DNA of 64,000 nucleotides from a virus. Both the position numbers and the translations under genes were made by a program. A model generated the notes under the pieces. That model was not told where the DNA came from, searched no databases, and saw nothing but the letters and a program-made list of their open reading frames with translations. The DNA is taken from IMG/VR virus record IMGVR_UViG_3300006903_000012, one strand, 5' to 3'. This document shows, piece after piece, positions 1 through 64,000 of this stretch. Each line of letters begins with the position of its first letter. Positions within the stretch are counted from its first letter, which is position 1.

Positions 1-120
1 CAGCAGCATCAGCAGCAGCATAAGCAGCATAAGCAGCAGCATCAGCAGCATAAGCAGCAGCATCAGCAGCAGCATAAGCAGCATAAGCAGCAGCATCAGC
101 AGCAGCATAAGCAGCAGACT
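1..120 (-). repeat. Imperfect in-frame tandem repeat encoding Ala-rich AAYAA(A)DAA peptide repeats
   Basis: Plus strand 1-117 consists only of CAGCAGCAT(C/A)A-type units. The minus-strand frame reads SAAYAAADAAAYAAYAAADAAAYAADAAAYAAYAAADAA. Confidence 0.85.
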
Positions 121-391
121 TTGCTTCTTCCCAATTCTCTTTAGTCACATTCATTGAATATTTGCTAAGACTGGGATTGACCTTAGCTGCTTCACGAAAT
201 GCAACGCCAGCGCAATAAAAGCGATAAGATTCTGAAATTTTACAAGTCAACCAACAGATCCAATCATCACGATCACATTTGCTAAGATTTTCCTGTGTCA
301 ATTCGGCATTGCCCTGAAACTCAGACTCCAACCACAAACGCGCATCACTACAAGCACCAAATTTCTTGAGTAAAGCAGATGTGATAATCAT
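1..391 (-). CDS. Hypothetical protein, N-terminal part only (runs off the window start); head MIITSALLKKFGACSDARLWLESEF...DRDDWICWL followed by Ala/Tyr/Asp repeats
   Basis: Absent from the ORF track because there is no stop inside the window. ATG at 391-389 has an AAGGAG RBS (~398-403), and the frame stays open to position 1. Confidence 0.6.
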   Translation of the reverse strand, partial: MIITSALLKKFGACSDARLWLESEFQGNAELTQENLSKCDRDDWICWLTCKISESYRFYCAGVAFREAAKVNPSLSKYSMNVTKENWEEAKSAAYAAADAAAYAAYAAADAAAYAADAAAYAAYAAADAA

Positions 392-429
392 TTTCGTCTC
401 CTTTTTCTTCTAAAAGTTGTGCCAAAAAG

Positions 430-1083
430 TTATTTATTCTTGATCGCCCACATCTTCTCAGCGATGTTAATGGCTGATTGAATGCGATCTGATGAGTTGT
501 AAACCATTGGGCAGATGTTTAGCTCTTGCATATCTAAAATGGCATCAACTAGCCATTTTGGCGACGATGTTGCTTCACTCTCATTTACTGCATTTACAAG
601 ACGTTCGGCAGCTTGTTCTACATTCTTCTGATAATCAGGAGCAAGATCATCATCTACAAAAAAATCTGCTGAAAGCCCAATCCAATGACCTTCCGCATCA
701 TAAATCTCCAGACAGTCACCACTCTTAAATGTCCATGGTGTTGGATAAGGCAACTTACCATTTACAGTTTCCAACTCCAATCTAGGCTTAGATAAATCTG
801 CAAAATAATTAACCAGATTCACGAGACCGTTTGTGTTAATTATAGCTAGATTTTGCCAAGTCAATTCAAACGTATGTCTAGCATCCGTCGCAAAATAATT
901 GAATACATCATTTCGAATTGAAGTAGCTTTATCTCGAAGCCATTGCGAATGTTTTGCCTCTAAATACTTACTAGTAAATCGTTCTTTGCGGCCTTCTATG
1001 AGAGATCGTAAATAACTTAAATTTCCGACAATCTTCATAAGATTTGATTTTGACATCTTAGATAAACTGGATGTTGTGCTCAT
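430..1083 (-). CDS. Hypothetical protein (217 aa)
   Basis: Long minus ORF with an AAGGAG RBS just upstream of the ATG at 1083. No motif recognised. Confidence 0.6.
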   Translation of the reverse strand: MSTTSSLSKMSKSNLMKIVGNLSYLRSLIEGRKERFTSKYLEAKHSQWLRDKATSIRNDVFNYFATDARHTFELTWQNLAIINTNGLVNLVNYFADLSKPRLELETVNGKLPYPTPWTFKSGDCLEIYDAEGHWIGLSADFFVDDDLAPDYQKNVEQAAERLVNAVNESEATSSPKWLVDAILDMQELNICPMVYNSSDRIQSAINIAEKMWAIKNK

Positions 1084-1338
1084 TCTTCAATTCTCCTTTT
1101 ATTAGATACAAAACTCGTTATTTAGAATAGTAAAGTTTCTTAAGTACATTTCGTTGCCAAATGAGTGTCTTGTCATTACGCGCAAAGAGTTCAATTGTAA
1201 AATAAGCAAACTCAACTTTATAATCAATCGTAACTAATCGTAACACCTTTACCGTTACAATCATAGTATGCTATTCCCGACCGAGTAAGTTCGGTATTCA
1301 TTGTGTCTTCTCCTTTTGCTAGGTATAAAGTTGTAGAA

Positions 1339-1761
1339 TCAAGCGACATCTGATTGGATAACTGTTATTGTGAGCAGTTCATATTCTCGCTCCCATTTAT
1401 GGAGCAGTACTGAAGGGGAAATAACTTTGAAGGAGCGCCGTGACATACCCGGCGCATGAAACACGGGGCGTTTGATCGGCCATTTCAGACCGGGCATAAG
1501 ATAGCAACCAATCTGTTGAAGCCCAAGTCGCTTGGCTTCAGCCAGTTCAGCAGCCATCCGACGTTCCATATCACGGCGAACAGTTGAACTATAACCTTTG
1601 CTTTGAACAATTTTCTTGCCTTGCTTGATGAGCTTTGGGCGAAGTTCGATAACTGCCGGAATGAGTTTCTTTCGTTTTTGTGTGTAACCGTTTGGCTCAT
1701 ATCCAGCTAAAATTCTATCAGATTGCCCGCCGGGAAATTGAAGCAGCCCATTGCCAGCCAT
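1339..1761 (-). CDS. Hypothetical basic protein (140 aa)
   Basis: Minus ORF abutting the stop of 1763..2152, with a GGAG upstream. Confidence 0.55.
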   Translation of the reverse strand: MAGNGLLQFPGGQSDRILAGYEPNGYTQKRKKLIPAVIELRPKLIKQGKKIVQSKGYSSTVRRDMERRMAAELAEAKRLGLQQIGCYLMPGLKWPIKRPVFHAPGMSRRSFKVISPSVLLHKWEREYELLTITVIQSDVA

Positions 1762-1762
1762 T

Positions 1763-2152
1763 TTATTTATTCTCCTCTAACATGCCACGACCAGAATCGG
1801 GGAATACCAATTCAACCCAATACTTAGAATAAGTTAAGCTGTCAAAACCCGCCGGCAATAACTTACGTGCAGCCTTTATTCTTCGATTAACTAGATTGCC
1901 AATTCCAAAATTTTCTGATTCTAGGTCAACTTTCTTCGCAAATTTAAAGACATAAGCATCTGACCATTTAGATGGATCCGGCCCTTCATCCCAAACAATT
2001 GGCACAGGTACTTTTAAAAGTGCTGATCGAATCATTTCGCATTGTTTGCAAACACATTCATTTGAAAGTGGAATACCTTGATGTAATTCTAGGATGTTTC
2101 GAAGCGTGCCCGCGAGAAAAATTTCTAATTCAGACATGTTATTCTCAATCAT
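1763..2152 (-). CDS. Hypothetical protein (129 aa)
   Basis: Minus ORF with an AAAGGAG RBS upstream of the ATG at 2152. Confidence 0.55.
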   Translation of the reverse strand: MIENNMSELEIFLAGTLRNILELHQGIPLSNECVCKQCEMIRSALLKVPVPIVWDEGPDPSKWSDAYVFKFAKKVDLESENFGIGNLVNRRIKAARKLLPAGFDSLTYSKYWVELVFPDSGRGMLEENK

Positions 2153-2182
2153 CTTCTCTTCTCCTTTTTTTATTTTATGAAA

Positions 2183-2665
2183 CTAGATTGAACAACCATA
2201 TCTAGACTGAGCTGCTCGAACAACCTCAACCAATCGTTCCTTTCGTGCTGGAACAAATCGTTTCTTTGTAATATCACATCTGCATTTTTTAGCAATCTTT
2301 TTCAAATTCTCGAGACTTGCCCACTCACAAGTGCATCGTGATGGAAATAATTTATGACAATCGATGCACTGTGCTTCCGTACTAATCTCAACAATTTTAA
2401 TATGTGTTCCCAAACGAACTAGCTGATAAGTTTCCCTAACGTCTTTATATTTCTTAAATGCTAATTCAATAGCTGCATTTACTGTTTCTTCTGACCAACC
2501 AACAAATCTACAATCACCTTCAACTCTACCATTCACTACTTTTCCTAATTCTTTCCAGCAAGTTTTTCCTGAATCGGCACAATCACCCAAGAAATCGCAT
2601 AAGTGGTCATTATGATGATGCCCAGTAATAAAATATTTCTCAGGAGTAACATCATAGATTTTCAT
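2183..2665 (-). CDS. Cys/His-rich hypothetical protein (160 aa), possible Zn-binding
   Basis: Minus ORF with an AAAGGAG RBS. It has many Cys pairs (CDFLGDC, CIDC, CTC, CRC) and an HHHNDH run. Confidence 0.55.
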   Translation of the reverse strand: MKIYDVTPEKYFITGHHHNDHLCDFLGDCADSGKTCWKELGKVVNGRVEGDCRFVGWSEETVNAAIELAFKKYKDVRETYQLVRLGTHIKIVEISTEAQCIDCHKLFPSRCTCEWASLENLKKIAKKCRCDITKKRFVPARKERLVEVVRAAQSRYGCSI

Positions 2666-2694
2666 TGCTTACTCTCCTTTTATGAGATAACTGA

Positions 2695-2895
2695 TTAACC
2701 TAATCGAACCGGTTGACCACCCTGCCACACTTGCAATCCCCGCTCTTGTGCAAACTGCACCGCTAAATCTTGCTCAAGACCATTTGTCGTCCACGAACGA
2801 ATGATGGGCAATTGAATGATCTCCTTGCCCTGTTGCACAAATGACAAGATTTTATTTTTGACTTCAGCAGGGATTTCAATTCCATAAGTATTCAT
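2695..2895 (-). CDS. Hypothetical small protein (66 aa)
   Basis: Minus ORF with an AAAGGAAGG RBS. Confidence 0.5.
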   Translation of the reverse strand: MNTYGIEIPAEVKNKILSFVQQGKEIIQLPIIRSWTTNGLEQDLAVQFAQERGLQVWQGGQPVRLG

Positions 2896-2930
2896 TTTGA
2901 GCCTTCCTTTTTGTAGGCTATAAAATTATC

Positions 2931-3203
2931 TCAAATCTTTGACTTACTCTTCTGATATTCTTTTGAACTGCTAATGTCTGGTGGCTTAATCATTCCCCAA
3001 GATCGAACAACTTGCGAATGATCTGTGTGGTTATAAATCTTCTCTATTTGCCCTTTCTTAGTAAAGTAAGCACACTGCAAGAAAACAGTTCCAGGATTTC
3101 TTTGCGGTTGTTCTAAAAGAAGAACAACTTCATTTGGTGCATCGATAAACCACAATTCAATCCATTCACCGGCTTTCAACTTCAAAACGTCTGTCTTGTT
3201 CAT
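2931..3203 (-). CDS. Hypothetical small protein (90 aa)
   Basis: Minus ORF with an AAAGGAGAG RBS. Confidence 0.5.
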   Translation of the reverse strand: MNKTDVLKLKAGEWIELWFIDAPNEVVLLLEQPQRNPGTVFLQCAYFTKKGQIEKIYNHTDHSQVVRSWGMIKPPDISSSKEYQKSKSKI

Positions 3204-3256
3204 TTATGTTCTCTCCTTTTTCTGAACGTATTTCTGAACGTAAAAAACTTATTGAG

Positions 3257-3526
3257 TTATTTCTTCTTCTTTGTTTTCACAACTTCGATAGTATAAACAA
3301 CTTCATAGCCGGATTTCAACTTCATTGTCACAAGTCGACCACACACCGAAGGGCCAACATATTGCTCAACCTCCCGGCGTGACACTTCATCTTGTGGTGT
3401 ATATCTCTGAAGATCAATAACAGCACAAACAGCAGCATCTAAAATCTTTTCATTTTGTTTGCTCATGCCCTGACTTTCCTTTTTTTTTGTAGACAAAATA
3501 AATCTGGCCCTCTGGTTATCCCACAA
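3257..3526 (-). CDS. Hypothetical small protein; the real start is probably the internal ATG at 3466 (MSKQNEK...)
   Basis: Minus ORF. An AAGGA-like RBS lies ahead of the ATG at 3466, whereas the first Met at 3526 has none. Confidence 0.5.
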   Translation of the reverse strand: MWDNQRARFILSTKKKESQGMSKQNEKILDAAVCAVIDLQRYTPQDEVSRREVEQYVGPSVCGRLVTMKLKSGYEVVYTIEVVKTKKKK

Positions 3527-3540
3527 CCAATGTTATGAGA

Positions 3541-3571
3541 CAACAAAAGGGCCGATTGTTTAGATCGGCCC
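3541..3571 (-). terminator. Intrinsic terminator for minus-strand transcription
   Basis: Minus strand reads GGGCCGAU-cuaaaca-AUCGGCCC (8-bp GC-rich stem, 3571-3549) followed directly by UUUUGUUG (3548-3541). Confidence 0.75.
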
Positions 3572-3597
3572 ATCATATTCTTATATTCTGTTGTCTA

Positions 3598-4133
3598 TTG
3601 CCAAGTCACAGTGTATTGTGTACGATTATTTGTTTTCCGCCTGACACTAACCAAGCTGTGCTCCACAACCGGCTAATGTACCTTGTGTCCAATATGTCCG
3701 CACTCATATTGTAAGCCCATCAGTAATGTTATACTCGAGTTTCAGTTTCGGCCTCAGTTCGTCTTTAACACTCTGTTTGGGTCCTGATAAGCAGAAAACT
3801 TATGCGCTCATCGCGCGGCATTCTTCATGCCTTGCCCGCGTCTTTACCATCTGGCTTAACTCTATATTAGTTTTGCCACTGGCCTGTCAGAGTCTGCAAC
3901 TTTTCACGCTCTCCGGGTCTGGCTGTCTCTCACTGCCACTCTCGCCATTGTTCTCTGTAATGGCGATCACCTTTTGGGCTGTTCATCCCATTCTCGACCC
4001 ATCCTCGTCACGCTACTGATTTGCCGCTTGAACTATTGTTCAAGCCTGACATTCACCGCTGCGTCCAAACCGGCTGTCTCAAACGCTCCGACTAACCGTC
4101 CGCTGCGTCTTCACTGGGCACTGTGACTTGCAA
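3598..4133 (-). ncRNA. Large (about 536 nt) ORF-less structured RNA of unassigned family (element A)
   Basis: There is no minus ORF. The minus strand is G/A-rich (plus strand C/T-rich). A 15-bp closing helix pairs 4133-4119 (UUGCAAGUCACAGUG) with 3613-3598 (one bulge). There are many local hairpins: 4045-4026 (8 bp), 3965-3942 (7 bp), 3831-3817, 3816-3804 and 3803-3787. Internal direct repeats are GACGCAGCGG x2 and AGCCGGUU(U/G)UGGA x2. A terminator lies immediately 3'. Confidence 0.7.
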
Positions 4134-4231
4134 TATGAGCTTTATAAACTAAATCCCCAAATCCATCAGAAGCAGGATAAGGGGAAAACAGTTATAGGCT
4201 TTTTGGAAATGTGCAAACAACACCCAAATTA

Positions 4232-4317
4232 TATATGAAGGAGCAGAAAATCACAAGGGGGCAGTTTGGTAAGATTATGTCAATTTGCCCCTTTGAATAT
4301 CCGAGTTCCTTCATATA
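4232..4317 (-). promoter_or_regulatory. Nested inverted repeat between gene 4327..4776 and element A
   Basis: The outer arms are an 11-bp repeat, TATATGAAGGA (4232-4242) and TCCTTCATATA (4307-4317). The inner arms are AAGGGGGCA (4255-4263) and TGCCCCTT (4286-4293). Confidence 0.5.
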
Positions 4318-4326
4318 AATAACCCA

Positions 4327-4776
4327 TCATTCAACGCCAGGGAATTTCTTAGCTAAAATCTCTGACAGGTCAAACAAAAATTGAGCAAAGGGTAATGACA
4401 CGCGATCCACCCGAAAATCAGGACTACACAGCCGCTCCCAGATCAAACTTGCCTGGTCATCCAATAAAACAACATCGAGCGACTCATCAGTTAGATCACC
4501 AACAAGCATTGCTAGCTTCATCCAAGGAGCGAGAGCTGTGAGAGTTGTCAGCTTCTGTTGCCCAGTTTCAGTCACTGGAACAAAATCAATAATCTTTTTT
4601 AGCCATTGCCGGTCGTGTACTTTTTCAACAAATCCCGAAATAGGACTGAAGAAATTATATAAAGCTTCTTTAGTTTGGTTCAGAGTCGGCAAAGAATAAA
4701 ACTGCCGAACTGTAACTAAATCAGCCATGATAATACCATCTGATGGTCTCGACTTCAAATTTATCTTAACTGACAT
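4327..4776 (-). CDS. Hypothetical protein (149 aa)
   Basis: Minus ORF and last gene of the tail/fibre block. No motif recognised. Confidence 0.55.
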   Translation of the reverse strand: MSVKINLKSRPSDGIIMADLVTVRQFYSLPTLNQTKEALYNFFSPISGFVEKVHDRQWLKKIIDFVPVTETGQQKLTTLTALAPWMKLAMLVGDLTDESLDVVLLDDQASLIWERLCSPDFRVDRVSLPFAQFLFDLSEILAKKFPGVE

Positions 4777-4795
4777 TCTGTCTCCTGTAGAACTC

Positions 4796-5206
4796 CTAAG
4801 GTGTAAATAAATGAACTTCTCGCATGACGCACCACCAATTAATTACTGTTGCTAATTGACCAGTTAATTCTAGATATAAAACTGCACGACCATCAGAATC
4901 AGTACCGGCTTTCGCAGTTGCTAGCCAAGTTGTTGCTAGAGTATCTTTTTGTGCAGGAACAATATTCACAATTGATCCGACTAGAACAGGCAAGATCCCA
5001 TTACTCCAAGTTCCGATCATGTCATACCACCAAGCTCGAACAGCTCCATCTGCTCGAACAGCCATTACATTATACTTAACTCTCATCATTGTTCCAGATG
5101 GAATAACAATACTTAAAGAATTACTAATTACTGTTGGCGTTGCATTGGTCGTTTGGATAACTTTTTCTTTATTAAATTTAACTTCGGTCCGCATTCTAAC
5201 TCCCAA
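4796..5206 (-). CDS. Hypothetical beta-rich protein downstream of the fibre gene (possible fibre accessory or tip protein)
   Basis: Minus ORF overlapping the fibre stop by 11 nt. The call rests on position only. Confidence 0.5.
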   Translation of the reverse strand: MGVRMRTEVKFNKEKVIQTTNATPTVISNSLSIVIPSGTMMRVKYNVMAVRADGAVRAWWYDMIGTWSNGILPVLVGSIVNIVPAQKDTLATTWLATAKAGTDSDGRAVLYLELTGQLATVINWWCVMREVHLFTP

Positions 5207-7361
5207 CCGGTTGAATACTTAATTTAGCAAGGTGCCACGTTACGTTATTGTTCGTGGCACCGGTTACTCTGATTCTAGCCGTCGCCGCTGTAACATCAAT
5301 CGTTGCATCCCAGCCTGCTTGATCCTCGCCAGAATAGTCTACCAAAACAGCACCGATCAGCGTTGCGGTACCGGCAACATTTTTGACAGTAGCAATAATC
5401 TCATAACCAGCTCCGTCTTCGGCTGTGCCAGCTGAACCGCCTGTCCGACGAGCAACCACTTCAGCATGAATTTTAACGGATGTCGAAGCTGGAACAGTAT
5501 AAGTATGTAGATTCGTTTGTGTATTATTAGTAGTTGTTATCCGATTCTGATAGATGCGATCTGATGGATCATCATTGGTAGCTACACTATCGATTCGACA
5601 GACCTCATTACCTAAAGTTGTCTCAGTAACATGAAGACGCGCACTTGCAGTAACTTGATTAATTCCCACTGACGAATCTAAATAATGATTATGACCTGAT
5701 CCAGCATAGATTCCATAATTTCCTGTTGGAAAAGTATTTCCCAAGATAAGCTCACAGTTATTCGTTCCAGAAGCCTGTGGTTGAACCTGTAGACCTACTA
5801 AATTCGTTATGCTTCCACCGCCGGTATTCGTCCCAGCAAACACATAACCACCCCGCGCAGTCACAACAACACCACTGCCGGAGTTATTTACCTGCATATT
5901 AAATCCGTGCATCGTAGTAATCGTACCAGCGCCAGTTGCGGTAATGACAAAAACACCGGCACGAAGACCACCAGCAGTAGATGTTGCTGTTGCTCCTAAA
6001 CTAACACTCATTGCCACATTTGCATTAATACCATTATACGAATTTGCATTATCAGCGGTGATGGTCTGTGTGGAAGCAACGCGAATACCTTGCGCACCAG
6101 CGAGTCCACCAAAGTCGGTCAAATTTTCTTGAACGTTCAGAACAATAGTATTAACAATACTTCCATCAGCACCGAAGACCCCATGACCGCTAACATCTAA
6201 AGTCCCAGTAATGGAAGTATCACCGCCTGATGGCACAATTATTAAATCGCCACTCGCACTAGTAAACGATACAAAATCTGTCGCACTAGTTCCGAGTCTC
6301 AATTGCTCACTAGATGAAACAACATGCAGCTTAGCAGAAGCTAAGGTAACCCCAATACCAACTTGGTCAGTAATTACAGCCAGCTGAACTAACGAGCCGT
6401 GATCTTCCCAACCACTCGGTAAGGATCCAGTACTTGTTCGACTATATAACTCAAATAAAGCATCTTCAACATTCTGCGATGTCAACACACCGCTGGGGTC
6501 AGCAACGGAAACATTCCGTGCTGGCAATGATCCAGTATGTGAGCCATAAATCGGATCTAACGCATGTGGCAACGGCGCTGTTCCACCGGACAACAACATA
6601 ATCCGAATATCGAACAGATCTGCCCAACCAATTGTTGCTGTAGTGCTGGTTAAGTAGACCGCCACTAATGGGATCCCAACTGTTGTACTAATTGATGGGA
6701 TTTGACTAACTACATCAGTTGGTGGCAATGTTTCTGAAAAAGTGCTTCCGGCCGAAACTTTGATTGTTCCCGTCCCACCATCTAAATACACAGTTACAAA
6801 TCTACCAAATGAGTCAGCTGGTTTGTAACTGGTTAAATCTGGAGAACTGCCGCCGCTAAAATATTGATTCTGACCATTCCAGAAATAAAAATCCGGCTCA
6901 ACATAGACAGTCATGTCTGCTGTCGATTGTGGGTGTGCTAAAAGCGGCTGTGCCATTTGCCGTTTATAGATAAAAGCAATATCACGACCAGCGTCAGACG
7001 GCAGTGCAAACGAATGTTGACGACCGTGTTTCGGTTGTTGTGGTTCCGGCCACTCTTGATACTTTCCGGTATCTTTTCCGATTACCCGATAAAATCGGGA
7101 ATTATATGGGTCCTTCTTTAAAAGAATGGCCTGTCCCCACTGCAACCCCGCTGTCTCATTAAAAGCTTGAACCGGCTCCGATGTTTGACCACGAATTCTA
7201 ACATGCACTAATCCGGGACGATCCGCTACACTTATTTCTTTAACGCCAAGCTCATTATAGCGACCCAACATTCCAGAAATAACTTCTTCTTTATTTTCTT
7301 TATTGTCTAAAATTCGTCTGATAGTTGAGATCAGACGATCTTGACCAGCACGATTCGGCAT
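5196..7361 (-). CDS. Tail fibre/spike-like protein (721 aa) with a Gly/Thr/Ser/Ala-rich repetitive beta-type central region
   Basis: Position at the distal end of the tail module, and long G/T/S/A/V/N-rich stretches typical of fibre shafts. Confidence 0.55.
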   Translation of the reverse strand: MPNRAGQDRLISTIRRILDNKENKEEVISGMLGRYNELGVKEISVADRPGLVHVRIRGQTSEPVQAFNETAGLQWGQAILLKKDPYNSRFYRVIGKDTGKYQEWPEPQQPKHGRQHSFALPSDAGRDIAFIYKRQMAQPLLAHPQSTADMTVYVEPDFYFWNGQNQYFSGGSSPDLTSYKPADSFGRFVTVYLDGGTGTIKVSAGSTFSETLPPTDVVSQIPSISTTVGIPLVAVYLTSTTATIGWADLFDIRIMLLSGGTAPLPHALDPIYGSHTGSLPARNVSVADPSGVLTSQNVEDALFELYSRTSTGSLPSGWEDHGSLVQLAVITDQVGIGVTLASAKLHVVSSSEQLRLGTSATDFVSFTSASGDLIIVPSGGDTSITGTLDVSGHGVFGADGSIVNTIVLNVQENLTDFGGLAGAQGIRVASTQTITADNANSYNGINANVAMSVSLGATATSTAGGLRAGVFVITATGAGTITTMHGFNMQVNNSGSGVVVTARGGYVFAGTNTGGGSITNLVGLQVQPQASGTNNCELILGNTFPTGNYGIYAGSGHNHYLDSSVGINQVTASARLHVTETTLGNEVCRIDSVATNDDPSDRIYQNRITTTNNTQTNLHTYTVPASTSVKIHAEVVARRTGGSAGTAEDGAGYEIIATVKNVAGTATLIGAVLVDYSGEDQAGWDATIDVTAATARIRVTGATNNNVTWHLAKLSIQPVGS

Positions 7362-7366
7362 TTACA

Positions 7367-9463
7367 TTATCCTAACCAAACAGCTCCAATCACTATTGGA
7401 TCTGCAAATGCCGACACAACCGTCGCCCAATTCCCAATTTTATTTACTAACGTTACGCCACTATTAGTACTATAATAGATAGCTGATGAACTCAAAAACA
7501 ATAAACGGGCTGAACTAAATGCCCATAAAACCAAACTTCGAATACCAAGTAAACCAGTTGATTGAGTCGTCCAACTAACGCCCCCGTTTGTCGACTTCAT
7601 CAGACTCCAAGTATCCGAACCTAGATGCTTAAATGTATAAATCGTATTCTTATCTGTAATAAATGATCTCAGTCTTAAGTGCCGATTTTTTGCACTCTCT
7701 GTCAATGCCAAACTAACAACACCATTGATTGTTGTATATCGATACAATCCACCATCGTTTCCCCAAAAATAAATTGAACTATCATCTGAATTACCATCTA
7801 CAAAACATTCAATATCGTTTGCCCCATTCGTCGTTATTAAATTTGAAAAAGAGCTACTACCATTTGTAGATTTCACAACTGTCGATTTATTAGCAGTATA
7901 AACTATCTGGTTATTATGCTGACCAACACTCAAACATTTCTTTTTATCAACGTCTCCTGTCGAGCCTTGTACACCGACAAGTCTTCCAGCAAATCCAGTA
8001 GCACCAAGTTGAAACGTCCCACCAACAGCTAATCGGCCGCCTTCCGAAATTCCAATGGTTTGGGGATAATCAGCTGTATTGCCACCGAATAATGTTCGCC
8101 AGATTAACGCTCCACTTGTTGGGTTAAGTTTCAAAACCTGCCAACGACGAGTATTCGGCGAACCTCCCGTTTGTTCGACAACTGCTGCATATACTCCGGA
8201 GCTGTCGGCAGATAGACCTTGTATACAAAGTGTACAGAACGTAGATGCACTAGATGGAGTTGGACTGACAGAATAATCCGCCCAACTACCACTATAATCA
8301 AATCCTGTTGACGCTGTAAGTTTCTTTATAAGACAACCATTATTAGACTGTTTCGAACCAAGTACAAAAACAGCATCTCCTAATAACGCAACACCCACAG
8401 CCCAATAACTAGAAGATGTAGTCGGTTGTACATTTCTTGACCAGACTAACCCACCAGATAAAGCAGATCGACATTCAATGCGCCACATCAAAACAGAATT
8501 CACTGAATCATATTCTGATCCGACAACATAAACAAACGATTCATCACAAACCATGTGATAAGGTTTAAAGTCGGTAGACACAGATACAAGATTAGTAACT
8601 GCCCAACCAGACGAACCATTCGATTTATCATAGCGGGCTATTCGCCAACCTCTTTTAGCTGGTGACGAATTTCTGATAAATCCTGCCGCAAATACACTTG
8701 TTGAATTACAACAAACACTTCCTGGACCAATAGAAACATCAGCTGGGGTTGTTGAGTTACTCCAAACAACTACGCCATCTATGAGTCTGCGGCATTGGAC
8801 AACCCAATTTAAAGAATCTTTCCCAAAAAGATATAAATAAGTATCATCAGTTGCAAGATGTGTTCCGTCTTCCAAGTTGTTGTTTGCTGGTGATAGATTA
8901 GCATCTACAGCAAACCAAACAGATTCTCCAGAAGATGGATCTCGTTTATAAATGGCTAGAATACCTGTCGCAGTTCCATCACGCCCACAAGTATAAATAG
9001 CATCGTCCGTAATTGAGAGAGAATCAACTGTGTCAGTATGAGCTGGATCTAAGCTATTGTCAATCGATATACCGAAAATCGAACCACCAGAACTATATCC
9101 GACATCCGTTAGACCTGTCCAAGTCGGTCCTGACCAAGTTGAACCATTATCATCAGATCGAAGAACATATTGTCGACTCTCTATATCAGTCGAAACCACT
9201 TTAGCATACATCAAAATGTAATAGACGTATTTCTTTGCGGCTGTGTTCCGAACCCGGACAAATTCCGGATTCAAACTAGAATCAAAAAAATCAGTTGTTT
9301 GAGCTATTCTAGTCCAAGTTGGAATTGAATCATTTAGATTCAACGTTTTATAAATTGAATTACTAGTTATAACCCACGCCCGATATTTCGGATAGAATGG
9401 ATCCAGAATCATATCCACAATCGTACCTGAAATAGACCCAGTTATTTTTCGCCAAGTTGCCAT
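7367..9463 (-). CDS. Tail-associated beta-propeller protein with BNR/Asp-box motifs (698 aa)
   Basis: Asp-box-like SxDxGxTW strings (SDDNGSTW, STNGGVSW, STNGSSSF) and repeated W/Y-rich blades, within the tail module. Confidence 0.55.
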   Translation of the reverse strand: MATWRKITGSISGTIVDMILDPFYPKYRAWVITSNSIYKTLNLNDSIPTWTRIAQTTDFFDSSLNPEFVRVRNTAAKKYVYYILMYAKVVSTDIESRQYVLRSDDNGSTWSGPTWTGLTDVGYSSGGSIFGISIDNSLDPAHTDTVDSLSITDDAIYTCGRDGTATGILAIYKRDPSSGESVWFAVDANLSPANNNLEDGTHLATDDTYLYLFGKDSLNWVVQCRRLIDGVVVWSNSTTPADVSIGPGSVCCNSTSVFAAGFIRNSSPAKRGWRIARYDKSNGSSGWAVTNLVSVSTDFKPYHMVCDESFVYVVGSEYDSVNSVLMWRIECRSALSGGLVWSRNVQPTTSSSYWAVGVALLGDAVFVLGSKQSNNGCLIKKLTASTGFDYSGSWADYSVSPTPSSASTFCTLCIQGLSADSSGVYAAVVEQTGGSPNTRRWQVLKLNPTSGALIWRTLFGGNTADYPQTIGISEGGRLAVGGTFQLGATGFAGRLVGVQGSTGDVDKKKCLSVGQHNNQIVYTANKSTVVKSTNGSSSFSNLITTNGANDIECFVDGNSDDSSIYFWGNDGGLYRYTTINGVVSLALTESAKNRHLRLRSFITDKNTIYTFKHLGSDTWSLMKSTNGGVSWTTQSTGLLGIRSLVLWAFSSARLLFLSSSAIYYSTNSGVTLVNKIGNWATVVSAFADPIVIGAVWLG

Positions 9464-11451
9464 TATGAAGTAAAATTCCTTGATCTTCCGATATTGTCAT
9501 CAACAGCCACATATACTAAATCGACTGTCGACAAAGTTGAGATTGGGGGCAACGGAGGAGTATCTGGAAGAGGTGCTTCCAAAGGATCATCTGGTGGAAC
9601 TGGTAAATATGGCCCAGTAACACCGGCAGGACCATCCGTTTCCTCATCGCAACCAATGTCAACTAATAAGACTTGTGCTGCTCGATCATATTGAAAATTA
9701 ACCGATCTAGGAATTACATTTTTCAACAACCAGACTAATCCGAGATAATTATCATTTACTGTCAATGTTATCTTGACACGTTCCTGTGGAGCAATATCAA
9801 AAATTCGATAATCACCCGACAAAGGGATTCGAATATCGTAGTAAATTCGATTCTGATCGGCCAAGATGTTTCCCGCTAACTGATTACTCGCATCTTGACT
9901 TTGCTGTACCAAACCATTAATAATTCTTGTCGATCCTTGATATTTCGGCGCTGAACCGGGAGCCGACGAAATAACTGCAAAAAACTGACCAGAAGCAGGT
10001 CCTTCATATAAGATTCCGCCCACTTCAACATAAGCAACCACATCTTCTCGCCGTTGTTGAATATTTAGTCGATCCCGCCAGTCGGCTCGAGTCAAAGTTA
10101 GAGAACTACCAGGATTTCTATCTTCAATAGGAATGAGATCAATTTTCTTTTCAGTCCAACCCTGGCCTTGTCGATCAAAAACTAAATGAGCTAATAATGT
10201 TGATTGTAAAAACCCATCGACCGCCGAATACATCGGTTCACGTGAAAAATCAGCAAACTGAACCGGATCAGTATTTCCATTCTTATTTATATCAGCTATT
10301 AGATACACAGTGGTATGCCAGCGAAAAAAGTGCATAACGGCTTTATCAACTGTCATATTTTTCAACTGATACCAAGAAGTTGGCGTTGATACAGATTGAA
10401 GCGAGACCGAGAAAACTTCAGAGATTTCTAATCGATCTGCTAATCCCGCCGTTTCAAAACTAACCAGTGAGGTTGTTGGATCAATCGCAACTGATCCACT
10501 TTTCACATAACCAACATAAACAATTTTCTCTAAGTTGGGATAATTCCCGCCAATGCTTTGTTGTGTAGTCGAATACCAATCATCGGCAAAGATAACTACT
10601 AAAGCACCATCAACTACATTGTCGAAATCAGCCGATTGGCGCATCCAAATCTTAGCTTCCCAACCACCACGATTATAATCACCCATTAAATTCTCAATTC
10701 CCCAATTAAGAATTGGCGGGTTATTACCACCAGGAGCATCACGAATGATTACATGTCGATAAGCTGTAAAAGACTTTCCAGAATTATTGGTGACAGTCAG
10801 ACTGACTAAATAATCGCCCGCAGTTGTCCAATTGATATTTCCCGGTGTGGCTGCTGTTGAAGATGTAACTGTCGCACCTTCAAACGACCATAGATAACTA
10901 GTTATCGTTCCACTGGCATTCAAATCGTAGCTGTGTGATCCATCAAAATAACTAGATGCTACTCCACTTCGAATAATTACTGCTCGATTAGGACCCATCA
11001 TCGGAATCGGATCAAAAATTTCATTCTGATTAGTATAAGTTACATCATAATCTTTATAGAATGTTGGAATGTTGGCACTACTTAAAGTAATTCTAGGATA
11101 AATTCCCCACAACTCAAAAAAATTCAAAACTGAAAAATAAACACCACTTGACCAATCAATGTCTGTATTTTCAGCCACTGTAATCGTCGTTCCGTTAGCA
11201 GATCGTGTCCGTAGTCGCCCTAAATCACGACCGCCCGGTGTTGTTCCGACAATCATGGTCATTCCATTTTTTATTTTTGTATAATCGCCAGTCGCATTTT
11301 GATAATGAATGACTCGATAGCCTTTAGCTGCCGTCGAGTCATTCACTTGCGCTGAAAAGATAGTTGTTGGTCGATAAATAGCTAAATGCAGACTTGTTCG
11401 ATGCGGGCGCGAACGTAATAAACTTAATTCTGTTGAAGAAATTACCGTCAC
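9463..11451 (-). CDS. Tail tip/baseplate protein with a PKD-like Ig domain (662 aa)
   Basis: The segment SYLWSFEGATVTSSTAATPGNINWTTAGDYLVSLTVTNNSGKSFTAYRHVII matches the PKD pattern (WxFGDG...GxYxVxLTVTD). It lies downstream of the tape measure and has an ATGA overlap with the next gene. Confidence 0.55.
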   Translation of the reverse strand: MTVISSTELSLLRSRPHRTSLHLAIYRPTTIFSAQVNDSTAAKGYRVIHYQNATGDYTKIKNGMTMIVGTTPGGRDLGRLRTRSANGTTITVAENTDIDWSSGVYFSVLNFFELWGIYPRITLSSANIPTFYKDYDVTYTNQNEIFDPIPMMGPNRAVIIRSGVASSYFDGSHSYDLNASGTITSYLWSFEGATVTSSTAATPGNINWTTAGDYLVSLTVTNNSGKSFTAYRHVIIRDAPGGNNPPILNWGIENLMGDYNRGGWEAKIWMRQSADFDNVVDGALVVIFADDWYSTTQQSIGGNYPNLEKIVYVGYVKSGSVAIDPTTSLVSFETAGLADRLEISEVFSVSLQSVSTPTSWYQLKNMTVDKAVMHFFRWHTTVYLIADINKNGNTDPVQFADFSREPMYSAVDGFLQSTLLAHLVFDRQGQGWTEKKIDLIPIEDRNPGSSLTLTRADWRDRLNIQQRREDVVAYVEVGGILYEGPASGQFFAVISSAPGSAPKYQGSTRIINGLVQQSQDASNQLAGNILADQNRIYYDIRIPLSGDYRIFDIAPQERVKITLTVNDNYLGLVWLLKNVIPRSVNFQYDRAAQVLLVDIGCDEETDGPAGVTGPYLPVPPDDPLEAPLPDTPPLPPISTLSTVDLVYVAVDDNIGRSRNFTS

Positions 11452-11460
11452 ATAACACCT

Positions 11461-11814
11461 CTAGATAACTATATTTCTAATCATCAATTTGACATTTGTA
11501 TAATAACCATTAAAAAAATCACCAGAAGTCGGCTCATCAATGACACAGCCAGTATAAGTTACAAACGGAGTAAAAGACGCTGCGCTTCTTGGGGGCAAAG
11601 TTACTGAGACAGTTCCAGTTGCAGAAATTGCATTCCAATAATCATACAGCGTCTTGAACTCAGCATAAGTCAATAAATCCCACGATAAAACTAGTGAATA
11701 AGTTGGTTCATAAATTACTCGATTATTTCCATCTAAGCCTAAAGACCGCCGAGACCAAGTACCAGGAACAGATGGTTCAATTGGCAGCGCTTGTCCGTTT
11801 ATTTTATAGTTCAT
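11461..11814 (-). CDS. Small tail component directly after the tape measure (distal-tail-protein position, 117 aa)
   Basis: Gene order only. Confidence 0.45.
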   Translation of the reverse strand: MNYKINGQALPIEPSVPGTWSRRSLGLDGNNRVIYEPTYSLVLSWDLLTYAEFKTLYDYWNAISATGTVSVTLPPRSAASFTPFVTYTGCVIDEPTSGDFFNGYYTNVKLMIRNIVI

Positions 11815-11815
11815 A

Positions 11816-14626
11816 CTAACCTCGTCTAATTGATGCTTTAGGAATCAATGGCGCCAAAGTATCTGCCAACCGGTCGAATAATTTATCCTCAGCTTCTTCA
11901 CTGAAATGTGAATCAGCCGAAACTTTAACTTCAACTTCTAATTTATTCGAACTGCCACCACTAATCCCGGATGCCAACTGTGATAGACTAGTCACTGAGT
12001 TCATCGGCACCTGTAATGATGCTTCGGGACCACCTTCACCAATTAAGATATTAGTTGGCTTGTTTGCAACAATTAGCCCACCGGTTGCTTGTGGGATTGG
12101 AACACCCCCATACTGATTAGCATACATGTCTTCCAAAGATGAGCCCCACAAATCACCTGATTGCTCAGAATTAATACTGATAGTGATTTGACCATTCCGT
12201 TTCATTCGAGCAATAAATCCATCGATCAATTTAGAAATTTGTCCGCCAGCACCATAGATCCTATCAATTGAGTTTAAGACTTTCTTAGCACCAGCTTCAT
12301 TGACATCTTCTTGATCTGCCCAATGTGAAACTAGCGTTGCGATTCGTTCCTTATTAGCTGCTTGTAAAGCAGCCATTTCTTTTTCGTGACTTTTCAGTAA
12401 TTCCGCATGACGTTTCTCAGTAGCAACAATTAACGCCGCCATCTCTTGACGATAATTTGATTGTAACTCAGCAATTCTTTCTTTTTCAGATTGCCGAAGA
12501 TCAGCCAAGCGATCATTATAGTTCTTAATTGCTTCTTGTTTAGCTCGCTCAGCATTTTGTCTAATTCTTTCAATATCATGCTGTTCTGATTCTTGATCCT
12601 CAGTCTCTTTCCGGCGCCGATCTTCATTTGCCCGAGAAACTTCAATTGCATGCTGCCGCATTAATTGCAAAACTTGCTTGGCATCACGATTTTGAACAGC
12701 ATCTAAAAGATTTAGATTATAATCTTCTTCCATTCGCTTCATTCGAAGCAGAAAGTCTTCCTTACTCTTTACTCGACGTTCTTCATTATCCTTTTGCTTA
12801 GCTGCAATACTTTCATTAGTTCGCTCATCGATTTTTTGAAGATCTTCATCAAGAGATTTCTTTAATTTTATTTCTTCTTTAGCTGTTCGTTCTTTGACCT
12901 TAGAAATTTCTTTAGATAATTGCTCACTTAAATCAGACATTTTTGCAACAACTTGTTGATTGAATTCATCCATTGCTTCAACAAATTTTGATTGCGACTC
13001 TTGAACTCGCTTCTGACCTTCGTCAATCGCATCCGCCAAAGAAATCGCCAGACTAGCTAATTTTTTCTTTTGCTTCTGGTCATCTTCTTCACCTTCAGAT
13101 GGGAATGGTAACGGTCCTGCTGTAGTTGTTGCTGCGGGAGTCTGTTCCTTGATCCCCACAAACGCACGCAGAATCTCATCGCCAGTAGCAATTGCAGCAG
13201 CCTTAATTTCATCAAACGTCTGCATTGCCTCACCACGCATCAACTTCCCCAAATTACTAAATGATAGTTCGACAAACTTAAAAAACGCTCCGACGCCACT
13301 TGCTGATAAGGCCAACGCTTGACCAAATGCGACAACACCAGAATTAAGAAAATCAAAAATACCCTTTAGAGCAGCGGGTGGAACAAAAGCCCCCCAAAAC
13401 GCCTTGACTGATCCGGCATAAGCTGAAAAAGTTAAAATCAAACCAGAGATTGTATTAGCCAAAGTCTGAAGATTACTAGTCAACAAGATGACTAATGGAA
13501 TGCCTTGATCCCGAATACCAGCTGCAATATCAAAGATCATTTGACCAAATTTAGTTAATTTAGGATTACCCTCTGAATCCAAAACCGAAGCTCCATTTTC
13601 AATCTCGACAAATAACTTTCTAAATTCTTTCCAAAACTTCTCGGCAGCTGTTATACTCATATCCAAAACTGGCAATAATGCCTGACCAAATGCCGCTTTA
13701 CCTTCTTCAATATATCTAGGTAATGAACCAATGCGCTTGCCTAAAGATTCCAAACTGTGCTCATATAGACCGGTAAATCCAGATGCTTGCTGTAAAATTC
13801 CATTGATAATAGCTTGCCGTTTTTCAACTTGTGTTAATTGCTCAGCCGTCTTCCCAATTGTTGCAGCATATTTCTCCTGCATTTGGGAAGCTGTTTGCTG
13901 AATACCGACCGCTCGCAGAATTTCAGCATTTCCAGTCAAGATAGCATAAACAAAACGATTAAATGTTTCACTCGAATTTCTACCGTAAGCCACTGCCATG
14001 TCTTGTCCTGCGCGCGCAAGTTTTTCAATATTTTCAATCGGCAGCTTGTTTGACAAAAACTGCATAATACTTTCTATGGCTTCAGTCGTTGTAATACCAG
14101 TTCGCTGCAGATCAGCTACTTTCGACCGAACAAAATCGACATTCTGTCCAGCGTTCTTTGAAATAACTTCAAGACCGACTTTTAGACTATCTAATCGAGC
14201 AGCTGTTTGAAGTCCTTCTTCCCCGATTTGCTTTAGGAAATTAACTACCGACCCCAATCCACCAACCACTGAAGTAATAACACCTATCCAAACACTAAAG
14301 GTGCCAACAATATCAGCAAAGACACCGGCCATCTGACTGCCAGCACCAGCGGCGGCCACTAAACCCGTATTTAATGTTTTAGTACCTTCGTTGATTGCGC
14401 TAAAAATATTCCCCGATTTATTGAGTTCCGAAAATGCTGATCCCAAAGACGTCTTAATAATTGTACCGATTAATTTAAATTCTTCTTCGGTCGAAAGTCG
14501 AGTTTTCTTAAACCCAGTTGTCAAAATCTCTTCAGCTTTTTTAGATGCTTCTTCACAACGAGCCAATAACCCGTCGGTTCTCGCAACTAAATCAACATAT
14601 AATGTATCGATTGGTTCATTTGGCAT
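11816..14626 (-). CDS. Tape measure protein (936 aa)
   Basis: Size and position after the chaperone ORFs. It has N-terminal Gly/Ala-rich hydrophobic segments and a long Glu/Lys/Arg/Gln coiled-coil centre. Confidence 0.8.
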   Translation of the reverse strand: MPNEPIDTLYVDLVARTDGLLARCEEASKKAEEILTTGFKKTRLSTEEEFKLIGTIIKTSLGSAFSELNKSGNIFSAINEGTKTLNTGLVAAAGAGSQMAGVFADIVGTFSVWIGVITSVVGGLGSVVNFLKQIGEEGLQTAARLDSLKVGLEVISKNAGQNVDFVRSKVADLQRTGITTTEAIESIMQFLSNKLPIENIEKLARAGQDMAVAYGRNSSETFNRFVYAILTGNAEILRAVGIQQTASQMQEKYAATIGKTAEQLTQVEKRQAIINGILQQASGFTGLYEHSLESLGKRIGSLPRYIEEGKAAFGQALLPVLDMSITAAEKFWKEFRKLFVEIENGASVLDSEGNPKLTKFGQMIFDIAAGIRDQGIPLVILLTSNLQTLANTISGLILTFSAYAGSVKAFWGAFVPPAALKGIFDFLNSGVVAFGQALALSASGVGAFFKFVELSFSNLGKLMRGEAMQTFDEIKAAAIATGDEILRAFVGIKEQTPAATTTAGPLPFPSEGEEDDQKQKKKLASLAISLADAIDEGQKRVQESQSKFVEAMDEFNQQVVAKMSDLSEQLSKEISKVKERTAKEEIKLKKSLDEDLQKIDERTNESIAAKQKDNEERRVKSKEDFLLRMKRMEEDYNLNLLDAVQNRDAKQVLQLMRQHAIEVSRANEDRRRKETEDQESEQHDIERIRQNAERAKQEAIKNYNDRLADLRQSEKERIAELQSNYRQEMAALIVATEKRHAELLKSHEKEMAALQAANKERIATLVSHWADQEDVNEAGAKKVLNSIDRIYGAGGQISKLIDGFIARMKRNGQITISINSEQSGDLWGSSLEDMYANQYGGVPIPQATGGLIVANKPTNILIGEGGPEASLQVPMNSVTSLSQLASGISGGSSNKLEVEVKVSADSHFSEEAEDKLFDRLADTLAPLIPKASIRRG

Positions 14627-15005
14627 TCTTGTCCCAATTTGTTTTGATCCATATTAAATTCGCTACATCTTGCCGATCAAGAATACCTAGTTCCAATAAG
14701 ACTGCAAACGCAGTATCTAACCGATTAGTTTTCCAAGAAACTTGAATATCTTTTACTACTTTAGAATCTAATTCAGAAAGCGTTTTTCCTAACAGATTCT
14801 CGGCCACTTTTAGAATGTCTGCTCGAAAATCAGAATCATTCAAAAACTTATCACTCAACTCAGCTAGAATAAGTTGTTTCCCCTTTTTTGTTTGAGCACT
14901 TCCTATTGCTGCCACGAACGGTGCATACTCTCTAAGATGTTTCGCTAGAAGTGCTATCGTCTCTAATTTCTTTTCCAACGTCATTTGCGTTGGTTGGAAT
15001 CTCAT
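14616..15005 (-). CDS. Tail assembly chaperone-position protein (129 aa)
   Basis: It lies between the major tail and tape measure genes, has its own GAGGTG RBS 7 nt before the ATG at 15005, and overlaps both neighbours. Confidence 0.5.
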   Translation of the reverse strand: MRFQPTQMTLEKKLETIALLAKHLREYAPFVAAIGSAQTKKGKQLILAELSDKFLNDSDFRADILKVAENLLGKTLSELDSKVVKDIQVSWKTNRLDTAFAVLLELGILDRQDVANLIWIKTNWDKNAK

Positions 15006-15720
15006 ATCGTTTCACCTCACCCGTCTTAGCATATTGACTTAAATCAACTACCACACCATCTGGTTGGAATTTCTCTGAAACTTTAGAAATCTTTGAATCA
15101 ACAGGAACTCTTCTAGCCCCTGATATTTTGCTCATCCAAGGCGGATCTTGATATGGTACTTTCCGATAACTGTCACCGGATTTTTCAAATCCTACTTCTG
15201 AGAGATAATATGCATTTTTTCTTTCTTCATTTTCCAGAAGAAGTGCTTCTTGAAAATACGCCATCACTTCATAATAAGATAACTGGTTAAGTATATAATC
15301 CGCCGTCCATGAAAACTTTGAAGCTAAAGTTGCAACTATTTTTGCAATAGCTTGCCCATCATAATCGACAAGCGTAACTAATTCTATTTCATTCTTCTTA
15401 TTATTTTCAACTTTACTAGTTTGCCAAGCAAACACTGGCACTATTTTGTGTATCTGACTGATTGCACTTGAGACAATCAACAAATCAGAAGCATCGAACT
15501 CTTTCCAAGTATCTGAAAAAACAATAGAAAGAATCGAGATAAAAGTTTTTAATTTTAAACAAGGATCAGCATTGATATCTATAAATTCTCGATTCAACTG
15601 GAGGCTTTGTAAAAAAGATAACGGCCCAACTCTGACAACTCCTTTGGATACCCGAACATCCAAAAATGGTCGTTCGACTGCATCAAAGAAATTCGGAGTA
15701 TCCAAAGGTGTGTCAGACAT
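14932..15720 (-). CDS. Tail assembly chaperone-position protein (262 aa)
   Basis: Directly downstream of the major tail gene, with an AAGGAG RBS. Confidence 0.5.
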   Translation of the reverse strand: MSDTPLDTPNFFDAVERPFLDVRVSKGVVRVGPLSFLQSLQLNREFIDINADPCLKLKTFISILSIVFSDTWKEFDASDLLIVSSAISQIHKIVPVFAWQTSKVENNKKNEIELVTLVDYDGQAIAKIVATLASKFSWTADYILNQLSYYEVMAYFQEALLLENEERKNAYYLSEVGFEKSGDSYRKVPYQDPPWMSKISGARRVPVDSKISKVSEKFQPDGVVVDLSQYAKTGEVKRYEIPTNANDVGKEIRDDSTSSETS

Positions 15721-15732
15721 AACTAACTCTCC

Positions 15733-16359
15733 TTAGAGCTTACTGGGATCCAACCGAAGAACCGTCGCAAACCGCTGATCGGCGGGCTTCGTATCATCAG
15801 CCAACATTCGCAACTTCACACCCAATGTCCAGGGTGTGCCGTAACTCATACCAATTTCCCAAGCATCAACAAACTGTGCCCGATGCCCCGTGAACGAAAC
15901 AAAATCACCGGTATCTTCATCATAAACACGGGAGAAGAAGACCATGTGGTACTTATTATTATCAATCTCACCGAGTCCCATCTTCTCGGTGCCCTCACTT
16001 ACATTATGTGTCACCGTGCCACCTTTGAGCATATGGGTCAGTTGGGACAGCGGCAACAAACTCATCAAAGTAAAATCAACTTCAAGATAATTTCTCTTTT
16101 GAATAACGGACTTGACACCGATCGTGTCGCATCGAACATCGGAGACTTGAACGTTATCTCTAAGTTTGAAGTTGGTGTAACAACCGATTTTATACACTGG
16201 CGCTGCAGTTGTTCCCGTAATACCCCAATAGAAGCCATCTGAATCAGGTGCATATTTCGGGACACCACCAAACCAAAAATCGGGGCCACCTTCCAAAAAC
16301 AGATCATCGACTAACTGAATGCTCCCACTAGGAGAGCTGTTGATTGTTGCAAGGGTCAT
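15733..16359 (-). CDS. Major tail (tube) protein (208 aa)
   Basis: It sits in the canonical siphovirus order connector - tail terminator - major tail - chaperones - tape measure, and is beta-rich. Confidence 0.6.
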   Translation of the reverse strand: MTLATINSSPSGSIQLVDDLFLEGGPDFWFGGVPKYAPDSDGFYWGITGTTAAPVYKIGCYTNFKLRDNVQVSDVRCDTIGVKSVIQKRNYLEVDFTLMSLLPLSQLTHMLKGGTVTHNVSEGTEKMGLGEIDNNKYHMVFFSRVYDEDTGDFVSFTGHRAQFVDAWEIGMSYGTPWTLGVKLRMLADDTKPADQRFATVLRLDPSKL

Positions 16360-16368
16360 CGTTTCACC

Positions 16369-16590
16369 TTAGAGTCTCTCAAACAATTTCACTGAAACGA
16401 CTGACCCGTCGCCATTTTTCTTACAACCACAACCTTGCGTATAGGTTATATTCAAGAAATCTGATACGTCTGCGTCTTCAACTGATAATCTATCTTTACC
16501 GGATGCAGGATCATATCGATATTTTCTACCTGTTTTAGGACCATCAATAACTAACTTGCTACCCGAATGATTGACTCTTAACTGAACCAT
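16369..16590 (-). CDS. Small QGCGC-motif protein (73 aa), paralog of 34812..35078
   Basis: The shared block is VEDADVSDFLNITYTQGCGCKKNG here versus EERDVDAMLKIMTKQGCGCNG in the paralog. Confidence 0.55.
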   Translation of the reverse strand: MVQLRVNHSGSKLVIDGPKTGRKYRYDPASGKDRLSVEDADVSDFLNITYTQGCGCKKNGDGSVVSVKLFERL

Positions 16591-16592
16591 GT

Positions 16593-17066
16593 CTATCCAC
16601 TGGCATCCTTTACCTGTGCCACAAACTGATTCTCAGCACGCCACAGCCGTTCATTTTCAGGCACCGGCGGAATTACACCATTAGGAGGGACATTGATCCG
16701 TGTTACCGGAATAACTATTGGAATATCAGAAGGATACTTAATTCGTCGACCTATTAAATACTTCTCAACAATTCCAGCCAAATTTGCGGCTGCTTTAGAG
16801 CTACTACCTTCAGCATAGCATAAAACTGAAAAGGCAACTTCCCACATTAACGGTCGACACTCACCATCACCAATTGGTGATAAGGAATTGATTGCGACCC
16901 GACATCCGGGATAAACAAAGTCAGTTCCAGTCCAATTATCCTCCCGGATTTCCGGTTTGTTCTGAGGACTCGTCGCCACTGTCGACGTGATCTGCGGAAT
17001 CGACAACATCAACTGAATGATCCCCGCTTGGACCAATACTTGGAACGAAAACTCTGACATACTCAC
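16593..17066 (-). CDS. Tail completion/terminator-position protein (157 aa); start uncertain
   Basis: Gene order. The 5' 130 nt overlap ORF 16936..17280 in another frame. Confidence 0.5.
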   Translation of the reverse strand: MSMSEFSFQVLVQAGIIQLMLSIPQITSTVATSPQNKPEIREDNWTGTDFVYPGCRVAINSLSPIGDGECRPLMWEVAFSVLCYAEGSSSKAAANLAGIVEKYLIGRRIKYPSDIPIVIPVTRINVPPNGVIPPVPENERLWRAENQFVAQVKDASG

Positions 17067-17280
17067 TCACCGGCGGTGCCACATATAAACCCAAAGCCAT
17101 TTGGGCTAGGGTTCCCCAAGTAAACAAATGATAGACACCACGTTTTATTTGCCCGCCGTCACGAAGATCCCGACAATCTTTACACCGAACATAGATACCA
17201 CTGCTATCAAAAGAAAAAAGTGGGGTGTTATAAACATTCAGATTACACCGCACTACTGTCCGTGCTGATTTATCCACCAT
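16936..17280 (-). CDS. Hypothetical head-tail module protein (114 aa) with an acidic low-complexity tail; 3' end uncertain
   Basis: Minus ORF filling the 17067-17280 gap. Its C-terminal third overlaps the next ORF. Confidence 0.4.
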   Translation of the reverse strand: MVDKSARTVVRCNLNVYNTPLFSFDSSGIYVRCKDCRDLRDGGQIKRGVYHLFTWGTLAQMALGLYVAPPVSEYVRVFVPSIGPSGDHSVDVVDSADHVDSGDESSEQTGNPGG

Positions 17281-17298
17281 ACCAATATAAATATACCT

Positions 17299-17886
17299 TT
17301 ACCCTCTCAAAGAATTAATGATCGATTGTGTAATAATTTTTTGCATCTCAACCTTTGAAGCCACAAATGCTGTTGTTAGATAAGGAAATGGTAACGTACC
17401 ATCTCTACCAATTTTTCTAGCAATCATAAAAGCAAGTTGTCGCATTTCCCGATCAACGATTGCTTTTTTATGTCGCTTTCGAGCATATACTAACCCTGCT
17501 TTACCTTTGAGTCCACCAGAAATAGACCTAGGAACGATTCCTTTTTCTTTTATCCACTGTAAAATAGCATCAACCGGTGGTGGTCTTCTCGGCCCATGAC
17601 CAGCAGCAGGACCAGTACCTTGATGTAACCAATAACCAGAAATAACTGATGGTCCAACCCGACATCGCCAAGCTCCATCTTTAAAAATAATCGGTGAAAC
17701 ACCTATTGATCTGATTGTTCTACCTGATGCACGTCCACGTGGGGCTGCTAAAGCAAACACTGCATGGACACGATTTATTAGAAAATTTGCTGCCAACCCC
17801 AACCCTGTTCGAGCACCCGCGTTTAACACATTCAATCGGCTCTTATTGATTCCTGCTCGAGTCACATTAACTTCGTCGTCTGCCAC
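17299..17886 (-). CDS. HK97 gp10-like tail/neck component (195 aa)
   Basis: Position after the head-tail adaptor and an ATGA-type junction with 17886..18269. The family call is from remembered pattern only. Confidence 0.45.
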   Translation of the reverse strand: MADDEVNVTRAGINKSRLNVLNAGARTGLGLAANFLINRVHAVFALAAPRGRASGRTIRSIGVSPIIFKDGAWRCRVGPSVISGYWLHQGTGPAAGHGPRRPPPVDAILQWIKEKGIVPRSISGGLKGKAGLVYARKRHKKAIVDREMRQLAFMIARKIGRDGTLPFPYLTTAFVASKVEMQKIITQSIINSLRG

Positions 17887-18269
17887 TATTGAATTCTTCT
17901 AGCCTCCTCCCATCTCCGCAATGATAAATACTTGTGTCGGCGAAGATCACCAGGGCTATCGGCTATCGAATCATCCTGGATTGCCAAAACAACAAAATCC
18001 ATGCCTTGATATTGTCCGGATTCAGGAACAACAATATCATCAATTCGGATAATCAAATCGGTCAGGTCAGGTGATTGACAAACACAATCATATAGATTGC
18101 TAGCCTCGATACCCTGAACTCTCAAACCCATTGGTGACCTAGTTGCACCGATTCTGGCTGGAACTCCCGACCGTCGGACAGACCGTATCTGGACTGAGCC
18201 GCCGATATCGTCGTCGGATTGCTGTTGCCGTTCGTAAATCGCTATCGTTGTATTCAATCCCTGAAGCAT
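17886..18269 (-). CDS. Head-tail joining (head closure) protein-like (127 aa)
   Basis: The N-terminal pattern IAIYERQQQSDDDIGGSVQ resembles head-tail joining proteins, and the position fits. Confidence 0.5.
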   Translation of the reverse strand: MLQGLNTTIAIYERQQQSDDDIGGSVQIRSVRRSGVPARIGATRSPMGLRVQGIEASNLYDCVCQSPDLTDLIIRIDDIVVPESGQYQGMDFVVLAIQDDSIADSPGDLRRHKYLSLRRWEEARRIQ

Positions 18270-18363
18270 CTCGTAATCCTATCTGCACAAACGCCTCTAA
18301 CTCAACTTCGTCTCGTCGAACATTTAGCCAAGCGTCAACAATTCTTACAGATAATTCTATCAA

Positions 18364-19044
18364 CTATATCTTTCGTGATCGATAATCAAATGACCGCTTT
18401 ATGATTAGACTTCTCAACATCTCTTTAGCGAGTCCTATCATTGGATCAAGAAATCCAGATGCGCCACTGCTATCACTGCTTCCAAAATCACGGCTTTCAG
18501 AGTATCCCGCCGAAGACCAACTTGTTATTCTTTGATTTCCCTGAGATGACCAACCAATACCAGATCGCAAGTATCCTAAAGCCGCCATAAAAATAGCCGC
18601 TCGCAATGTCATTCCTTCCGGAGTTGTTGCGTCAGATTGTGCCACTGTAAATCCATAGGTGTAAGCGATTTGAACTCGTTGTGGACATACACCACACGGC
18701 CAACAGATATTACTAGGTCCACCGCAATGAACGACTTCGATAATCCCTTGCTCGGAATCTAAAACAACAGCACAATCACTTACTGTTTCCCAAGCACAGG
18801 TGCAACTTAAATTGTGCAAAGCTGTAACTGACTGAACAGAAATTAGTCGCTGTTTCTTCAGCATTATTTTTCCGTCAGTCACCGGCCAGGGAACTTCATC
18901 AGTTATAGTTGTCGGCTCAACCGCCGAATTCAGCCAAGTTGCAACCTGATTCTCCGCCAACAGAAGGGCATTAATTACATCTTGGGTTCGATAACTTCCT
19001 GTACCTCCTTGATAAGCAGAAAATTCAGATGCACTTGTTAGCAT
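18364..19044 (-). CDS. gp6-like head-tail connector protein with a Cys-rich insertion (226 aa)
   Basis: The N-terminus (SEFSAYQGG...DVINALLLAENQVATWL) resembles connector/DNA-packaging adaptor proteins. It is the first gene after the glycan island. Confidence 0.45.
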   Translation of the reverse strand: MLTSASEFSAYQGGTGSYRTQDVINALLLAENQVATWLNSAVEPTTITDEVPWPVTDGKIMLKKQRLISVQSVTALHNLSCTCAWETVSDCAVVLDSEQGIIEVVHCGGPSNICWPCGVCPQRVQIAYTYGFTVAQSDATTPEGMTLRAAIFMAALGYLRSGIGWSSQGNQRITSWSSAGYSESRDFGSSDSSGASGFLDPMIGLAKEMLRSLIIKRSFDYRSRKI

Positions 19045-19914
19045 TTACCAATATTTCCATTCATCATATTCTATAATATCCTTACATCGCATTCGGAATA
19101 TTTGCTCATTGAACCGAGCGGTTTCTGAATTATTTGATCCACCAGAGAAATGATACAACTTCACCAACGGTTGATAGATAACTTTGCCACCTAATTTTCT
19201 AACTTGAAGACAATACTGTACATCCTCAAAATTGCCTTTAGTATAAATTGGATCCAAACCGCCAATTGTTTGATAGATATTTCTGCGTGTCATCAAACAC
19301 GCACCAGTCACTGCATTCATCTCCAATCGTTGGATCACTCTAGGATGCTCAGCTCGCCAACCTTGATAAATATGATATGGCTGACCTAAAAGATTGAAGA
19401 CCACCCCAGCATGTTGAATTTTACCTGCTGGCCGATTGGGTACAACTGAATCTTCAGGATATAACAATCGAGCACCGACGACCCCAACTTCCAAATCGCT
19501 AAACTCATCGGTCATTCGCCGCAGCCAACCGTCTTCGCATATCTCAATATCTGAGTTTAACAAAAGAATAATTGGTGAATGCCCACGACTGACACCGTTG
19601 TTATTTGAAACAGCAAACCCTGAATTTTTGTGATTACGGATAATTTTGATTCTTGAATCTTTTTTATAATCAGCATACAACTGATCTAATTCATCACCAT
19701 CAGGTCCCAAGTCATCGACTAGAAACAATCGCCAATCTATGCCCGCATCAAATTTTCTCAATGAATCAACCATAATTGATAAAAATCTTGGCTGCCCATA
19801 AACTGCTGTAACTATGTCAACTGATGTGATCGGTGACTGTTTCAGACTCAGAAAGTCCGTCTTCGTTACTTGCTTCCGAAATTGTCTTCGTGACATTATT
19901 GTCCACCACCTCAT
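19045..19914 (-). CDS. Family 2 (GT-A) glycosyltransferase; start uncertain (overlaps the upstream gene by ~98 nt)
   Basis: Motifs VDIVTAVYGQPRFL, LVDDLGPDGD, NSGFAVSNNNGV and LLLNSDIEI. Confidence 0.75.
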   Translation of the reverse strand: MRWWTIMSRRQFRKQVTKTDFLSLKQSPITSVDIVTAVYGQPRFLSIMVDSLRKFDAGIDWRLFLVDDLGPDGDELDQLYADYKKDSRIKIIRNHKNSGFAVSNNNGVSRGHSPIILLLNSDIEICEDGWLRRMTDEFSDLEVGVVGARLLYPEDSVVPNRPAGKIQHAGVVFNLLGQPYHIYQGWRAEHPRVIQRLEMNAVTGACLMTRRNIYQTIGGLDPIYTKGNFEDVQYCLQVRKLGGKVIYQPLVKLYHFSGGSNNSETARFNEQIFRMRCKDIIEYDEWKYW

Positions 19915-21019
19915 ATAATTTCATCGATTTTAGAATAACATCTGCTGCGACCGACCAACTATCAATCTTTTGTTTAGGAATGCGTCCTTGAACTAAAACC
20001 TGATGTAATTTTTCGACTGCATCAAGAATATTCAAACTATAATAATTGATACCACCCAATGGGTAAGAAAATATTTTGTCAGATGTAACTAACCCACCGC
20101 TGCCATTAAGTGCTTCATAAATATTTGGATGATCAGTGGCAACGATTGGGCAACCTTGTGAGCGAGCTTCATAAAGCGGTAGACCAATTCCTTCAGCATA
20201 AGACGGCAAAAGAAAACATTCTGCATTCTGATAAAGATACTTCAACTGTTCTTGAGATACAGATTTGTTATGCTTCAAATCCAAACGATCGGCTGGAAAT
20301 CCATATCTCGAACATAAATCATCAAAATCACCCCAACCATCGGGACTATCAATATTAGTTACAAGAACATAATCCCAGTTCAGATCATTAGAATACATTT
20401 CTCGGTACTTAGCTAAAATTTCAATAGCTGCCGATAAATTTTTTCTAATTTGATTATCGGCCACTGTCAAAATAAATGGCCGATCATTGTTACGAACTAT
20501 CGGTTCTGAAACATCGTCAAGCCAAAATTCATCTAAGCCCACTGGTAACCTAATCGCATCAATCAATCGTTTCTTCAACTCTGAAACACCAAAATCTGTA
20601 AATGTAAACCGAAGTGACGATGATAGCATCAATGTCTGTGCCCATTTTCGATAGAATGGATCACTCTCAACTGGGAAGATTGATGCTACTTTTTTGCCTT
20701 TATAAAAAACGAGATCATGCCGTAAAACACTATCAATAATTCCAGTTTGTTTCTGAATATCCATTAAAAACAATATCCAGTCAGGATTTATCTCTTTGGA
20801 TAAAACTCTCAACTGCTCCGGAAGCCAGGGAAGATGAGTTGGAATCAATCTAAACGGATAATCATGCTCACGACCGTCATAATTAATTCCTAAAACTGTA
20901 ACGTCACAACCCATCTCGCTAAATTGCTTAGCAAACGCCGCTGCAATAGATTGATACCCCGACGGAACTAAAAAATCACACAACATCAGCAACTTTAATT
21001 GGCTATTCGTCTCTGCCAT
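19817..21019 (-). CDS. GT-B (GT4-like) glycosyltransferase (400 aa)
   Basis: C-terminal EGIGLPLYEARSQGCPIVATD matches the E-x7-E region of GT4 enzymes. Confidence 0.7.
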   Translation of the reverse strand: MAETNSQLKLLMLCDFLVPSGYQSIAAAFAKQFSEMGCDVTVLGINYDGREHDYPFRLIPTHLPWLPEQLRVLSKEINPDWILFLMDIQKQTGIIDSVLRHDLVFYKGKKVASIFPVESDPFYRKWAQTLMLSSSLRFTFTDFGVSELKKRLIDAIRLPVGLDEFWLDDVSEPIVRNNDRPFILTVADNQIRKNLSAAIEILAKYREMYSNDLNWDYVLVTNIDSPDGWGDFDDLCSRYGFPADRLDLKHNKSVSQEQLKYLYQNAECFLLPSYAEGIGLPLYEARSQGCPIVATDHPNIYEALNGSGGLVTSDKIFSYPLGGINYYSLNILDAVEKLHQVLVQGRIPKQKIDSWSVAADVILKSMKLYEVVDNNVTKTISEASNEDGLSESETVTDHIS

Positions 21020-22065
21020 TCACTTGTCCATTCTGTTACTAGATTATCGTAACTAAACTGCATCGCATACGTCTGACAATTTAAGCGCATACGTTTCTTA
21101 GTTTCTTCGTTGAGCAAAAGCGCGCGAACTGTCTGCTCAACAAACTTATCTTGATAACGCTGATTGCTAGACCCATAAGTCGGAACAACATAACCAGTTA
21201 CCTTATTCAAGACTTTCTCCAACAAAGCAGCGCGACCAGAAACAACTGGAATTGTTCCCCACAACATACTTTCTAGAATCGCCATTCCGCACGTTTCATA
21301 AAAATCTGATGGATACAAATATAAATCCGCTTGCCGTTGAGCATCTCTAGCTATCTCTGAATTAGCATGCTTAAAATTCACAACATCCAAATCTCGAAGC
21401 GATTCAACTTTTGTATAAATACCTCTCACCATCTCTTCATTCTCTTCAGCTGTATGTCCCCAACCCATAAACGAACTATACAAATGAAGTGATGCAAAAG
21501 GTACTTGAGACTTTATTTTCGGCCAAACAGTTAACAGGTTATCTAGCCCACGCTCAGGTGTTGCCATGAAAATACAGCGACCAGGCACCTTGGTAACTAA
21601 CGGTAGATCGATAACCTCGACACCATTGGATGACACTAACCAGTGGTCATCGTGAATTTCTTCTTCTTTAGCAATTTTTTCCTTCTGCCAATGACTAACA
21701 GAAATAACTAAATCAATTCTTCCAGCTCGGATATCTTCACCCAAACCAACACTTTCAGTATCAGCCAAAAATAAAACCTTCAATTTTGTATTCAGATCCT
21801 GCTGAAATGGTTCTCGGTGCCGTAACGAGTAGACAACATCAAAATATTCTTTAGGATCAAACTGAGCGATGTTACTCCAAAGAAGTCCGCCACCATAATC
21901 TATTCGAACTGTTTCTAGTCGATTGAAGACGTGAACTTGATGACCTTGCTTGACTAAATATCTAACTGTATTCAGAAATCCATTTTCAGAACCGCCCAAG
22001 CCTTTTTCTTTATGAGTATGAATATCAAATGCTGGAATATTCTGGTATATCATTGCAATTTTCAT
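20995..22065 (-). CDS. GT-B (GT4-like) glycosyltransferase (356 aa)
   Basis: Motif YETCGMAILESMLWGTIPVVS, with an N-terminal GGSENG. Confidence 0.7.
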   Translation of the reverse strand: MKIAMIYQNIPAFDIHTHKEKGLGGSENGFLNTVRYLVKQGHQVHVFNRLETVRIDYGGGLLWSNIAQFDPKEYFDVVYSLRHREPFQQDLNTKLKVLFLADTESVGLGEDIRAGRIDLVISVSHWQKEKIAKEEEIHDDHWLVSSNGVEVIDLPLVTKVPGRCIFMATPERGLDNLLTVWPKIKSQVPFASLHLYSSFMGWGHTAEENEEMVRGIYTKVESLRDLDVVNFKHANSEIARDAQRQADLYLYPSDFYETCGMAILESMLWGTIPVVSGRAALLEKVLNKVTGYVVPTYGSSNQRYQDKFVEQTVRALLLNEETKKRMRLNCQTYAMQFSYDNLVTEWTSEWQRRIAN

Positions 22066-22770
22066 TTAGTCATCAACCCTTTCCGGCATCCCATATTTTC
22101 GACATAGTTTTTTACGACTATCGTGCATAATATCTAAAATCGAAACTCCATCATGAGTCATCCATGATAACGTTCCATGCCGAAGATGAGTTACCATTCC
22201 ATTATCTTCAATTCCGGTTGGTAAAAGTCGATATCCAGCCGCTAGAAGCCGTTGGCAGAAATCAACGTCTTCACAAGTAAATACAAATTGCTCATCGAAT
22301 GGTTTTCCATCCTGAACAATTTTCAATGCCACTTCTTTTCTAAATGCTAAGAAGGCTCCCTCTAAAAATGAAAATCCATTCCAACTCATCAGTCGGGAAC
22401 CAGCCATTCCAACATCAGGAATTCTAGCTGCGTTCGCAAGAGATGACATCCAACCAACTCGATTAAAAATCACATCGTTATTAAGAAGCAAAATAACATC
22501 ACTATTACTAGAAAGCTCGATGATATTATTCCAACAAAAAGCAATTGACTCATTCGTTGGATATTGATATGGATGCCGATAAACTTCAGATGTTTCTGCT
22601 AATGGTATAAGATAATCAAACAAGATGTTTGTCTTGCTACCATTATCAATGAGAATGATCTCATATTCTTCATCGGCTGTTGCCTTCAAAGTCTCCAAAC
22701 AGACTTTTGTCATTTCTAAAATCTCTGGTCGGCCAGGAACATCGTGCACAATTATTCCAACTGTAATCAT
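22066..22770 (-). CDS. Family 2 glycosyltransferase (234 aa), paralog of 29825..30550 and 31492..32196
   Basis: Motifs GIIVHD..., ILIDNGS, LLLNNDVIFNRVGW and FTCEDVDFCQR. Confidence 0.75.
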   Translation of the reverse strand: MITVGIIVHDVPGRPEILEMTKVCLETLKATADEEYEIILIDNGSKTNILFDYLIPLAETSEVYRHPYQYPTNESIAFCWNNIIELSSNSDVILLLNNDVIFNRVGWMSSLANAARIPDVGMAGSRLMSWNGFSFLEGAFLAFRKEVALKIVQDGKPFDEQFVFTCEDVDFCQRLLAAGYRLLPTGIEDNGMVTHLRHGTLSWMTHDGVSILDIMHDSRKKLCRKYGMPERVDD

Positions 22771-23672
22771 TGGATAACCCCGCGATACTTCAGAGTATCT
22801 AAGGCATGTTCCATTCTAATTTTGTAAGTTGCAGACTCTAAAATATATTGACGAGCAAGATCACCTGACTTCTCATCAGCAGAAGTCAGAGCTTCATCAA
22901 CGATTCGATATAATTGATCTAACGATGTGTAATCCCAAATAAAGGGACTATTAGGACTAAATAGTCGATTGATTGATGGGACAAAGTTCGTCACTAAAGG
23001 AATGCCACATGACAACGTTTCAAAAACTCGCATATTCACATCATAGGCCACCGGCTCGCCATAGAAAGAACTAATATTGAAACCGACTTTTGATCCACGC
23101 AAAACTGTCGCCCCTGCATTCATTAGAGCTACTCCATGCCCCAAGAAGCCCAGTCGATAGCGTTTAGCTAATTGATCCAAAACTTGCTGCCGAGTTGCAT
23201 CCCAAACATTGCCAACAAAACCAATATCATAAATTTTTTCTTGTTTGGGTTCATTATTCCACACATCCGGATCCGCTGCCAAGGGTAGCCAACTGACTCG
23301 ATTGATTTTATTAGCAAAACAATCTTCAACATCTTCTAATTGTGATTGAAACACCCAGCCGCCCGCAGCATTGATAATTTTACAAGTCGACAAATCAGTC
23401 GGATTCTTAAGAGTTTTTCCGCGTCGATAATCAATCATCCAAAAGCAAACTTTCTTCATATTTGGATGGGTTGCAATCTCAATATCAGTTAGATTCAGCG
23501 GCCCGCCGCTATCGACACAAAAATACAAATCGTAACTATCAGCTTTCAGTTCTCGATAAAAATCCCATTGCGATAAAATATCAACCTGATGTCCAAGCTG
23601 CTGAAACGCTCGCTTACTATACTCACCAGTAGTTCCAATTTCATAAGCGGCAATTGGAATTGCAATTTTCAT
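22767..23672 (-). CDS. CgeB-like glycosyltransferase (301 aa), paralog of 28503..29444
   Basis: It shares an architecture with 28503..29444 (DLYFCVDSG/DLFWCQDSG, SWLPLAADP/SWLPIAGDP, FETLSCGIPLVTN/FEAPLCGIPVVTP). Confidence 0.6.
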   Translation of the reverse strand: MKIAIPIAAYEIGTTGEYSKRAFQQLGHQVDILSQWDFYRELKADSYDLYFCVDSGGPLNLTDIEIATHPNMKKVCFWMIDYRRGKTLKNPTDLSTCKIINAAGGWVFQSQLEDVEDCFANKINRVSWLPLAADPDVWNNEPKQEKIYDIGFVGNVWDATRQQVLDQLAKRYRLGFLGHGVALMNAGATVLRGSKVGFNISSFYGEPVAYDVNMRVFETLSCGIPLVTNFVPSINRLFSPNSPFIWDYTSLDQLYRIVDEALTSADEKSGDLARQYILESATYKIRMEHALDTLKYRGVIQ

Positions 23673-24679
23673 ACTTTGACCGCCTCCAGACGGCGTTGTT
23701 TTTCGTAATGTATAAGTTTCCTAAGTCCTTCGAGCAATTCAACCATCGGTGTCCAGCCCAAATAATTTCTAGTTTTACGTATATCTAAAACATTGTAATC
23801 TACTTCTTCTAGATTATTCTCTAAAAATCGATATCGCAATTCTTGTTTTGGATATTGAATTTGGTATACTGAATGAAGTAAGCCTAAAATTGTTGTCTCA
23901 ATACTTGTTCCAATATTAAAAACAAGTTTGGGTGATCCGATTCCTTCAAACTCTAAAGATCGGACATTAGCGGCAACTACATCATCAATATAAATAAAGT
24001 CACGAATCTTAGAACCATCACCGTAAATGGTAGATATGCGATTAGAAAGAACATCATCAACGAACTTAGAAACCGCACCAGCTTCTCCCGATACCGACTG
24101 TCTAGGCCCATAGACATTACTATACCTAAGAACCAACAGCTGCCCAGAAAAAGTCTTAGTAAGAAGTTCTTCACAGTATTTTTTTGTCATCCCATAAATA
24201 TCTTTGGGATCTGTTGCATAATACTCTTGAATCGGTCTTTTACTATATTCTTGAGAACCATAAATCGCACCGCCGCTAGATGCAAAAATAAGTTTCTTAA
24301 CTCCATACCTATTACTCAGTTCTGAAACATTAACTGTGCCTAAAACATTTGTAGCAACATAGTCAGCTACATTGTCTTTTGCTTCACGAATTCGACAAAG
24401 AGCAGCATGATGATTGACGACTTCTGGTTGGAATTCAGCAAAAGTTTTTTGCAATCTATCAAATTCTAAAATCGAACAATGTTTAAAACTACATCGATTA
24501 TTATAAAGCTGTCTATTTGTCCAAGCTGGAATTGCTCCATGAAAAGATAACAGGTTATCTACGATCAAAACTTCGTGCCCAAGTTCAAGATACCTATCAA
24601 CAATATGAGAACCGATAAATCCTGCACCACCAGTAACTAGGATTCTCATTTTTCCATTCCAAACATATGACCGATCCAA
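23669..24679 (-). CDS. NAD-dependent sugar-nucleotide epimerase/dehydratase (extended SDR, GalE-like)
   Basis: Motifs ILVTGGAGFIGSH, YGMTKKYCEEL (YxxxK) and LRYSNVYGPRQ. Confidence 0.8.
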   Translation of the reverse strand: MDRSYVWNGKMRILVTGGAGFIGSHIVDRYLELGHEVLIVDNLLSFHGAIPAWTNRQLYNNRCSFKHCSILEFDRLQKTFAEFQPEVVNHHAALCRIREAKDNVADYVATNVLGTVNVSELSNRYGVKKLIFASSGGAIYGSQEYSKRPIQEYYATDPKDIYGMTKKYCEELLTKTFSGQLLVLRYSNVYGPRQSVSGEAGAVSKFVDDVLSNRISTIYGDGSKIRDFIYIDDVVAANVRSLEFEGIGSPKLVFNIGTSIETTILGLLHSVYQIQYPKQELRYRFLENNLEEVDYNVLDIRKTRNYLGWTPMVELLEGLRKLIHYEKQRRLEAVKV

Positions 24680-25356
24680 CGAACGTCCACTTCAATTGTT
24701 CGGCCATGTGGAACCATATAAAGTTTCCAGCCAGTTTCGAGATCATCACCAAAAACTTCTTTAAACATATTGACCCACCAAGTTACTGACTTCAAGTTCA
24801 CATGACTCTGATCTTGATCGGACGGCACTTGTCCATCGGGCAAATCAATTCCATCCCCAATACTGATTAAATGCACAATTCTAGTTGTTGCGACTCGGCG
24901 ACAATGCTCTAAACAACTTCTAACCTGCACCGGCGTCAAATGTTCAAGTACATCATTTGAGAAAATCAAATCCTGCGTATTATCTCCAAGTGCATACAAA
25001 TCGGAAATATCTTGCTCAATTAAATACGGTTGGACATCCGGATGTGCCGTTGAGACTGCATAATGCGAGTGATCGATACCCAATGGAATAACCGCTAAAT
25101 CTGGCAAGTTCAAAAATCCCCAGATCGCCCATCCACGACCACAGCCTAATTCTAAATAACTCTTGAACGGCCCCCAACGATTCCAGGTGTCTCGTGCCCA
25201 AGATTGACAAGCAGCAAGATTATTTGAATAGTCATTTCCATTATAGCTCCCACGACCAGACTCGTCACCTCTCTCCCAATAATCATAATCATAAAAATTC
25301 GCGGGAACAGATCCGTCTGAGTTCAATACTGGTTTATTTGTATAAGGTGCCGACAT
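24646..25356 (-). CDS. Class I SAM-dependent methyltransferase (236 aa)
   Basis: Motifs LELGCGRGW (motif I) and IFSNDVLEHL. Confidence 0.7.
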   Translation of the reverse strand: MSAPYTNKPVLNSDGSVPANFYDYDYWERGDESGRGSYNGNDYSNNLAACQSWARDTWNRWGPFKSYLELGCGRGWAIWGFLNLPDLAVIPLGIDHSHYAVSTAHPDVQPYLIEQDISDLYALGDNTQDLIFSNDVLEHLTPVQVRSCLEHCRRVATTRIVHLISIGDGIDLPDGQVPSDQDQSHVNLKSVTWWVNMFKEVFGDDLETGWKLYMVPHGRTIEVDVRWIGHMFGMEK

Positions 25357-25373
25357 TTTACTTACTCCTTAAT

Positions 25374-26456
25374 CTAGGAATACTTCTCAATCATTTCTCG
25401 ATATAACTGATTGTATTCAACAGCTGAGCGGCGAGCATCATACAGTTGATTTGCTCGTTTCGAACCGTAAAACCCTAACTTCCGACGAAGCTCATCATCG
25501 GATTCTAATAGAAGAGATATCGCATTAGCGTAAGACTTTGATTTATCTAGTGGCATGGGATCTTCACGAGCTGACTCGATATAAAATGCTGAAGCATCGC
25601 AAATCTCTTTACACACTGCATAATCATTGGTCACGATTGGAACTTGAGCGGCCATTGCCTCGACCATTACGCGCCCGAAAGACTCTTGCCAAGTTGGAAA
25701 ACAAAAAACATCCATTGCCCCAAAGGCAGTTGCTTTATCTCGTGTAAATCCAGGAAACCTTATATCAACACTTTTAGTAGTCGCTAGATGAATCGCGCGG
25801 CCCCGATCAACTCCATCACCGAACATAATAAATTGACAGTCGGGAAACTCATCTTTCACGAATTTGGCAATATCCAAAAACGAGAATGGACACTTAAATT
25901 GATCGAAGCGCCCGAACCAGCCAACTACAAGACGATTAGGATCAAGTCCCCATTTTTGCTTACATTCTTGTTTCGTCAAGTTTGTCTTGCATCGATCTAA
26001 ATCAACGCCGCCGACAATGACCTTGAACTCATCTTTACCATTACTACCATGAACCCAGTGCTTGTGGCTCAAATATACTGGCTGGACTTTTCCATATCGT
26101 TCCCAACCACCACTATACGAAACACAAGCTACCTGCTCAACTATTGGAAGTTGCAAATCCATTGCTGCTTGATATCCGTACTGCACATCACCACAAGCTA
26201 GAACATGAACTAATTGGATTTGATTATCAACTAAAATCTGCCGAAAATCCGAAACCGAACCGTTGCCTCTCACTCGATGAATCGGAACACCTAGCTCCTG
26301 CAATTCATCTAAAGATGCCGACCAACCAGAAGCATCTTCAGTCATAAAAATATATTCAAATTCGTTTCGATCAGAATACCGAATCTGATCGATAACCATA
26401 TCTTCCGCGCCACCAACTCCGGCCCAGTGCACATAATAAGCAATCCGAATAGGCAT
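25374..26456 (-). CDS. GT-B (GT4-like) glycosyltransferase (360 aa)
   Basis: Motif ESFGRVMVEAMAAQVPIVTND. Confidence 0.7.
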   Translation of the reverse strand: MPIRIAYYVHWAGVGGAEDMVIDQIRYSDRNEFEYIFMTEDASGWSASLDELQELGVPIHRVRGNGSVSDFRQILVDNQIQLVHVLACGDVQYGYQAAMDLQLPIVEQVACVSYSGGWERYGKVQPVYLSHKHWVHGSNGKDEFKVIVGGVDLDRCKTNLTKQECKQKWGLDPNRLVVGWFGRFDQFKCPFSFLDIAKFVKDEFPDCQFIMFGDGVDRGRAIHLATTKSVDIRFPGFTRDKATAFGAMDVFCFPTWQESFGRVMVEAMAAQVPIVTNDYAVCKEICDASAFYIESAREDPMPLDKSKSYANAISLLLESDDELRRKLGFYGSKRANQLYDARRSAVEYNQLYREMIEKYS

Positions 26457-27421
26457 TATAAAAGAATTCCGATCTCTTCCAGCATTTCTTGGATCTGTGG
26501 AATAGTTAGGCGAATATCAGGAATGTCAGATTGCTTCACATTTGTTGCCTTAGATTTATCCGGATGTACAACCAAAAGTTTTCCGATCTCGGTCTCAACC
26601 ATCTGTAATCGCTCATATTCGTCTGGCTCTAACAATGGTTCAATTAATCGCTCACCTGGACGAAATCCAACAACATCTGACCGATGCTTAGGATCAATAG
26701 CAGCAGCTAAATCGCCAATAAATAGATAGGGCATAACCCTACTCCAAATTACCCCATGCGAAAATTCAAAAGCTCCACCAAACAAAGAAACTTCGGCGGC
26801 CTGCATAGGTGTTATAGCGAATCTCATCATTCCAGGATCTGTAACTGTTAATGGTTCAAATTTATTTCTTTGCTCAAGAAATTTCCACACAACACTACCA
26901 CGACTACCCAAAACATTTCCATATCTAGAAACTGTTATCTTAGTATTTCGTTCGGGATATGAAAGAAATAATTTCTCCTGAAGACGTTTTGTCATTCCCA
27001 TAACGCCAGCAGGCGATGCAGCCTTATCAGAACTAATGCCAATCAAAATGCGAACATTGTTACTAATACTTGATTCCAAAACATTGATCGCACCCAGCAA
27101 ATTAATTTCTAGCGCTTCCGTGACATTTAATTCGCACAGATCAACATGCTTTAGAGCAGCAGCATGGATGACAATATCTTTACCTTTACAAACCTGCTCA
27201 ACTGCGAACCGATCCCGAACGTCACCTAAAACACCTTTTGTCCCAGGATACATTCGAAATGTTTCAGCTTGCAGTGTTTCATCACGACTAAAAATTGTAA
27301 TCTCGTCCGCCACATCAGTCAGCATGTCAATCATAGCTCGACCGATGCTACCGGAACCACCAGTAATCAATATTCGCGCACCGCGATAAAATTCTAAAAA
27401 CTTATACACGTCGCCTCCCAA
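26456..27421 (-). CDS. CapD/PseB/FlaA1-type UDP-sugar 4,6-dehydratase-like SDR (321 aa)
   Basis: Motifs ILITGGSGSIGRAM, SRDETLQ, GDVRD, IHAAALKHVDLCELNVTEA, ISSDKAASPAGVMGMTKRL. Confidence 0.8.
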   Translation of the reverse strand: MGGDVYKFLEFYRGARILITGGSGSIGRAMIDMLTDVADEITIFSRDETLQAETFRMYPGTKGVLGDVRDRFAVEQVCKGKDIVIHAAALKHVDLCELNVTEALEINLLGAINVLESSISNNVRILIGISSDKAASPAGVMGMTKRLQEKLFLSYPERNTKITVSRYGNVLGSRGSVVWKFLEQRNKFEPLTVTDPGMMRFAITPMQAAEVSLFGGAFEFSHGVIWSRVMPYLFIGDLAAAIDPKHRSDVVGFRPGERLIEPLLEPDEYERLQMVETEIGKLLVVHPDKSKATNVKQSDIPDIRLTIPQIQEMLEEIGILL

Positions 27422-27926
27422 CGTAATAACTAGAAGATTTCATTTTGCCCCATGACCAATCTTTATCTTTCCACAACTCACTTTTCAATTCAACTTCATC
27501 ACCATAATACCCACTTTCAAGTCGTTCGAAATTTGGATCAAACAACATTTCTAATGCCTGATGTGAAAGTCTCCAATAATCACCACTTGGATCATGGTAA
27601 GGAAATGCCCAAGGTATGGCTACAACTACATGTCCTCCCGAGCGAACAATATTTCCGATATTATTAATCGCCGCATATAAAGAAGGAATATGTTCAAGAG
27701 TATCAACTGTAATTAGAGTACCCACGGACCCATAAACCGAGCCACATATCTCGGTAATATCTATTACTTTATCAACATCTGGTTTATCGCGTTTATCCCA
27801 CACTTGATAATCAAATAAATCTTTAAATTGTCGATCAGTTTCACAACCACCCAAATCGACTATTGGACCTTGAAAATTATACTTACGATGTAACTCTGCA
27901 ATAAAAGGTGTTGTTTCAGGTCTCAT
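27402..27926 (-). CDS. SAM-dependent methyltransferase-like protein (174 aa)
   Basis: Motifs IVDLGG, TVDTLEHI and GGHVVVAIP. Confidence 0.55.
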   Translation of the reverse strand: MRPETTPFIAELHRKYNFQGPIVDLGGCETDRQFKDLFDYQVWDKRDKPDVDKVIDITEICGSVYGSVGTLITVDTLEHIPSLYAAINNIGNIVRSGGHVVVAIPWAFPYHDPSGDYWRLSHQALEMLFDPNFERLESGYYGDEVELKSELWKDKDWSWGKMKSSSYYVGRRRV

Positions 27927-28510
27927 TCTTTTCTCGCAATCCAGAGCGACGTGCCGAAAACACCACAGTGTCCACCGAAATCTAAAGAATTCAAATCTTG
28001 AACAACCTTACTGTCTGAGGAATTTGGATCATAATCATGGCAGATAATAACACCACCAGGTTTGAGTTTTTCCCAAGCCGCCATAACATCCTCTGCAGCA
28101 GTCAAATGGCATCCATCGATAAAGAACATTGAATAATTGACAACGTCTTGTTTCTCGGCAAACCATTCCTGACTAGTTTGCACGCACAATTTAACAAAAT
28201 AAGGTCGCAGGTTCCATTCATCAACTAGCGATTCAATACCTCGTTCCCACTCTTGCATCTCGTCCCAACTACGCTTACCGTGTTCTTGACCAGTCCCACT
28301 AAAATCATCGATACAAGTCAGATGCTTTAGTTTTTTTGGAGATGAATCGGCACATGCCTGTAAAATTGCAATCGTTGAGCGTCCTCGATAAGTTCCGATT
28401 TCAACAATCATAGCCGGTTCGGGCAACTTATAAACTTCTTCATATAAAACCATTGCCTCAGCTACATTAAACCAGCCTGGAATTTTATCCCATCGTTTTA
28501 CATCAAGCAT
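27923..28510 (-). CDS. Class I SAM-dependent (O-)methyltransferase, Methyltransf_24-like (195 aa)
   Basis: Motifs VEIGTYRGRST, FFIDGCH and LKPGGVIICHDY. Confidence 0.65.
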   Translation of the reverse strand: MLDVKRWDKIPGWFNVAEAMVLYEEVYKLPEPAMIVEIGTYRGRSTIAILQACADSSPKKLKHLTCIDDFSGTGQEHGKRSWDEMQEWERGIESLVDEWNLRPYFVKLCVQTSQEWFAEKQDVVNYSMFFIDGCHLTAAEDVMAAWEKLKPGGVIICHDYDPNSSDSKVVQDLNSLDFGGHCGVFGTSLWIARKE

Positions 28511-29444
28511 TTAAAACTCCTACATCTCGTAAATGATTAAGTGCATATTGAAGTCGAATATCATAAGTATGATGCCCCAAAACCCACGATCTCAACTCAT
28601 GTGTAAGTAATCCATCTTGCATTGCCATATAAGCTCGGTTAACTTGCTGCGGAATTTCTTCTAATGAATTGTAGATAAAGATTTGAAACCCATCCTGAAA
28701 CCCAAGTTTCTCAAAATCGGGCATTGGTGGAGTCACAACTGGAATTCCACATAATGGAGCCTCGAAGTACCGCATGGTTACATCGTAATCTACTCGCTCA
28801 TGCGTTACATCGTGTGGCAAATTATAGAATGTTGGAGCATGAAAACAAACCCAACTATCTCGATAAACCTTCGCAGCTTCTTTATAGAATAAACTATTTG
28901 GACCGGGCCAGAATAATTGACAAGTATCACGAGCATAATTTAATGCTGAACCTCGACCACTATCATAACAATTTCCGACAAAAGAACATTTATGAATTGG
29001 TTGATAAGATTGTGGCTCATTTGACCATTCAAACGGATCACCGGCGATTGGTAACCAACTTATTCTAGGATCATTTATATTTCCTGGAACTGTATAATAT
29101 CCAAATCTATCTAAATCAGGGCTTTGAGCTTGGAACACCCAACCACCTTTTTCCATAACCCATCGAGCCATATCATCATCACCAGGATTTCGTTGAACAC
29201 GATTCCAGCGTGAATCCCAGTACCACATTGATGTCCTTTTCAAATGAGCATCAGACGCTCGCCGAAAGTCAATGCCTTCACCGGAGTCTTGGCACCAAAA
29301 TAAATCATACTCATTCGGATCAGCAGCAAAATATTCATCCGGTGTCATTCGTCTAGTTTCATGCCCCAAACGCTGCAAAGCCTTGATCGTATAATTAGGT
29401 GCCGCACCAATATTGTCGACTGCAAACACAACTGGGATTCTCAT
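28503..29444 (-). CDS. CgeB-like glycosyltransferase (313 aa), paralog of 22767..23672
   Basis: See 22767..23672; the motifs are shared. Confidence 0.6.
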   Translation of the reverse strand: MRIPVVFAVDNIGAAPNYTIKALQRLGHETRRMTPDEYFAADPNEYDLFWCQDSGEGIDFRRASDAHLKRTSMWYWDSRWNRVQRNPGDDDMARWVMEKGGWVFQAQSPDLDRFGYYTVPGNINDPRISWLPIAGDPFEWSNEPQSYQPIHKCSFVGNCYDSGRGSALNYARDTCQLFWPGPNSLFYKEAAKVYRDSWVCFHAPTFYNLPHDVTHERVDYDVTMRYFEAPLCGIPVVTPPMPDFEKLGFQDGFQIFIYNSLEEIPQQVNRAYMAMQDGLLTHELRSWVLGHHTYDIRLQYALNHLRDVGVLNA

Positions 29445-29818
29445 AGTTTCTTCAATCCTTTTACACCCGACCAGCCCATAATTCCTGTCTCAGCCCCGCT
29501 ATGCTGTATCCATTGCTTATCATCTGAAATACTTAACTGGTTAACTTTCTGTCCCAGACTCAACTGACCCAAAACTTTCGAACCAAGCATACTTGGCTTG
29601 TCTCGAATATTCCAAACAGGTACGATCACTTCCCACATAAATCCGCTATGTGGATTTTCAGCTTTCGGTTCGCCATATGGATAAATATCACCACGTTCTT
29701 TGAGATCATCTAGCATTAGGTGCAAGTGTTGACTTATCCGAATTTGCAAATCCAACCGATCAACTGGAATAGAAACAAACCACAAATAATTAGTTATTTC
29801 AGCAACAGAATCAGCCAT
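29441..29818 (-). CDS. Hypothetical protein with a C-terminal SH3b-like segment (125 aa)
   Basis: The C-terminus GSKVLGQLSLGQKVNQLSISDDKQWIQHSGAETGIMGWSG fits the bacterial SH3 pattern (G..V.........W......G..GW). Confidence 0.45.
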   Translation of the reverse strand: MADSVAEITNYLWFVSIPVDRLDLQIRISQHLHLMLDDLKERGDIYPYGEPKAENPHSGFMWEVIVPVWNIRDKPSMLGSKVLGQLSLGQKVNQLSISDDKQWIQHSGAETGIMGWSGVKGLKKL

Positions 29819-29824
29819 GTAACT

Positions 29825-30550
29825 TTACTCCTTTCGTCCGTGCTTCTGGATCAAATATTCAAACTCAGGCTTCCGCTTCTCAAGAACAGATTGTTCGCTC
29901 TCATTACTATAAACTGTTTGAGAAACTAAATGAGTCATCATCGGATCATCACCCAATTCGACGCCAGGAACATGAGTTACCACATAACCTGCTTTCGACA
30001 TCCGAATCGACAAATCAACATCTTGACAAGAATAATTGAATTTTTCATCTAAGATTTTGCCATCTTCAGCGATTGATAAAGCAGTTGCCAAGTTGAATCC
30101 CCAAATCCCACCAGTCGCAAATGGATGACCAAAGACTGACATTGCGCTAGAACCAACTAATCCAGTACCCGGAACATGCAATCGATTTGATAGAGCTTCT
30201 AACCAACCTTCTTTCTTAAAAATCACATCGTTATTAAGAAGCCAAACATCAATTTCTTCTCTGGGAGTACTCGGATAAGTCTTCATCAGCGCATTAATGC
30301 CACGATTCCAACCTTCTGAAATTCCACAACCCTTTGCAGAGAGATAACCGGCCGTTATAAAACTATGTGGAGCTACAAAATTCAAAAATGTAGTAGCACC
30401 AAATTCTTCCAGCATATCTCCAGCGTCTACAAGAATCAAATAAATGTAAGGAGTAAAATTTTCGTTACCAATAAGCGTTTCTTTTAGAGTCTCTAAACAT
30501 TGCCAAGTCAAATCCTTACGACCTTTGACTGTCATAATTACTGCATTCAT
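29825..30550 (-). CDS. Family 2 glycosyltransferase (241 aa)
   Basis: Motifs LILVDAGD, WLLNNDVIFKKEGW and YSCQDVDLSIR. Confidence 0.7.
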   Translation of the reverse strand: MNAVIMTVKGRKDLTWQCLETLKETLIGNENFTPYIYLILVDAGDMLEEFGATTFLNFVAPHSFITAGYLSAKGCGISEGWNRGINALMKTYPSTPREEIDVWLLNNDVIFKKEGWLEALSNRLHVPGTGLVGSSAMSVFGHPFATGGIWGFNLATALSIAEDGKILDEKFNYSCQDVDLSIRMSKAGYVVTHVPGVELGDDPMMTHLVSQTVYSNESEQSVLEKRKPEFEYLIQKHGRKE

Positions 30551-31479
30551 CGACTTTTCTCCGTCATTTTCATTCGCTTATACCACTCAATTGTTTTCTG
30601 CAAACCTTCTTCTAATTGAATCTTAGCCGTCCAGCCAAATTCTTTGCTAATCCGCTCAACACTTACCCGGCGACGCGGTTGACCATTTGGTTTTGACAAA
30701 TCATAAACAATCTCACCCGTATATCCACACAGTCGGGCAATAATCATTGCCAATTCTTTAATTCGAATCTCGACCCCAGAACCGACGTTGTAGACTGTTT
30801 CCTTATTTTCATTCTCAGCAATTAATTTGATCGCAGCTGCCGCATCATCTACATATAAAAATTCTCGCGTCGCCAAACCATCACCCCATACCACAACTTC
30901 TTTCTCGTTCCGTTCAGCAGCTCTAACAAATTTCTTAATCAATGCCGGGATCACATGCGAAACATCATCGCCAAATTTATCACCGGGACCATATAAATTC
31001 GTTGGAATAACGGTTACCCCATTGAACCCAAATTGCTCACGATACGCATCAAGCATAACCATCAAGGTTCGTTTAGCAATTCCATACGGTGCATTTGTTT
31101 CTTCAGGATAGCCATTCCAAATCTCTTCCTCTCGAAACGGCACTGAACAAAACTTAGGATACGAACAAACAGTACCAACCAAAACAAATTTTTCTACCTT
31201 ATTCAAAAAGCAAGAATGAATTGTATTTATTCCCATCTGCAAATTATCAACAAGAAATGCACTCGGAAAAGATTTATTAGCACCGATTCCACCGACACGG
31301 GCAGCTAGATGAATAACTGTATCAGGTTTCCAGCCAGTTATCAGTTTACCTAAACCGTCTGAATAAATCAAATCTGTTTCATCATTGTGCCCCATCGGCA
31401 AAGTCTTATATTCTTTTTCCAATAATTCACAAAGTTTTGTTCCTAAAAATCCAGTGGCTCCTGTTACTAAAGCACGCAT
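30547..31479 (-). CDS. fcl: GDP-L-fucose synthase-like SDR (GDP-4-keto-6-deoxymannose 3,5-epimerase/4-reductase)
   Basis: Motifs ALVTGATGFLG, YGIAKR, PTNLYGPGDKFGDDVSHVIPALIKKF, VVWGDGLATREFLYVDD. Confidence 0.75.
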   Translation of the reverse strand: MRALVTGATGFLGTKLCELLEKEYKTLPMGHNDETDLIYSDGLGKLITGWKPDTVIHLAARVGGIGANKSFPSAFLVDNLQMGINTIHSCFLNKVEKFVLVGTVCSYPKFCSVPFREEEIWNGYPEETNAPYGIAKRTLMVMLDAYREQFGFNGVTVIPTNLYGPGDKFGDDVSHVIPALIKKFVRAAERNEKEVVVWGDGLATREFLYVDDAAAAIKLIAENENKETVYNVGSGVEIRIKELAMIIARLCGYTGEIVYDLSKPNGQPRRRVSVERISKEFGWTAKIQLEEGLQKTIEWYKRMKMTEKSR

Positions 31480-31491
31480 ATACTGCTCCTT

Positions 31492-32196
31492 CTAATCATG
31501 GATATTGATGTCGTCTCGCCCCAAAGTTCCTAACCATTTATAGCAAAATTCCAGTCGTGAGATATGGGCTAACCGTTGATACTCAATCAAATCATCTTTA
31601 TAGTAATTCCTTGTTGCTCCTTCGAGATGTTCGATGTACTCGCCTTTGAGATAATCAAGCGGCCGAATTTTATAACCATCTAACTGAACTCGATGATTGA
31701 AGTCGACTTCTTCACAAGTAAAGAGGAATCTTTCATCAAATCCCAATTCACCATGAGCCAAGAATCGTTCTAGCCTAAAAGCAAAGATACTACCTTGAAT
31801 AAAGGCAACATTCTGCCACGACATGCCCGTCATCCCAACAATTCCGACTTCTTGATTTTGCAGCTCGTTTTCAAATGCTTCTAACCAACCAGACTTATGA
31901 AAGATAAGATCATTATTACAAATCAGTATCTTATATTGAGTACTCATCTGATACCCGAGATTCCAAGCTTTCGACAAATTAACTGAATCTTCAAGGAGTA
32001 CAGGCCTTGTAACTATTTTGTCCTTATTAGCTACTGACCAAATACAAAAGTTCAACCAAGACTCTCGATCAGGAGAGCCGTTATCAATATAAATCAATTC
32101 CAAAACTTTATTTGGTGTTGTTTCTATAAGTGTATTTAGAAACTGCTCCGTGACTGACCACATGCCTTTTGCCACAACAATCACTGACCAAGTCAT
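31492..32196 (-). CDS. Family 2 glycosyltransferase (234 aa)
   Basis: Motifs LIYIDNGSPD, LICNNDLIFHKSGW and FTCEEVDFNHR. Confidence 0.7.
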   Translation of the reverse strand: MTWSVIVVAKGMWSVTEQFLNTLIETTPNKVLELIYIDNGSPDRESWLNFCIWSVANKDKIVTRPVLLEDSVNLSKAWNLGYQMSTQYKILICNNDLIFHKSGWLEAFENELQNQEVGIVGMTGMSWQNVAFIQGSIFAFRLERFLAHGELGFDERFLFTCEEVDFNHRVQLDGYKIRPLDYLKGEYIEHLEGATRNYYKDDLIEYQRLAHISRLEFCYKWLGTLGRDDINIHD

Positions 32197-32205
32197 TTTT
32201 TTCTC

Positions 32206-32535
32206 TCACCTTATAACAGTAATATTCAGACGATTAGCTAATCTAACAAACAATAAAGAAACGGCCGCAACTGAAAAAATCGAAATAACAGAATCAAACA
32301 CTATCGAAGCAGTTAAAGCCAAAGGCAAAGGAAATACAAGATGATAAATCAAAAGTAGAAAGGTCGAGACCCAATACGACATACATAAATCACAATTAAA
32401 TGGTCTTCCGGCCAATTCAGGAAATGTATCTAACCACTTATTTTTAAATCTCTGCCAAAGCATTGGATGACTAGCATCATCTAAGAAGTAAACGATAAAT
32501 CCAGCTGCTAAACCTATCCATAATAGTTTATCCAC
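32206..32535 (-). CDS. Small integral membrane protein (109 aa, about 3 TM)
   Basis: Hydrophobic segments LLWIGLAAGFIVYFL, WVSTFLLLIYHLVFPLPLALTASIVF and SIFSVAAVSLLFV. Confidence 0.55.
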   Translation of the reverse strand: MDKLLWIGLAAGFIVYFLDDASHPMLWQRFKNKWLDTFPELAGRPFNCDLCMSYWVSTFLLLIYHLVFPLPLALTASIVFDSVISIFSVAAVSLLFVRLANRLNITVIR

Positions 32536-33949
32536 GATTTATTTCTCCTGTATAAATCTGATTCACGTCTGGTGTCTGCCCAACTTCAAAGAACTTCTTT
32601 AGATACCCATCCGCCACTACTGTTATTTGATCGGGTGTAAATTGCAACCAAATAATCCACTCAGGATGATTGATACCCATTCGATAATCATTCCGAACTG
32701 CAAAAACTGTTTCAGAATGTTCTTCACGGAGTAATATCGAACCAGCATTTGATTTCTTATAATAACTTGGATGTTTTGCTTTGTCATCAATTACGGGTAC
32801 ATCGCCCACCACTGGTTCCAATTTTACTTCGGGCTCACTAACGACCTGTTGAACAACGATCGGTCCCAATGGTTGCGTGTCGCCGCTATAAATCTTATCA
32901 GCAAAAAATTCTGGCTCCACTAACTCAACATCATCCCACTTAAAGCCTAATTCGATTAACCATTTAGGATCACTCAACTTGATGTAGTGATTTTCACGAT
33001 ACGCATAGACTTGTGGATCAAAACCAATTTTCAGTAAACTAGCCGATAGATGCTTGTGATAATGAATAGGGTCCGACCAGTCTTGTGAATCGGTCCACTT
33101 TTTTGCATTAGCATATTTACCGACACCATGCTTCGCATCAATAAAAGTAATATTCGCTTGAACCTCGCGACTGTTGGCTTTTTGATCGCGCGGATGCCAC
33201 ACATGAAAACCAAAAATCGACTTGTAAAATAACCAGTCTGTGCCAGCCTCATCCGCTGTCAATCCAAGATCAGCATCTTCACCACCATGACCGACGATTC
33301 GCTCATCAAAACCACCCAGTTGCCAAAATAGATTTTTAGGATAAGAAATATTACCAGATAAGGCACCCAACCCCGAACCTTTACGAATGGCAGTTAGATC
33401 ATCTGTAAAATCAGCAGACCGAATATCTGGCCCAAAGGGACTATCGTTTGGAATACTTAACAACAATTGTCGAGACATAACTGTCTGCATTAGACTATCA
33501 AAACTCGGTGCCTTCCATAATAGTTCAGGCTCAAACCAATCAACTGGTGGCAACCAATGATACTGACCAACGATAATACAATCCGGTTGAGCTTCAGATG
33601 CCTTTGCATATGCCGCTAAAGCGTTTTCATTTAGAACAACGTCACTATCGACAAAAATGTAACGGTCACCGTTGGCATTGAAGGCGCCGATATTTCTAGC
33701 ACGTCCACCACGGAATCCTTTATTCGGACCTCCAGATAGATACCCTAACCAATTCCAAGCAGTAGATTTTCCTCCAGACATCCCATCAAAATTTAAATCA
33801 GCGACCCAATCCCCAGTTAAACCATCTGTTGAACCATCATCAACTACAATTACTTCAAAATCTGGTGGATTAATCTGCTGTGCTAATGATGCTAAACACA
33901 ACTTCAAATTTTCTAATCGATTATACACCGGGATAATAACTGACAGCAT
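32528..33949 (-). CDS. Family 2 glycosyltransferase with a long C-terminal extension (473 aa)
   Basis: Motifs LSVIIPVYNRLENL, VVDDGSTDG and FVDSDV, with an AAGGAG RBS. Confidence 0.75.
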   Translation of the reverse strand: MLSVIIPVYNRLENLKLCLASLAQQINPPDFEVIVVDDGSTDGLTGDWVADLNFDGMSGGKSTAWNWLGYLSGGPNKGFRGGRARNIGAFNANGDRYIFVDSDVVLNENALAAYAKASEAQPDCIIVGQYHWLPPVDWFEPELLWKAPSFDSLMQTVMSRQLLLSIPNDSPFGPDIRSADFTDDLTAIRKGSGLGALSGNISYPKNLFWQLGGFDERIVGHGGEDADLGLTADEAGTDWLFYKSIFGFHVWHPRDQKANSREVQANITFIDAKHGVGKYANAKKWTDSQDWSDPIHYHKHLSASLLKIGFDPQVYAYRENHYIKLSDPKWLIELGFKWDDVELVEPEFFADKIYSGDTQPLGPIVVQQVVSEPEVKLEPVVGDVPVIDDKAKHPSYYKKSNAGSILLREEHSETVFAVRNDYRMGINHPEWIIWLQFTPDQITVVADGYLKKFFEVGQTPDVNQIYTGEINRG

Positions 33950-33972
33950 TTCCGCTTTCTCCTTATAACTAA

Positions 33973-34512
33973 TTATTTATTGCTAAATTGAGTTTTGAGA
34001 ACTTCTGCAATTACATCTGCCGCCGTCGCCTTCTGAAACTGCGGCGGAACCTTTTTCTTAGCTGGTACTTGCTGCTGTGTATCTTCAGGAGCTTGCTCTT
34101 TTTGCTGTGCAGGAACTGCTGATTGTTCTTTTGGAGCTGGTTTCTCGTTTGTTGGTGCTTCCTCAGGCGCTTGCTCTTCAGTTTCTTCAACTGGCTCTTC
34201 GTTTTGCAGCCCTTGGCGCGCTTGCATTGATGCCAATCCACCTTGACTAGAAACACTATTTGGATCATCAGTCGGTTCAGGCGCTTCTGCTTTAGCCGCA
34301 CCCGCTTTTGTATACTTCATCGGATTAGCCGTCGCACCCGGATCATCATAAGTACACTCAACCCCAAAACCACCATTCAACCCAGTCCAAAAAGGACAAG
34401 TCCAACAAACTTTTGAAACGTGAACACCATCGAAATTAACAACATCACCCTGATAATGGCAATAGACCTGCCCATTCGGGTCGGTTGCATTTACATGTAT
34501 AACGTCTTCCAT
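33973..34512 (-). CDS. Hypothetical protein: Cys-containing N-domain plus an E/P/A/Q-rich low-complexity tail (179 aa)
   Basis: Minus ORF with an ATGA-type junction to the upstream gene. Confidence 0.55.
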   Translation of the reverse strand: MEDVIHVNATDPNGQVYCHYQGDVVNFDGVHVSKVCWTCPFWTGLNGGFGVECTYDDPGATANPMKYTKAGAAKAEAPEPTDDPNSVSSQGGLASMQARQGLQNEEPVEETEEQAPEEAPTNEKPAPKEQSAVPAQQKEQAPEDTQQQVPAKKKVPPQFQKATAADVIAEVLKTQFSNK

Positions 34513-34808
34513 TAATTATTTCCTTCGGGAGTTTCAAAAATAACACACACTGTGCCAGATGCACCTACTACATAAAGATCCGACGGATCATCCATCCACA
34601 ACGGCAAGTAGCTAGTTGTCGGAATCTCAGCACCAGATGAAGTTGTCACATTTTTATTACCCCCAACATAAATTCCAGCAGTACTGGCTTTCAATAAAAT
34701 TCTATTTGTTGGGCCGACATTACCATCGGCATCGATTGGTTGCGGTGTTGAACCAGCCGAAATTTGTGCTGTCTCAACTCCTGCGGCAGCTTGGTTAAAT
34801 CTTGCCAT
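34512..34808 (-). CDS. Hypothetical beta-rich small protein (98 aa), possible head accessory/decoration protein
   Basis: Position in the head-proximal cluster; no motif recognised. Confidence 0.45.
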   Translation of the reverse strand: MARFNQAAAGVETAQISAGSTPQPIDADGNVGPTNRILLKASTAGIYVGGNKNVTTSSGAEIPTTSYLPLWMDDPSDLYVVGASGTVCVIFETPEGNN

Positions 34809-34811
34809 AAA

Positions 34812-35078
34812 TTATCCTGATTTCTTTACCGGTGAGCCAAATTGACCAGCCCACACGGGAACTATTTTACCCGACAAGATGTCTTCTTCTTTCGCAAATA
34901 ATGGAATCTCTACTTGGGTTCCGTTACAGCCACAACCCTGCTTAGTCATAATTTTCAACATCGCATCGACATCCCGTTCTTCAACTAAACACCACGGATT
35001 AAAATTATAAATTGTAAACGATGGTCCTTGTACCGATCGTTGCTGAACCGGAACAACTCCTAATTTGACCACACTCAA
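34812..35078 (-). CDS. Small QGCGC-motif protein (88 aa), paralog of 16369..16590
   Basis: Contains the shared ...D(V/A)D....L.I.T(K/-)QGCGC..NG block. Confidence 0.55.
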   Translation of the reverse strand: MSVVKLGVVPVQQRSVQGPSFTIYNFNPWCLVEERDVDAMLKIMTKQGCGCNGTQVEIPLFAKEEDILSGKIVPVWAGQFGSPVKKSG

Positions 35079-35081
35079 CTC

Positions 35082-35426
35082 CTACTCACCTAATTTCTCT
35101 TTTGTTTCTTCCACCAGTTCACGGACTGTCATCCAACGATTATTTCTGCCAGCAATTGCAAGTTCGATATTCTCAACACGACAAATTGCATCCATCAATA
35201 CCGGAGATATAGAATCAATTGGACCTGAAACAAAGGCTCCAGTACAAGTAATTTTTTTATCATGCAATCGCTTACAGATACAACTTGGACACAGTAATCC
35301 GCTATCATCACCATTTGTAGAAATTTGTTTCCAAGCCCAATATGGAATTATAAGATCAGGAAATCCATGTTCGGCTCCATATTGCCGATTACAATCTTCA
35401 CAACTCGCAGTTTTAATTTCGTCCAT
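35082..35426 (-). CDS. Hypothetical Cys-rich protein (114 aa)
   Basis: Minus ORF with CEDC...CPSCIC pairs. Confidence 0.5.
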   Translation of the reverse strand: MDEIKTASCEDCNRQYGAEHGFPDLIIPYWAWKQISTNGDDSGLLCPSCICKRLHDKKITCTGAFVSGPIDSISPVLMDAICRVENIELAIAGRNNRWMTVRELVEETKEKLGE

Positions 35427-35642
35427 ATACTTTCTCCAGAAGTTTTGTCTTGGTGATTTTGGCTGGTTAAACGAACACCCATTCTCCTGAGGTCTACCAC
35501 ATCACGGGATATTTTATATCTAAAACTGGATGTATCCGATCACCATCCATCGGACATTTCTCAAAGTGAAAGGATAAAAGTCTTTGAGCGTCTTTTCGAC
35601 TTATTAGTCACATTTAGCAGAACAATAAGTAAAGATAGTTAA

Positions 35643-35909
35643 CTAGTTACCGCTACTAACTTCACCTGCTGGCTTTGGATACATATGATAATCCGCCACC
35701 GTCTTACCCTGTTCATTCATTACATACACATGCCCAGAATCAATGATTCTAAAATGGTGTTCTTTACCTTCATAGAAGAAATAATGAACAGCACCAGGCA
35801 TTTTACTATCACTAATTGAAACATTATCTGAAGCATAAGTCTCAACCAATGTCACATCAGGAATAACATATTCTGAATTATCGTGCCGAATAACTTTTAC
35901 TGAAAACAT
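35643..35909 (-). CDS. Hypothetical small protein (88 aa)
   Basis: Minus ORF with an AAAGGAG RBS 8 nt upstream of the ATG at 35909. Confidence 0.55.
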   Translation of the reverse strand: MFSVKVIRHDNSEYVIPDVTLVETYASDNVSISDSKMPGAVHYFFYEGKEHHFRIIDSGHVYVMNEQGKTVADYHMYPKPAGEVSSGN

Positions 35910-35929
35910 ATTTTCTGCTCCTTTATCTG

Positions 35930-36680
35930 AATAAAAATATTTCTGTTAAATGCTTCTAATATCACCGGCGGTCCGCAATAGAAAGAAACCCCAATCTCGT
36001 AAGGTTAAGAAGAACTATCGCGTAGCCTTACCCTTCCAGTTTATTTTCGTAACCCATAGTTCCTAGCATCCTACCCGGATAGATCACAGTTACCTGTGCC
36101 CCTATCAATGGCAGTTATAGGATCGAGTTTTTCAACCAGAACAGATTGGCAGCTGACCAGACTGATCTAGCTCATGCTATTGGGTCCTGTCCATGAGCTA
36201 CGGCTGAATTGTTTATCTAAATACTATCTGGGTGTCTTACACCTTGCGGAATATTTATTCGGTATATTGTTCCCTCGATCTTAATCGAGTTTTGCTAGAG
36301 AACCATCGTCCCAGTTACATTCACAATGTTTATCGGCTCTCACCAGGAAGGCTTGTCTTATTGGCTTGCTGTCCAGATGCTTCTTGCATCGCCATCGCAG
36401 GCGACATCTGGGACTTGTCAATTCAAGTTCTGACTCTGGGCCGGCCATTATTCCGCTCACCTTGCTAGTCTGTCTTCGTTATTAATCTCGTTTCAAGATT
36501 TCATAACTTACTCGGTTGCGCGCCGAGACCAGACCGCAGATAGTAATGTTATTTAGTTGTTATTACTTAATTCCCAATTATCGAACATCCCGTTCCCAGG
36601 CGACCAGTGAAGCGGGAGGTATATGCGGCTTGCGCACACATATGCTTCACAACCAACGCAGTTCATTTCTTGTTATCACA
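35930..36680 (-). other. ORF-less ~750-nt structured region (element B) containing at least two degenerate group-I-like ribozyme cores
   Basis: There is no minus ORF of 60 aa or more. Module 1 (about 36600-36400) has CUCGG-cgcgcaa-CCGAGUAAG (36527-36511), a P6-like GUUAU...AUAAC, CAGACUAG (36472-36465), AGAGUCAGAACUUG (about 36440-36427) and a P9-like hairpin. Module 2 has an 8-bp hairpin AGCUCAUG/CAUGAGCU (36199-36169) followed by AGAUCAGUCUGG (about 36168-36157). Confidence 0.5.
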
Positions 36681-37633
36681 AAGGCTCTTTATCCTTTGTT
36701 TCTATATGTCACCATATAGTTCAGACTATATCTTCACCCAAAAACAAGGATGGCCCGCTCTCGTGGAAGAATTATTGTCCAAAATAAGGACTCACTTCTA
36801 GTCGTTACACCTTCAAGCAGTTTTCACTGCGAGCTTGGCTCGGTATTGCCTTATAAAGGTTTTCACCGACTTCACGGGCTTTATACGCGGCAGCTGCGAT
36901 GATCTTTTAAACCCTCTGTATCTCGGATCAAATTTTGCATGAATTTTTGAATGACAGCTCATGCAGACAGTAACAAGATTTTCTTTTGAATGATTATCTT
37001 TACCAAAATCAATATGATGAACCCTAAGAAGCTTCTTGGATGAACAAAGAACGCACTTATAACCATCTCGTTCTTTAATTCGTTTCTGAACCTTACCATT
37101 CCAACCAGGAGCATAGCCAACCAAAGAACCGTGCCCGTGTCGAAACCAGTGGTGTTTCTTTCCTCGATGAACATTCGGACTAGCTCGTAAAAGTTCCGAA
37201 TGTGCCTCCCTTTCTTTTGGATCATCAAACCTATTTGGTCTATACTTACAGACACACGACTTACAAAATTTAGCAGTTCTAGATTTTATCTGTTTTCCGC
37301 AATCTTTACAGAACCTTGGTTTTACAAGTTTCTTTTGCCTGCCAAATGATCTAGCATATTTAGCAAATTCAGAACCGTGAGGGAGTTGGTCTCCTGCTAA
37401 ATATTTTCTATAACAAGGCCGGCAATAACCAGTTTTTGATTTTCCGTAAGGCGGATTACTTTTATTCAGCTTAGTTTTACAAACCTTACACCTAGGACGA
37501 ATCTTTTCTTTACAGACAGGACAAAGATAAGCCCGTGGGTTTATCTTTCGATGCTTGCATCTAGGACATACTTTTTTGTAATTGTGCGCCATTCCGGCAT
37601 CCTTTGTTACTATCAAAACAGAGATAAAAACAT
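36681..37633 (-). mobile_element. Group I intron-like element carrying an HNH endonuclease ORF, immediately 3' of the capsid stop codon (I8); boundaries unresolved
   Basis: Minus-strand core has UCGGUGAAAACC...AAUACCGAG (about 36880-36840), GUGUAACGACUAGAAG (about 36813-36798), GAAGAUAUAGUCUGAAC (about 36735-36719) and the P9 hairpin CUAUAUGGUGACAUAUAG. This is the same consensus as the capsid introns. Confidence 0.65.
36813..37616 (-). CDS. HNH homing endonuclease with N-terminal CxxC zinc-ribbon repeats (probable start at the ATG giving MAHNYKK...)
   Basis: Contains CVLCSSKKLLRVHHIDFGKDNHSKENLVTVCMSCHSKIH (HNH motif) and several CPRC/CPVC/CKVC pairs. The 3' end overlaps the ribozyme P4-P7 region. 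Confidence 0.8.
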   Translation of the reverse strand: MIVTKDAGMAHNYKKVCPRCKHRKINPRAYLCPVCKEKIRPRCKVCKTKLNKSNPPYGKSKTGYCRPCYRKYLAGDQLPHGSEFAKYARSFGRQKKLVKPRFCKDCGKQIKSRTAKFCKSCVCKYRPNRFDDPKEREAHSELLRASPNVHRGKKHHWFRHGHGSLVGYAPGWNGKVQKRIKERDGYKCVLCSSKKLLRVHHIDFGKDNHSKENLVTVCMSCHSKIHAKFDPRYRGFKRSSQLPRIKPVKSVKTFIRQYRAKLAVKTA

Positions 37634-37855
37634 CTACTGTATTATATCATATTCTACCGCGTAAACTTCAAAAGATATTGCCGTACACCCGGGCATCAAG
37701 TCCTTGAAACTGAGCGGGGTCTGTGTTGATTTGTAAACCAGCGGTTCACCGTTGTGGAACACACGCAACGGATAAACCGTCGAACTAAACGTCTTATCAC
37801 CCACCGCCGTCGCCGGGTACCGGAAGTCAGGCACCAGGATCAAGCGACCGATAGA
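37634..37855 (-). CDS. Major capsid protein, predicted exon 8 of 8 (SIGRLILVPDFRYPATAV...YAVEYDIIQ*)
   Basis: The track ORF 37634..37843 starts at an internal TTG. The frame is open upstream to a G (37856; alternative 37865) that can serve as the terminal G of intron I7. Confidence 0.6.
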   Translation of the reverse strand, partial: SIGRLILVPDFRYPATAVGDKTFSSTVYPLRVFHNGEPLVYKSTQTPLSFKDLMPGCTAISFEVYAVEYDIIQ

Positions 37856-38287
37856 CGTGTCTATCGCATCCTTTATTTGTTATCACTCAAAAAATAATGA
37901 GTGAGCGCAAGCATTTCTGTTGCACTCTGCAACTTATCATTTGTTGCAGAACAGACTATATCATATTCCGGAACAACCCGGAACTCGCCCTCTTAGTCGT
38001 TACACATTTAGGATAGTCGAGATTTATTTAGGACCGAACCACAAAATGGACAATAAGTTACTGGAACTCCATAGCAGAATTCTTTATCTGATAAAGTTAA
38101 GAACCAAACATCAGATAATTTTTCAATAGCCGCATCTGGAACCTTATCTTTACAAACATGTGTCTCAGTAATCTCATCTTCCCACATTCTCTAACTATCT
38201 CCTTTAGCTCGGTGTTATCATTTCAGACTTCCACCGAATTCGAGCGATTTGCACACAACCATTACTGATTGTGGGGCCTAAAAATTA
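37856..38287 (-). mobile_element. Group I intron I7 in the capsid gene (with a 59-aa ORF in the P6 region)
   Basis: The minus strand begins UAAUUUUUAGGCC (P1 with exon GGCU, U-G at 38288). P2 is CACAAUCAGUAAUGGUUGUG. The core has UUCGGUGGAAG...AACACCGAG, GUGUAACGACUAAGAGGG, P8 GUUCCGGGUUGUUCCGGAAU, and AUGAUAUAGUCUG, with P9 CUGCAAC...GUUGCAG. Confidence 0.8.
38008..38187 (-). CDS. Intron-borne small ORF (59 aa) MWEDEITETHVCKDKVP...YCPFCGSVLNKSRLS, Zn-ribbon-like
   Basis: Hand-translated (below the track cut-off). ATG at 38187 has an AAAGGAG RBS about 10 nt upstream; there are C-x-n-CxxC cysteines. Confidence 0.4.
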   Translation of the reverse strand: MWEDEITETHVCKDKVPDAAIEKLSDVWFLTLSDKEFCYGVPVTYCPFCGSVLNKSRLS

Positions 38288-38372
38288 AGCCAAAACAAAG
38301 CCGGGAACAATCTGCCCGTCTTTCTGTTGGATGATTTGCATGATGGGATGAGTTGAGCCGAGCTGAGTTGCG
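38288..38372 (-). CDS. Major capsid protein, predicted exon 7 ((I)ATQLGSTHPIMQIIQQKDGQIVPGFVLA)
   Basis: 85 nt between the terminal G of I6 (38373) and the U-G splice site of I7 (38288). Its first nt completes the AT left by exon 6, and an in-frame UAA follows directly in the intron. Confidence 0.55.
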
Positions 38373-39447
38373 CCCAAACTTAAATATCCCTTCTTTCAAT
38401 CGCTCTAGCATCACTGCTAGGATTAGACTATACCTTCATCCACAAACATTATGGATGTCTGCGTGTTGCAGGTATTTTATATTTGGCTTCGAATTTTTTA
38501 ATTTTTTCAATAAGTTTAGATTCATTTTTCAAATCATCTGTTCGAAGAATAAGAAGTTTGTATCCTCTAAGTCGATAATCCTTGTTTCTTTTCTTGTCAC
38601 GTTCAAAACTTTCTTCTCGACTATGCCAATAGTTACCATCATATTCAATAATCAGGTTATGCGTTCGGTGAACAAAATCAGGTACATGTCCCGCTACCCA
38701 GACCTTGCCCGAACCAACGAAACGATAATTGAATTTATGTTCTTTAAGGATACCTAACAACTTCTTTTCGTGTGAGTTCGCATGCCGTCGACTGCTACCC
38801 ACAATCTTCTTAGCAAACTCGATAATCTCCTCAGGCGATTTCCGAGACCAAGTTTTACTAAAACTGGCCGCTCGTTTTCTGGAAATGTCATCGTTACCCC
38901 AATTAGCTGCGTACATTTTTACCCAATTTTCAGGATCCGATAACCATTCAGTAGTTTGTATTGATTTTAGTTGACTGAAAGCTTCCAACTCACTAGGAGA
39001 TTTTGAATACCAAGATTTTAGAAAAGCTGCAACCCTTCTTTCTCTCACATCTGGATTATCATAGTTATTTTTCCTAAGTTTTTCTTGAAACTCAGGATCG
39101 GTATGATTTTCCGACATGATTTTGGATCGCAACTTCCTAAATTTTGGAGTTTGCTTAGATTCTCGCATCTTCTTTCTATAAACAGGGTCTTTAAACTTTT
39201 CTGACATTACCTTTCGCATTTTCTTCCGAAATGCTTCTTTCTCGGCTTCAGTCATTCGATCCCATTTAGACAGCTTTTCGCCATTCTTATTTTTCTTAGC
39301 CATAAAAATACCTGCCTCGGATTTCTCCTCAGTCGTTACGGGGCTAAATGTTTGATTACATCAGCTTCCCTCGGTGTTGTCTACTTGAGATTTCACCGAT
39401 ATAGCAGAATTTTACATACCCATTACTGGATAAGGCGACAAAAATTT
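38373..39447 (-). mobile_element. Group I intron I6 in the capsid gene, carrying a Vsr-like endonuclease in P8
   Basis: P1 pairs exon GCGAU (39452-39448) with GUCGC. P2 is UAUCCAGUAAUGGGUA. The core has AUCGGUGAAAUC...AACACCGAGGGAAG, CCCCGUAACGACUGAGGAGAAAUCCGAG, and 3' GAUGAAGGUAUAGUCUAAUC, with P9 CUAGCAGUGAUGCUAG. Confidence 0.8.
38449..39303 (-). CDS. Intron-encoded Vsr-like (PD-(D/E)XK superfamily) homing endonuclease with NUMOD3-like basic repeats (284 aa)
   Basis: The C-terminus GHVPDFVHRTHNLIIEYDGNYWHS resembles the Vsr pattern (PD..........DG.FWH). The N-terminus has repeats of the form ..E.R.K....K. The stop lies inside the P8/J8-7 region. Confidence 0.65.
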   Translation of the reverse strand: MAKKNKNGEKLSKWDRMTEAEKEAFRKKMRKVMSEKFKDPVYRKKMRESKQTPKFRKLRSKIMSENHTDPEFQEKLRKNNYDNPDVRERRVAAFLKSWYSKSPSELEAFSQLKSIQTTEWLSDPENWVKMYAANWGNDDISRKRAASFSKTWSRKSPEEIIEFAKKIVGSSRRHANSHEKKLLGILKEHKFNYRFVGSGKVWVAGHVPDFVHRTHNLIIEYDGNYWHSREESFERDKKRNKDYRLRGYKLLILRTDDLKNESKLIEKIKKFEAKYKIPATRRHP

Positions 39448-39686
39448 ATCGCTTCTAGCGCTTTCGGATGACCAAAGATGTGCGTTGGTTTCGCACACCC
39501 CGCCACCAAAAAGTTGTCGAACTCTTCAATGTCAAAGCTGCCAGTCGGATTTGCATTCACACGCGCGCCGTTAGCGGCCGTGACTTGGGTCGTAATACCA
39601 TCAAAGGCTTTCGAGTTAGTATTGCGATTACCCTTAACGATAGCCCTGTCCCAATATTGAAGCGTTAAAATTTCTTGCAGCTTGAT
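39448..39686 (-). CDS. Major capsid protein, predicted exon 6 (IKLQEILTLQYWDRAIVKGNRNTNSKAFDGITTQVTAANGARVNANPTGSFDIEEFDNFLVAGCAKPTHIFGHPKALEA-)
   Basis: A 239-nt open frame, hand-translated and checked codon by codon. It matches the HK97-family capsid signature as I remember it (....a.i.G......F.G.......p..i..hP....). The start could also be 39680 or 39677. Confidence 0.7.
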
Positions 39687-40023
39687 CTCTTTTCATGGTT
39701 ATCCACTATTACTAGTGGCATGGACTATTCCTTCATCCGCGATTTGCGGAGCCTGCGTATTGCAAGTTACTTATTACTTGCCTCGCCTTTCGGCTCAGTC
39801 TCTACGGGGTCACGAAGACTTCCCTCGGAATTATCCATCTTATGATAATGGATTTTATCTTTCTCAATAGTAAGATAATCAAAAACAATCTCATTCTCAG
39901 AAAGATATTTTTCAATGTCTAAAAGTTGATTAGTTGTTAGCATAAGTTTGGACTTATCCGATATGAGCAGGTTATTATTGCAAGCAATTACTCGCTTGCC
40001 AGGCTATCATTGAGATTTCCTTA
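39687..40023 (-). mobile_element. Group I intron I5 in the capsid gene (with a 58-aa ORF through P5-P8)
   Basis: It begins UAAGGAAAUC...AUAGCC (P1 with exon GGGGU, U-G at 40024). P2 is GCAAGCGAGUAAUUGCUUGC. The core has CUCAUAUCGG...UUCCGAGGGAAGUCUUCGUGACCCCGUAGAGACUGAGCCGAAAGGCGAG and GAUGAAGGAAUAGUCCA, with P9 CCACUAGUAAUAGUGG. Confidence 0.75.
39767..39943 (-). CDS. Intron-borne small ORF (58 aa) MLTTNQLLDIEKYLSENEIVFDYLTIEKDKIHYHKMDNSEGSLRDPVETEPKGEASNK
   Basis: Hand-translated, ATG at 39943. It overlaps conserved ribozyme core sequence, so coding is doubtful. Confidence 0.3.
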   Translation of the reverse strand: MLTTNQLLDIEKYLSENEIVFDYLTIEKDKIHYHKMDNSEGSLRDPVETEPKGEASNK

Positions 40024-40047
40024 ACCCCCATTACTTGAACGCAAGTT
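40024..40047 (-). CDS. Major capsid protein, predicted micro-exon 5 (NLRSSNGG)
   Basis: 24 nt between the G at 40048 (1 nt after the I4 P9 hairpin) and the U-G splice site at 40024, in frame, followed by an intron-initial UAA. Confidence 0.4.
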
Positions 40048-40954
40048 CCCATCTATTACTAGATGGCTTAGACTATACCTTCAAAGGCCGCGTATTATCA
40101 AGACAAAATAAAAGTCTCGATCTCGGATTTCTCCTCAGTCGTTACGGGGTCAAACTTTTACAAGTCGACTTCCCTCGGTATTACCCTCGTCTTCAGCGGT
40201 CGGGTTTCACCGATATGAGCGGCGTGCCGGGCCATTTCTTATTTTCCGATAAAGGCCGGAAAGCTAATTTTCTGCTTCCTGCTTCCGATCAATTTCTGCA
40301 TCACTTTCTCATCGAAGCTTTTTATCTTATCAGCTACCTGCCCAATATTTTTTAACTCTTCAGCCCAAAGAATCAGAACCGAAAATCCTTGCTTTTTGAT
40401 ATACTCAATACGCTTCACATCATAGCACCGCATTTTTCCATCTTTCCTATGATGGGTATACCCAAAAACATCGATAACAGCTTTAGCGTCCACTCGACAA
40501 AAATCAGGGCAGAATCTGCCAATCATTAGTCGACCATTCCCAACATACTCATACGGCAGATCCATCAATTTTAGAATATCCCGCACTTGCTGTTCGGGTA
40601 ATGATAACGGACGATTCCACAACGAGCTAGAAAGTCTTTCAGCACCATAAGTCGGATCTGTCTTATACAAAATTCTAGACTTCTTCCTTGCCTTCTTGGC
40701 GGCCTTACTTCTAACATCAGTTGTTAAGTGAGCTAGCCCGGTTTTCTCAAAAAGACCCTGCTTCATTCTTATTGAGTGTTCCTTACCCTGTTTAGCTGTT
40801 TTCTTTTTTCCTTCGGGTGTAGCATGATACAACTTCTTTGACTTTGAAATCTTCTTTGCGACTGCTTCACGTTCCTTTGCTGAACGGTTCTTCCAAAGTC
40901 TTTTTGCAGCTATTGAACATTTAATGCCTTTACTGGTCTTTTGCATATAGAATT
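40048..40954 (-). mobile_element. Group I intron I4 in the capsid gene, carrying a Vsr-like endonuclease upstream of P3
   Basis: Proposed P1 pairs exon GGUU (U-G at 40955) with GACC. After the ORF comes a full core with CUCAUAUCGGUGAAACCC...AAUACCGAGGGAAGUCGAC, CCCCGUAACGACUGAGGAGAAAUCCGAG, P8 AUCGAGAC...GUCUUGAU, and GAAGGUAUAGUCUAAG, with P9 CCAUCUAGUAAUAGAUGG. Confidence 0.8.
40239..40946 (-). CDS. Intron-encoded Vsr-like homing endonuclease (235 aa)
   Basis: YEYVGNGRLMIGRFCPDFCRVDAKAVIDVFGYTHH is paralogous to HE 41290..42126 (YEFVGNGKLMIGRYCPDFKRDDYRALIELGGFRH). The N-terminus has basic repeats. Confidence 0.65.
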   Translation of the reverse strand: MQKTSKGIKCSIAAKRLWKNRSAKEREAVAKKISKSKKLYHATPEGKKKTAKQGKEHSIRMKQGLFEKTGLAHLTTDVRSKAAKKARKKSRILYKTDPTYGAERLSSSLWNRPLSLPEQQVRDILKLMDLPYEYVGNGRLMIGRFCPDFCRVDAKAVIDVFGYTHHRKDGKMRCYDVKRIEYIKKQGFSVLILWAEELKNIGQVADKIKSFDEKVMQKLIGSRKQKISFPAFIGK

Positions 40955-41249
40955 AACCCCATCAAGTTGCGTACTGAGCTGCGAAATACCAAGCCCTTGA
41001 ATCCGGGCCACCGCAATCGAATGGCGGATTTCTTCGTTCGTCAAACTTTTCTTCCCGCCAATATACCGGCGGGTCTGACTCTTATTCGACCCATCGTGAG
41101 TATATTCCTCAGGACAAGAACCAGGGTCGAAGAAACCTTGATAAGTTGCGCCGTCACCACTGAAGTCTAGCGTAGTCATTTCACGCCAAAGATCAGCTTG
41201 GTAATCAGTCACAACTTCTGGAAGAACTCTCCAGTTCGTGATTTCTTCG
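40955..41249 (-). CDS. Major capsid protein, predicted exon 4 ((I)EEITNWRVLPEVVTDYQADLWREMTTLDFSGDGATYQGFFDPGS...GISQLSTQLDGV); the 5' end may be 41261 or 41264
   Basis: This is most of track ORF 40910..41254 (whose TTG start is an artefact). It ends at the phase-0 GTT (40957-40955). The three possible acceptor Gs are 41250, 41262 and 41265. Confidence 0.55.
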
Positions 41250-42270
41250 CACAACGTTAAGCATCATTTTCAGTTACCTGAAAGATAGACTATACCTTCA
41301 TCCTCTTTCGAGGAGCTCTGCGTATTACCGTATTGGTTTCTTTTAGTCGTTCCGACTTTTGTATCCTCTTATCAAAAATCAATAATTTAACCGCTAAGGA
41401 TTCCAAATCTTGTAATTCATCTTCATCGATAACTAAAGTCTGATATCCTTGAGATTTTATGTACTCAGTTCTTTTCTCAACTCGATCTCTCAGCTTTTTG
41501 GTCTTCTGATATGCCTTATGCCGAAAGCCACCTAGCTCAATCAAGGCGCGATAATCGTCTCTCTTAAAATCAGGACAATACCGTCCAATCATCAGTTTAC
41601 CATTACCAACAAATTCATAAGGTAATCCCAGTAGCTGTAAAAACGATTCAAGTTGGATCTCAATTCTGGACATCGAGCGCTTATTTAGAATTTTAGAAAC
41701 AGTATCAGCATGAACATCGCAAGATTTGTAATGCTCGTTTATTGATTTCTTAAACTTCTTCCTTCGAACAAGTCCGCCAATTTTCCAAATTTTCTTCTGT
41801 ATCTCAGATAGATACTTCCGATGAGATGCTGTTCTGACAGTTTTTCGTAGCGCTGTAGTTCTTCGTTTTCGTATTTTGGGGTCTGTCCATTCCAATTTTC
41901 TCATCTCACTGCGTCGTTTCTGCTTATCTGGATCAGAGTAATAGATATCTTGTTGTCGCTTTGCTCTTTCTTTTATTTTGCTAGGAGTCAGAATCCGCTT
42001 CTGAGCGACACTCTTCGCTTTATTTACCCTCTTAAGTTCTGACTTAGATATCTTATACTTGTATGCTCGTACTGGCTTTCCTGTTCTTGGACTTGTTCTA
42101 ATTTTATTTTTCCGGCTCAAGGCCAATCCTCCTACTTTACAATACGGTCTCGCCTTTCGGCTCAGTCGTTACGGGGTCACGAAGACTTCCCTCGGTGTTG
42201 TCCCTGTGGGAGTTCACCGATATGAGCAGAGTTGTTTCATGTGTATTACTACACAAGGAGACCTTAGTTG
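41250..42270 (-). mobile_element. Group I intron I3 in the capsid gene, carrying a Vsr-like endonuclease in P8
   Basis: P1 pairs exon GAGAU (42275-42271) with GUCUC. P2 is UGUGUAGUAAUACACA. The core has GCUCAUAUCGGUGAACUCCC...AACACCGAGGGAAGUCUUCGUGACCCCGUAACGACUGAGCCGAAAGGCGAG and 3' GAUGAAGGUAUAGUCUAUC, with P9 UUUCAGGUAACUGAAA. Confidence 0.8.
41290..42126 (-). CDS. Intron-encoded Vsr-like homing endonuclease (278 aa, TTG start with AGGAGG RBS)
   Basis: See 40239..40946. The N-terminal half is Lys/Arg-rich and repeated, and the stop lies inside J8/7-P7'. Confidence 0.65.
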   Translation of the reverse strand: MALSRKNKIRTSPRTGKPVRAYKYKISKSELKRVNKAKSVAQKRILTPSKIKERAKRQQDIYYSDPDKQKRRSEMRKLEWTDPKIRKRRTTALRKTVRTASHRKYLSEIQKKIWKIGGLVRRKKFKKSINEHYKSCDVHADTVSKILNKRSMSRIEIQLESFLQLLGLPYEFVGNGKLMIGRYCPDFKRDDYRALIELGGFRHKAYQKTKKLRDRVEKRTEYIKSQGYQTLVIDEDELQDLESLAVKLLIFDKRIQKSERLKETNTVIRRAPRKRMKV

Positions 42271-42293
42271 ATCTCAGTTGGATCAATCGGTTG
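42271..42293 (-). CDS. Major capsid protein, predicted micro-exon 3 (QPIDPTE + 2 nt); alternative acceptor gives 42271..42287
   Basis: 23 nt between the G at 42294 (after the I2 P9 hairpin CUAUAUC...GAUAUAG) and the U-G splice site at 42271. It leaves phase 2, which exon 4 completes. Confidence 0.4.
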
Positions 42294-42486
42294 CTTTGTT
42301 ATCTATATCTTCACATTCGATATAGGTCAGACTATCTCATCACCCACGTTTGTGGGGCTTCCCTCTTAGTCGTTACACATTGCCCGACTGCAGTTAGCAA
42401 TCTGCTTAGCTCGGTGTTGGCATCACAGCGTTCACCGAATTCGAGAAGTTTTATATCAGTTAATTACTTAACTGTACCCCCAACCG
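42294..42486 (-). mobile_element. Minimal (about 193 nt) ORF-less group I intron I2 in the capsid gene
   Basis: P1 pairs exon ACCCU (42491-42487) with GGGGU. P2 is AGUUAAGUAAUUAACU. The core has CUUCUCGAAUUCGGUGAACGC...AACACCGAGCUAAGC, GUGUAACGACUAAGAGGGAAG, P8 CCCCACAAACGUGGG, and UGAUGAGAUAGUCUGACC. Confidence 0.8.
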
Positions 42487-42522
42487 AGGGTATTGGGCCG
42501 TAAAATCGGTTGGCGTCACATA
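42487..42522 (-). CDS. Major capsid protein, predicted micro-exon 2 (YVTPTDFTAQYP)
   Basis: 36 nt, phase 0 to phase 0, between the G at 42523 and the U-G splice site at 42487. An alternative frame exists, so confidence is low. Confidence 0.4.
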
Positions 42523-43020
42523 CGGTTGTGGACATTTTGTTACTTAGGAAGTGATTCTATAAATTCATCTATTGTTGCGAACTCTGTGTAGCGTCCATTG
42601 ATTATATCTTCGTCTACTTTGGCTTCTTTCTGTTGCCATTCCTTTGTCCAAAACCATTGCTGATCTAACAAAGAACTTGCTAACAACAGACTAGTCCAGA
42701 TACTGACAAGTCGTCCGTTTGATTTCCTCAAAGCTATATAATCAAACAAGAAGACCCTTGGAACCTGAAGCAATCGACCAAACCAAGAACGTCGCTTCAA
42801 TGGATAAACCATAACTTATCTCCTAAGGATCAATCATTTCTGTTGATCTCTTACACTTCTAATTTGTGCAAGTTCAGACTATCTCTTCGTCTTGAAAGAC
42901 GCTATCCGTATAGTCGTTACACATTTAGTTAATTGATTAACTTTTAGCTCGGGATTAGCGTCGCAGCCTTCCCCGAATTAGGATAGATCGCATAAATAAA
43001 TCTTATGCCCCTCACTATTG
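42523..43020 (-). mobile_element. Group I intron I1 in the capsid gene (with a 90-aa ORF 3' of P9)
   Basis: P1 pairs exon UCCUU (U-G at 43021) with GAGGG. P2 is GCAUAAGAUUUAUUUAUGC. P3 is UAUCC/GGAUA. P4 is UUCGGGG...UCCCGAG. The rest of the core is GUGUAACGACUAUACGGAUAG, P8 CGUCUUUCAAGACG and AAGAGAUAGUCUGAAC. Confidence 0.8.
42540..42812 (-). CDS. Intron-borne ORF of unknown function (90 aa)
   Basis: AGGAG RBS 7 nt upstream of the ATG at 42812. No nuclease motif recognised. Confidence 0.45.
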   Translation of the reverse strand: MVYPLKRRSWFGRLLQVPRVFLFDYIALRKSNGRLVSIWTSLLLASSLLDQQWFWTKEWQQKEAKVDEDIINGRYTEFATIDEFIESLPK

Positions 43021-43296
43021 AAGGATCACCGGATCCGTCGCCTTTGTCACCAACCCGCCATCCAACCCTTTGGATTTCAAAATATGCTCTGTCATAGACT
43101 TCACGAGCAACGGATCAGCTTCGAAACCCTGGGCATTCAAATTCTTCAAAACTTGTTTCGTAATTTCGTCAGCGCCGTATGGATCATTCAGATTCACACC
43201 AGCGCTTTTTGCAAACAGACGAGCCGCATCATTGGCCGACATACCAGCCACCGGCAACACTTGCGGCACCGTCAACATATTATCAAAAGCATCCAT
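43021..43296 (-). CDS. Major capsid protein, predicted exon 1 (MDAFDNMLTVPQVLPVAG...KATDPVIL)
   Basis: ATG at 43296 lies 20 nt after the scaffold stop. 92 codons run up to the U-G splice site, and the track ORF stop (43015) lies 2 codons into the intron. Confidence 0.6.
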
Positions 43297-43316
43297 GTTA
43301 CAAAAATTCCCTAAAC

Positions 43317-44888
43317 TTAATATCTGGGACCCGACACTGTCGATTGCGCTAATTCAGAAGCGCGAAATTTCTTGATCGGCACCTGATCGCCACTTAACGC
43401 TGGAAATGATAAATCACCAGCTTGTGGAGCTGATTGAGTCGGAGTATCTGGCCGAAGCATTCCCAACGACTTACGCTGGGGACCTTTTCGACTAGATACT
43501 GACTCAACTTCTTTTTCGGTCAAGGCTTTGATTAGCGTTTCTACTTTTGCTTCCAAACCAGCTGTCTGCGACTTGTATCGAGCTTCTACCTGCTCAACCG
43601 CATGTGTTACCGCGGCCTGCACCGTCGCAGTTAAATCTACCTGACTCGGTTCTGTCGTTTGGTTAATAAAATCAACTACTGCTGGCACGAACTCATTCAG
43701 AGACTTCTGCATAAGTTCGCGTTTTTCCAGCCGACTGTAATTACCACTATCTAATGTCTGCAAAAATGAGTCGGACCATTTTTGCAGAAATGCCTCAGCC
43801 GGAGATATGGTTGCGGACTTAACATCGGCATTTGCTTGCGTCCGAACCTTGACATCTGTATCGACTGGCGTTGTTGATTTCTTTTTTGCAGCCTTGACTG
43901 GAGTCGGTGGCTGCATCGCTTGCTTTTTCGCATCATCGGTCGGTTGTTTAGAAAACATTAGCCGACCTTCTTCTGCTTCATCTTCGGGTGTTTCAGCGGC
44001 GTCCACTTCCGGATCTTCCATTGCCTCTTCTTGCTGTTGGTCAATTTGCGGATGTTGATTGATCTGTTCTTCCGGAATAGGGGCTGGATTGCCACCTACT
44101 TTTTGCATCGGTTGGGGCGCTGGATTCATATCAGTTGCCGCTGCTTGACCTTCAGCGGTAATTCCACCGTCTGGAGTTGCAGCTAATGAATGAGCATAAT
44201 CCCGCACAGCACTAACCAAATTAGCAGCATGTGCCAAAAGTTCACCTTTATTTCCCATTCCCGGCGACGCTAGTGCTTTCTGCACTGATTCCAAGGCAAC
44301 TATCGCATCGGCCACTAATTCATCTTCAACATCTGATTTTCTATAAGAAACTTCAGGCGAGGCTTCAACTGACATATCATCCGAATTAGTTTCATCTTCA
44401 GACATCTCAACGTCTTCAGTCCCATCAACTTCAGAATGAGTATGTTGTTTCTTAGCCTTATGTTTCTCAACTTCATCATCTGGTGCTGACTCATGTCCTT
44501 CATCTACATCTTGCTCAGTTTCATCAGTCAACTCATCCGTCGGCTCGTCTTCAGCATCAATGACATCCGGATTCGGCTGCAATTCATCTAAATCTTCACC
44601 ACTATAGTTCTGAGTATCGGCCTGCATCTCTTCTGGCAACACACTCATTGTACCATTAGCTGTTGCTTTACCAACCATCTTGCCACATTCCGGACAATCA
44701 ACATCTTCACTGGAAAACGAAGTCTTGCAGTTCGGGCATTCTCGCATGTGCGACTTTATAACTAATTCTGTTTCCGTATTCGATTTTCCAACTCTCTTTG
44801 ATAAATCTTTCTGAACTAATTTCTGTGCCAGCACCGGATTATTCAAAACGGCCCTAGCGTCGTCTTGCTTTGTTTTAATTTGTCCCAT
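43317..44888 (-). CDS. Scaffolding-like protein (523 aa, acidic, N-terminal CxxC...CxxC ribbon, C-terminal coiled coil)
   Basis: It sits between the protease-containing ORF and the capsid gene. It has strongly Asp/Glu-rich low complexity and CPNCKT...CPECG. Confidence 0.55.
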   Translation of the reverse strand: MGQIKTKQDDARAVLNNPVLAQKLVQKDLSKRVGKSNTETELVIKSHMRECPNCKTSFSSEDVDCPECGKMVGKATANGTMSVLPEEMQADTQNYSGEDLDELQPNPDVIDAEDEPTDELTDETEQDVDEGHESAPDDEVEKHKAKKQHTHSEVDGTEDVEMSEDETNSDDMSVEASPEVSYRKSDVEDELVADAIVALESVQKALASPGMGNKGELLAHAANLVSAVRDYAHSLAATPDGGITAEGQAAATDMNPAPQPMQKVGGNPAPIPEEQINQHPQIDQQQEEAMEDPEVDAAETPEDEAEEGRLMFSKQPTDDAKKQAMQPPTPVKAAKKKSTTPVDTDVKVRTQANADVKSATISPAEAFLQKWSDSFLQTLDSGNYSRLEKRELMQKSLNEFVPAVVDFINQTTEPSQVDLTATVQAAVTHAVEQVEARYKSQTAGLEAKVETLIKALTEKEVESVSSRKGPQRKSLGMLRPDTPTQSAPQAGDLSFPALSGDQVPIKKFRASELAQSTVSGPRY

Positions 44889-44895
44889 CTAACAC

Positions 44896-47800
44896 CTAAG
44901 AAACTGACACTAGTGTTTCGGCCACAACCGGCACTCTGGTAAACGCAAAATGTTCGATCCAGCCCCTCAGAAAATCACGCTGATTACTGGACTTCTTAAT
45001 TACACCATCTGAATCGGGATAAAATCCCATTGAAATTCTAATACAATCTTCATGCGGAATTTTATTTTGAATGTCTGATTTGACTTCTTGATACAACTGC
45101 CGACCTAATGCTGTCGGAAAAAAGATACCCCGTGCTTTTGGTTGCCGACCGTCTATCCAAATGTCAGTTGCGATCCCAGCGCTCAATCGTTCAGTTCCAC
45201 ATTTAGGACATAGATAATCAGTTAACGATTTGAACTCATAACCGCAGTCACAATCATAGAGAGAATAATGCGCGACACTGGCAAACGGCGGCGGAACTGT
45301 TTTTGATTTGAACCGTCGAATGGCTTCTTCATAAAATGCTTTAGTAACTTTATCGCCTTCAATATCTCTATCGAATTTGGTGGTAGTGGCTTCCCACTCC
45401 ATCATCCCATCATCTTTTATGCGAGCTTTTGTAATTCGCCACTCAGTTCGGAAAACATCAGAACTAAAAGAGATGGGAACTAAAGTTTGTGACTTTTTAA
45501 CTTGTGCGTCTGAAAAATCATCTAAGATTTTATCTGCCAGTTTAGAGTTAAGGGCATAATAATTTTTCAAATGTTTTTTAGCTTCCGAAATACTATCTTT
45601 ATCTGAGCTATCTCGAGATAGATGTGACCAAACATCACCAACAATTGCAGTCCCATAACGATCAACAAGTTTCGAAAGCATCTTATTAGAAGCTACATCT
45701 GAGTTATATCTACGTCTGGCATTATTATTTGTTGATCCTGAAAGAGTTGGCGCAACCTTTTGAAAAGCATTCTGATTTCCGGTGCCCTCTCCAACTCCAA
45801 TAACATGCTCACCAGGCAAAGAATTACTATGACCATGTGTACTTTGGTCATGCTTGCCTGGGAGATGTTTCTGTTCACCACCACTCTTCTCTTCTGCATC
45901 TGCTCGCCAAGCATCTAAACATTCATACTCTTTTGGATTCTTATTCGGTTGGAATCCATCTCGTGCCTTCTCAAACGCATCGGCCGCTTGTGAATATTTA
46001 CCAGCGTGATAAGCATTCCACCCTTGCGCAATCCATTTACCTGAATAGTATTTGTAATATTCTGACCAGATAGCTTTCAAGCAGCTTTGATCGGCCTTGG
46101 AAATAAGCGACTTACCTACCTTATCCAAAAGAACATCTTGATAATCGGCAATTTGTTCGCCCAAATTCTCAATGCCTTGCGACAACCTAGTTCTGGCTGT
46201 GGGATCTTTTGTTGAAGACAGATCTTCTTTTGCTCGAGCACGCTGTTGTTGAGCTAAATCGATTCTAGAATGTAACTCGGAAGTAGATAACTTGTTAAGT
46301 ATCTTTTGGTCTCGCTGTCTTTCATCGGCAGTACGGTTTGATAGAACTTTTCTTGTTGTCGGAACCTTCGCCCCGCCTCCTACCTTCTTCTTCGCCGCTG
46401 CAATGCTAGTATCATTATCTTTGGCATATTGTCGAGCCGCCGCATCGCGCAGTTGAGCAGATGTATGCGCAACTTTCCCACTGGCGCCTTTGATGCCAGC
46501 ATGACTCGACTGGTCGTGTTGTCCAGGGAGATGTTTTTCTTCCAATATATGTCGACTTGCCGCTAAATATGCTTTTAGCGACTTAAAATCTGAACCTTTG
46601 CCACGACCATAAATATCAAGTCCTTTTGAACTATGATGCTCCCACTTGCCAGAATCAGCAATATATATAGAATGTTCCAACTGATTACGTCCGTTACCCG
46701 TAGTGGACTCATATAGATCTACACCTCGTATAGGCAACGGATTATATTTAAATCCGTGTTCACTTAGCATCTTAGTAAATTCAGGTGACCGCGGAGTTCT
46801 GGTTCGACCATGACTGCTTTGGTCATGTTTACCCGGCAAATGCTTCTGCTTACTCTCATGTATCTCATTATACTTCTTGTGAACCTCAGGAATTTTATGA
46901 TCTTCTGAACCATCGTCTGCCAGTTGACCGATCTCCCGCAACTCATCTTGATAAAGAAATCGGTGGTAACCTTTTGGAAGTAGTGACTTTGTTTCTTCAT
47001 CAGTCTCGAATTCAATATCATCCAATGCAGAAGTAGCTAATTCGATTACATTCCGCCAAGCATCCCGTTCAGCTGACGTATAGTTATAAATCTTCCTAGG
47101 TTTATCAAGCTCTCTCGACAAGGCAGAAACCGCGGAATTAATGTCATGCTGTGTCTCTGGAGTAAGGTCTTCGATCTCACTGGACTGTCGTAACTGTCTC
47201 AACAAGTCTCGACCAGCACCTCGTCCGGCCCTGGTTCCCGGTCCGAACTTTTTCAGATCAGACAGATGTGACTGACCATAACCAGCATGACTTTGTTGGT
47301 CATGTTTACCCGGCAAGTGTTTCTCAACTGCCGCCACAAACAAACTCTTCTGTAACAAATAATTCTGTCGCGCTTTTTCGACTTCATTATGCGGTTGATA
47401 CTCATGCCCGCATTTTGAGCATTTATGAGTTCCGCGTCCAATATGTGGATCTTCAACTGTACTACCGCATTTAGGACAAGCGGCAGTTGGGAAATGTTTC
47501 TCAGTCATTGATTTCTTGTATTGCTGATTCGAGAAGATATTATCACTTATAAATCGATCCACTTGTAAATTAGCATCATCAAAATCACCACGATCATAAT
47601 CTACACTTTTCCAATCGAAATTATCTCTGTCTCCATTAGAAACAAAAAACTCTGCTAATACAGTTCTGCCAGAATCGGGCAAAGCCGGTATAGTATCAGC
47701 AACATAATTCAACTTAACATCATTTGACATCTGATTTATCCAAACATCAGCTGCTTGTTTTTTTGATTTCGCACGTCCACTGCGTACTAAGTCTGATGTT

Positions 47801-48216
47801 ATTTGTGACTCAAAACTTTTAACAAGTTCCTTTGCTGCACTTGTCACATCGGCATCAGATGCTTTATATGGATCAGGTCTCTTTTGTCTCATCTTCCCGG
47901 CATGTGTTCCTTGATCGTGCTTGCCGGGAAAGTGCTTTTCCGATAACGATTTCTGATTCTGCTTAGCAACAAATGCTAACAATTCATCAGGATCAATTTC
48001 TATTTCTCCGCCACCGAAATTATGTGCGCCAAGATGCGCTTCTGGAATCGATTTCTCGTGCTTGAAATACTCGACTTCAGCCAGACGCTTTGTGGCCCAG
48101 TCTTTACTAGGTCCGCAACCTAGATTTCTTTTTCCGTCTTCACTAACCACACACCACTGATTGCCTTTTTTCTTAATCCGCTTTTCAACCAACTCGCTGA
48201 TTACAAAGTCGGCCAT
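44896..48216 (-). CDS. Modular 1106-aa polyprotein ending in an HK97-type (S78-like) prohead protease domain; five HDQ motifs
   Basis: The C-terminal ~200 aa match my recollection of prohead proteases (FDRDIEGDKVTKAFYEEAI...FASVAHYSL...IRISMGFYPDSDG...HFAFTRVPVVAE). The upstream modules are separated by five KH(F/L)PG(K/Q)HDQxxH(A/G) motifs. Confidence 0.6.
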   Translation of the reverse strand: MADFVISELVEKRIKKKGNQWCVVSEDGKRNLGCGPSKDWATKRLAEVEYFKHEKSIPEAHLGAHNFGGGEIEIDPDELLAFVAKQNQKSLSEKHFPGKHDQGTHAGKMRQKRPDPYKASDADVTSAAKELVKSFESQITSDLVRSGRAKSKKQAADVWINQMSNDVKLNYVADTIPALPDSGRTVLAEFFVSNGDRDNFDWKSVDYDRGDFDDANLQVDRFISDNIFSNQQYKKSMTEKHFPTAACPKCGSTVEDPHIGRGTHKCSKCGHEYQPHNEVEKARQNYLLQKSLFVAAVEKHLPGKHDQQSHAGYGQSHLSDLKKFGPGTRAGRGAGRDLLRQLRQSSEIEDLTPETQHDINSAVSALSRELDKPRKIYNYTSAERDAWRNVIELATSALDDIEFETDEETKSLLPKGYHRFLYQDELREIGQLADDGSEDHKIPEVHKKYNEIHESKQKHLPGKHDQSSHGRTRTPRSPEFTKMLSEHGFKYNPLPIRGVDLYESTTGNGRNQLEHSIYIADSGKWEHHSSKGLDIYGRGKGSDFKSLKAYLAASRHILEEKHLPGQHDQSSHAGIKGASGKVAHTSAQLRDAAARQYAKDNDTSIAAAKKKVGGGAKVPTTRKVLSNRTADERQRDQKILNKLSTSELHSRIDLAQQQRARAKEDLSSTKDPTARTRLSQGIENLGEQIADYQDVLLDKVGKSLISKADQSCLKAIWSEYYKYYSGKWIAQGWNAYHAGKYSQAADAFEKARDGFQPNKNPKEYECLDAWRADAEEKSGGEQKHLPGKHDQSTHGHSNSLPGEHVIGVGEGTGNQNAFQKVAPTLSGSTNNNARRRYNSDVASNKMLSKLVDRYGTAIVGDVWSHLSRDSSDKDSISEAKKHLKNYYALNSKLADKILDDFSDAQVKKSQTLVPISFSSDVFRTEWRITKARIKDDGMMEWEATTTKFDRDIEGDKVTKAFYEEAIRRFKSKTVPPPFASVAHYSLYDCDCGYEFKSLTDYLCPKCGTERLSAGIATDIWIDGRQPKARGIFFPTALGRQLYQEVKSDIQNKIPHEDCIRISMGFYPDSDGVIKKSSNQRDFLRGWIEHFAFTRVPVVAETLVSVS

Positions 48217-51200
48217 GTTTTGTCATCCTCAATTCGTCCTAAAATTTCATAATGTTGCCGACCTACTGGCCGAGCTTGAATTTTTTGCAGCCAATTTTCT
48301 AAGGCTTGATTTGAATTGAACGCCATCACATCTGTTATTTTTGTAACCGGATCGCCAGCGTTATCAACTTCTTCTTTGACACGCACCGTTCGTCCGTCTA
48401 TTTGTAAATTCTTCAGTCGCTTTAATTTCTCAAAATTTCCACGATTGAAGAAATTCAAATCCGGCGGGCGTCCATCATCTGGATCATGTACACCAGAATA
48501 ACCAGTGCCAGTATAGAACGCTTTCTGCTCTAGCTCAGAATATTTAGAATCATATTCATCCATCCACATTCTCAAAGACAGATGATTAATACTATTAACA
48601 TGAACACTTTGATCTGGTAAATCTACATCATCAAAATAAAAATAACCTTTGCCTTTAACAAGTTCTGTTTTCGTCCTGCCCGTAACCTTCAGTGCTCGAT
48701 TAACTTGAGCAACTGTTTTAGGAGTTTTACTGAAATCCATTCCTGATTCTTTTTCCAAATTTCCTGCATGAGTCTTCTGATCGTGTTTGCCAGCTTGGTG
48801 TTTAACTAAAATCTCATACCCATCTTTTTGTAACTGTCGCGCCGCTTGTTTCAACTCACCTTCAACAATAAGACTCTTAACAACTATTGGCAACTCATCA
48901 TCGAAATCATATTTCCCATTATTACTCTTTACGACTGATCGAACTAATGCCGGCATCTCAGGTTTGTAATATTCAAACCCATAATGCAGCACCATGTCTA
49001 AAAAGTCTTCATAGTAACGCTTCAAGTTCTCGTCATTGACCGATTGTAGATCTTCTGTCTTAGCCCGGTCTTTGATAAACTGCTCAAATTCTTTTCGATA
49101 TTGTCCGGGGATTTTTTCAGCATAGCTATCAAATCCCAAAAGTGATTTTTCAGTCTTGGAATTACCAAAAAGATAAAACTCTTTTTCATTTCCCAGATAC
49201 AACCACACCCCAAACACATCCCATGTTACTGCTAATTCTTTCTCAGCCCCCATTGAAGTTAACTGGTTATCTGAAACTGTTACATGGGGTTTATATCCGC
49301 CCGCTTCCCACGTTCGATCTGGTGCCTGCCCATTCGACAACAAACCCGCCACCAAATCATCATGTAGATGTTTTAGGGCGGGTGTGATTTTGACTTCTGC
49401 CACAGACACTTCTTGCAGGGTTATTATAGTGCCGGTCAGGTTGAGTGTCAAGGATTTTTGATCGTATTCAGAACACACTTTTTCGATAGTTTTTCTTATC
49501 GCCAGTGAGTCAAAATACCGATCCATTTTTCCTAAGTAAACTAGTGTGATATGTGGCTCAGACTTTTTGAAATCTAACAGGTTAACTATCTCATTCGGGA
49601 CCGATAGAGCAATCATACAGGTATCATCATGCTCAGCTTTTTCTTCAACTATCTTCGACCCTTTGATTCCCTTAGCTCCAAAAATCTTGGCTCGGCCCGC
49701 TCGGATATCATCTATCGGCAAATCACCTACATCCACCAAAGCCGCTTCAACATACTCATCGGCATCGGTGCCCCATACAATTCCTGCATAAGCATAATTG
49801 CCGCCGAGCACATCTATCTCACTGTCACTAATTACCGGCACCAGACTATATTGTTGTAGATAATGCTGCGCATCGGCTACACTATCAAACCGAGACCGCT
49901 TACCAATTTGATCGGGCTGACCCCATGAATTCATGGGAAGAGATTTTTCTTTAATGGTTGTGCGATATGTTTTGTCGCCTTCTGGATCCTTCCAATCTGA
50001 AACAACCTTAACCTTTGTATTGCCTGGAACACCGAAATACTCAAGTCCACTCAAAGCTGATTTTAGATTCTGATAGGCCCGATCTTCATTATTTCCAGCT
50101 CCCATCTGACCAAAGGCTGAACCGATCCACGGATCACCTCCCTCGGTATCTACTAGAACAAGCCGAACTGCTCGATTAAATGCCGCCTGTGATAACTCGG
50201 CACTATATGCAAGCTCATGGTGACTTGTATCATTCTCAATCTGGCGACCCGCATACCACTTTCCATCTACTTTAATTAATAAAAGATTGAGATGTTTCTT
50301 AATTTCAGACTTTGTCGGGTGCCAGAACTTGTCTCGTTGATAGCTCCCGGGACCAAGCTCTGAGTAATATGACACACTGGGTTTACTAAATTTGTGCTCA
50401 ACCGCAGGTTTACCAATATCTTCTGGCACAGGAGTAGAAGAAAGAGCGCCGGCATGCTTTTTCTGATTATGCTTTCCCGGTTGGTGTTTCTCAACTGCTT
50501 TCTTATTTTCAGCAATAATTCGTTGCGTCTCTTGTTCCAGAATTTCTTTCAGCTTCGCATTCGACTCATCACCGTTCCAATAATGTCCGCCATCTTTCAA
50601 AAAGTCTTCGAATTCTTTTGGGTTCGACTGCAAGTTGCAATGGCAAGTCATGGGATGCGCCGGTGGATGTTGTGTTGTCTCACCGTCGAACACCGTTTCA
50701 TACTCAAAGTCTAAAGGCACAAATCCTTGCTCTTCATTTTGAGTACAAATATCACACACATCGTACCCACGCGTGATCCAACCTTTAGTCTTCAATCCCA
50801 CTGCTGTCATTTGATCTAGAGTCGCCCGAGAATCAGCCCAATTCAATTCCGTATTTACAATTGAACGAATGCGCGACTCACTTAACTTACCAGCATCTTT
50901 CTTAAATTTCAAACCAAAAAGATTCGCCTGGATATAATCGACAATTTCTTCGCTGCTCAAACCATTATCATAACCAGTCAAAATATTTTGCCGAAGGAAA
51001 TATTTTGTTCCACTATCGACATGCTGAACTAATGTGGCTGCTCGTGCATCTAACAGATCAATCACCGACGGATTAGTCAGAATGAACTGAAATTCTTTTG
51101 GTAACGTCAGTCGATCAGCCAAACCCGCTTCAAACATTTGCTGCTGAATATCTTGAACAGCCGTCAGAGAGCCTTCAGAATATGCTTGCCGCAAAATATC

Positions 51201-53270
51201 TAACAACTGATCTTGAATATCAGGCAGACAATACCAATCTTGCTCATTTAGAATATCGTCGAGTTTTTCAGATGCGGTAATTTCCGCTTTTTCTATTAAA
51301 TCAATTTTAGATTTTTCTTCATGGTTAATATTCCATTCCCAGATCTTTCCAGTTTTTGTTTCAGATATGATCTTACCCCCAAGAGCTTCGTTCATTGAAT
51401 TTGGCCGAATATTACCATGCTCAACATAAGCTCTAACAGAGTTAATACCCGACGATGCAAGTAACTTAAATATAGCATTTGCTGTTTCTTTTCCAAATCC
51501 AGAACCAGAACGTGACGAATCTATTCGATTGAAGTAGGCATAATCACGATCATTATTGGGTAACTCTACTGTTGCAGTTACTACTATATCATCTTTAGGA
51601 AGTGCATTTTCTAACCAATTTTCTTTTCTTAACCTATCGTTTATTTTAGCATCAAAGAAGAGCCTGTCGCCGGATTGAGTAACAGTTATGTCTAACCTAT
51701 CTGTGTGAATTTTACTGGGAATATTATCTTTTTTACCATACTCACCAGCATGTGATTCTTGATCGTGCTTGCCGGGGAGGTGTTTTTGTATTTCGTTATC
51801 TAACTCAACCAAACTTTTATACTCTTCAAGCGGCGCAACTAATTCTTCCAAATGCTCAATAGTTAACTGATTACCGACTTGCTTAAAAGACTCTTGCAGT
51901 AATTTGCTAAACTTCTTAACTGTCTCACTTGAGTTTCTTAATTGCTTGCCGTCCGCTAACAAATCTTCCGCCAGCGATTTAGCATATTGTTGCATCTCGC
52001 TGTAAGCACTGTCTATTTGATCGAGAGCTTCAGGTTTGTTAGCATCTTCTTGCAGGCCACCGATCGCTTCAGTATCTTGATCGATAGAATCCAGACTATC
52101 ACTAGGGAAACTATCCATACCTTCAAGCCCCGGAGCCGCTGGTAACCCGCTTGTTTTCACGTCAATAATTTTCCACGCCTCAGCTTGTTTCTGAGCATCA
52201 ATCGGTTTCAAGATCGGTTGATTACCAGTCAAAGTCATTAGCATCGTTGCACGTTTACCAGCCAGATCTGCTTGCACACTCGTCTCGCCGGTCATATCAA
52301 TTTTGAACTTGAACTTGAACCCAGATGCAGTCGACATCAGAATCTTTGTATTAATGAGATCCTCGACTAATTGAGCATAGAAACCAGTGCCCGCTCGCGA
52401 CGATACTTTTGAAGACGCTTCCACACCCGCCAATGTACGATCATGCTCAAAGATTCGCAAATCGCCAATTGACAATCCAAACGCAGCACACACCATTTCA
52501 GCAAAACGTTTGAAATTCTCAATCATATTCACATCAGCCGGCGAAAGAGTTAATGGAATAAATCTCGCCGGCTTTGTGTGATCGTACAACAGTGGCATTT
52601 TCATGGGATCAATGTCATTCCACATTTCGCGGAAACCTGTTGCCCATGCGATTGCTTCTGCTTCAGACATATCCATAACATCCAAAATCCCAGCCATCGG
52701 TGTGTTACCCAATTGCTTGAGATAATAAAGATAGATGCGCGAGAGAGCTTCAATCGATAAAAATGCACTTTCAACTGGCGCTTCTTGAAATACTTTGCGA
52801 GTCAAATCAGTTCGTGGTTGAGTAATCAAACGAATCACATCGCCACGACCAAAATAAACTCGATCTAATCCATTATAGGGATTGATCTGTACAAACGGAA
52901 TGTCGCGATCATAGGTGGGGTATAATGTTTCACCATCAATATGATAGAGACCACCAATGATTCCGTCCATTTCAGGATTCGCCACAACTTCAGCATTTCC
53001 CGCAATGGGGAGAATTAGAGCATCTTGCAGCATGCGCGACAACCATACGTCCCAACCATCACCATCATCTGCATCCGCCAGAACTTTCTCGAGATACATT
53101 TTCATCTCGCCTTGTTCTTCTGGCTTATCACTAACTATTTCCCATTCCAAAGATACAAGTTCGCGCAAGATATGCCGAATACAAAGCTTTGTAATCGGCT
53201 CCGTCGCAACTTGATACTTCCACTGAGCTACCGACAAGCGAGTTGGGTTAGCTAAATAAAGCGGTTGCAA
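48201..53270 (-). CDS. 1689-aa fusion: portal protein + GNAT-like + MuF/SPP1-gp7-like head morphogenesis + repeat module + 2H phosphoesterase (LigT-like) + C-terminal module; the real 5' end is probably not the TTG at 53270
   Basis: The portal-like N-terminal ~470 aa is called from position and size. The GNAT-like string is RSGSGFGKETANAIFKLLASSGINSVRAYV. The MuF-like string is NTELNWADSRATLDQM...GWITRGYDVCDIC...HPMTCHCN. Two HxT motifs are HITLVYLG (about 49553-49525) and HVTV (about 49296-49266). There are three HDQ motifs. Confidence 0.65.
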   Translation of the reverse strand: MQPLYLANPTRLSVAQWKYQVATEPITKLCIRHILRELVSLEWEIVSDKPEEQGEMKMYLEKVLADADDGDGWDVWLSRMLQDALILPIAGNAEVVANPEMDGIIGGLYHIDGETLYPTYDRDIPFVQINPYNGLDRVYFGRGDVIRLITQPRTDLTRKVFQEAPVESAFLSIEALSRIYLYYLKQLGNTPMAGILDVMDMSEAEAIAWATGFREMWNDIDPMKMPLLYDHTKPARFIPLTLSPADVNMIENFKRFAEMVCAAFGLSIGDLRIFEHDRTLAGVEASSKVSSRAGTGFYAQLVEDLINTKILMSTASGFKFKFKIDMTGETSVQADLAGKRATMLMTLTGNQPILKPIDAQKQAEAWKIIDVKTSGLPAAPGLEGMDSFPSDSLDSIDQDTEAIGGLQEDANKPEALDQIDSAYSEMQQYAKSLAEDLLADGKQLRNSSETVKKFSKLLQESFKQVGNQLTIEHLEELVAPLEEYKSLVELDNEIQKHLPGKHDQESHAGEYGKKDNIPSKIHTDRLDITVTQSGDRLFFDAKINDRLRKENWLENALPKDDIVVTATVELPNNDRDYAYFNRIDSSRSGSGFGKETANAIFKLLASSGINSVRAYVEHGNIRPNSMNEALGGKIISETKTGKIWEWNINHEEKSKIDLIEKAEITASEKLDDILNEQDWYCLPDIQDQLLDILRQAYSEGSLTAVQDIQQQMFEAGLADRLTLPKEFQFILTNPSVIDLLDARAATLVQHVDSGTKYFLRQNILTGYDNGLSSEEIVDYIQANLFGLKFKKDAGKLSESRIRSIVNTELNWADSRATLDQMTAVGLKTKGWITRGYDVCDICTQNEEQGFVPLDFEYETVFDGETTQHPPAHPMTCHCNLQSNPKEFEDFLKDGGHYWNGDESNAKLKEILEQETQRIIAENKKAVEKHQPGKHNQKKHAGALSSTPVPEDIGKPAVEHKFSKPSVSYYSELGPGSYQRDKFWHPTKSEIKKHLNLLLIKVDGKWYAGRQIENDTSHHELAYSAELSQAAFNRAVRLVLVDTEGGDPWIGSAFGQMGAGNNEDRAYQNLKSALSGLEYFGVPGNTKVKVVSDWKDPEGDKTYRTTIKEKSLPMNSWGQPDQIGKRSRFDSVADAQHYLQQYSLVPVISDSEIDVLGGNYAYAGIVWGTDADEYVEAALVDVGDLPIDDIRAGRAKIFGAKGIKGSKIVEEKAEHDDTCMIALSVPNEIVNLLDFKKSEPHITLVYLGKMDRYFDSLAIRKTIEKVCSEYDQKSLTLNLTGTIITLQEVSVAEVKITPALKHLHDDLVAGLLSNGQAPDRTWEAGGYKPHVTVSDNQLTSMGAEKELAVTWDVFGVWLYLGNEKEFYLFGNSKTEKSLLGFDSYAEKIPGQYRKEFEQFIKDRAKTEDLQSVNDENLKRYYEDFLDMVLHYGFEYYKPEMPALVRSVVKSNNGKYDFDDELPIVVKSLIVEGELKQAARQLQKDGYEILVKHQAGKHDQKTHAGNLEKESGMDFSKTPKTVAQVNRALKVTGRTKTELVKGKGYFYFDDVDLPDQSVHVNSINHLSLRMWMDEYDSKYSELEQKAFYTGTGYSGVHDPDDGRPPDLNFFNRGNFEKLKRLKNLQIDGRTVRVKEEVDNAGDPVTKITDVMAFNSNQALENWLQKIQARPVGRQHYEILGRIEDDKTWPTL

Positions 53271-53559
53271 TTTGTTACAAAGTCTTACAGACCTTTGAGT
53301 AAGTCATTTCTGCTCACTTCTTGCAATTCCTATTTCTTGCAAGTTCAGACTATATCATTATCTTTCTTCAAGATAGTTCCCACATAGTCGTTACACACTT
53401 CCGCAGATGCGGGTTGGCTCGGTATTTGGACTCTCACCATTCACCGAATTCGAGAACTGTTACAACATCCATTACTGGATGAAGCCGCCAAGTTGACGGG
53501 TTAAGTAGGGGGGCGGTTGCTGTATACTCGTCGGCGCAACCGACTTCTGTACAATAAGT
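53268..53559 (-). mobile_element. Group I intron core (I0) abutting the first codons of the portal ORF; 5' splice site unresolved (the element may include HE 53560..54432)
   Basis: P2 is CAUCCAGUAAUGGAUG (about 53484-53463). The core has UUCUCGAAUUCGGUGAAUGG...AAUACCGAGCCAACC, GUGUAACGACUAUGUGGGAA, P8 UAUCUUGAAGAAAGAUA, and AUGAUAUAGUCUGAAC. P9 is UUGCAAG...AUUGCAAG, followed by two more hairpins. A candidate terminal G is at 53268. Confidence 0.7.
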
Positions 53560-54432
53560 TCATCTGCCATCAATATTTCTCCTGAGAAATAATTTCTCAA
53601 CCCGAGCAACTTGCTCTTTTGTGTTCTTCAAAAGTTTTGTATCCCAAATCACAATAACCTTATACCCTGCATCTTTATATGCTTGAATTCTTTTCTTATC
53701 TCTTGGATTATCTTTCGCATGCCAGTAGACACCAAAAAGCTCAACAATTATTTTCTTATTGGTATTTACAAAATCTGGGTTAAACCTATTTACCCAAAAT
53801 GCACCGTTACCCACATATCTAAAACCAAATCGCTTTAGATATCTCATCAGAAGTTTTTCTGGTTTATTTGGACTTCTAGGTTCTAATCGTTTCTCAATAA
53901 CTGCATCTTTCTCACTATCTGACAAACCATCCCAATATTTTCTGAGTGATTTAGAAAGTTTATCTGACCTGAGTTGCTTAGCTTTCCTTGGTGTACGCAA
54001 CCAAGTTTCGGTAACAGATTGCGAAATCTTTTTAGCTATTTCTTGTTCTTCCTCGGCAGTTCGTCTTTTGTGTACTCGCTTAATCGCTTTCGACAAACTT
54101 TTACGAAATTCAGCATCACGCTCAGGAGTAAAGTTTCTTCTGGCTTCCGCTGATTTCCTACCAATTCGTTGTCTTTCTTCTATCGGTACCTTAGCATGTC
54201 TTTTCTTTTGAATCCTTGAAATTCGAGCACAAACTTCGGCAGAGTATTTATTGCCCTTGTTGGGCGATGGTCGACCCAAATTCTGGACAGACAGCAGAAA
54301 CTTAGTCTCATCACTCATCACTCGACCGTTGTGATGATTGATAAATCGTCTTCCAAAATTCGCTCGTTCACCACATCCACATAGACACAACGGTCCTTTT
54401 TTAGATTTAGACTTTTGTTTTCGGCCTGCCAT
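53560..54432 (-). CDS. Vsr-like homing endonuclease with NUMOD3-like repeats (290 aa), adjacent to or within intron I0
   Basis: The C-terminus RYVGNGAFWVNRFNPDFVNTNKKIIVELFGVYWHAKDN matches the family. The N-terminus has CLCGCG plus repeats of S/T.E.......I....K type (SDETKFLLSVQ, SAEVCARISRIQKK, TPERDAEFRKSLSKAIK, TAEEEQEIAKKISQS). Confidence 0.65.
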   Translation of the reverse strand: MAGRKQKSKSKKGPLCLCGCGERANFGRRFINHHNGRVMSDETKFLLSVQNLGRPSPNKGNKYSAEVCARISRIQKKRHAKVPIEERQRIGRKSAEARRNFTPERDAEFRKSLSKAIKRVHKRRTAEEEQEIAKKISQSVTETWLRTPRKAKQLRSDKLSKSLRKYWDGLSDSEKDAVIEKRLEPRSPNKPEKLLMRYLKRFGFRYVGNGAFWVNRFNPDFVNTNKKIIVELFGVYWHAKDNPRDKKRIQAYKDAGYKVIVIWDTKLLKNTKEQVARVEKLFLRRNIDGR

Positions 54433-54461
54433 AATAGACTAATCTCTTTTCACCAATAAAT

Positions 54462-54914
54462 TTATACCGGCAGAATCGCCACAATTTTTACTCTAAATGT
54501 ATCTTCACTAATTGTCTGAGTCACGGTAAATCTAGTCCGTCGACTAGCACCCCGAAGTGTCAAGGTCGCTGAAGAAGCAAACATCGCAACCCCAGCCACA
54601 TCCCATCGCAATAAAAATTCATCATCAACCTGTGATCGGTGCACTAATTCTTTCGACCAATCTGTATAACTATATGTAATTTCTTCAGGTTCAGAGTCTT
54701 CGACAGAAACACTATGTGATCGAAATAATTTTGTAGTTGAATCGACTAACGCAGAATTTGCAGATCCAGATAAAGCTGCAAATAAGTTAGGATAATTCTT
54801 TCTAACCTGGGCCGCATGTTGACCTAAATCCATCAGCGCTTCATCATAAGCCACTTCACCCGAAAAGACTTTCTCTAAAGCTGCTAACACCGCATCTAAT
54901 TCTTTATTTGCCAT
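54462..54914 (-). CDS. Hypothetical protein (150 aa)
   Basis: Minus ORF in the head module; no motif recognised. Confidence 0.55.
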   Translation of the reverse strand: MANKELDAVLAALEKVFSGEVAYDEALMDLGQHAAQVRKNYPNLFAALSGSANSALVDSTTKLFRSHSVSVEDSEPEEITYSYTDWSKELVHRSQVDDEFLLRWDVAGVAMFASSATLTLRGASRRTRFTVTQTISEDTFRVKIVAILPV

Positions 54915-54943
54915 ATAATATTTTCTCGATTCAATCTATCGTC

Positions 54944-55927
54944 TTATAAATTAGATTTCTCTTTAATAAAAAATGCCGATGCAGGAGGTGTCGGTTCGTC
55001 CGAATATCCTTCCCAATCATCGGGAGTTTTATCACTTAAAAAATTAGTTAGGAATTCTGCACGTTTTGGATATCGTTCAGAAAAATAATCAGGAAGAGTG
55101 TAAAACAATTCAACTGACGTTGCAAAATCTTCTGACAAATTAGTCTTACTTAGATGTGCAGAATGGATTTGTCTAGCGTTTTTCTTCTCACTATTGATTA
55201 CATTTTTCCAAAGCTTAGATCTGCTAAAACTTAAAGAACCCTTACTGGCACCCATTGCAGCGTCCAAATTATGTGCCAACTCGTGAATCGCTGACCGTTC
55301 ATCGGTATAATTCAAAACTGGTGGATGAGAGTCTTGTTCTTCAAGTGGACGACTCACTACGGAAAATGTCCCAGCAATTCCAGTAACAAACCCTTTCTTT
55401 CTAGAAAAAACTCTCTTCCTATATTTAGAAATTTCATTCTTTGCCCAAGACGGAAATCTTCCTAAAGCCTGCTCATAAACCGCTGCATCGTTCTCGTAAG
55501 TCGCAAAATTTCTAACCATCGAACCAGCATGCGTTTTCTGGTCATGCTGGCCGGGCAAATGCTTTCCAATACTTCCACTTGTCTCTTTCCGGCCCACTAA
55601 CATCTTCAATCGCCCCTTCGGCGTCAATAGCAACGTCCGAGTTGTACCACCTGCACTACCATTACTTGTTTCTAACTGCTCAACTAAACCTTGTCGCACT
55701 AATTCGTGAATCTCATTTTTGTGCTGCATCCAATAAACATCTGAAAGTGCGTGACCTTCAGTTTCTATTTTGTAGAGAATTTCAGATTCGAAATTAGATT
55801 GGCCGAGTTGAGATTCGTCGATATTAGACTTTTCAACAGATGCTCGTCTCTTCGGATCATGCAAAGAATGTATCTCAGTAACTAAATCAAGAACATAGTT
55901 CCCATCGCTATCAGTATAAATTTTCAT
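54944..55927 (-). CDS. HExxH (zincin-like) metallopeptidase-motif protein with one HDQ motif (327 aa)
   Basis: Contains GKHLPGQHDQKTHAG (about 55567-55523), then AIHELAHNLD (55291-55262). Confidence 0.5.
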   Translation of the reverse strand: MKIYTDSDGNYVLDLVTEIHSLHDPKRRASVEKSNIDESQLGQSNFESEILYKIETEGHALSDVYWMQHKNEIHELVRQGLVEQLETSNGSAGGTTRTLLLTPKGRLKMLVGRKETSGSIGKHLPGQHDQKTHAGSMVRNFATYENDAAVYEQALGRFPSWAKNEISKYRKRVFSRKKGFVTGIAGTFSVVSRPLEEQDSHPPVLNYTDERSAIHELAHNLDAAMGASKGSLSFSRSKLWKNVINSEKKNARQIHSAHLSKTNLSEDFATSVELFYTLPDYFSERYPKRAEFLTNFLSDKTPDDWEGYSDEPTPPASAFFIKEKSNL

Positions 55928-58737
55928 TGATTAATAACCAAGTCAGCTACAAGTAACGGAGCCTTAAAACTATCTGTCCGAATAGTTGTACTTCTAACTT
56001 CTACTTTACCATTAATAATCGGTACAATCTCATGCTCATCATTGTATCCAAAATTATTAATTTTATAAGAATATAAAATAGATTCTCTAGGGACATTAAC
56101 TATAAACATTAACTTTCCTTCAGAAAAATCATGTGCTACCTCATAAGTATCTGACCAATGACCGACAGTATCTACATCAGCTAATTTTATACTTCCATTA
56201 GCAATTCTTGTAATTAATTCATCAGGAACATCTAAACCTCTATGAAGCACAACAGAGTTCTCTGGTAATGTCAGTTGTGCTGCAGCCCACATCATATCGA
56301 GACCTGGATCATTTTTTCCGGCTGTCCAAGATTTTACTCTAGATGCTAGCTCGTCGGCACTCCCCTTTTTACCATCATAAAATCTTTCTATACTGACAAA
56401 TGCAGATAGTACTGATCTATTATAGGGAGTGTTTAAAATACGATCTTTATCTGAAAAAGTAATTCCCAAATCCTCAAACCTTTTTCTGTCATCATATACA
56501 TAGTTACCCACTTTATATCCCTGCCCCACAGTATTTCTTACTGCTTTAACTCCGCCAGCCTTTTTCACAATACCAATCATTTTTCTGGCACGTTCCAACG
56601 ATTTGTTTTTAGCAATTCCACTTGGTCGCCCATGTGTTAACTGATTGTGTCTACCGGGTAAATGCTTCTTAATCTCTTCTCGCAACTTCTCTTTAGCAAG
56701 ATAATGCTTAACGACTTCATCAAGTCTAGAATCTTGCTCCAATATCTGATCTGTAGTAAAAGATTCTAACTTGCCATATCCATCATCTAATAATAGCTTT
56801 CCCTTATAACCAGCAGACTGTAAACTGGTAGCTAAACTTAAGACATCGCCTTTAGGCGGCAAATCAGATCGAATATCAAAAAGAGACATTCCGGGCTTAA
56901 ATTTCTCAGTTGAATAAATATAAATACCAGCAGATGATAATGCTATCCGCATGGCTATCATTCGACTACTGTCAGTCTGCCGCAACAAGTTTTTAGCCAG
57001 AACAATATGCTCAACTGAAGACCTGCCGGACGGAGCAAAGACCAACCGATCTTCAGTTGGCAAGTATAAACCGACGACACTGGACGAGTCGTCTTCTTCA
57101 GAATTCTCAACCTCTGACAGAACTTTATATGCCTTTGCTAATTCGTTTTTATTGGACGCTACAATATCATCCCCAGCATGAGATTGTTGATCGTGTAACC
57201 CTGCTAAATGTTTTATTTCCTGCACTTCACGGTACACTCGATCACCCGCATCAATTTGATTACGCAGTTTCGCAATTGTGAAAGCATCACGCGATTGGAG
57301 AGCCATCTTTAGTTTATCTTCCAATGAGCGTCGGCGAGATATCCAAGCCTTATGAGCACCAGAAGATGTGCCATATTTTTCAATTAGAGATTTTTCTCCA
57401 ATTGTCGTAGAATAATCGTCTTCTTCATTATTAATATCTTGAATATATACCTTCATTGATTTTGGTAAACCAAAATACTCAAGACCAGATAAAGCCGATT
57501 TTAAATTACGATACGCATCATCACTTCTAGTACTACCTAAATGATCTGAGAGCGAACTGACTACCAACTTTTCATCTGAACCTTTTACAAGCCTAAGACG
57601 AACAGATTTATCGAACTCATCAGAAGAGAGACCAATATCTGCAGCAAGATCGGCATGCATTGAAATTTTATTTTTAGTTCCTTGTATTGCTGGTTTTGCA
57701 TACCATTTCTTACCAACTTTCAGTAACAATAAGTTTGATCTCCAGAAACTATCATTTTGATAACTATCTTTCAACAAATTAGAGTAATAAATTGTCCCAT
57801 CTTTAGATTTATGTTTCTCAGCCAATGATGTAGCAATACTACTACCATCATTACCACCATGAGTTTTCTGATTATGTTTCCCCGGTTGATGCTTCTCAAA
57901 CACTATCGGATTCTCATTCTCATCAAATCCCAGCGCGATTCTAATTTGCTCAGCTAATTCGGCGGCAGCATCTTTCTTTTTCTTATCTTGGTCGGCACTG
58001 ATTATTTCGACAGGGCTAATAGGTTGGGGATATTCAGCAGCAAAATCGGGCAGATACTTGATACTCAATATCGCATCTTGTAATCTTTTGACTGCCAAAG
58101 ATTTGACCGTCGTCGTAACGACTCGGCCTGAATGCAAATCAATTTTAACAGGAGTCTCGGCAGGTATTCCAATTTGATAAAGTTTATCTAGCGCCCAATA
58201 AACTTTCTTAACTCTCGGCTCATCATCAGCTGGACCAACTATTCCTGTGCCTGAGCGATCTATAGTTATTTGACCTTTCTGATATCTAAACCGAATGCTT
58301 GTATCAAACAAATGCCTAATATCCGCATTAGCAGTTATATCAGCGTGAACAGCATCAGAATCCAGTGTTGCATAAACATTGCCGTTAGGAGTAACAATAG
58401 CTGTTACCTTTTCGTTGTCTATTTCATCATCTTGAAGATCTTTTGTAAAATCTGACCAATCATCTACTCGATAGATATTAAATCGTTTAGATCTACCATA
58501 TTTAGTTGCATCATAAATAAGTTCATTAGAACTCGAAATAATATCTTTGCTACTTCCACCCACTTCACCCTTACGACCACTATGTCCAAAGTTTCCAGAA
58601 CCGACGCCACCTTTAACAACAAGATGCCCAACATCTTGGATAATCATTTGTAATCTTTGTCTAGTGTCAAGCATCTTGAAACTCCTAATCGTGCACTGCA
58701 CTTTCCAAAAGAATATCCGAACCGGACTCAGTAACAT
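55924..58737 (-). CDS. Modular 937-aa polyprotein with a C-terminal ADP-ribosyltransferase-like domain; three HDQ motifs and one GSGNFGHSGRKGEVGGS motif
   Basis: The C-terminal ~170 aa carry an R-S-ExE-like triad (VLHRGLD, GHWSDTY, NDEHEIVP). Internal modules repeat. Confidence 0.55.
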   Translation of the reverse strand: MLLSPVRIFFWKVQCTIRSFKMLDTRQRLQMIIQDVGHLVVKGGVGSGNFGHSGRKGEVGGSSKDIISSSNELIYDATKYGRSKRFNIYRVDDWSDFTKDLQDDEIDNEKVTAIVTPNGNVYATLDSDAVHADITANADIRHLFDTSIRFRYQKGQITIDRSGTGIVGPADDEPRVKKVYWALDKLYQIGIPAETPVKIDLHSGRVVTTTVKSLAVKRLQDAILSIKYLPDFAAEYPQPISPVEIISADQDKKKKDAAAELAEQIRIALGFDENENPIVFEKHQPGKHNQKTHGGNDGSSIATSLAEKHKSKDGTIYYSNLLKDSYQNDSFWRSNLLLLKVGKKWYAKPAIQGTKNKISMHADLAADIGLSSDEFDKSVRLRLVKGSDEKLVVSSLSDHLGSTRSDDAYRNLKSALSGLEYFGLPKSMKVYIQDINNEEDDYSTTIGEKSLIEKYGTSSGAHKAWISRRRSLEDKLKMALQSRDAFTIAKLRNQIDAGDRVYREVQEIKHLAGLHDQQSHAGDDIVASNKNELAKAYKVLSEVENSEEDDSSSVVGLYLPTEDRLVFAPSGRSSVEHIVLAKNLLRQTDSSRMIAMRIALSSAGIYIYSTEKFKPGMSLFDIRSDLPPKGDVLSLATSLQSAGYKGKLLLDDGYGKLESFTTDQILEQDSRLDEVVKHYLAKEKLREEIKKHLPGRHNQLTHGRPSGIAKNKSLERARKMIGIVKKAGGVKAVRNTVGQGYKVGNYVYDDRKRFEDLGITFSDKDRILNTPYNRSVLSAFVSIERFYDGKKGSADELASRVKSWTAGKNDPGLDMMWAAAQLTLPENSVVLHRGLDVPDELITRIANGSIKLADVDTVGHWSDTYEVAHDFSEGKLMFIVNVPRESILYSYKINNFGYNDEHEIVPIINGKVEVRSTTIRTDSFKAPLLVADLVINQ

Positions 58738-58894
58738 TAAGTGACGAAAAAGACTTGACCGGATTAGTTAACCCATTACCATCACCAATCCACACTACAA
58801 ATGGCTCGCCCGTTTCAGAATTAACTTCAGGCAGATCTTTTACTAACTCTTTCAGTCTTGCAACTGTTAATGGACTATCAAAATTTAAGATCAT
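58685..58894 (-). CDS. Hypothetical small protein (69 aa)
   Basis: Minus ORF with overlapping junctions to both neighbours. Confidence 0.45.
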   Translation of the reverse strand: MILNFDSPLTVARLKELVKDLPEVNSETGEPFVVWIGDGNGLTNPVKSFSSLNVTESGSDILLESAVHD

Positions 58895-59352
58895 TCTGTA
58901 TGTGCCCGCTTTCTAAAATAAAAGACTGTTCCAGTTGTAGTCTCTTCTTGTACCAACTCGCATTCATCCGGCTGCAAATCGGTTTTCTTCATAAATGCCG
59001 CTGCCATCATTTCAAGATGCGCATACTTTAAAAACATCAGACTATCCCAATGTTTTTGTAAGGGGCTGAGTCCCAAAGTTTGCCGATCAAGATTATCTAT
59101 AAGTCCTTCACCAACTTCATCTAGTACGCTTGGAAGATTATTTGACACAATATCAAATGGAATATCCAAAACTATTCTCTCAGGTATTTTAGCTGTTTGA
59201 ATTAGCTCCGAAAGATCACCAGCTTTACCCGGGTCGGCCTTCAAACCAAAATAACAATTTATTAGATCTTCATTAAGCTTAGTTGTTCGCTCAATAAGAT
59301 CATCTACAACTCTATTGGCTTCTAAACGAATATCATCATTTGATTTCGACAC
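58891..59352 (-). CDS. Hypothetical protein (153 aa)
   Basis: Minus ORF with a 4-nt overlap to the downstream gene. Confidence 0.55.
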   Translation of the reverse strand: MSKSNDDIRLEANRVVDDLIERTTKLNEDLINCYFGLKADPGKAGDLSELIQTAKIPERIVLDIPFDIVSNNLPSVLDEVGEGLIDNLDRQTLGLSPLQKHWDSLMFLKYAHLEMMAAAFMKKTDLQPDECELVQEETTTGTVFYFRKRAHTE

Positions 59353-59725
59353 TGTCTATCACTCCCAATAGCAAAAGAATATTACTAATGCTAGATCGAA
59401 GACGCGACGCTTGAGTCGCAAACGCTTGATATTCTAATTCCATTTGCTGATCCGAGACTTGCGGAACTTTCTCGGCCGCTACTTTCAAAATATAATTCAG
59501 CATCTTCAAAAGCATTACATCTTCACTGTTCGTTCGACCGTACAACAAATTGACTAATGTTTGTCGAATTCTAAAATCGAAATGTGGCGAAGCAAATGTT
59601 GCTACAAAAGTCTTCCAATTTTCTGTCTCAATTATATGCGATTGAAATGTAATTAAATCATCATTATTCCAACTAACAATAATATTTTCAGAGTCTTGAG
59701 CTTTAACGATTTGGAAGTCTTTCAT
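59336..59725 (-). CDS. Hypothetical protein (129 aa)
   Basis: Minus ORF. Confidence 0.55.
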   Translation of the reverse strand: MKDFQIVKAQDSENIIVSWNNDDLITFQSHIIETENWKTFVATFASPHFDFRIRQTLVNLLYGRTNSEDVMLLKMLNYILKVAAEKVPQVSDQQMELEYQAFATQASRLRSSISNILLLLGVIDSVEIK

Positions 59726-59976
59726 TCACTACCACCTTCTTGCTCAATAACTGCATCGGCATTCCCATAAGAATTAAACCATACTTCACGACTATCAGAA
59801 AGTTGTGATTGATACCAGCCGTTCCATCCGGGCCATCTAATTTTCTCATAATCTTTAATGATTGAAACCATAGTTTGCAACTGATAAGACTGTATCGTTT
59901 CCAACGGCGGATCAAGATCAATAATCTTCTCAACCAGATCTAAAACCATCCCATAATCAGCATCAGTTTTAATCAT
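59722..59976 (-). CDS. Hypothetical small protein (84 aa)
   Basis: Minus ORF with a 4-nt overlap to the downstream gene. Confidence 0.5.
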   Translation of the reverse strand: MIKTDADYGMVLDLVEKIIDLDPPLETIQSYQLQTMVSIIKDYEKIRWPGWNGWYQSQLSDSREVWFNSYGNADAVIEQEGGSE

Positions 59977-59977
59977 A

Positions 59978-60358
59978 TTATTTATTGTCTTTCTTTTCTT
60001 CTTCTACTTGTGCAGCATACAGCGTCGGATTCCATTCATGATCGCTCATCTGGTGCATGAGCCGATCCTGGGCAGCCTCTGTTTCAACACGAGCAATAGC
60101 CAAGATCTCAGCACAGACAGCCACCATCAATTTACCATTCGGTGTGGACGGATCAAATGTTTTAGTTTCAGCACGAGTTTCGTAACCAAAAGATGGTGCG
60201 AGCCGTTCATAGGTTTCGTGAAAAAGAATAGCGAGTTTCAAAGCCGCATCATCTACCAACTCAGAGAATGGGTTAGTCATAAGTGTTATCTTTCTTCTTA
60301 TTCGTCTCATCAAGTAATTCACTTGCGTCCGAAAGTTTTGCTTTAATAAAACTTTCAT
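59978..60358 (-). CDS. Hypothetical protein; the likely start is the internal ATG at 60280 (MTNPFSELVDD...)
   Basis: The first 26 codons overlap 60273..60884 out of frame. A start at 60280 would reduce the overlap to 8 nt. Confidence 0.5.
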   Translation of the reverse strand: MKVLLKQNFRTQVNYLMRRIRRKITLMTNPFSELVDDAALKLAILFHETYERLAPSFGYETRAETKTFDPSTPNGKLMVAVCAEILAIARVETEAAQDRLMHQMSDHEWNPTLYAAQVEEEKKDNK

Positions 60359-60884
60359 ACCTAACTGCAGATTCTTTATCTAATCTAAGAAATTCTATAT
60401 CCTTCTCACTTAACCTTAATGGCTCAAAAACCGTTTTATCTTGACTCTTGTCTTCTTTAGCCCAATCCACACCAAAAACAAGTGGTGATGGATTACTCAA
60501 AGTTTTCTCGAAAGCAACTTTGCACATATCTTGAAAAGCAATGTCTAATACCTTTATACACTGAAACATCGTTTCTTCAAATGACCAATGCCCAGACAAA
60601 AATATTCTATAACAATTGCGAATAACTGAGTTACTCTGAGATAGAACTCTTAAATAAAGATGATACTGTTGATAATCTTTTCGAAGACCTTTGTAAAGAT
60701 TTGTCTTTTCGAACTCTCTTCGCTGACGATCTAAGGTTCTCCATTCTTTAATCAGTTCTGCGATTCGATTATCGTCCGGCACGTTATCGTAAAAGAACAA
60801 AACTTGTCTGATCTTATCAATCCTATGCTCAATGGCAGTTAACTGATAAGCAATATCTAAAGTAGTTACAGGTTCATTATTCAT
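60273..60884 (-). CDS. Hypothetical protein (203 aa)
   Basis: Minus ORF. Confidence 0.55.
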   Translation of the reverse strand: MNNEPVTTLDIAYQLTAIEHRIDKIRQVLFFYDNVPDDNRIAELIKEWRTLDRQRREFEKTNLYKGLRKDYQQYHLYLRVLSQSNSVIRNCYRIFLSGHWSFEETMFQCIKVLDIAFQDMCKVAFEKTLSNPSPLVFGVDWAKEDKSQDKTVFEPLRLSEKDIEFLRLDKESAVRYESFIKAKLSDASELLDETNKKKDNTYD

Positions 60885-60983
60885 TTCTTTTCCTCACAAA
60901 CCACTCAACCATCAAGTCACTTATATATCTGATTGCAGCAGATACGATTCCAGACAACGTCACGAATTGAATAGTAATCAGAT

Positions 60984-61220
60984 TTACTCGCCATATTTCT
61001 CAAATAAACATTGTCGAATATAAACTACAGCATCTAGTAGTTCTTGGTAAAGATCAATTAGCGGATCGCGACCGTTATTTGCGTAATGCTCAGTCCCATA
61101 CTTCTTTGCACCAAACTGCTTCCGCTTCGACATATCTTCTAAAACTAACGACCAAAGTTCAACTTTGTGCGCCTGTGATGGATCAACTGGATCTGGTTGT
61201 GGTAAAACAAATCTAGACAT
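60984..61220 (-). CDS. Hypothetical small helical protein (78 aa)
   Basis: Minus ORF. I noted a weak resemblance to small phage nucleotide-pyrophosphohydrolase-like helical proteins (KKYGTEHY...DLYQELLDAVVY), which is not enough for a call. Confidence 0.5.
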   Translation of the reverse strand: MSRFVLPQPDPVDPSQAHKVELWSLVLEDMSKRKQFGAKKYGTEHYANNGRDPLIDLYQELLDAVVYIRQCLFEKYGE

Positions 61221-61222
61221 GA

Positions 61223-61831
61223 TTATTTTCTTTCATTAGACTGACGCAATTTCTCAATTTCTTTTTCTAATTCAGAATTGCGACTAACCATCACCTTCAA
61301 TTGCTGATCGGTCTGCGCATTCTTCTCAGTTAATTGCTGAATCAATCGTTCATTCTGATCGTTCTTTATACTCAAATCTGCGATCACTAACGCGTTGCGG
61401 TGATTACCATCTTCACGTGCCACTTGTTCTTGTTGCAATTTGAGTTCTAGATTAGCGACTTTCTCTTCATACTCAGCTCGTAACCCTTCAATCTTCTTAC
61501 TGTGATCCATTTTGATTGAAGTTACGTCTTTAGCATGTTGGGAAATTAGCATATCCATTTGAGCCATGCAACCAATTGTTTGCTCGCGATATCGACTCAC
61601 TTCGATGCGAAGATTTGCTACTAACTCATTTGATGCCTCAACATTCTTATTCGCTGCGTCAACGTTCTTAGCAGCTGCAGTTAATTCAGCACTAACAGGA
61701 ATTTGATCGATTTGTTTCTGTAGTTTTCGGGCTCGTAAATAAGCTGCCCATAAACCAATAGTAACAGTTGCCAGTGTAATCACATCCCCTAAGCTAAAGC
61801 TAAGAGTCATCTCGTTCGCCTCCGCCACCAT
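61223..61831 (-). CDS. Membrane-anchored coiled-coil protein (202 aa)
   Basis: N-terminal TM segment LGDVITLATVTIGLWAAYL, followed by Glu/Lys/Gln heptad-like sequence. Confidence 0.55.
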   Translation of the reverse strand: MVAEANEMTLSFSLGDVITLATVTIGLWAAYLRARKLQKQIDQIPVSAELTAAAKNVDAANKNVEASNELVANLRIEVSRYREQTIGCMAQMDMLISQHAKDVTSIKMDHSKKIEGLRAEYEEKVANLELKLQQEQVAREDGNHRNALVIADLSIKNDQNERLIQQLTEKNAQTDQQLKVMVSRNSELEKEIEKLRQSNERK

Positions 61832-62079
61832 AACTGAAACAGAATTGAGATGACTTCGATCACTAGAATAGAGACAATCGCTGACCTGACTAAATCCGTT
61901 CGATCAATTAGTGGTGGATTGAAGAGAAAGATCCACGTATATACAGCACATAAGAATAGACGCACGAGTGCCGATAAGACATCAAACAGATCACGCCCTA
62001 GATATTGGAACTTTAGAAACCACAACACGCAAGAAACTGCTGCTAAGACCATAGGAGTCCATGAAGGAATAACGCCCAT
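61807..62079 (-). CDS. Small membrane protein with about 3 TM segments (90 aa), holin-like topology (function not established)
   Basis: Three hydrophobic segments and a basic C-terminus WWRRRTR. Confidence 0.5.
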   Translation of the reverse strand: MGVIPSWTPMVLAAVSCVLWFLKFQYLGRDLFDVLSALVRLFLCAVYTWIFLFNPPLIDRTDLVRSAIVSILVIEVISILFQLWWRRRTR

Positions 62080-62080
62080 C

Positions 62081-62650
62081 TTAATCGGGCATCAATTCTG
62101 AAAGTGGATAAGTTTGAATCTTGCCATCACTCATCTGCACAAAAGCTAGCTCTTCATCACTTTGTAAAGTCGATTTAGCTACTATCGGATCAACATCACT
62201 AAGAAATACACATGACTTTTTCTCACCTGGAATTGAAACTTTATCGCCGCCCTTTAGTTTCTTCTTAGGAATAGTCGGCTCTTCCTCACCTGTCTCAGCT
62301 TTGGGATCCGTCAGCTCATCAATACCTTCGCGCATCTCAGTATCATTGACTTCAGAAGCATCAGTTTCTTTAAGTTCATCGTGCGAATGACCGGTCAATA
62401 GCTCATGCTTCTCTTGAATAGCTTTTTGAATAGCTTCAGCTGTCGCCACCATTGTCTTTTGATCCATTTGCACAACTTGTCGAGCCATTCCAGATGTCTG
62501 AGTTTGGTTCTGCTTATCATCAGGCAGTTGAGATGCTTTTTCAGCTAGCGTTCGCTTATCACTCTTCACTTCAGTCTTTTCAATGGGATCCTGAATCGTC
62601 ACCGTCCCCAACCCAGGCACAAAACTTGTTTTACTCATTACCGTCTCCAA
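62081..62650 (-). CDS. Hypothetical acidic protein (189 aa)
   Basis: Minus ORF. Confidence 0.55.
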   Translation of the reverse strand: METVMSKTSFVPGLGTVTIQDPIEKTEVKSDKRTLAEKASQLPDDKQNQTQTSGMARQVVQMDQKTMVATAEAIQKAIQEKHELLTGHSHDELKETDASEVNDTEMREGIDELTDPKAETGEEEPTIPKKKLKGGDKVSIPGEKKSCVFLSDVDPIVAKSTLQSDEELAFVQMSDGKIQTYPLSELMPD

Positions 62651-62921
62651 CTAAAATTTGTTCCTGCATTCCGCTCTGCAATTCAAATTTAGCTTTTTCT
62701 AAAGCATCAATTACAACCTGCACAGATTCTGGATTTGAAAATTCAAAACACACATTCGGCTCGATCTCATTCAAATCTTTACCGACTACACTCGAATCTT
62801 GCTCACCAACATCATGCGATTCCTTTACAATCTGAAAAGCTATTCCAGTTTTCTTACTCGAAGCACCAAACATTTTGTAGTTCATAACACCAATCTTACC
62901 ATTACCAAATTCTAGAATCAT
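62631..62921 (-). CDS. Hypothetical small protein (96 aa)
   Basis: AAAAGGAG RBS 8 nt upstream of the ATG at 62921. Confidence 0.55.
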   Translation of the reverse strand: MILEFGNGKIGVMNYKMFGASSKKTGIAFQIVKESHDVGEQDSSVVGKDLNEIEPNVCFEFSNPESVQVVIDALEKAKFELQSGMQEQILVGDGNE

Positions 62922-63210
62922 TCTAAGTCTCCTTTTACCTGCTTACACGTACAGGTCGCCGCTTGCTCATTTGAAATAAAGGAGTTCCACCTCCGGCGAT
63001 GCGACTAGTTAGTAATTTAAATATGCAGACAGGCCTTGAGTACCTGCTACGAACGCCAAGCGGCATCTGTTATTGCCGCAGTTAAATCCGCATTATCTGG
63101 GCTGCGTGTCCTTCCACGCCGCTGCATATCTAATTAGATAATATTTACAATTTCCAGTAGACCAAAAATAATTACAACTCCAACAAGTGAAACAACTGCA
63201 TAAGTTATAA

Positions 63211-63402
63211 TCATTTCAAAGCATCCAACATTTTCTGCTGAATCTCTGATTTAGCTTGCTCAAGAGCTGCATCATATTCTTTATCTTGCGGAATAGTAAT
63301 GACTGAACTAACACCTTTGAGCATCGAGATAGCGTCATAAATTCTTTGTGTAGTTTCTGGATCGGCAATAGCCTCTTCAGATAAAGTTACAAGAATTTTC
63401 AT
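63211..63402 (-). CDS. Hypothetical small protein (63 aa)
   Basis: Minus ORF with an ATGA overlap to the upstream mini-ORF. Confidence 0.5.
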   Translation of the reverse strand: MKILVTLSEEAIADPETTQRIYDAISMLKGVSSVITIPQDKEYDAALEQAKSEIQQKMLDALK

Positions 63403-63515
63403 CTATTCTTTCTCCGATGTCGTTCTTCATAAACTGCAACGCCAATAACAATTACACCAAATAGAATCACACCCAAGATACCAACAATCAAAGCAATTTG
63501 CACGATTTGTTCCAT
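63399..63515 (-). CDS. Single-pass membrane mini-protein (38 aa) MEQIVQIALIVGILGVILFGVIVIGVAVYEERHRRKNR
   Basis: Hand-translated (below the track cut-off). It has a hydrophobic core with a basic tail, and an ATGA coupling to 63211..63402. Confidence 0.4.
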   Translation of the reverse strand: MEQIVQIALIVGILGVILFGVIVIGVAVYEERHRRKNR

Positions 63516-63596
63516 AGCTATTCTTTCGAATCTTCTGATTTTCCAGAGTCAACTGCTGATTCTGTCTCTTGCACCTTTTGCAGCTCTTTAATGAGT

Positions 63597-63815
63597 TTAC
63601 TTATTTCCATATTTATATTTCTCAAGTCCTAAACGTTCTACAATATTATTTGCCCACTTTAATTGAGATGCAGTCGGCGGTGAATTATCCCAATGAATCA
63701 AATTATTAGCTAAAAGAATAAATGAAAAATCACTCATTTGTCCAGATTGGACTTTGTCTAATGCTGAGTCTAACATACTAATAATTTGACTATCACTGAA
63801 CTTTCTTTTAGACAC
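63597..63815 (-). CDS. Hypothetical small protein (72 aa); start uncertain
   Basis: The GTG start at 63815 directly abuts a GAGGAG with no spacer, so the true start may differ. Confidence 0.45.
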   Translation of the reverse strand: MSKRKFSDSQIISMLDSALDKVQSGQMSDFSFILLANNLIHWDNSPPTASQLKWANNIVERLGLEKYKYGNK

Positions 63816-63818
63816 TCC

Positions 63819-64000
63819 TCAAGAGCGAACACCTTCAATTGCCTTTTGAATCTCGCGGCTCATATCTGAGATACCCCAACCCGCAATATAGGCCATCGCC
63901 CATGACTCTGTACCAACTAAATTCTGAGCAACGAAAGGCATAATAAATAGATTGATAATGACAGACGCTACAGGACCGACAATATAATACCAATTCCAAG
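63819..64000 (-). CDS. Membrane protein, C-terminal part only (...WNWYYIVGPVASVIINLFIMPFVAQNLVGTESWAMAYIAGWGISDMSREIQKAIEGVRS*), runs off the window end
   Basis: Hand-translated open frame from 64000 down to the TGA at 63821-63819, with hydrophobic segments. Confidence 0.5.
   Translation of the reverse strand, partial: WNWYYIVGPVASVIINLFIMPFVAQNLVGTESWAMAYIAGWGISDMSREIQKAIEGVRS

Follow-up and report, generated by a model that had tools for sequence, protein, structure and literature searches.

A phage portal protein fused to a MuF domain and tagged effector cassettes as a probable polyvalent virion protein

The 64,000-nt window analysed here (IMG/VR virus record IMGVR_UViG_3300006903_000012) encodes a 1713-aa protein that we interpret, with a probability of roughly 0.8, as a phage polyvalent virion protein, i.e. 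a portal subunit with a C-terminal MuF domain and effector cassettes that serve as injected cargo. It is probable that the cassettes travel inside the capsid and are injected. The portal–MuF–cassette fusion itself is already known; the part for which no description was found is a 14-residue tag, referred to below as the HDQ tag. All coordinates refer to features on the minus strand.

As originally predicted, a single open frame runs without interruption through positions 48201–53270 (5070 nt; 1689 codons and a stop). The gene does not begin at 53270, however, where the portal N-terminus had been placed. The TTG at this position was rejected as start, since it is formed by the last three bases of a group I intron. 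The full gene starts with an ATG at 53570 and consists of exon 1 (53496–53570; ATG 53570–53568, 25 codons, encoding MADELIVQKSVAPTSIQQPPPYLTR) and exon 2 (53267–48201), with a mature product of 1713 aa. An AGGAG ribosome-binding site is located upstream of the ATG, and the exon 1 product agrees with the N-termini of intronless homologues ("…SIQHAPPYITR/QPLYI…"). The same protein was found, identical, on three contigs (two of them in the cluster table). Nine homologues (968–1678 aa) from other, independent assemblies are colinear fusions; hence, the portal-fusion ORF is not a sequencing artefact. No relatives were found in GenBank phages, IMG/VR or GTDB genomes.

The self-splicing intron comprises 228 nt (53268–53495) and matches Rfam RF00028 with 54.7 bits (gathering score 50). 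In P1 a G pairs with the terminal U of the 5' exon, the last intron base is G, and the fold has a z of -2.8. Comparison with the intronless loci L018 and L019 reveals a clean insertion, and L037 carries a homologous intron at the identical site with compensatory stem changes. Since the intron splits the gene, splicing is required before the 1713-aa protein can form. Directly upstream of exon 1, and overlapping it, lies the gene of a free-standing homing endonuclease with NUMOD3 and a DUF559/Vsr-like nuclease (53560–54432), which matches Pfam DUF559 (E=4e-8), NUMOD3 and PHROG endonuclease families. An orthologue (46% identity) occupies the same place in the intron-bearing L037, and no such endonuclease is present at the portal loci of L018 or L019. 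In cyanophage S-PM2 the psbA intron and F-CphI reportedly engage in "collaborative homing" (Bonocora & Shub; Zeng et al. 2009), in which a mobile group I intron is paired with a free-standing homing endonuclease. The situation here is similar in that a group I intron lacking an ORF interrupts the coding sequence at a highly conserved site, with a free-standing endonuclease gene directly beside it, and in that both are jointly present or jointly absent across relatives. In contrast to psbA, the gene interrupted here encodes a portal fusion, and the endonuclease target on the intronless allele is only putative. The intron and the true 5' exon had both been overlooked.

The portal domain occupies aa 26–430 in exon 2 (52053–53267), preceded by aa 1–25 from exon 1. 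It matches PHROG 2662 (E=4e-23) and, below the Pfam cut-off, PF04860 (Phage_portal, E=3e-7), and it shares 51–65% identity with its counterparts in the nine homologues, so that the portal-like N-terminal region of the original prediction holds for aa ~1–430. The expected MuF-like head-morphogenesis domain was likewise located (aa 692–907; 50622–51269). It matches PHROG 2468 (E=1.8e-12; Pfam PF04233 only E=0.09) and is 29% identical (E=2e-8) to the MuF proteins of L005 and L013, of which the L005 ORF clears the Pfam cut-off and the L013 ORF is equal in length and tag position. PHROG 2662 already represents a portal–MuF family, with a 717-position profile that spans portal (58–371) and MuF (544–700), and actinobacteriophage proteins, too, carry the annotation "portal and MuF-like fusion protein". 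As in these fusions, one polypeptide holds both domains. Judged from profile length, however, PHROG 2662 members have ~700 aa and carry no further cargo, whereas our protein contains ~800 extra residues of cassettes and a GNAT between portal and MuF. The novelty of the architecture had nevertheless been overrated, since PHROG 2662 already joins portal and MuF, and earlier publications describe 2H and GNAT domains anchored to portal or MuF.

A module map of ten proteins (ours and the nine homologues) displays a fixed backbone, portal–linker–MuF–segC–segD–tailC, with inserted lineage-specific cassettes, here a RimI-like GNAT, segB, a 2H phosphoesterase and tailN. The backbone modules segC (aa 1136–1236; 49635–49937) and segD (aa 1400–1512; 48807–49145) are 44–67% and 31–45% identical, respectively, in P0002–P0006. 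The C-terminal tail (48204–48761), predicted as ~190 aa past the last HDQ motif and counted as 186 aa, is composed of the cassette tailN (aa 1528–1600), which matches PHROG 9154 (phrog_9154, E=3.6e-12), and the conserved backbone terminus tailC (aa 1601–1713; 40–63% identical in P0002, P0003 and P0005). P0003 represents the bare backbone, free of cassettes and tags. At L018, MuF and segC are found in separate genes; thus, modules shuffle between neighbouring genes. Relatives have InPase, NUDIX–TopoIB and peptidase genes nearby and a kinase among their modules.

The GNAT cassette (aa 544–671; 51330–51713; motif A RSGSGFGK) is restricted to this protein among the portal fusions. It was the weakest of the earlier domain calls and is now supported by a family profile and a confident structure model. 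Its relatives are 68 distant sequences (29 of 43 match Pfam Acetyltransf_1), the family profile matches GNAT entries in the PDB (E=1.4e-6), and an AlphaFold2 model with a pLDDT of 88.6 has RimI as best Foldseek match (E=6e-6, probability 1.0). The 2H cassette (aa 1237–1394; 49161–49634) matches Pfam PF13563 above its cut-off (E between 4e-10 and 2e-11). Both predicted motifs, HITL and HVTV, are intact, and the two catalytic H-x-[TS] motifs are invariant across four homologous 2H cassettes, which confirms the LigT/2H assignment. P0003 and P0004 lack this cassette, and no significant match was obtained among solved 2H enzymes, Acb1 included. SegB (aa 966–1135; 49938–50447) has no enzymatic signature and no match in a Pfam search; a paralogue is present at aa 275–451 of a neighbouring 937-aa ORF. 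The module shared with that ORF, which had been anticipated, extends over aa 945–1135 (nt 50510–49938; BLASTP 43% identity over 195 aa, E=2e-31). Profiles thus verified all five domain calls (portal, GNAT, MuF, shared module, 2H), and no predicted segment deviates from its mapped domain by more than a few tens of bases.

The HDQ tag has the form KH-x-PGKH[DN]Q-x-x-H[AG]G. Within the portal fusion, tag 1 (KHLPGKHDQESHAG; aa 520–533; 51744–51785) leads the GNAT cassette, tag 2 (KHQPGKHNQKKHAG; aa 952–965; 50448–50489) leads segB and tag 3 (KHQAGKHDQKTHAG; aa 1514–1527; 48762–48803) leads tailN. Altogether 12 copies are distributed over four adjacent genes, on one strand and all in frame. The "HDQ motif" noticed before serves these genes as a shared, system-wide tag of cassettes, which had not been recognised. 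Identity among the tag codons amounts to 78% at position 1, 82% at position 2 and 42% at position 3, with 30% in the flanks. Since positions 1 and 2 far exceed position 3, selection acts on the tag as a peptide, not as DNA. Fourteen cassettes among the ten portal-fusion proteins are each preceded by a tag; those without a tag of their own are one in P0004, two in P0006 and the 2H here. The latter, being the module of greatest functional interest, is a counter-point to the tag reading. An equal four-gene arrangement with HDQ tags occurs at L019. Elsewhere, standalone effector proteins also carry the tag N-terminally, e.g. the GNAT homologue P0012, which starts MTYANVIKHLPGKHDQHSHG. Strict DNA patterns detected the tag in 16 and 19 IMG/VR contigs, at chance expectations that we estimate ourselves as ~0.1 and ~3. 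The tag thus recurs in about 30 viral contigs that are unrelated, and of 30 loci that bear it, 16 encode MuF in the same or an adjacent ORF. The tag lies ~30–40 aa after MuF and ~25–40 aa before ART domains, and tag-bearing proteins contain ART, Macro, TopoIB, Zeta toxin, GNAT, HD, HNH and DUF3626 domains. Text searches of Iyer et al. 2017 (PMC5512222) yielded no reference to a tag of this kind.

The three tagged neighbours are a 327-aa protein, the 937-aa ORF and a 1106-aa ORF. The first (54944–55927) consists of an N-terminal region, one HDQ tag and a zincin metallopeptidase with HELAH, assigned to Pfam Peptidase_M90 above the cut-off (E=5e-7); the HExxH modules of P0002 and P0007 have no detectable homology to this M90 domain. 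The second (55924–58737) is a polyprotein with three tags and the segB paralogue. The third (44896–48216), directly downstream of the portal fusion, is a polyprotein with five tags and a highly conserved C-terminus. Its C-terminal ~180 aa are a candidate HK97-type prohead protease, as suggested by hhalign against seven annotated prohead proteases (probability 70%, E=4e-5), in which the catalytic His and Ser align. Searches against Pfam, PHROGs and PDB sequences and by tblastn gave no match for this module.

Phage-type polyvalent proteins were described by Iyer, Burroughs, Anand, de Souza & Aravind (2017, J Bacteriol, PMC5512222) as carrying 2H, PBECR and InPase on MuF or portal anchors together with GNAT, ART, kinase and zincin modules, and were predicted to be packaged, injected and processed by their own peptidases. 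In that work 2H domains are assigned to RNA ends or nucleotide signals and GNATs to host targets, in agreement with the original suggestion of MuF-linked, Alt-like injected enzymes. Our protein resembles them, as it is multidomain, MuF/portal-anchored and encoded among head genes, with RimI-like GNAT, 2H and zincin. Assemblin-like peptidases are always C-terminal in polyvalent proteins (PMC5512222), a rule that the 1106-aa neighbour would follow if the protease assignment holds. Unlike the proteins of Iyer et al., our protein combines portal, MuF and four cassettes in a single chain, its cassettes are delimited by a 14-residue tag over four adjacent genes, and its gene contains a group I intron.

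The HDQ tag might be only a capsid-targeting or docking peptide that binds scaffold, MuF or portal and is no cleavage site, with internal tags as relics of fusions between genes that were each tagged. We regard this as possible, though rather doubtful. The tag begins ≤60 aa from the earliest possible start in 15 of 42 ORFs (e.g. P0012), cassettes bring their own tag along, and the association with MuF is strong. The best functional analogy is T4, where a short N-terminal peptide steers enzymes into the prohead: Alt and the internal proteins carry a capsid-targeting sequence of ~10 residues ending in L-x-E, which is cleaved by the gp21 prohead protease before injection with the DNA. This signal has no sequence similarity to the HDQ tag, however, and the T4 cargo proteins are separate rather than portal-fused. 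Tags within a portal fusion need no targeting, yet peptide-level selection persists there; moreover, up to five copies occur per polypeptide, and portal-fused cargo must be cut free for injection. Targeting and cleavage are not mutually exclusive, and the tag, rich in His, Asp and Gln, might just as well bind metal or dock to a protein.

It is unlikely that the fused modules are internal head parts (scaffold, inner-body, DNA-organising or virion-modifying) that never leave the virion. MuF is a head-assembly protein, about half of the cargo (segB, segC, segD, tail) lacks an enzymatic signature, and the conservation of segC, segD and tailC resembles that of structural parts. Nevertheless, the 2H catalytic motifs and the GNAT acetyl-CoA motif are intact and conserved, and cassette turnover among close relatives is a habit of arms-race effectors, not of structural proteins. 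Still less probable is that the protein serves a temperate phage as a polymorphic toxin of the MuF type, directed at bacterial competition instead of host takeover or anti-defence. Such toxins (Jamet et al. 2017, PMC5576092; Zhang et al. 2012, PMC3482391) also combine a MuF anchor with a variable C-terminal enzyme domain encoded beside the portal gene, and ART, Zeta-toxin and HNH domains do occur in tag-bearing proteins elsewhere. They reside in prophages, however, with only one toxin domain each and an accompanying immunity gene, whereas our protein is portal-fused with several cassettes of non-toxin type, and no immunity-like or lysogeny gene was found among the portal-locus genes examined. 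The contig (~111 kb) is rich in introns and homing endonucleases, and GNAT, 2H and zincin here, like InPase, NUDIX–TopoIB and kinase in relatives, fit the polyvalent-protein repertoire, in contrast to classic nuclease toxins. An assembly or sequencing artefact joining separate portal, MuF and enzyme genes has nothing in its favour except the unusual ORF length and is already refuted by the identical copies and the colinear homologues from other samples.

In the polyvalent virion protein, the C-terminus points into the capsid, as established for portals in general, and fusion to the portal would place 12 cargo copies inside every capsid, at the DNA-exit vertex. The HDQ tags would act as cargo processing and/or packaging signals. 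Because the portal subunit itself cannot leave the virion, the modules would need cutting free, presumably by one co-encoded peptidase that cuts at the tags; the M90 zincin (327-aa) and the prohead-protease-like module (1106-aa) are the co-encoded candidates. Once free, the enzymes would pass into the host together with the DNA and act at an early stage. Host proteins would be acetylated by the GNAT, and the 2H phosphoesterase would target either RNA ends with a 2',3'-cyclic phosphate or defence signals of the 2'-5' or cyclic-nucleotide type.

The minus-strand ORF at 48201–53270 is open throughout its 1689 codons. An assembly accident as the source of this long frame is ruled out, since three contigs encode the identical protein (P0001; the cluster table lists two of them) and all nine homologues (P0002–P0010, 968–1678 aa) come from other, independent metagenome assemblies. 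With the whole gene as query, neither megablast nor tblastn found a similar sequence among 50,697 GenBank phage records, and scans of IMG/VR or GTDB genomes returned no relatives of the portal. Hence, the portal-fusion clade is known from only about ten assemblies.

The original prediction of a single uninterrupted frame was correct, but the gene does not begin where this frame begins. The N-termini of all full-length homologues lie about 35 residues upstream of the ORF start and contain "…SIQHAPPYITRQPLYI…". A corresponding exon 1 was found on the minus strand at 53570–53496. It encodes MADELIVQKSVAPTSIQQPPPYLTR, starts with ATG, is preceded by an AGGAG site and is in frame with the ORF; a stop-codon-rich stretch separates it from "QPLYLANPT…". 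This stretch is a group I intron (Rfam RF00028, 54.7 bits versus a gathering score of 50). Its 5' splice site follows …CGU at the P1 helix, where the canonical U·G pair is present, and its 3' end is the G at 53268 (…UUG). The TTG taken as the ORF's "start codon" thus consists of the final three intron bases, and the gene begins at the upstream ATG. Splicing in silico restores the frame (LTR/QPLYL) and matches the intronless homologues. Aligned with the uninterrupted genes of two related contigs, L018 and L019, the intron stands out as a clean insert of about 228 nt. A homologous intron occupies the identical codon in L037, the contig that encodes P0002 (44 bits, E=3.7e-10); its stem substitutions are compensatory and its junction is unambiguous. 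Taken together, sequence comparison argues strongly that the portal-fusion gene is split by a group I intron and that the predicted mature protein has 1713 aa.

As a consequence, the public gene calls of both intron-bearing portal genes are truncated. The call for P0001 (48201–53270) starts at the TTG within the intron, and that for P0002 (6001–10767 of L037) begins at an internal Met, some 110 residues inside the portal; because the L037 intron lies at the same codon, this call is short of about 110 N-terminal residues. Gene callers therefore truncate intron-split structural genes, and P0001 and P0002 are examples. Directly upstream of the portal gene, both intron-bearing genomes carry a free-standing DUF559/NUMOD3 endonuclease gene. 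The two endonucleases are orthologous (46% identity, E=8e-91), and none is present at the corresponding position in either intronless relative (L018, L019). A group I intron with a partner endonuclease in the portal gene appears to be undescribed for the polyvalent-protein class. In the window, this 290-aa homing endonuclease is inserted between the portal gene and a 150-aa ORF (54462–54914, minus strand), a conserved small gene that in relatives directly precedes the portal gene (9514–9990 in L019; partial match in L018).

Three further group I introns above the Rfam gathering threshold are located on the minus strand at 36702–36940, 42305–42496 and 42850–43031. They appear to break up at least one gene that follows closely on the head module, leaving exons of about 90–100 aa, and they are interspersed with ORFs for at least four DUF559/HNH homing endonucleases (36813–37616, 38449–39303, 40239–40946 and 41290–42126). 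Elsewhere on the minus strand, some 14 kb (~19800–34000) encode four or more glycosyltransferases (PHROG 2170, 29879) together with a nucleotide-sugar epimerase (PHROG 540, E=1e-65). This glycan-synthesis cluster is unusually large for a phage genome. Four consecutive large minus-strand ORFs of 721, 698, 662 and 936 aa (5196–14626) had no PHROG match at E<=0.001.

The domain order proposed in the original prediction was borne out, and its coordinates were accurate for every segment. All modules are encoded on the minus strand. The portal region (aa ~1–430) matches PHROG 2662 with E=4e-23 over aa 15–325; with Pfam PF04860 (Phage_portal) it scores 30.3 bits (E=3e-7), under the cut-off of 39.1 bits. 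As to gene context, the MuF domain is fused in and a protease-like module lies downstream; neither a terminase nor a capsid gene could be identified in the window. The MuF domain (aa 692–907) matches PHROG 2468, 'head morphogenesis', with E=1.8e-12. The Pfam profile PF04233 gives E=0.09 in P0001 and 0.0014 in P0005. The domain is also 29% identical to MuF ORFs of two other contigs, L005 and L013 (tblastn E=2e-8), and the L005 ORF lies above the Pfam cut-off.

Between portal and MuF, aa 544–671 are assigned to a GNAT. The segment of the window alone remains under the Pfam thresholds (FR47 at E=0.04), and a word-indexed homology search with it returned no relatives. An exhaustive HMMER search found 68, mostly standalone proteins of 130–165 aa, and of 43 that were aligned 29 match Pfam Acetyltransf_1 (PF00583). 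The family profile matches solved GNATs (E=1.4e-6), and the AlphaFold2 model (pLDDT 88.6) has RimI and other GNATs as top Foldseek matches with a probability of 1.0. The loop RSGSGFGK aligns with GKGYG of these relatives and corresponds to the acetyl-CoA-binding loop of motif A (R/Q-x-x-G-x-G/A). Model and profile thus agree on a GNAT fold with motif A, and the segment is a predicted acetyltransferase.

C-terminal to MuF, segB (aa 945–1135) is the module shared with the 937-aa neighbour (43% identity to its aa 275–451). The 2H phosphoesterase domain (aa 1237–1394) scores 40.4–44.5 bits with PF13563, well over the 27-bit cut-off. It has both predicted H-x-T motifs, HITL and HVTV, and neither H-x-T/S motif varies across four homologous cassettes. 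Sequence and profile searches of the PDB gave only insignificant matches to this domain, with no significant similarity to any solved 2H enzyme. Nor did the anti-CBASS nuclease Acb1 (Pfam PF23474) match significantly: the hit (E=0.021) covers only 22 residues around one H-x-T, and no Acb1 entry was among the PDB profile matches. Consequently, no substrate subclass can be assigned. Profile searches gave no assignable function for segC, segD and the tail; the first half of the tail matches the uncharacterised family PHROG 9154. For the conserved tail, PBECR was considered on account of a single weak match in P0005 (E=0.9), which was taken as noise.

Mapping the modules of the ten proteins by BLAST reveals a backbone that stays constant, portal–linker–MuF–segC–segD–tailC. 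P0003 (1092 aa) is this backbone alone, and the other members differ by inserted or appended cassettes: GNAT, segB, 2H and tailN in P0001, one PARP-like and one HExxH module in P0002, and an HExxH module in P0007. P0009 matches a HipA-like kinase; by eye, an Alt-like R…STS…E-x-E pattern closes its sequence and those of its close relatives P0008 and P0010. The portal fusion of L018 is closely followed by MuF as a gene of its own, with segC encoded in an upstream gene; InPase and NUDIX–topoisomerase IB proteins are encoded beside the portal in relatives. Such movement of modules between the portal chain and the genes beside it shows the polyvalent strategy evolving in this clade. The zincin modules do not represent one homologous companion family, since neither BLAST nor jackhmmer relates the three HExxH modules to one another.

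Iyer et al. 2017 (PMC5512222) described polyvalent proteins in which 2H, PBECR and InPase domains are fused to MuF or portal domains, with modules that include RimI-like GNATs, ARTs, kinases and zincin peptidases, and with C-termini that carry assemblin-like peptidases. P0001 has both of these anchors, with 2H and RimI-like GNAT modules. At least two unrelated effector-type domains are expected of such a protein, and GNAT, 2H and unknown modules are found on the portal–MuF anchor; a virion anchor in head-gene context is provided by portal and MuF in one chain. Zincin, InPase and NUDIX–TopoIB modules are encoded in genes beside the portal fusion when the window and its relatives are taken together. 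We therefore regard P0001 as a polyvalent protein from an unsampled phage lineage with a probability of about 80%: as judged from its sequence, an intron-split portal–MuF backbone bearing GNAT, 2H and unknown cassettes. This supports the overall interpretation offered in the original prediction, since Iyer et al. 2017 describe such proteins. Its claim of novelty was overstated for the same reason, and portal–MuF fusions as in P0001 are already an existing PHROG family.

The "HDQ motif" of the original prediction belongs to a 14-residue peptide, KH-x-PGKH[DN]Q-x-x-H[AG]G, termed HDQ tag here. It recurs twelve times in the window, always on the minus strand and in frame, in four adjacent genes: once in the 327-aa ORF, three times each in the 937-aa ORF and the portal fusion, and five times in the 1106-aa ORF. 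The same four-gene pattern is found in L019 with 2+2+3+4 copies. Among the tag copies, codon identity is 78% at position 1, 82% at position 2 and 42% at position 3, compared with 30% in the flanks. Conservation thus acts on the peptide and not on the DNA, because third codon positions vary. In the module map, 14 lineage-specific cassettes directly follow a tag, and no tag occurs in the cassette-free P0003. The rule does not hold for the 2H cassette, which occurs in four proteins and is never tagged, or for one cassette of P0004 and two of P0006. The standalone GNAT homologue P0012 has the N-terminus MTYANVIKHLPGKHDQHSHG.

Beyond the clade, strict back-translated patterns detected the tag in 16 and 19 IMG/VR contigs, against our own chance estimates of ~0.1 and ~3. 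At 16 of 30 tag-bearing loci, MuF is encoded in the same or an adjacent ORF; at MuF-linked loci the tag lies about 30–40 aa past MuF and about 25–40 aa ahead of ART domains. Tagged proteins contain ART, Macro, topoisomerase IB, Zeta toxin, GNAT, HD, HNH and DUF3626 domains. These patterns indicate peptide-level selection on a tag that moves together with cassettes and is associated with MuF in unrelated phages. In cultured phages, no match to a 26-aa tag query was found. A description of the tag was found neither in Iyer et al. 2017 nor in other key papers or literature text searches, and the cassette tag appears to be undescribed for the polyvalent-protein class.

A module of about 115 aa between two tags of a MuF–ART protein in another contig (6379–8844 of L009) is 38–54% identical to a domain of cultured phages. 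In S-CBS1 and CRP-831 this counterpart forms the N-terminal domain of 'major capsid protein' fusions of 837–975 aa; in Vibrio phage 1.112.O it is likewise N-terminal, in a 444-aa protein. Three cultured marine phages thus carry the tag-adjacent module, namely Synechococcus phage S-CBS1 (L045, gp04), Roseobacter phage CRP-831 (L047) and Vibrio phage 1.112.O (L046); the HDQ tag is absent from all three.

As to its role, we tentatively favour, at less than even odds, a processing signal, possibly combined with targeting, because the tags are the only conserved elements between modules and are kept where targeting is not needed. Also less likely than not is the broader reading as an unrecognised portable 'cargo tag' of MuF-type heads, with tagged cassettes loaded into the capsid and freed by a head-associated peptidase; it may cover standalone genes, polyprotein parts and portal fusions alike. 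A DNA-level recombination site is ruled out by the unconserved third codon positions.

Candidate enzymes for processing at the tags are encoded nearby. In the 327-aa neighbour the tag is followed by a zincin peptidase with HELAH, which matches Pfam M90 over the cut-off (E=5e-7). The most conserved part of the 1106-aa neighbour is its C-terminal ~180 aa (44899–45444, minus strand). Compared by hhalign with seven annotated HK97-type prohead proteases (S78), it reached a probability of 70% (E=4e-5), and the catalytic His65 and Ser114 of HK97 gp4 align with its invariant H and S. Only hhalign gave a signal: searches of Pfam and PHROGs, phmmer and hmmsearch against the PDB, and tblastn found no match. 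The single-sequence model was unusable (pLDDT 36.5). Neither a word-indexed search nor a single query in IMG/VR found relatives, and an alignment query retrieved only two IMG/VR loci. We therefore treat this module as a lead, a candidate prohead protease. Thus, a verified zincin peptidase and a putative prohead protease are encoded beside the portal fusion.

The C-terminal module of the 1106-aa ORF contains a CxxC…CxxC zinc-ribbon insert, which the version in a further contig, L020, does not have. It stands at the head of a 713-aa ORF in L020, and in L018 it is joined to a homologue of the 523-aa ORF of the window. In the 937-aa ORF (55924–58737, minus strand), the C-terminal ~180 aa after the third tag show an R…S…E-x-E-like pattern (LHRG, HWSDT, EHEIV), which by eye suggests an ADP-ribosyltransferase. 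This region had no Pfam or PHROG match and is homologous to part of an L018 gene (1758–3542).

The C-terminus of portal proteins faces the capsid interior. Twelve cargo copies would therefore be expected inside the head at the exit vertex. Portal-fused cargo would have to be cut free if it is injected; the tags may serve as cleavage sites and perhaps also as targeting signals, and the released enzymes would act early in infection. Fusion to the portal would fix the cargo dose at 12 copies per virion at the point of DNA exit, an extreme form of the polyvalent-protein strategy. If the tag marks capsid cargo, its 14-residue pattern would flag injected anti-defence or takeover enzymes of uncultured phages, many of them domains of unknown function, and would provide a testable rule for the cutting of such polyproteins. 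If the cargo-tag reading is true, the tag would predict injected effectors in metagenomes and provide a means of loading capsids with foreign proteins.
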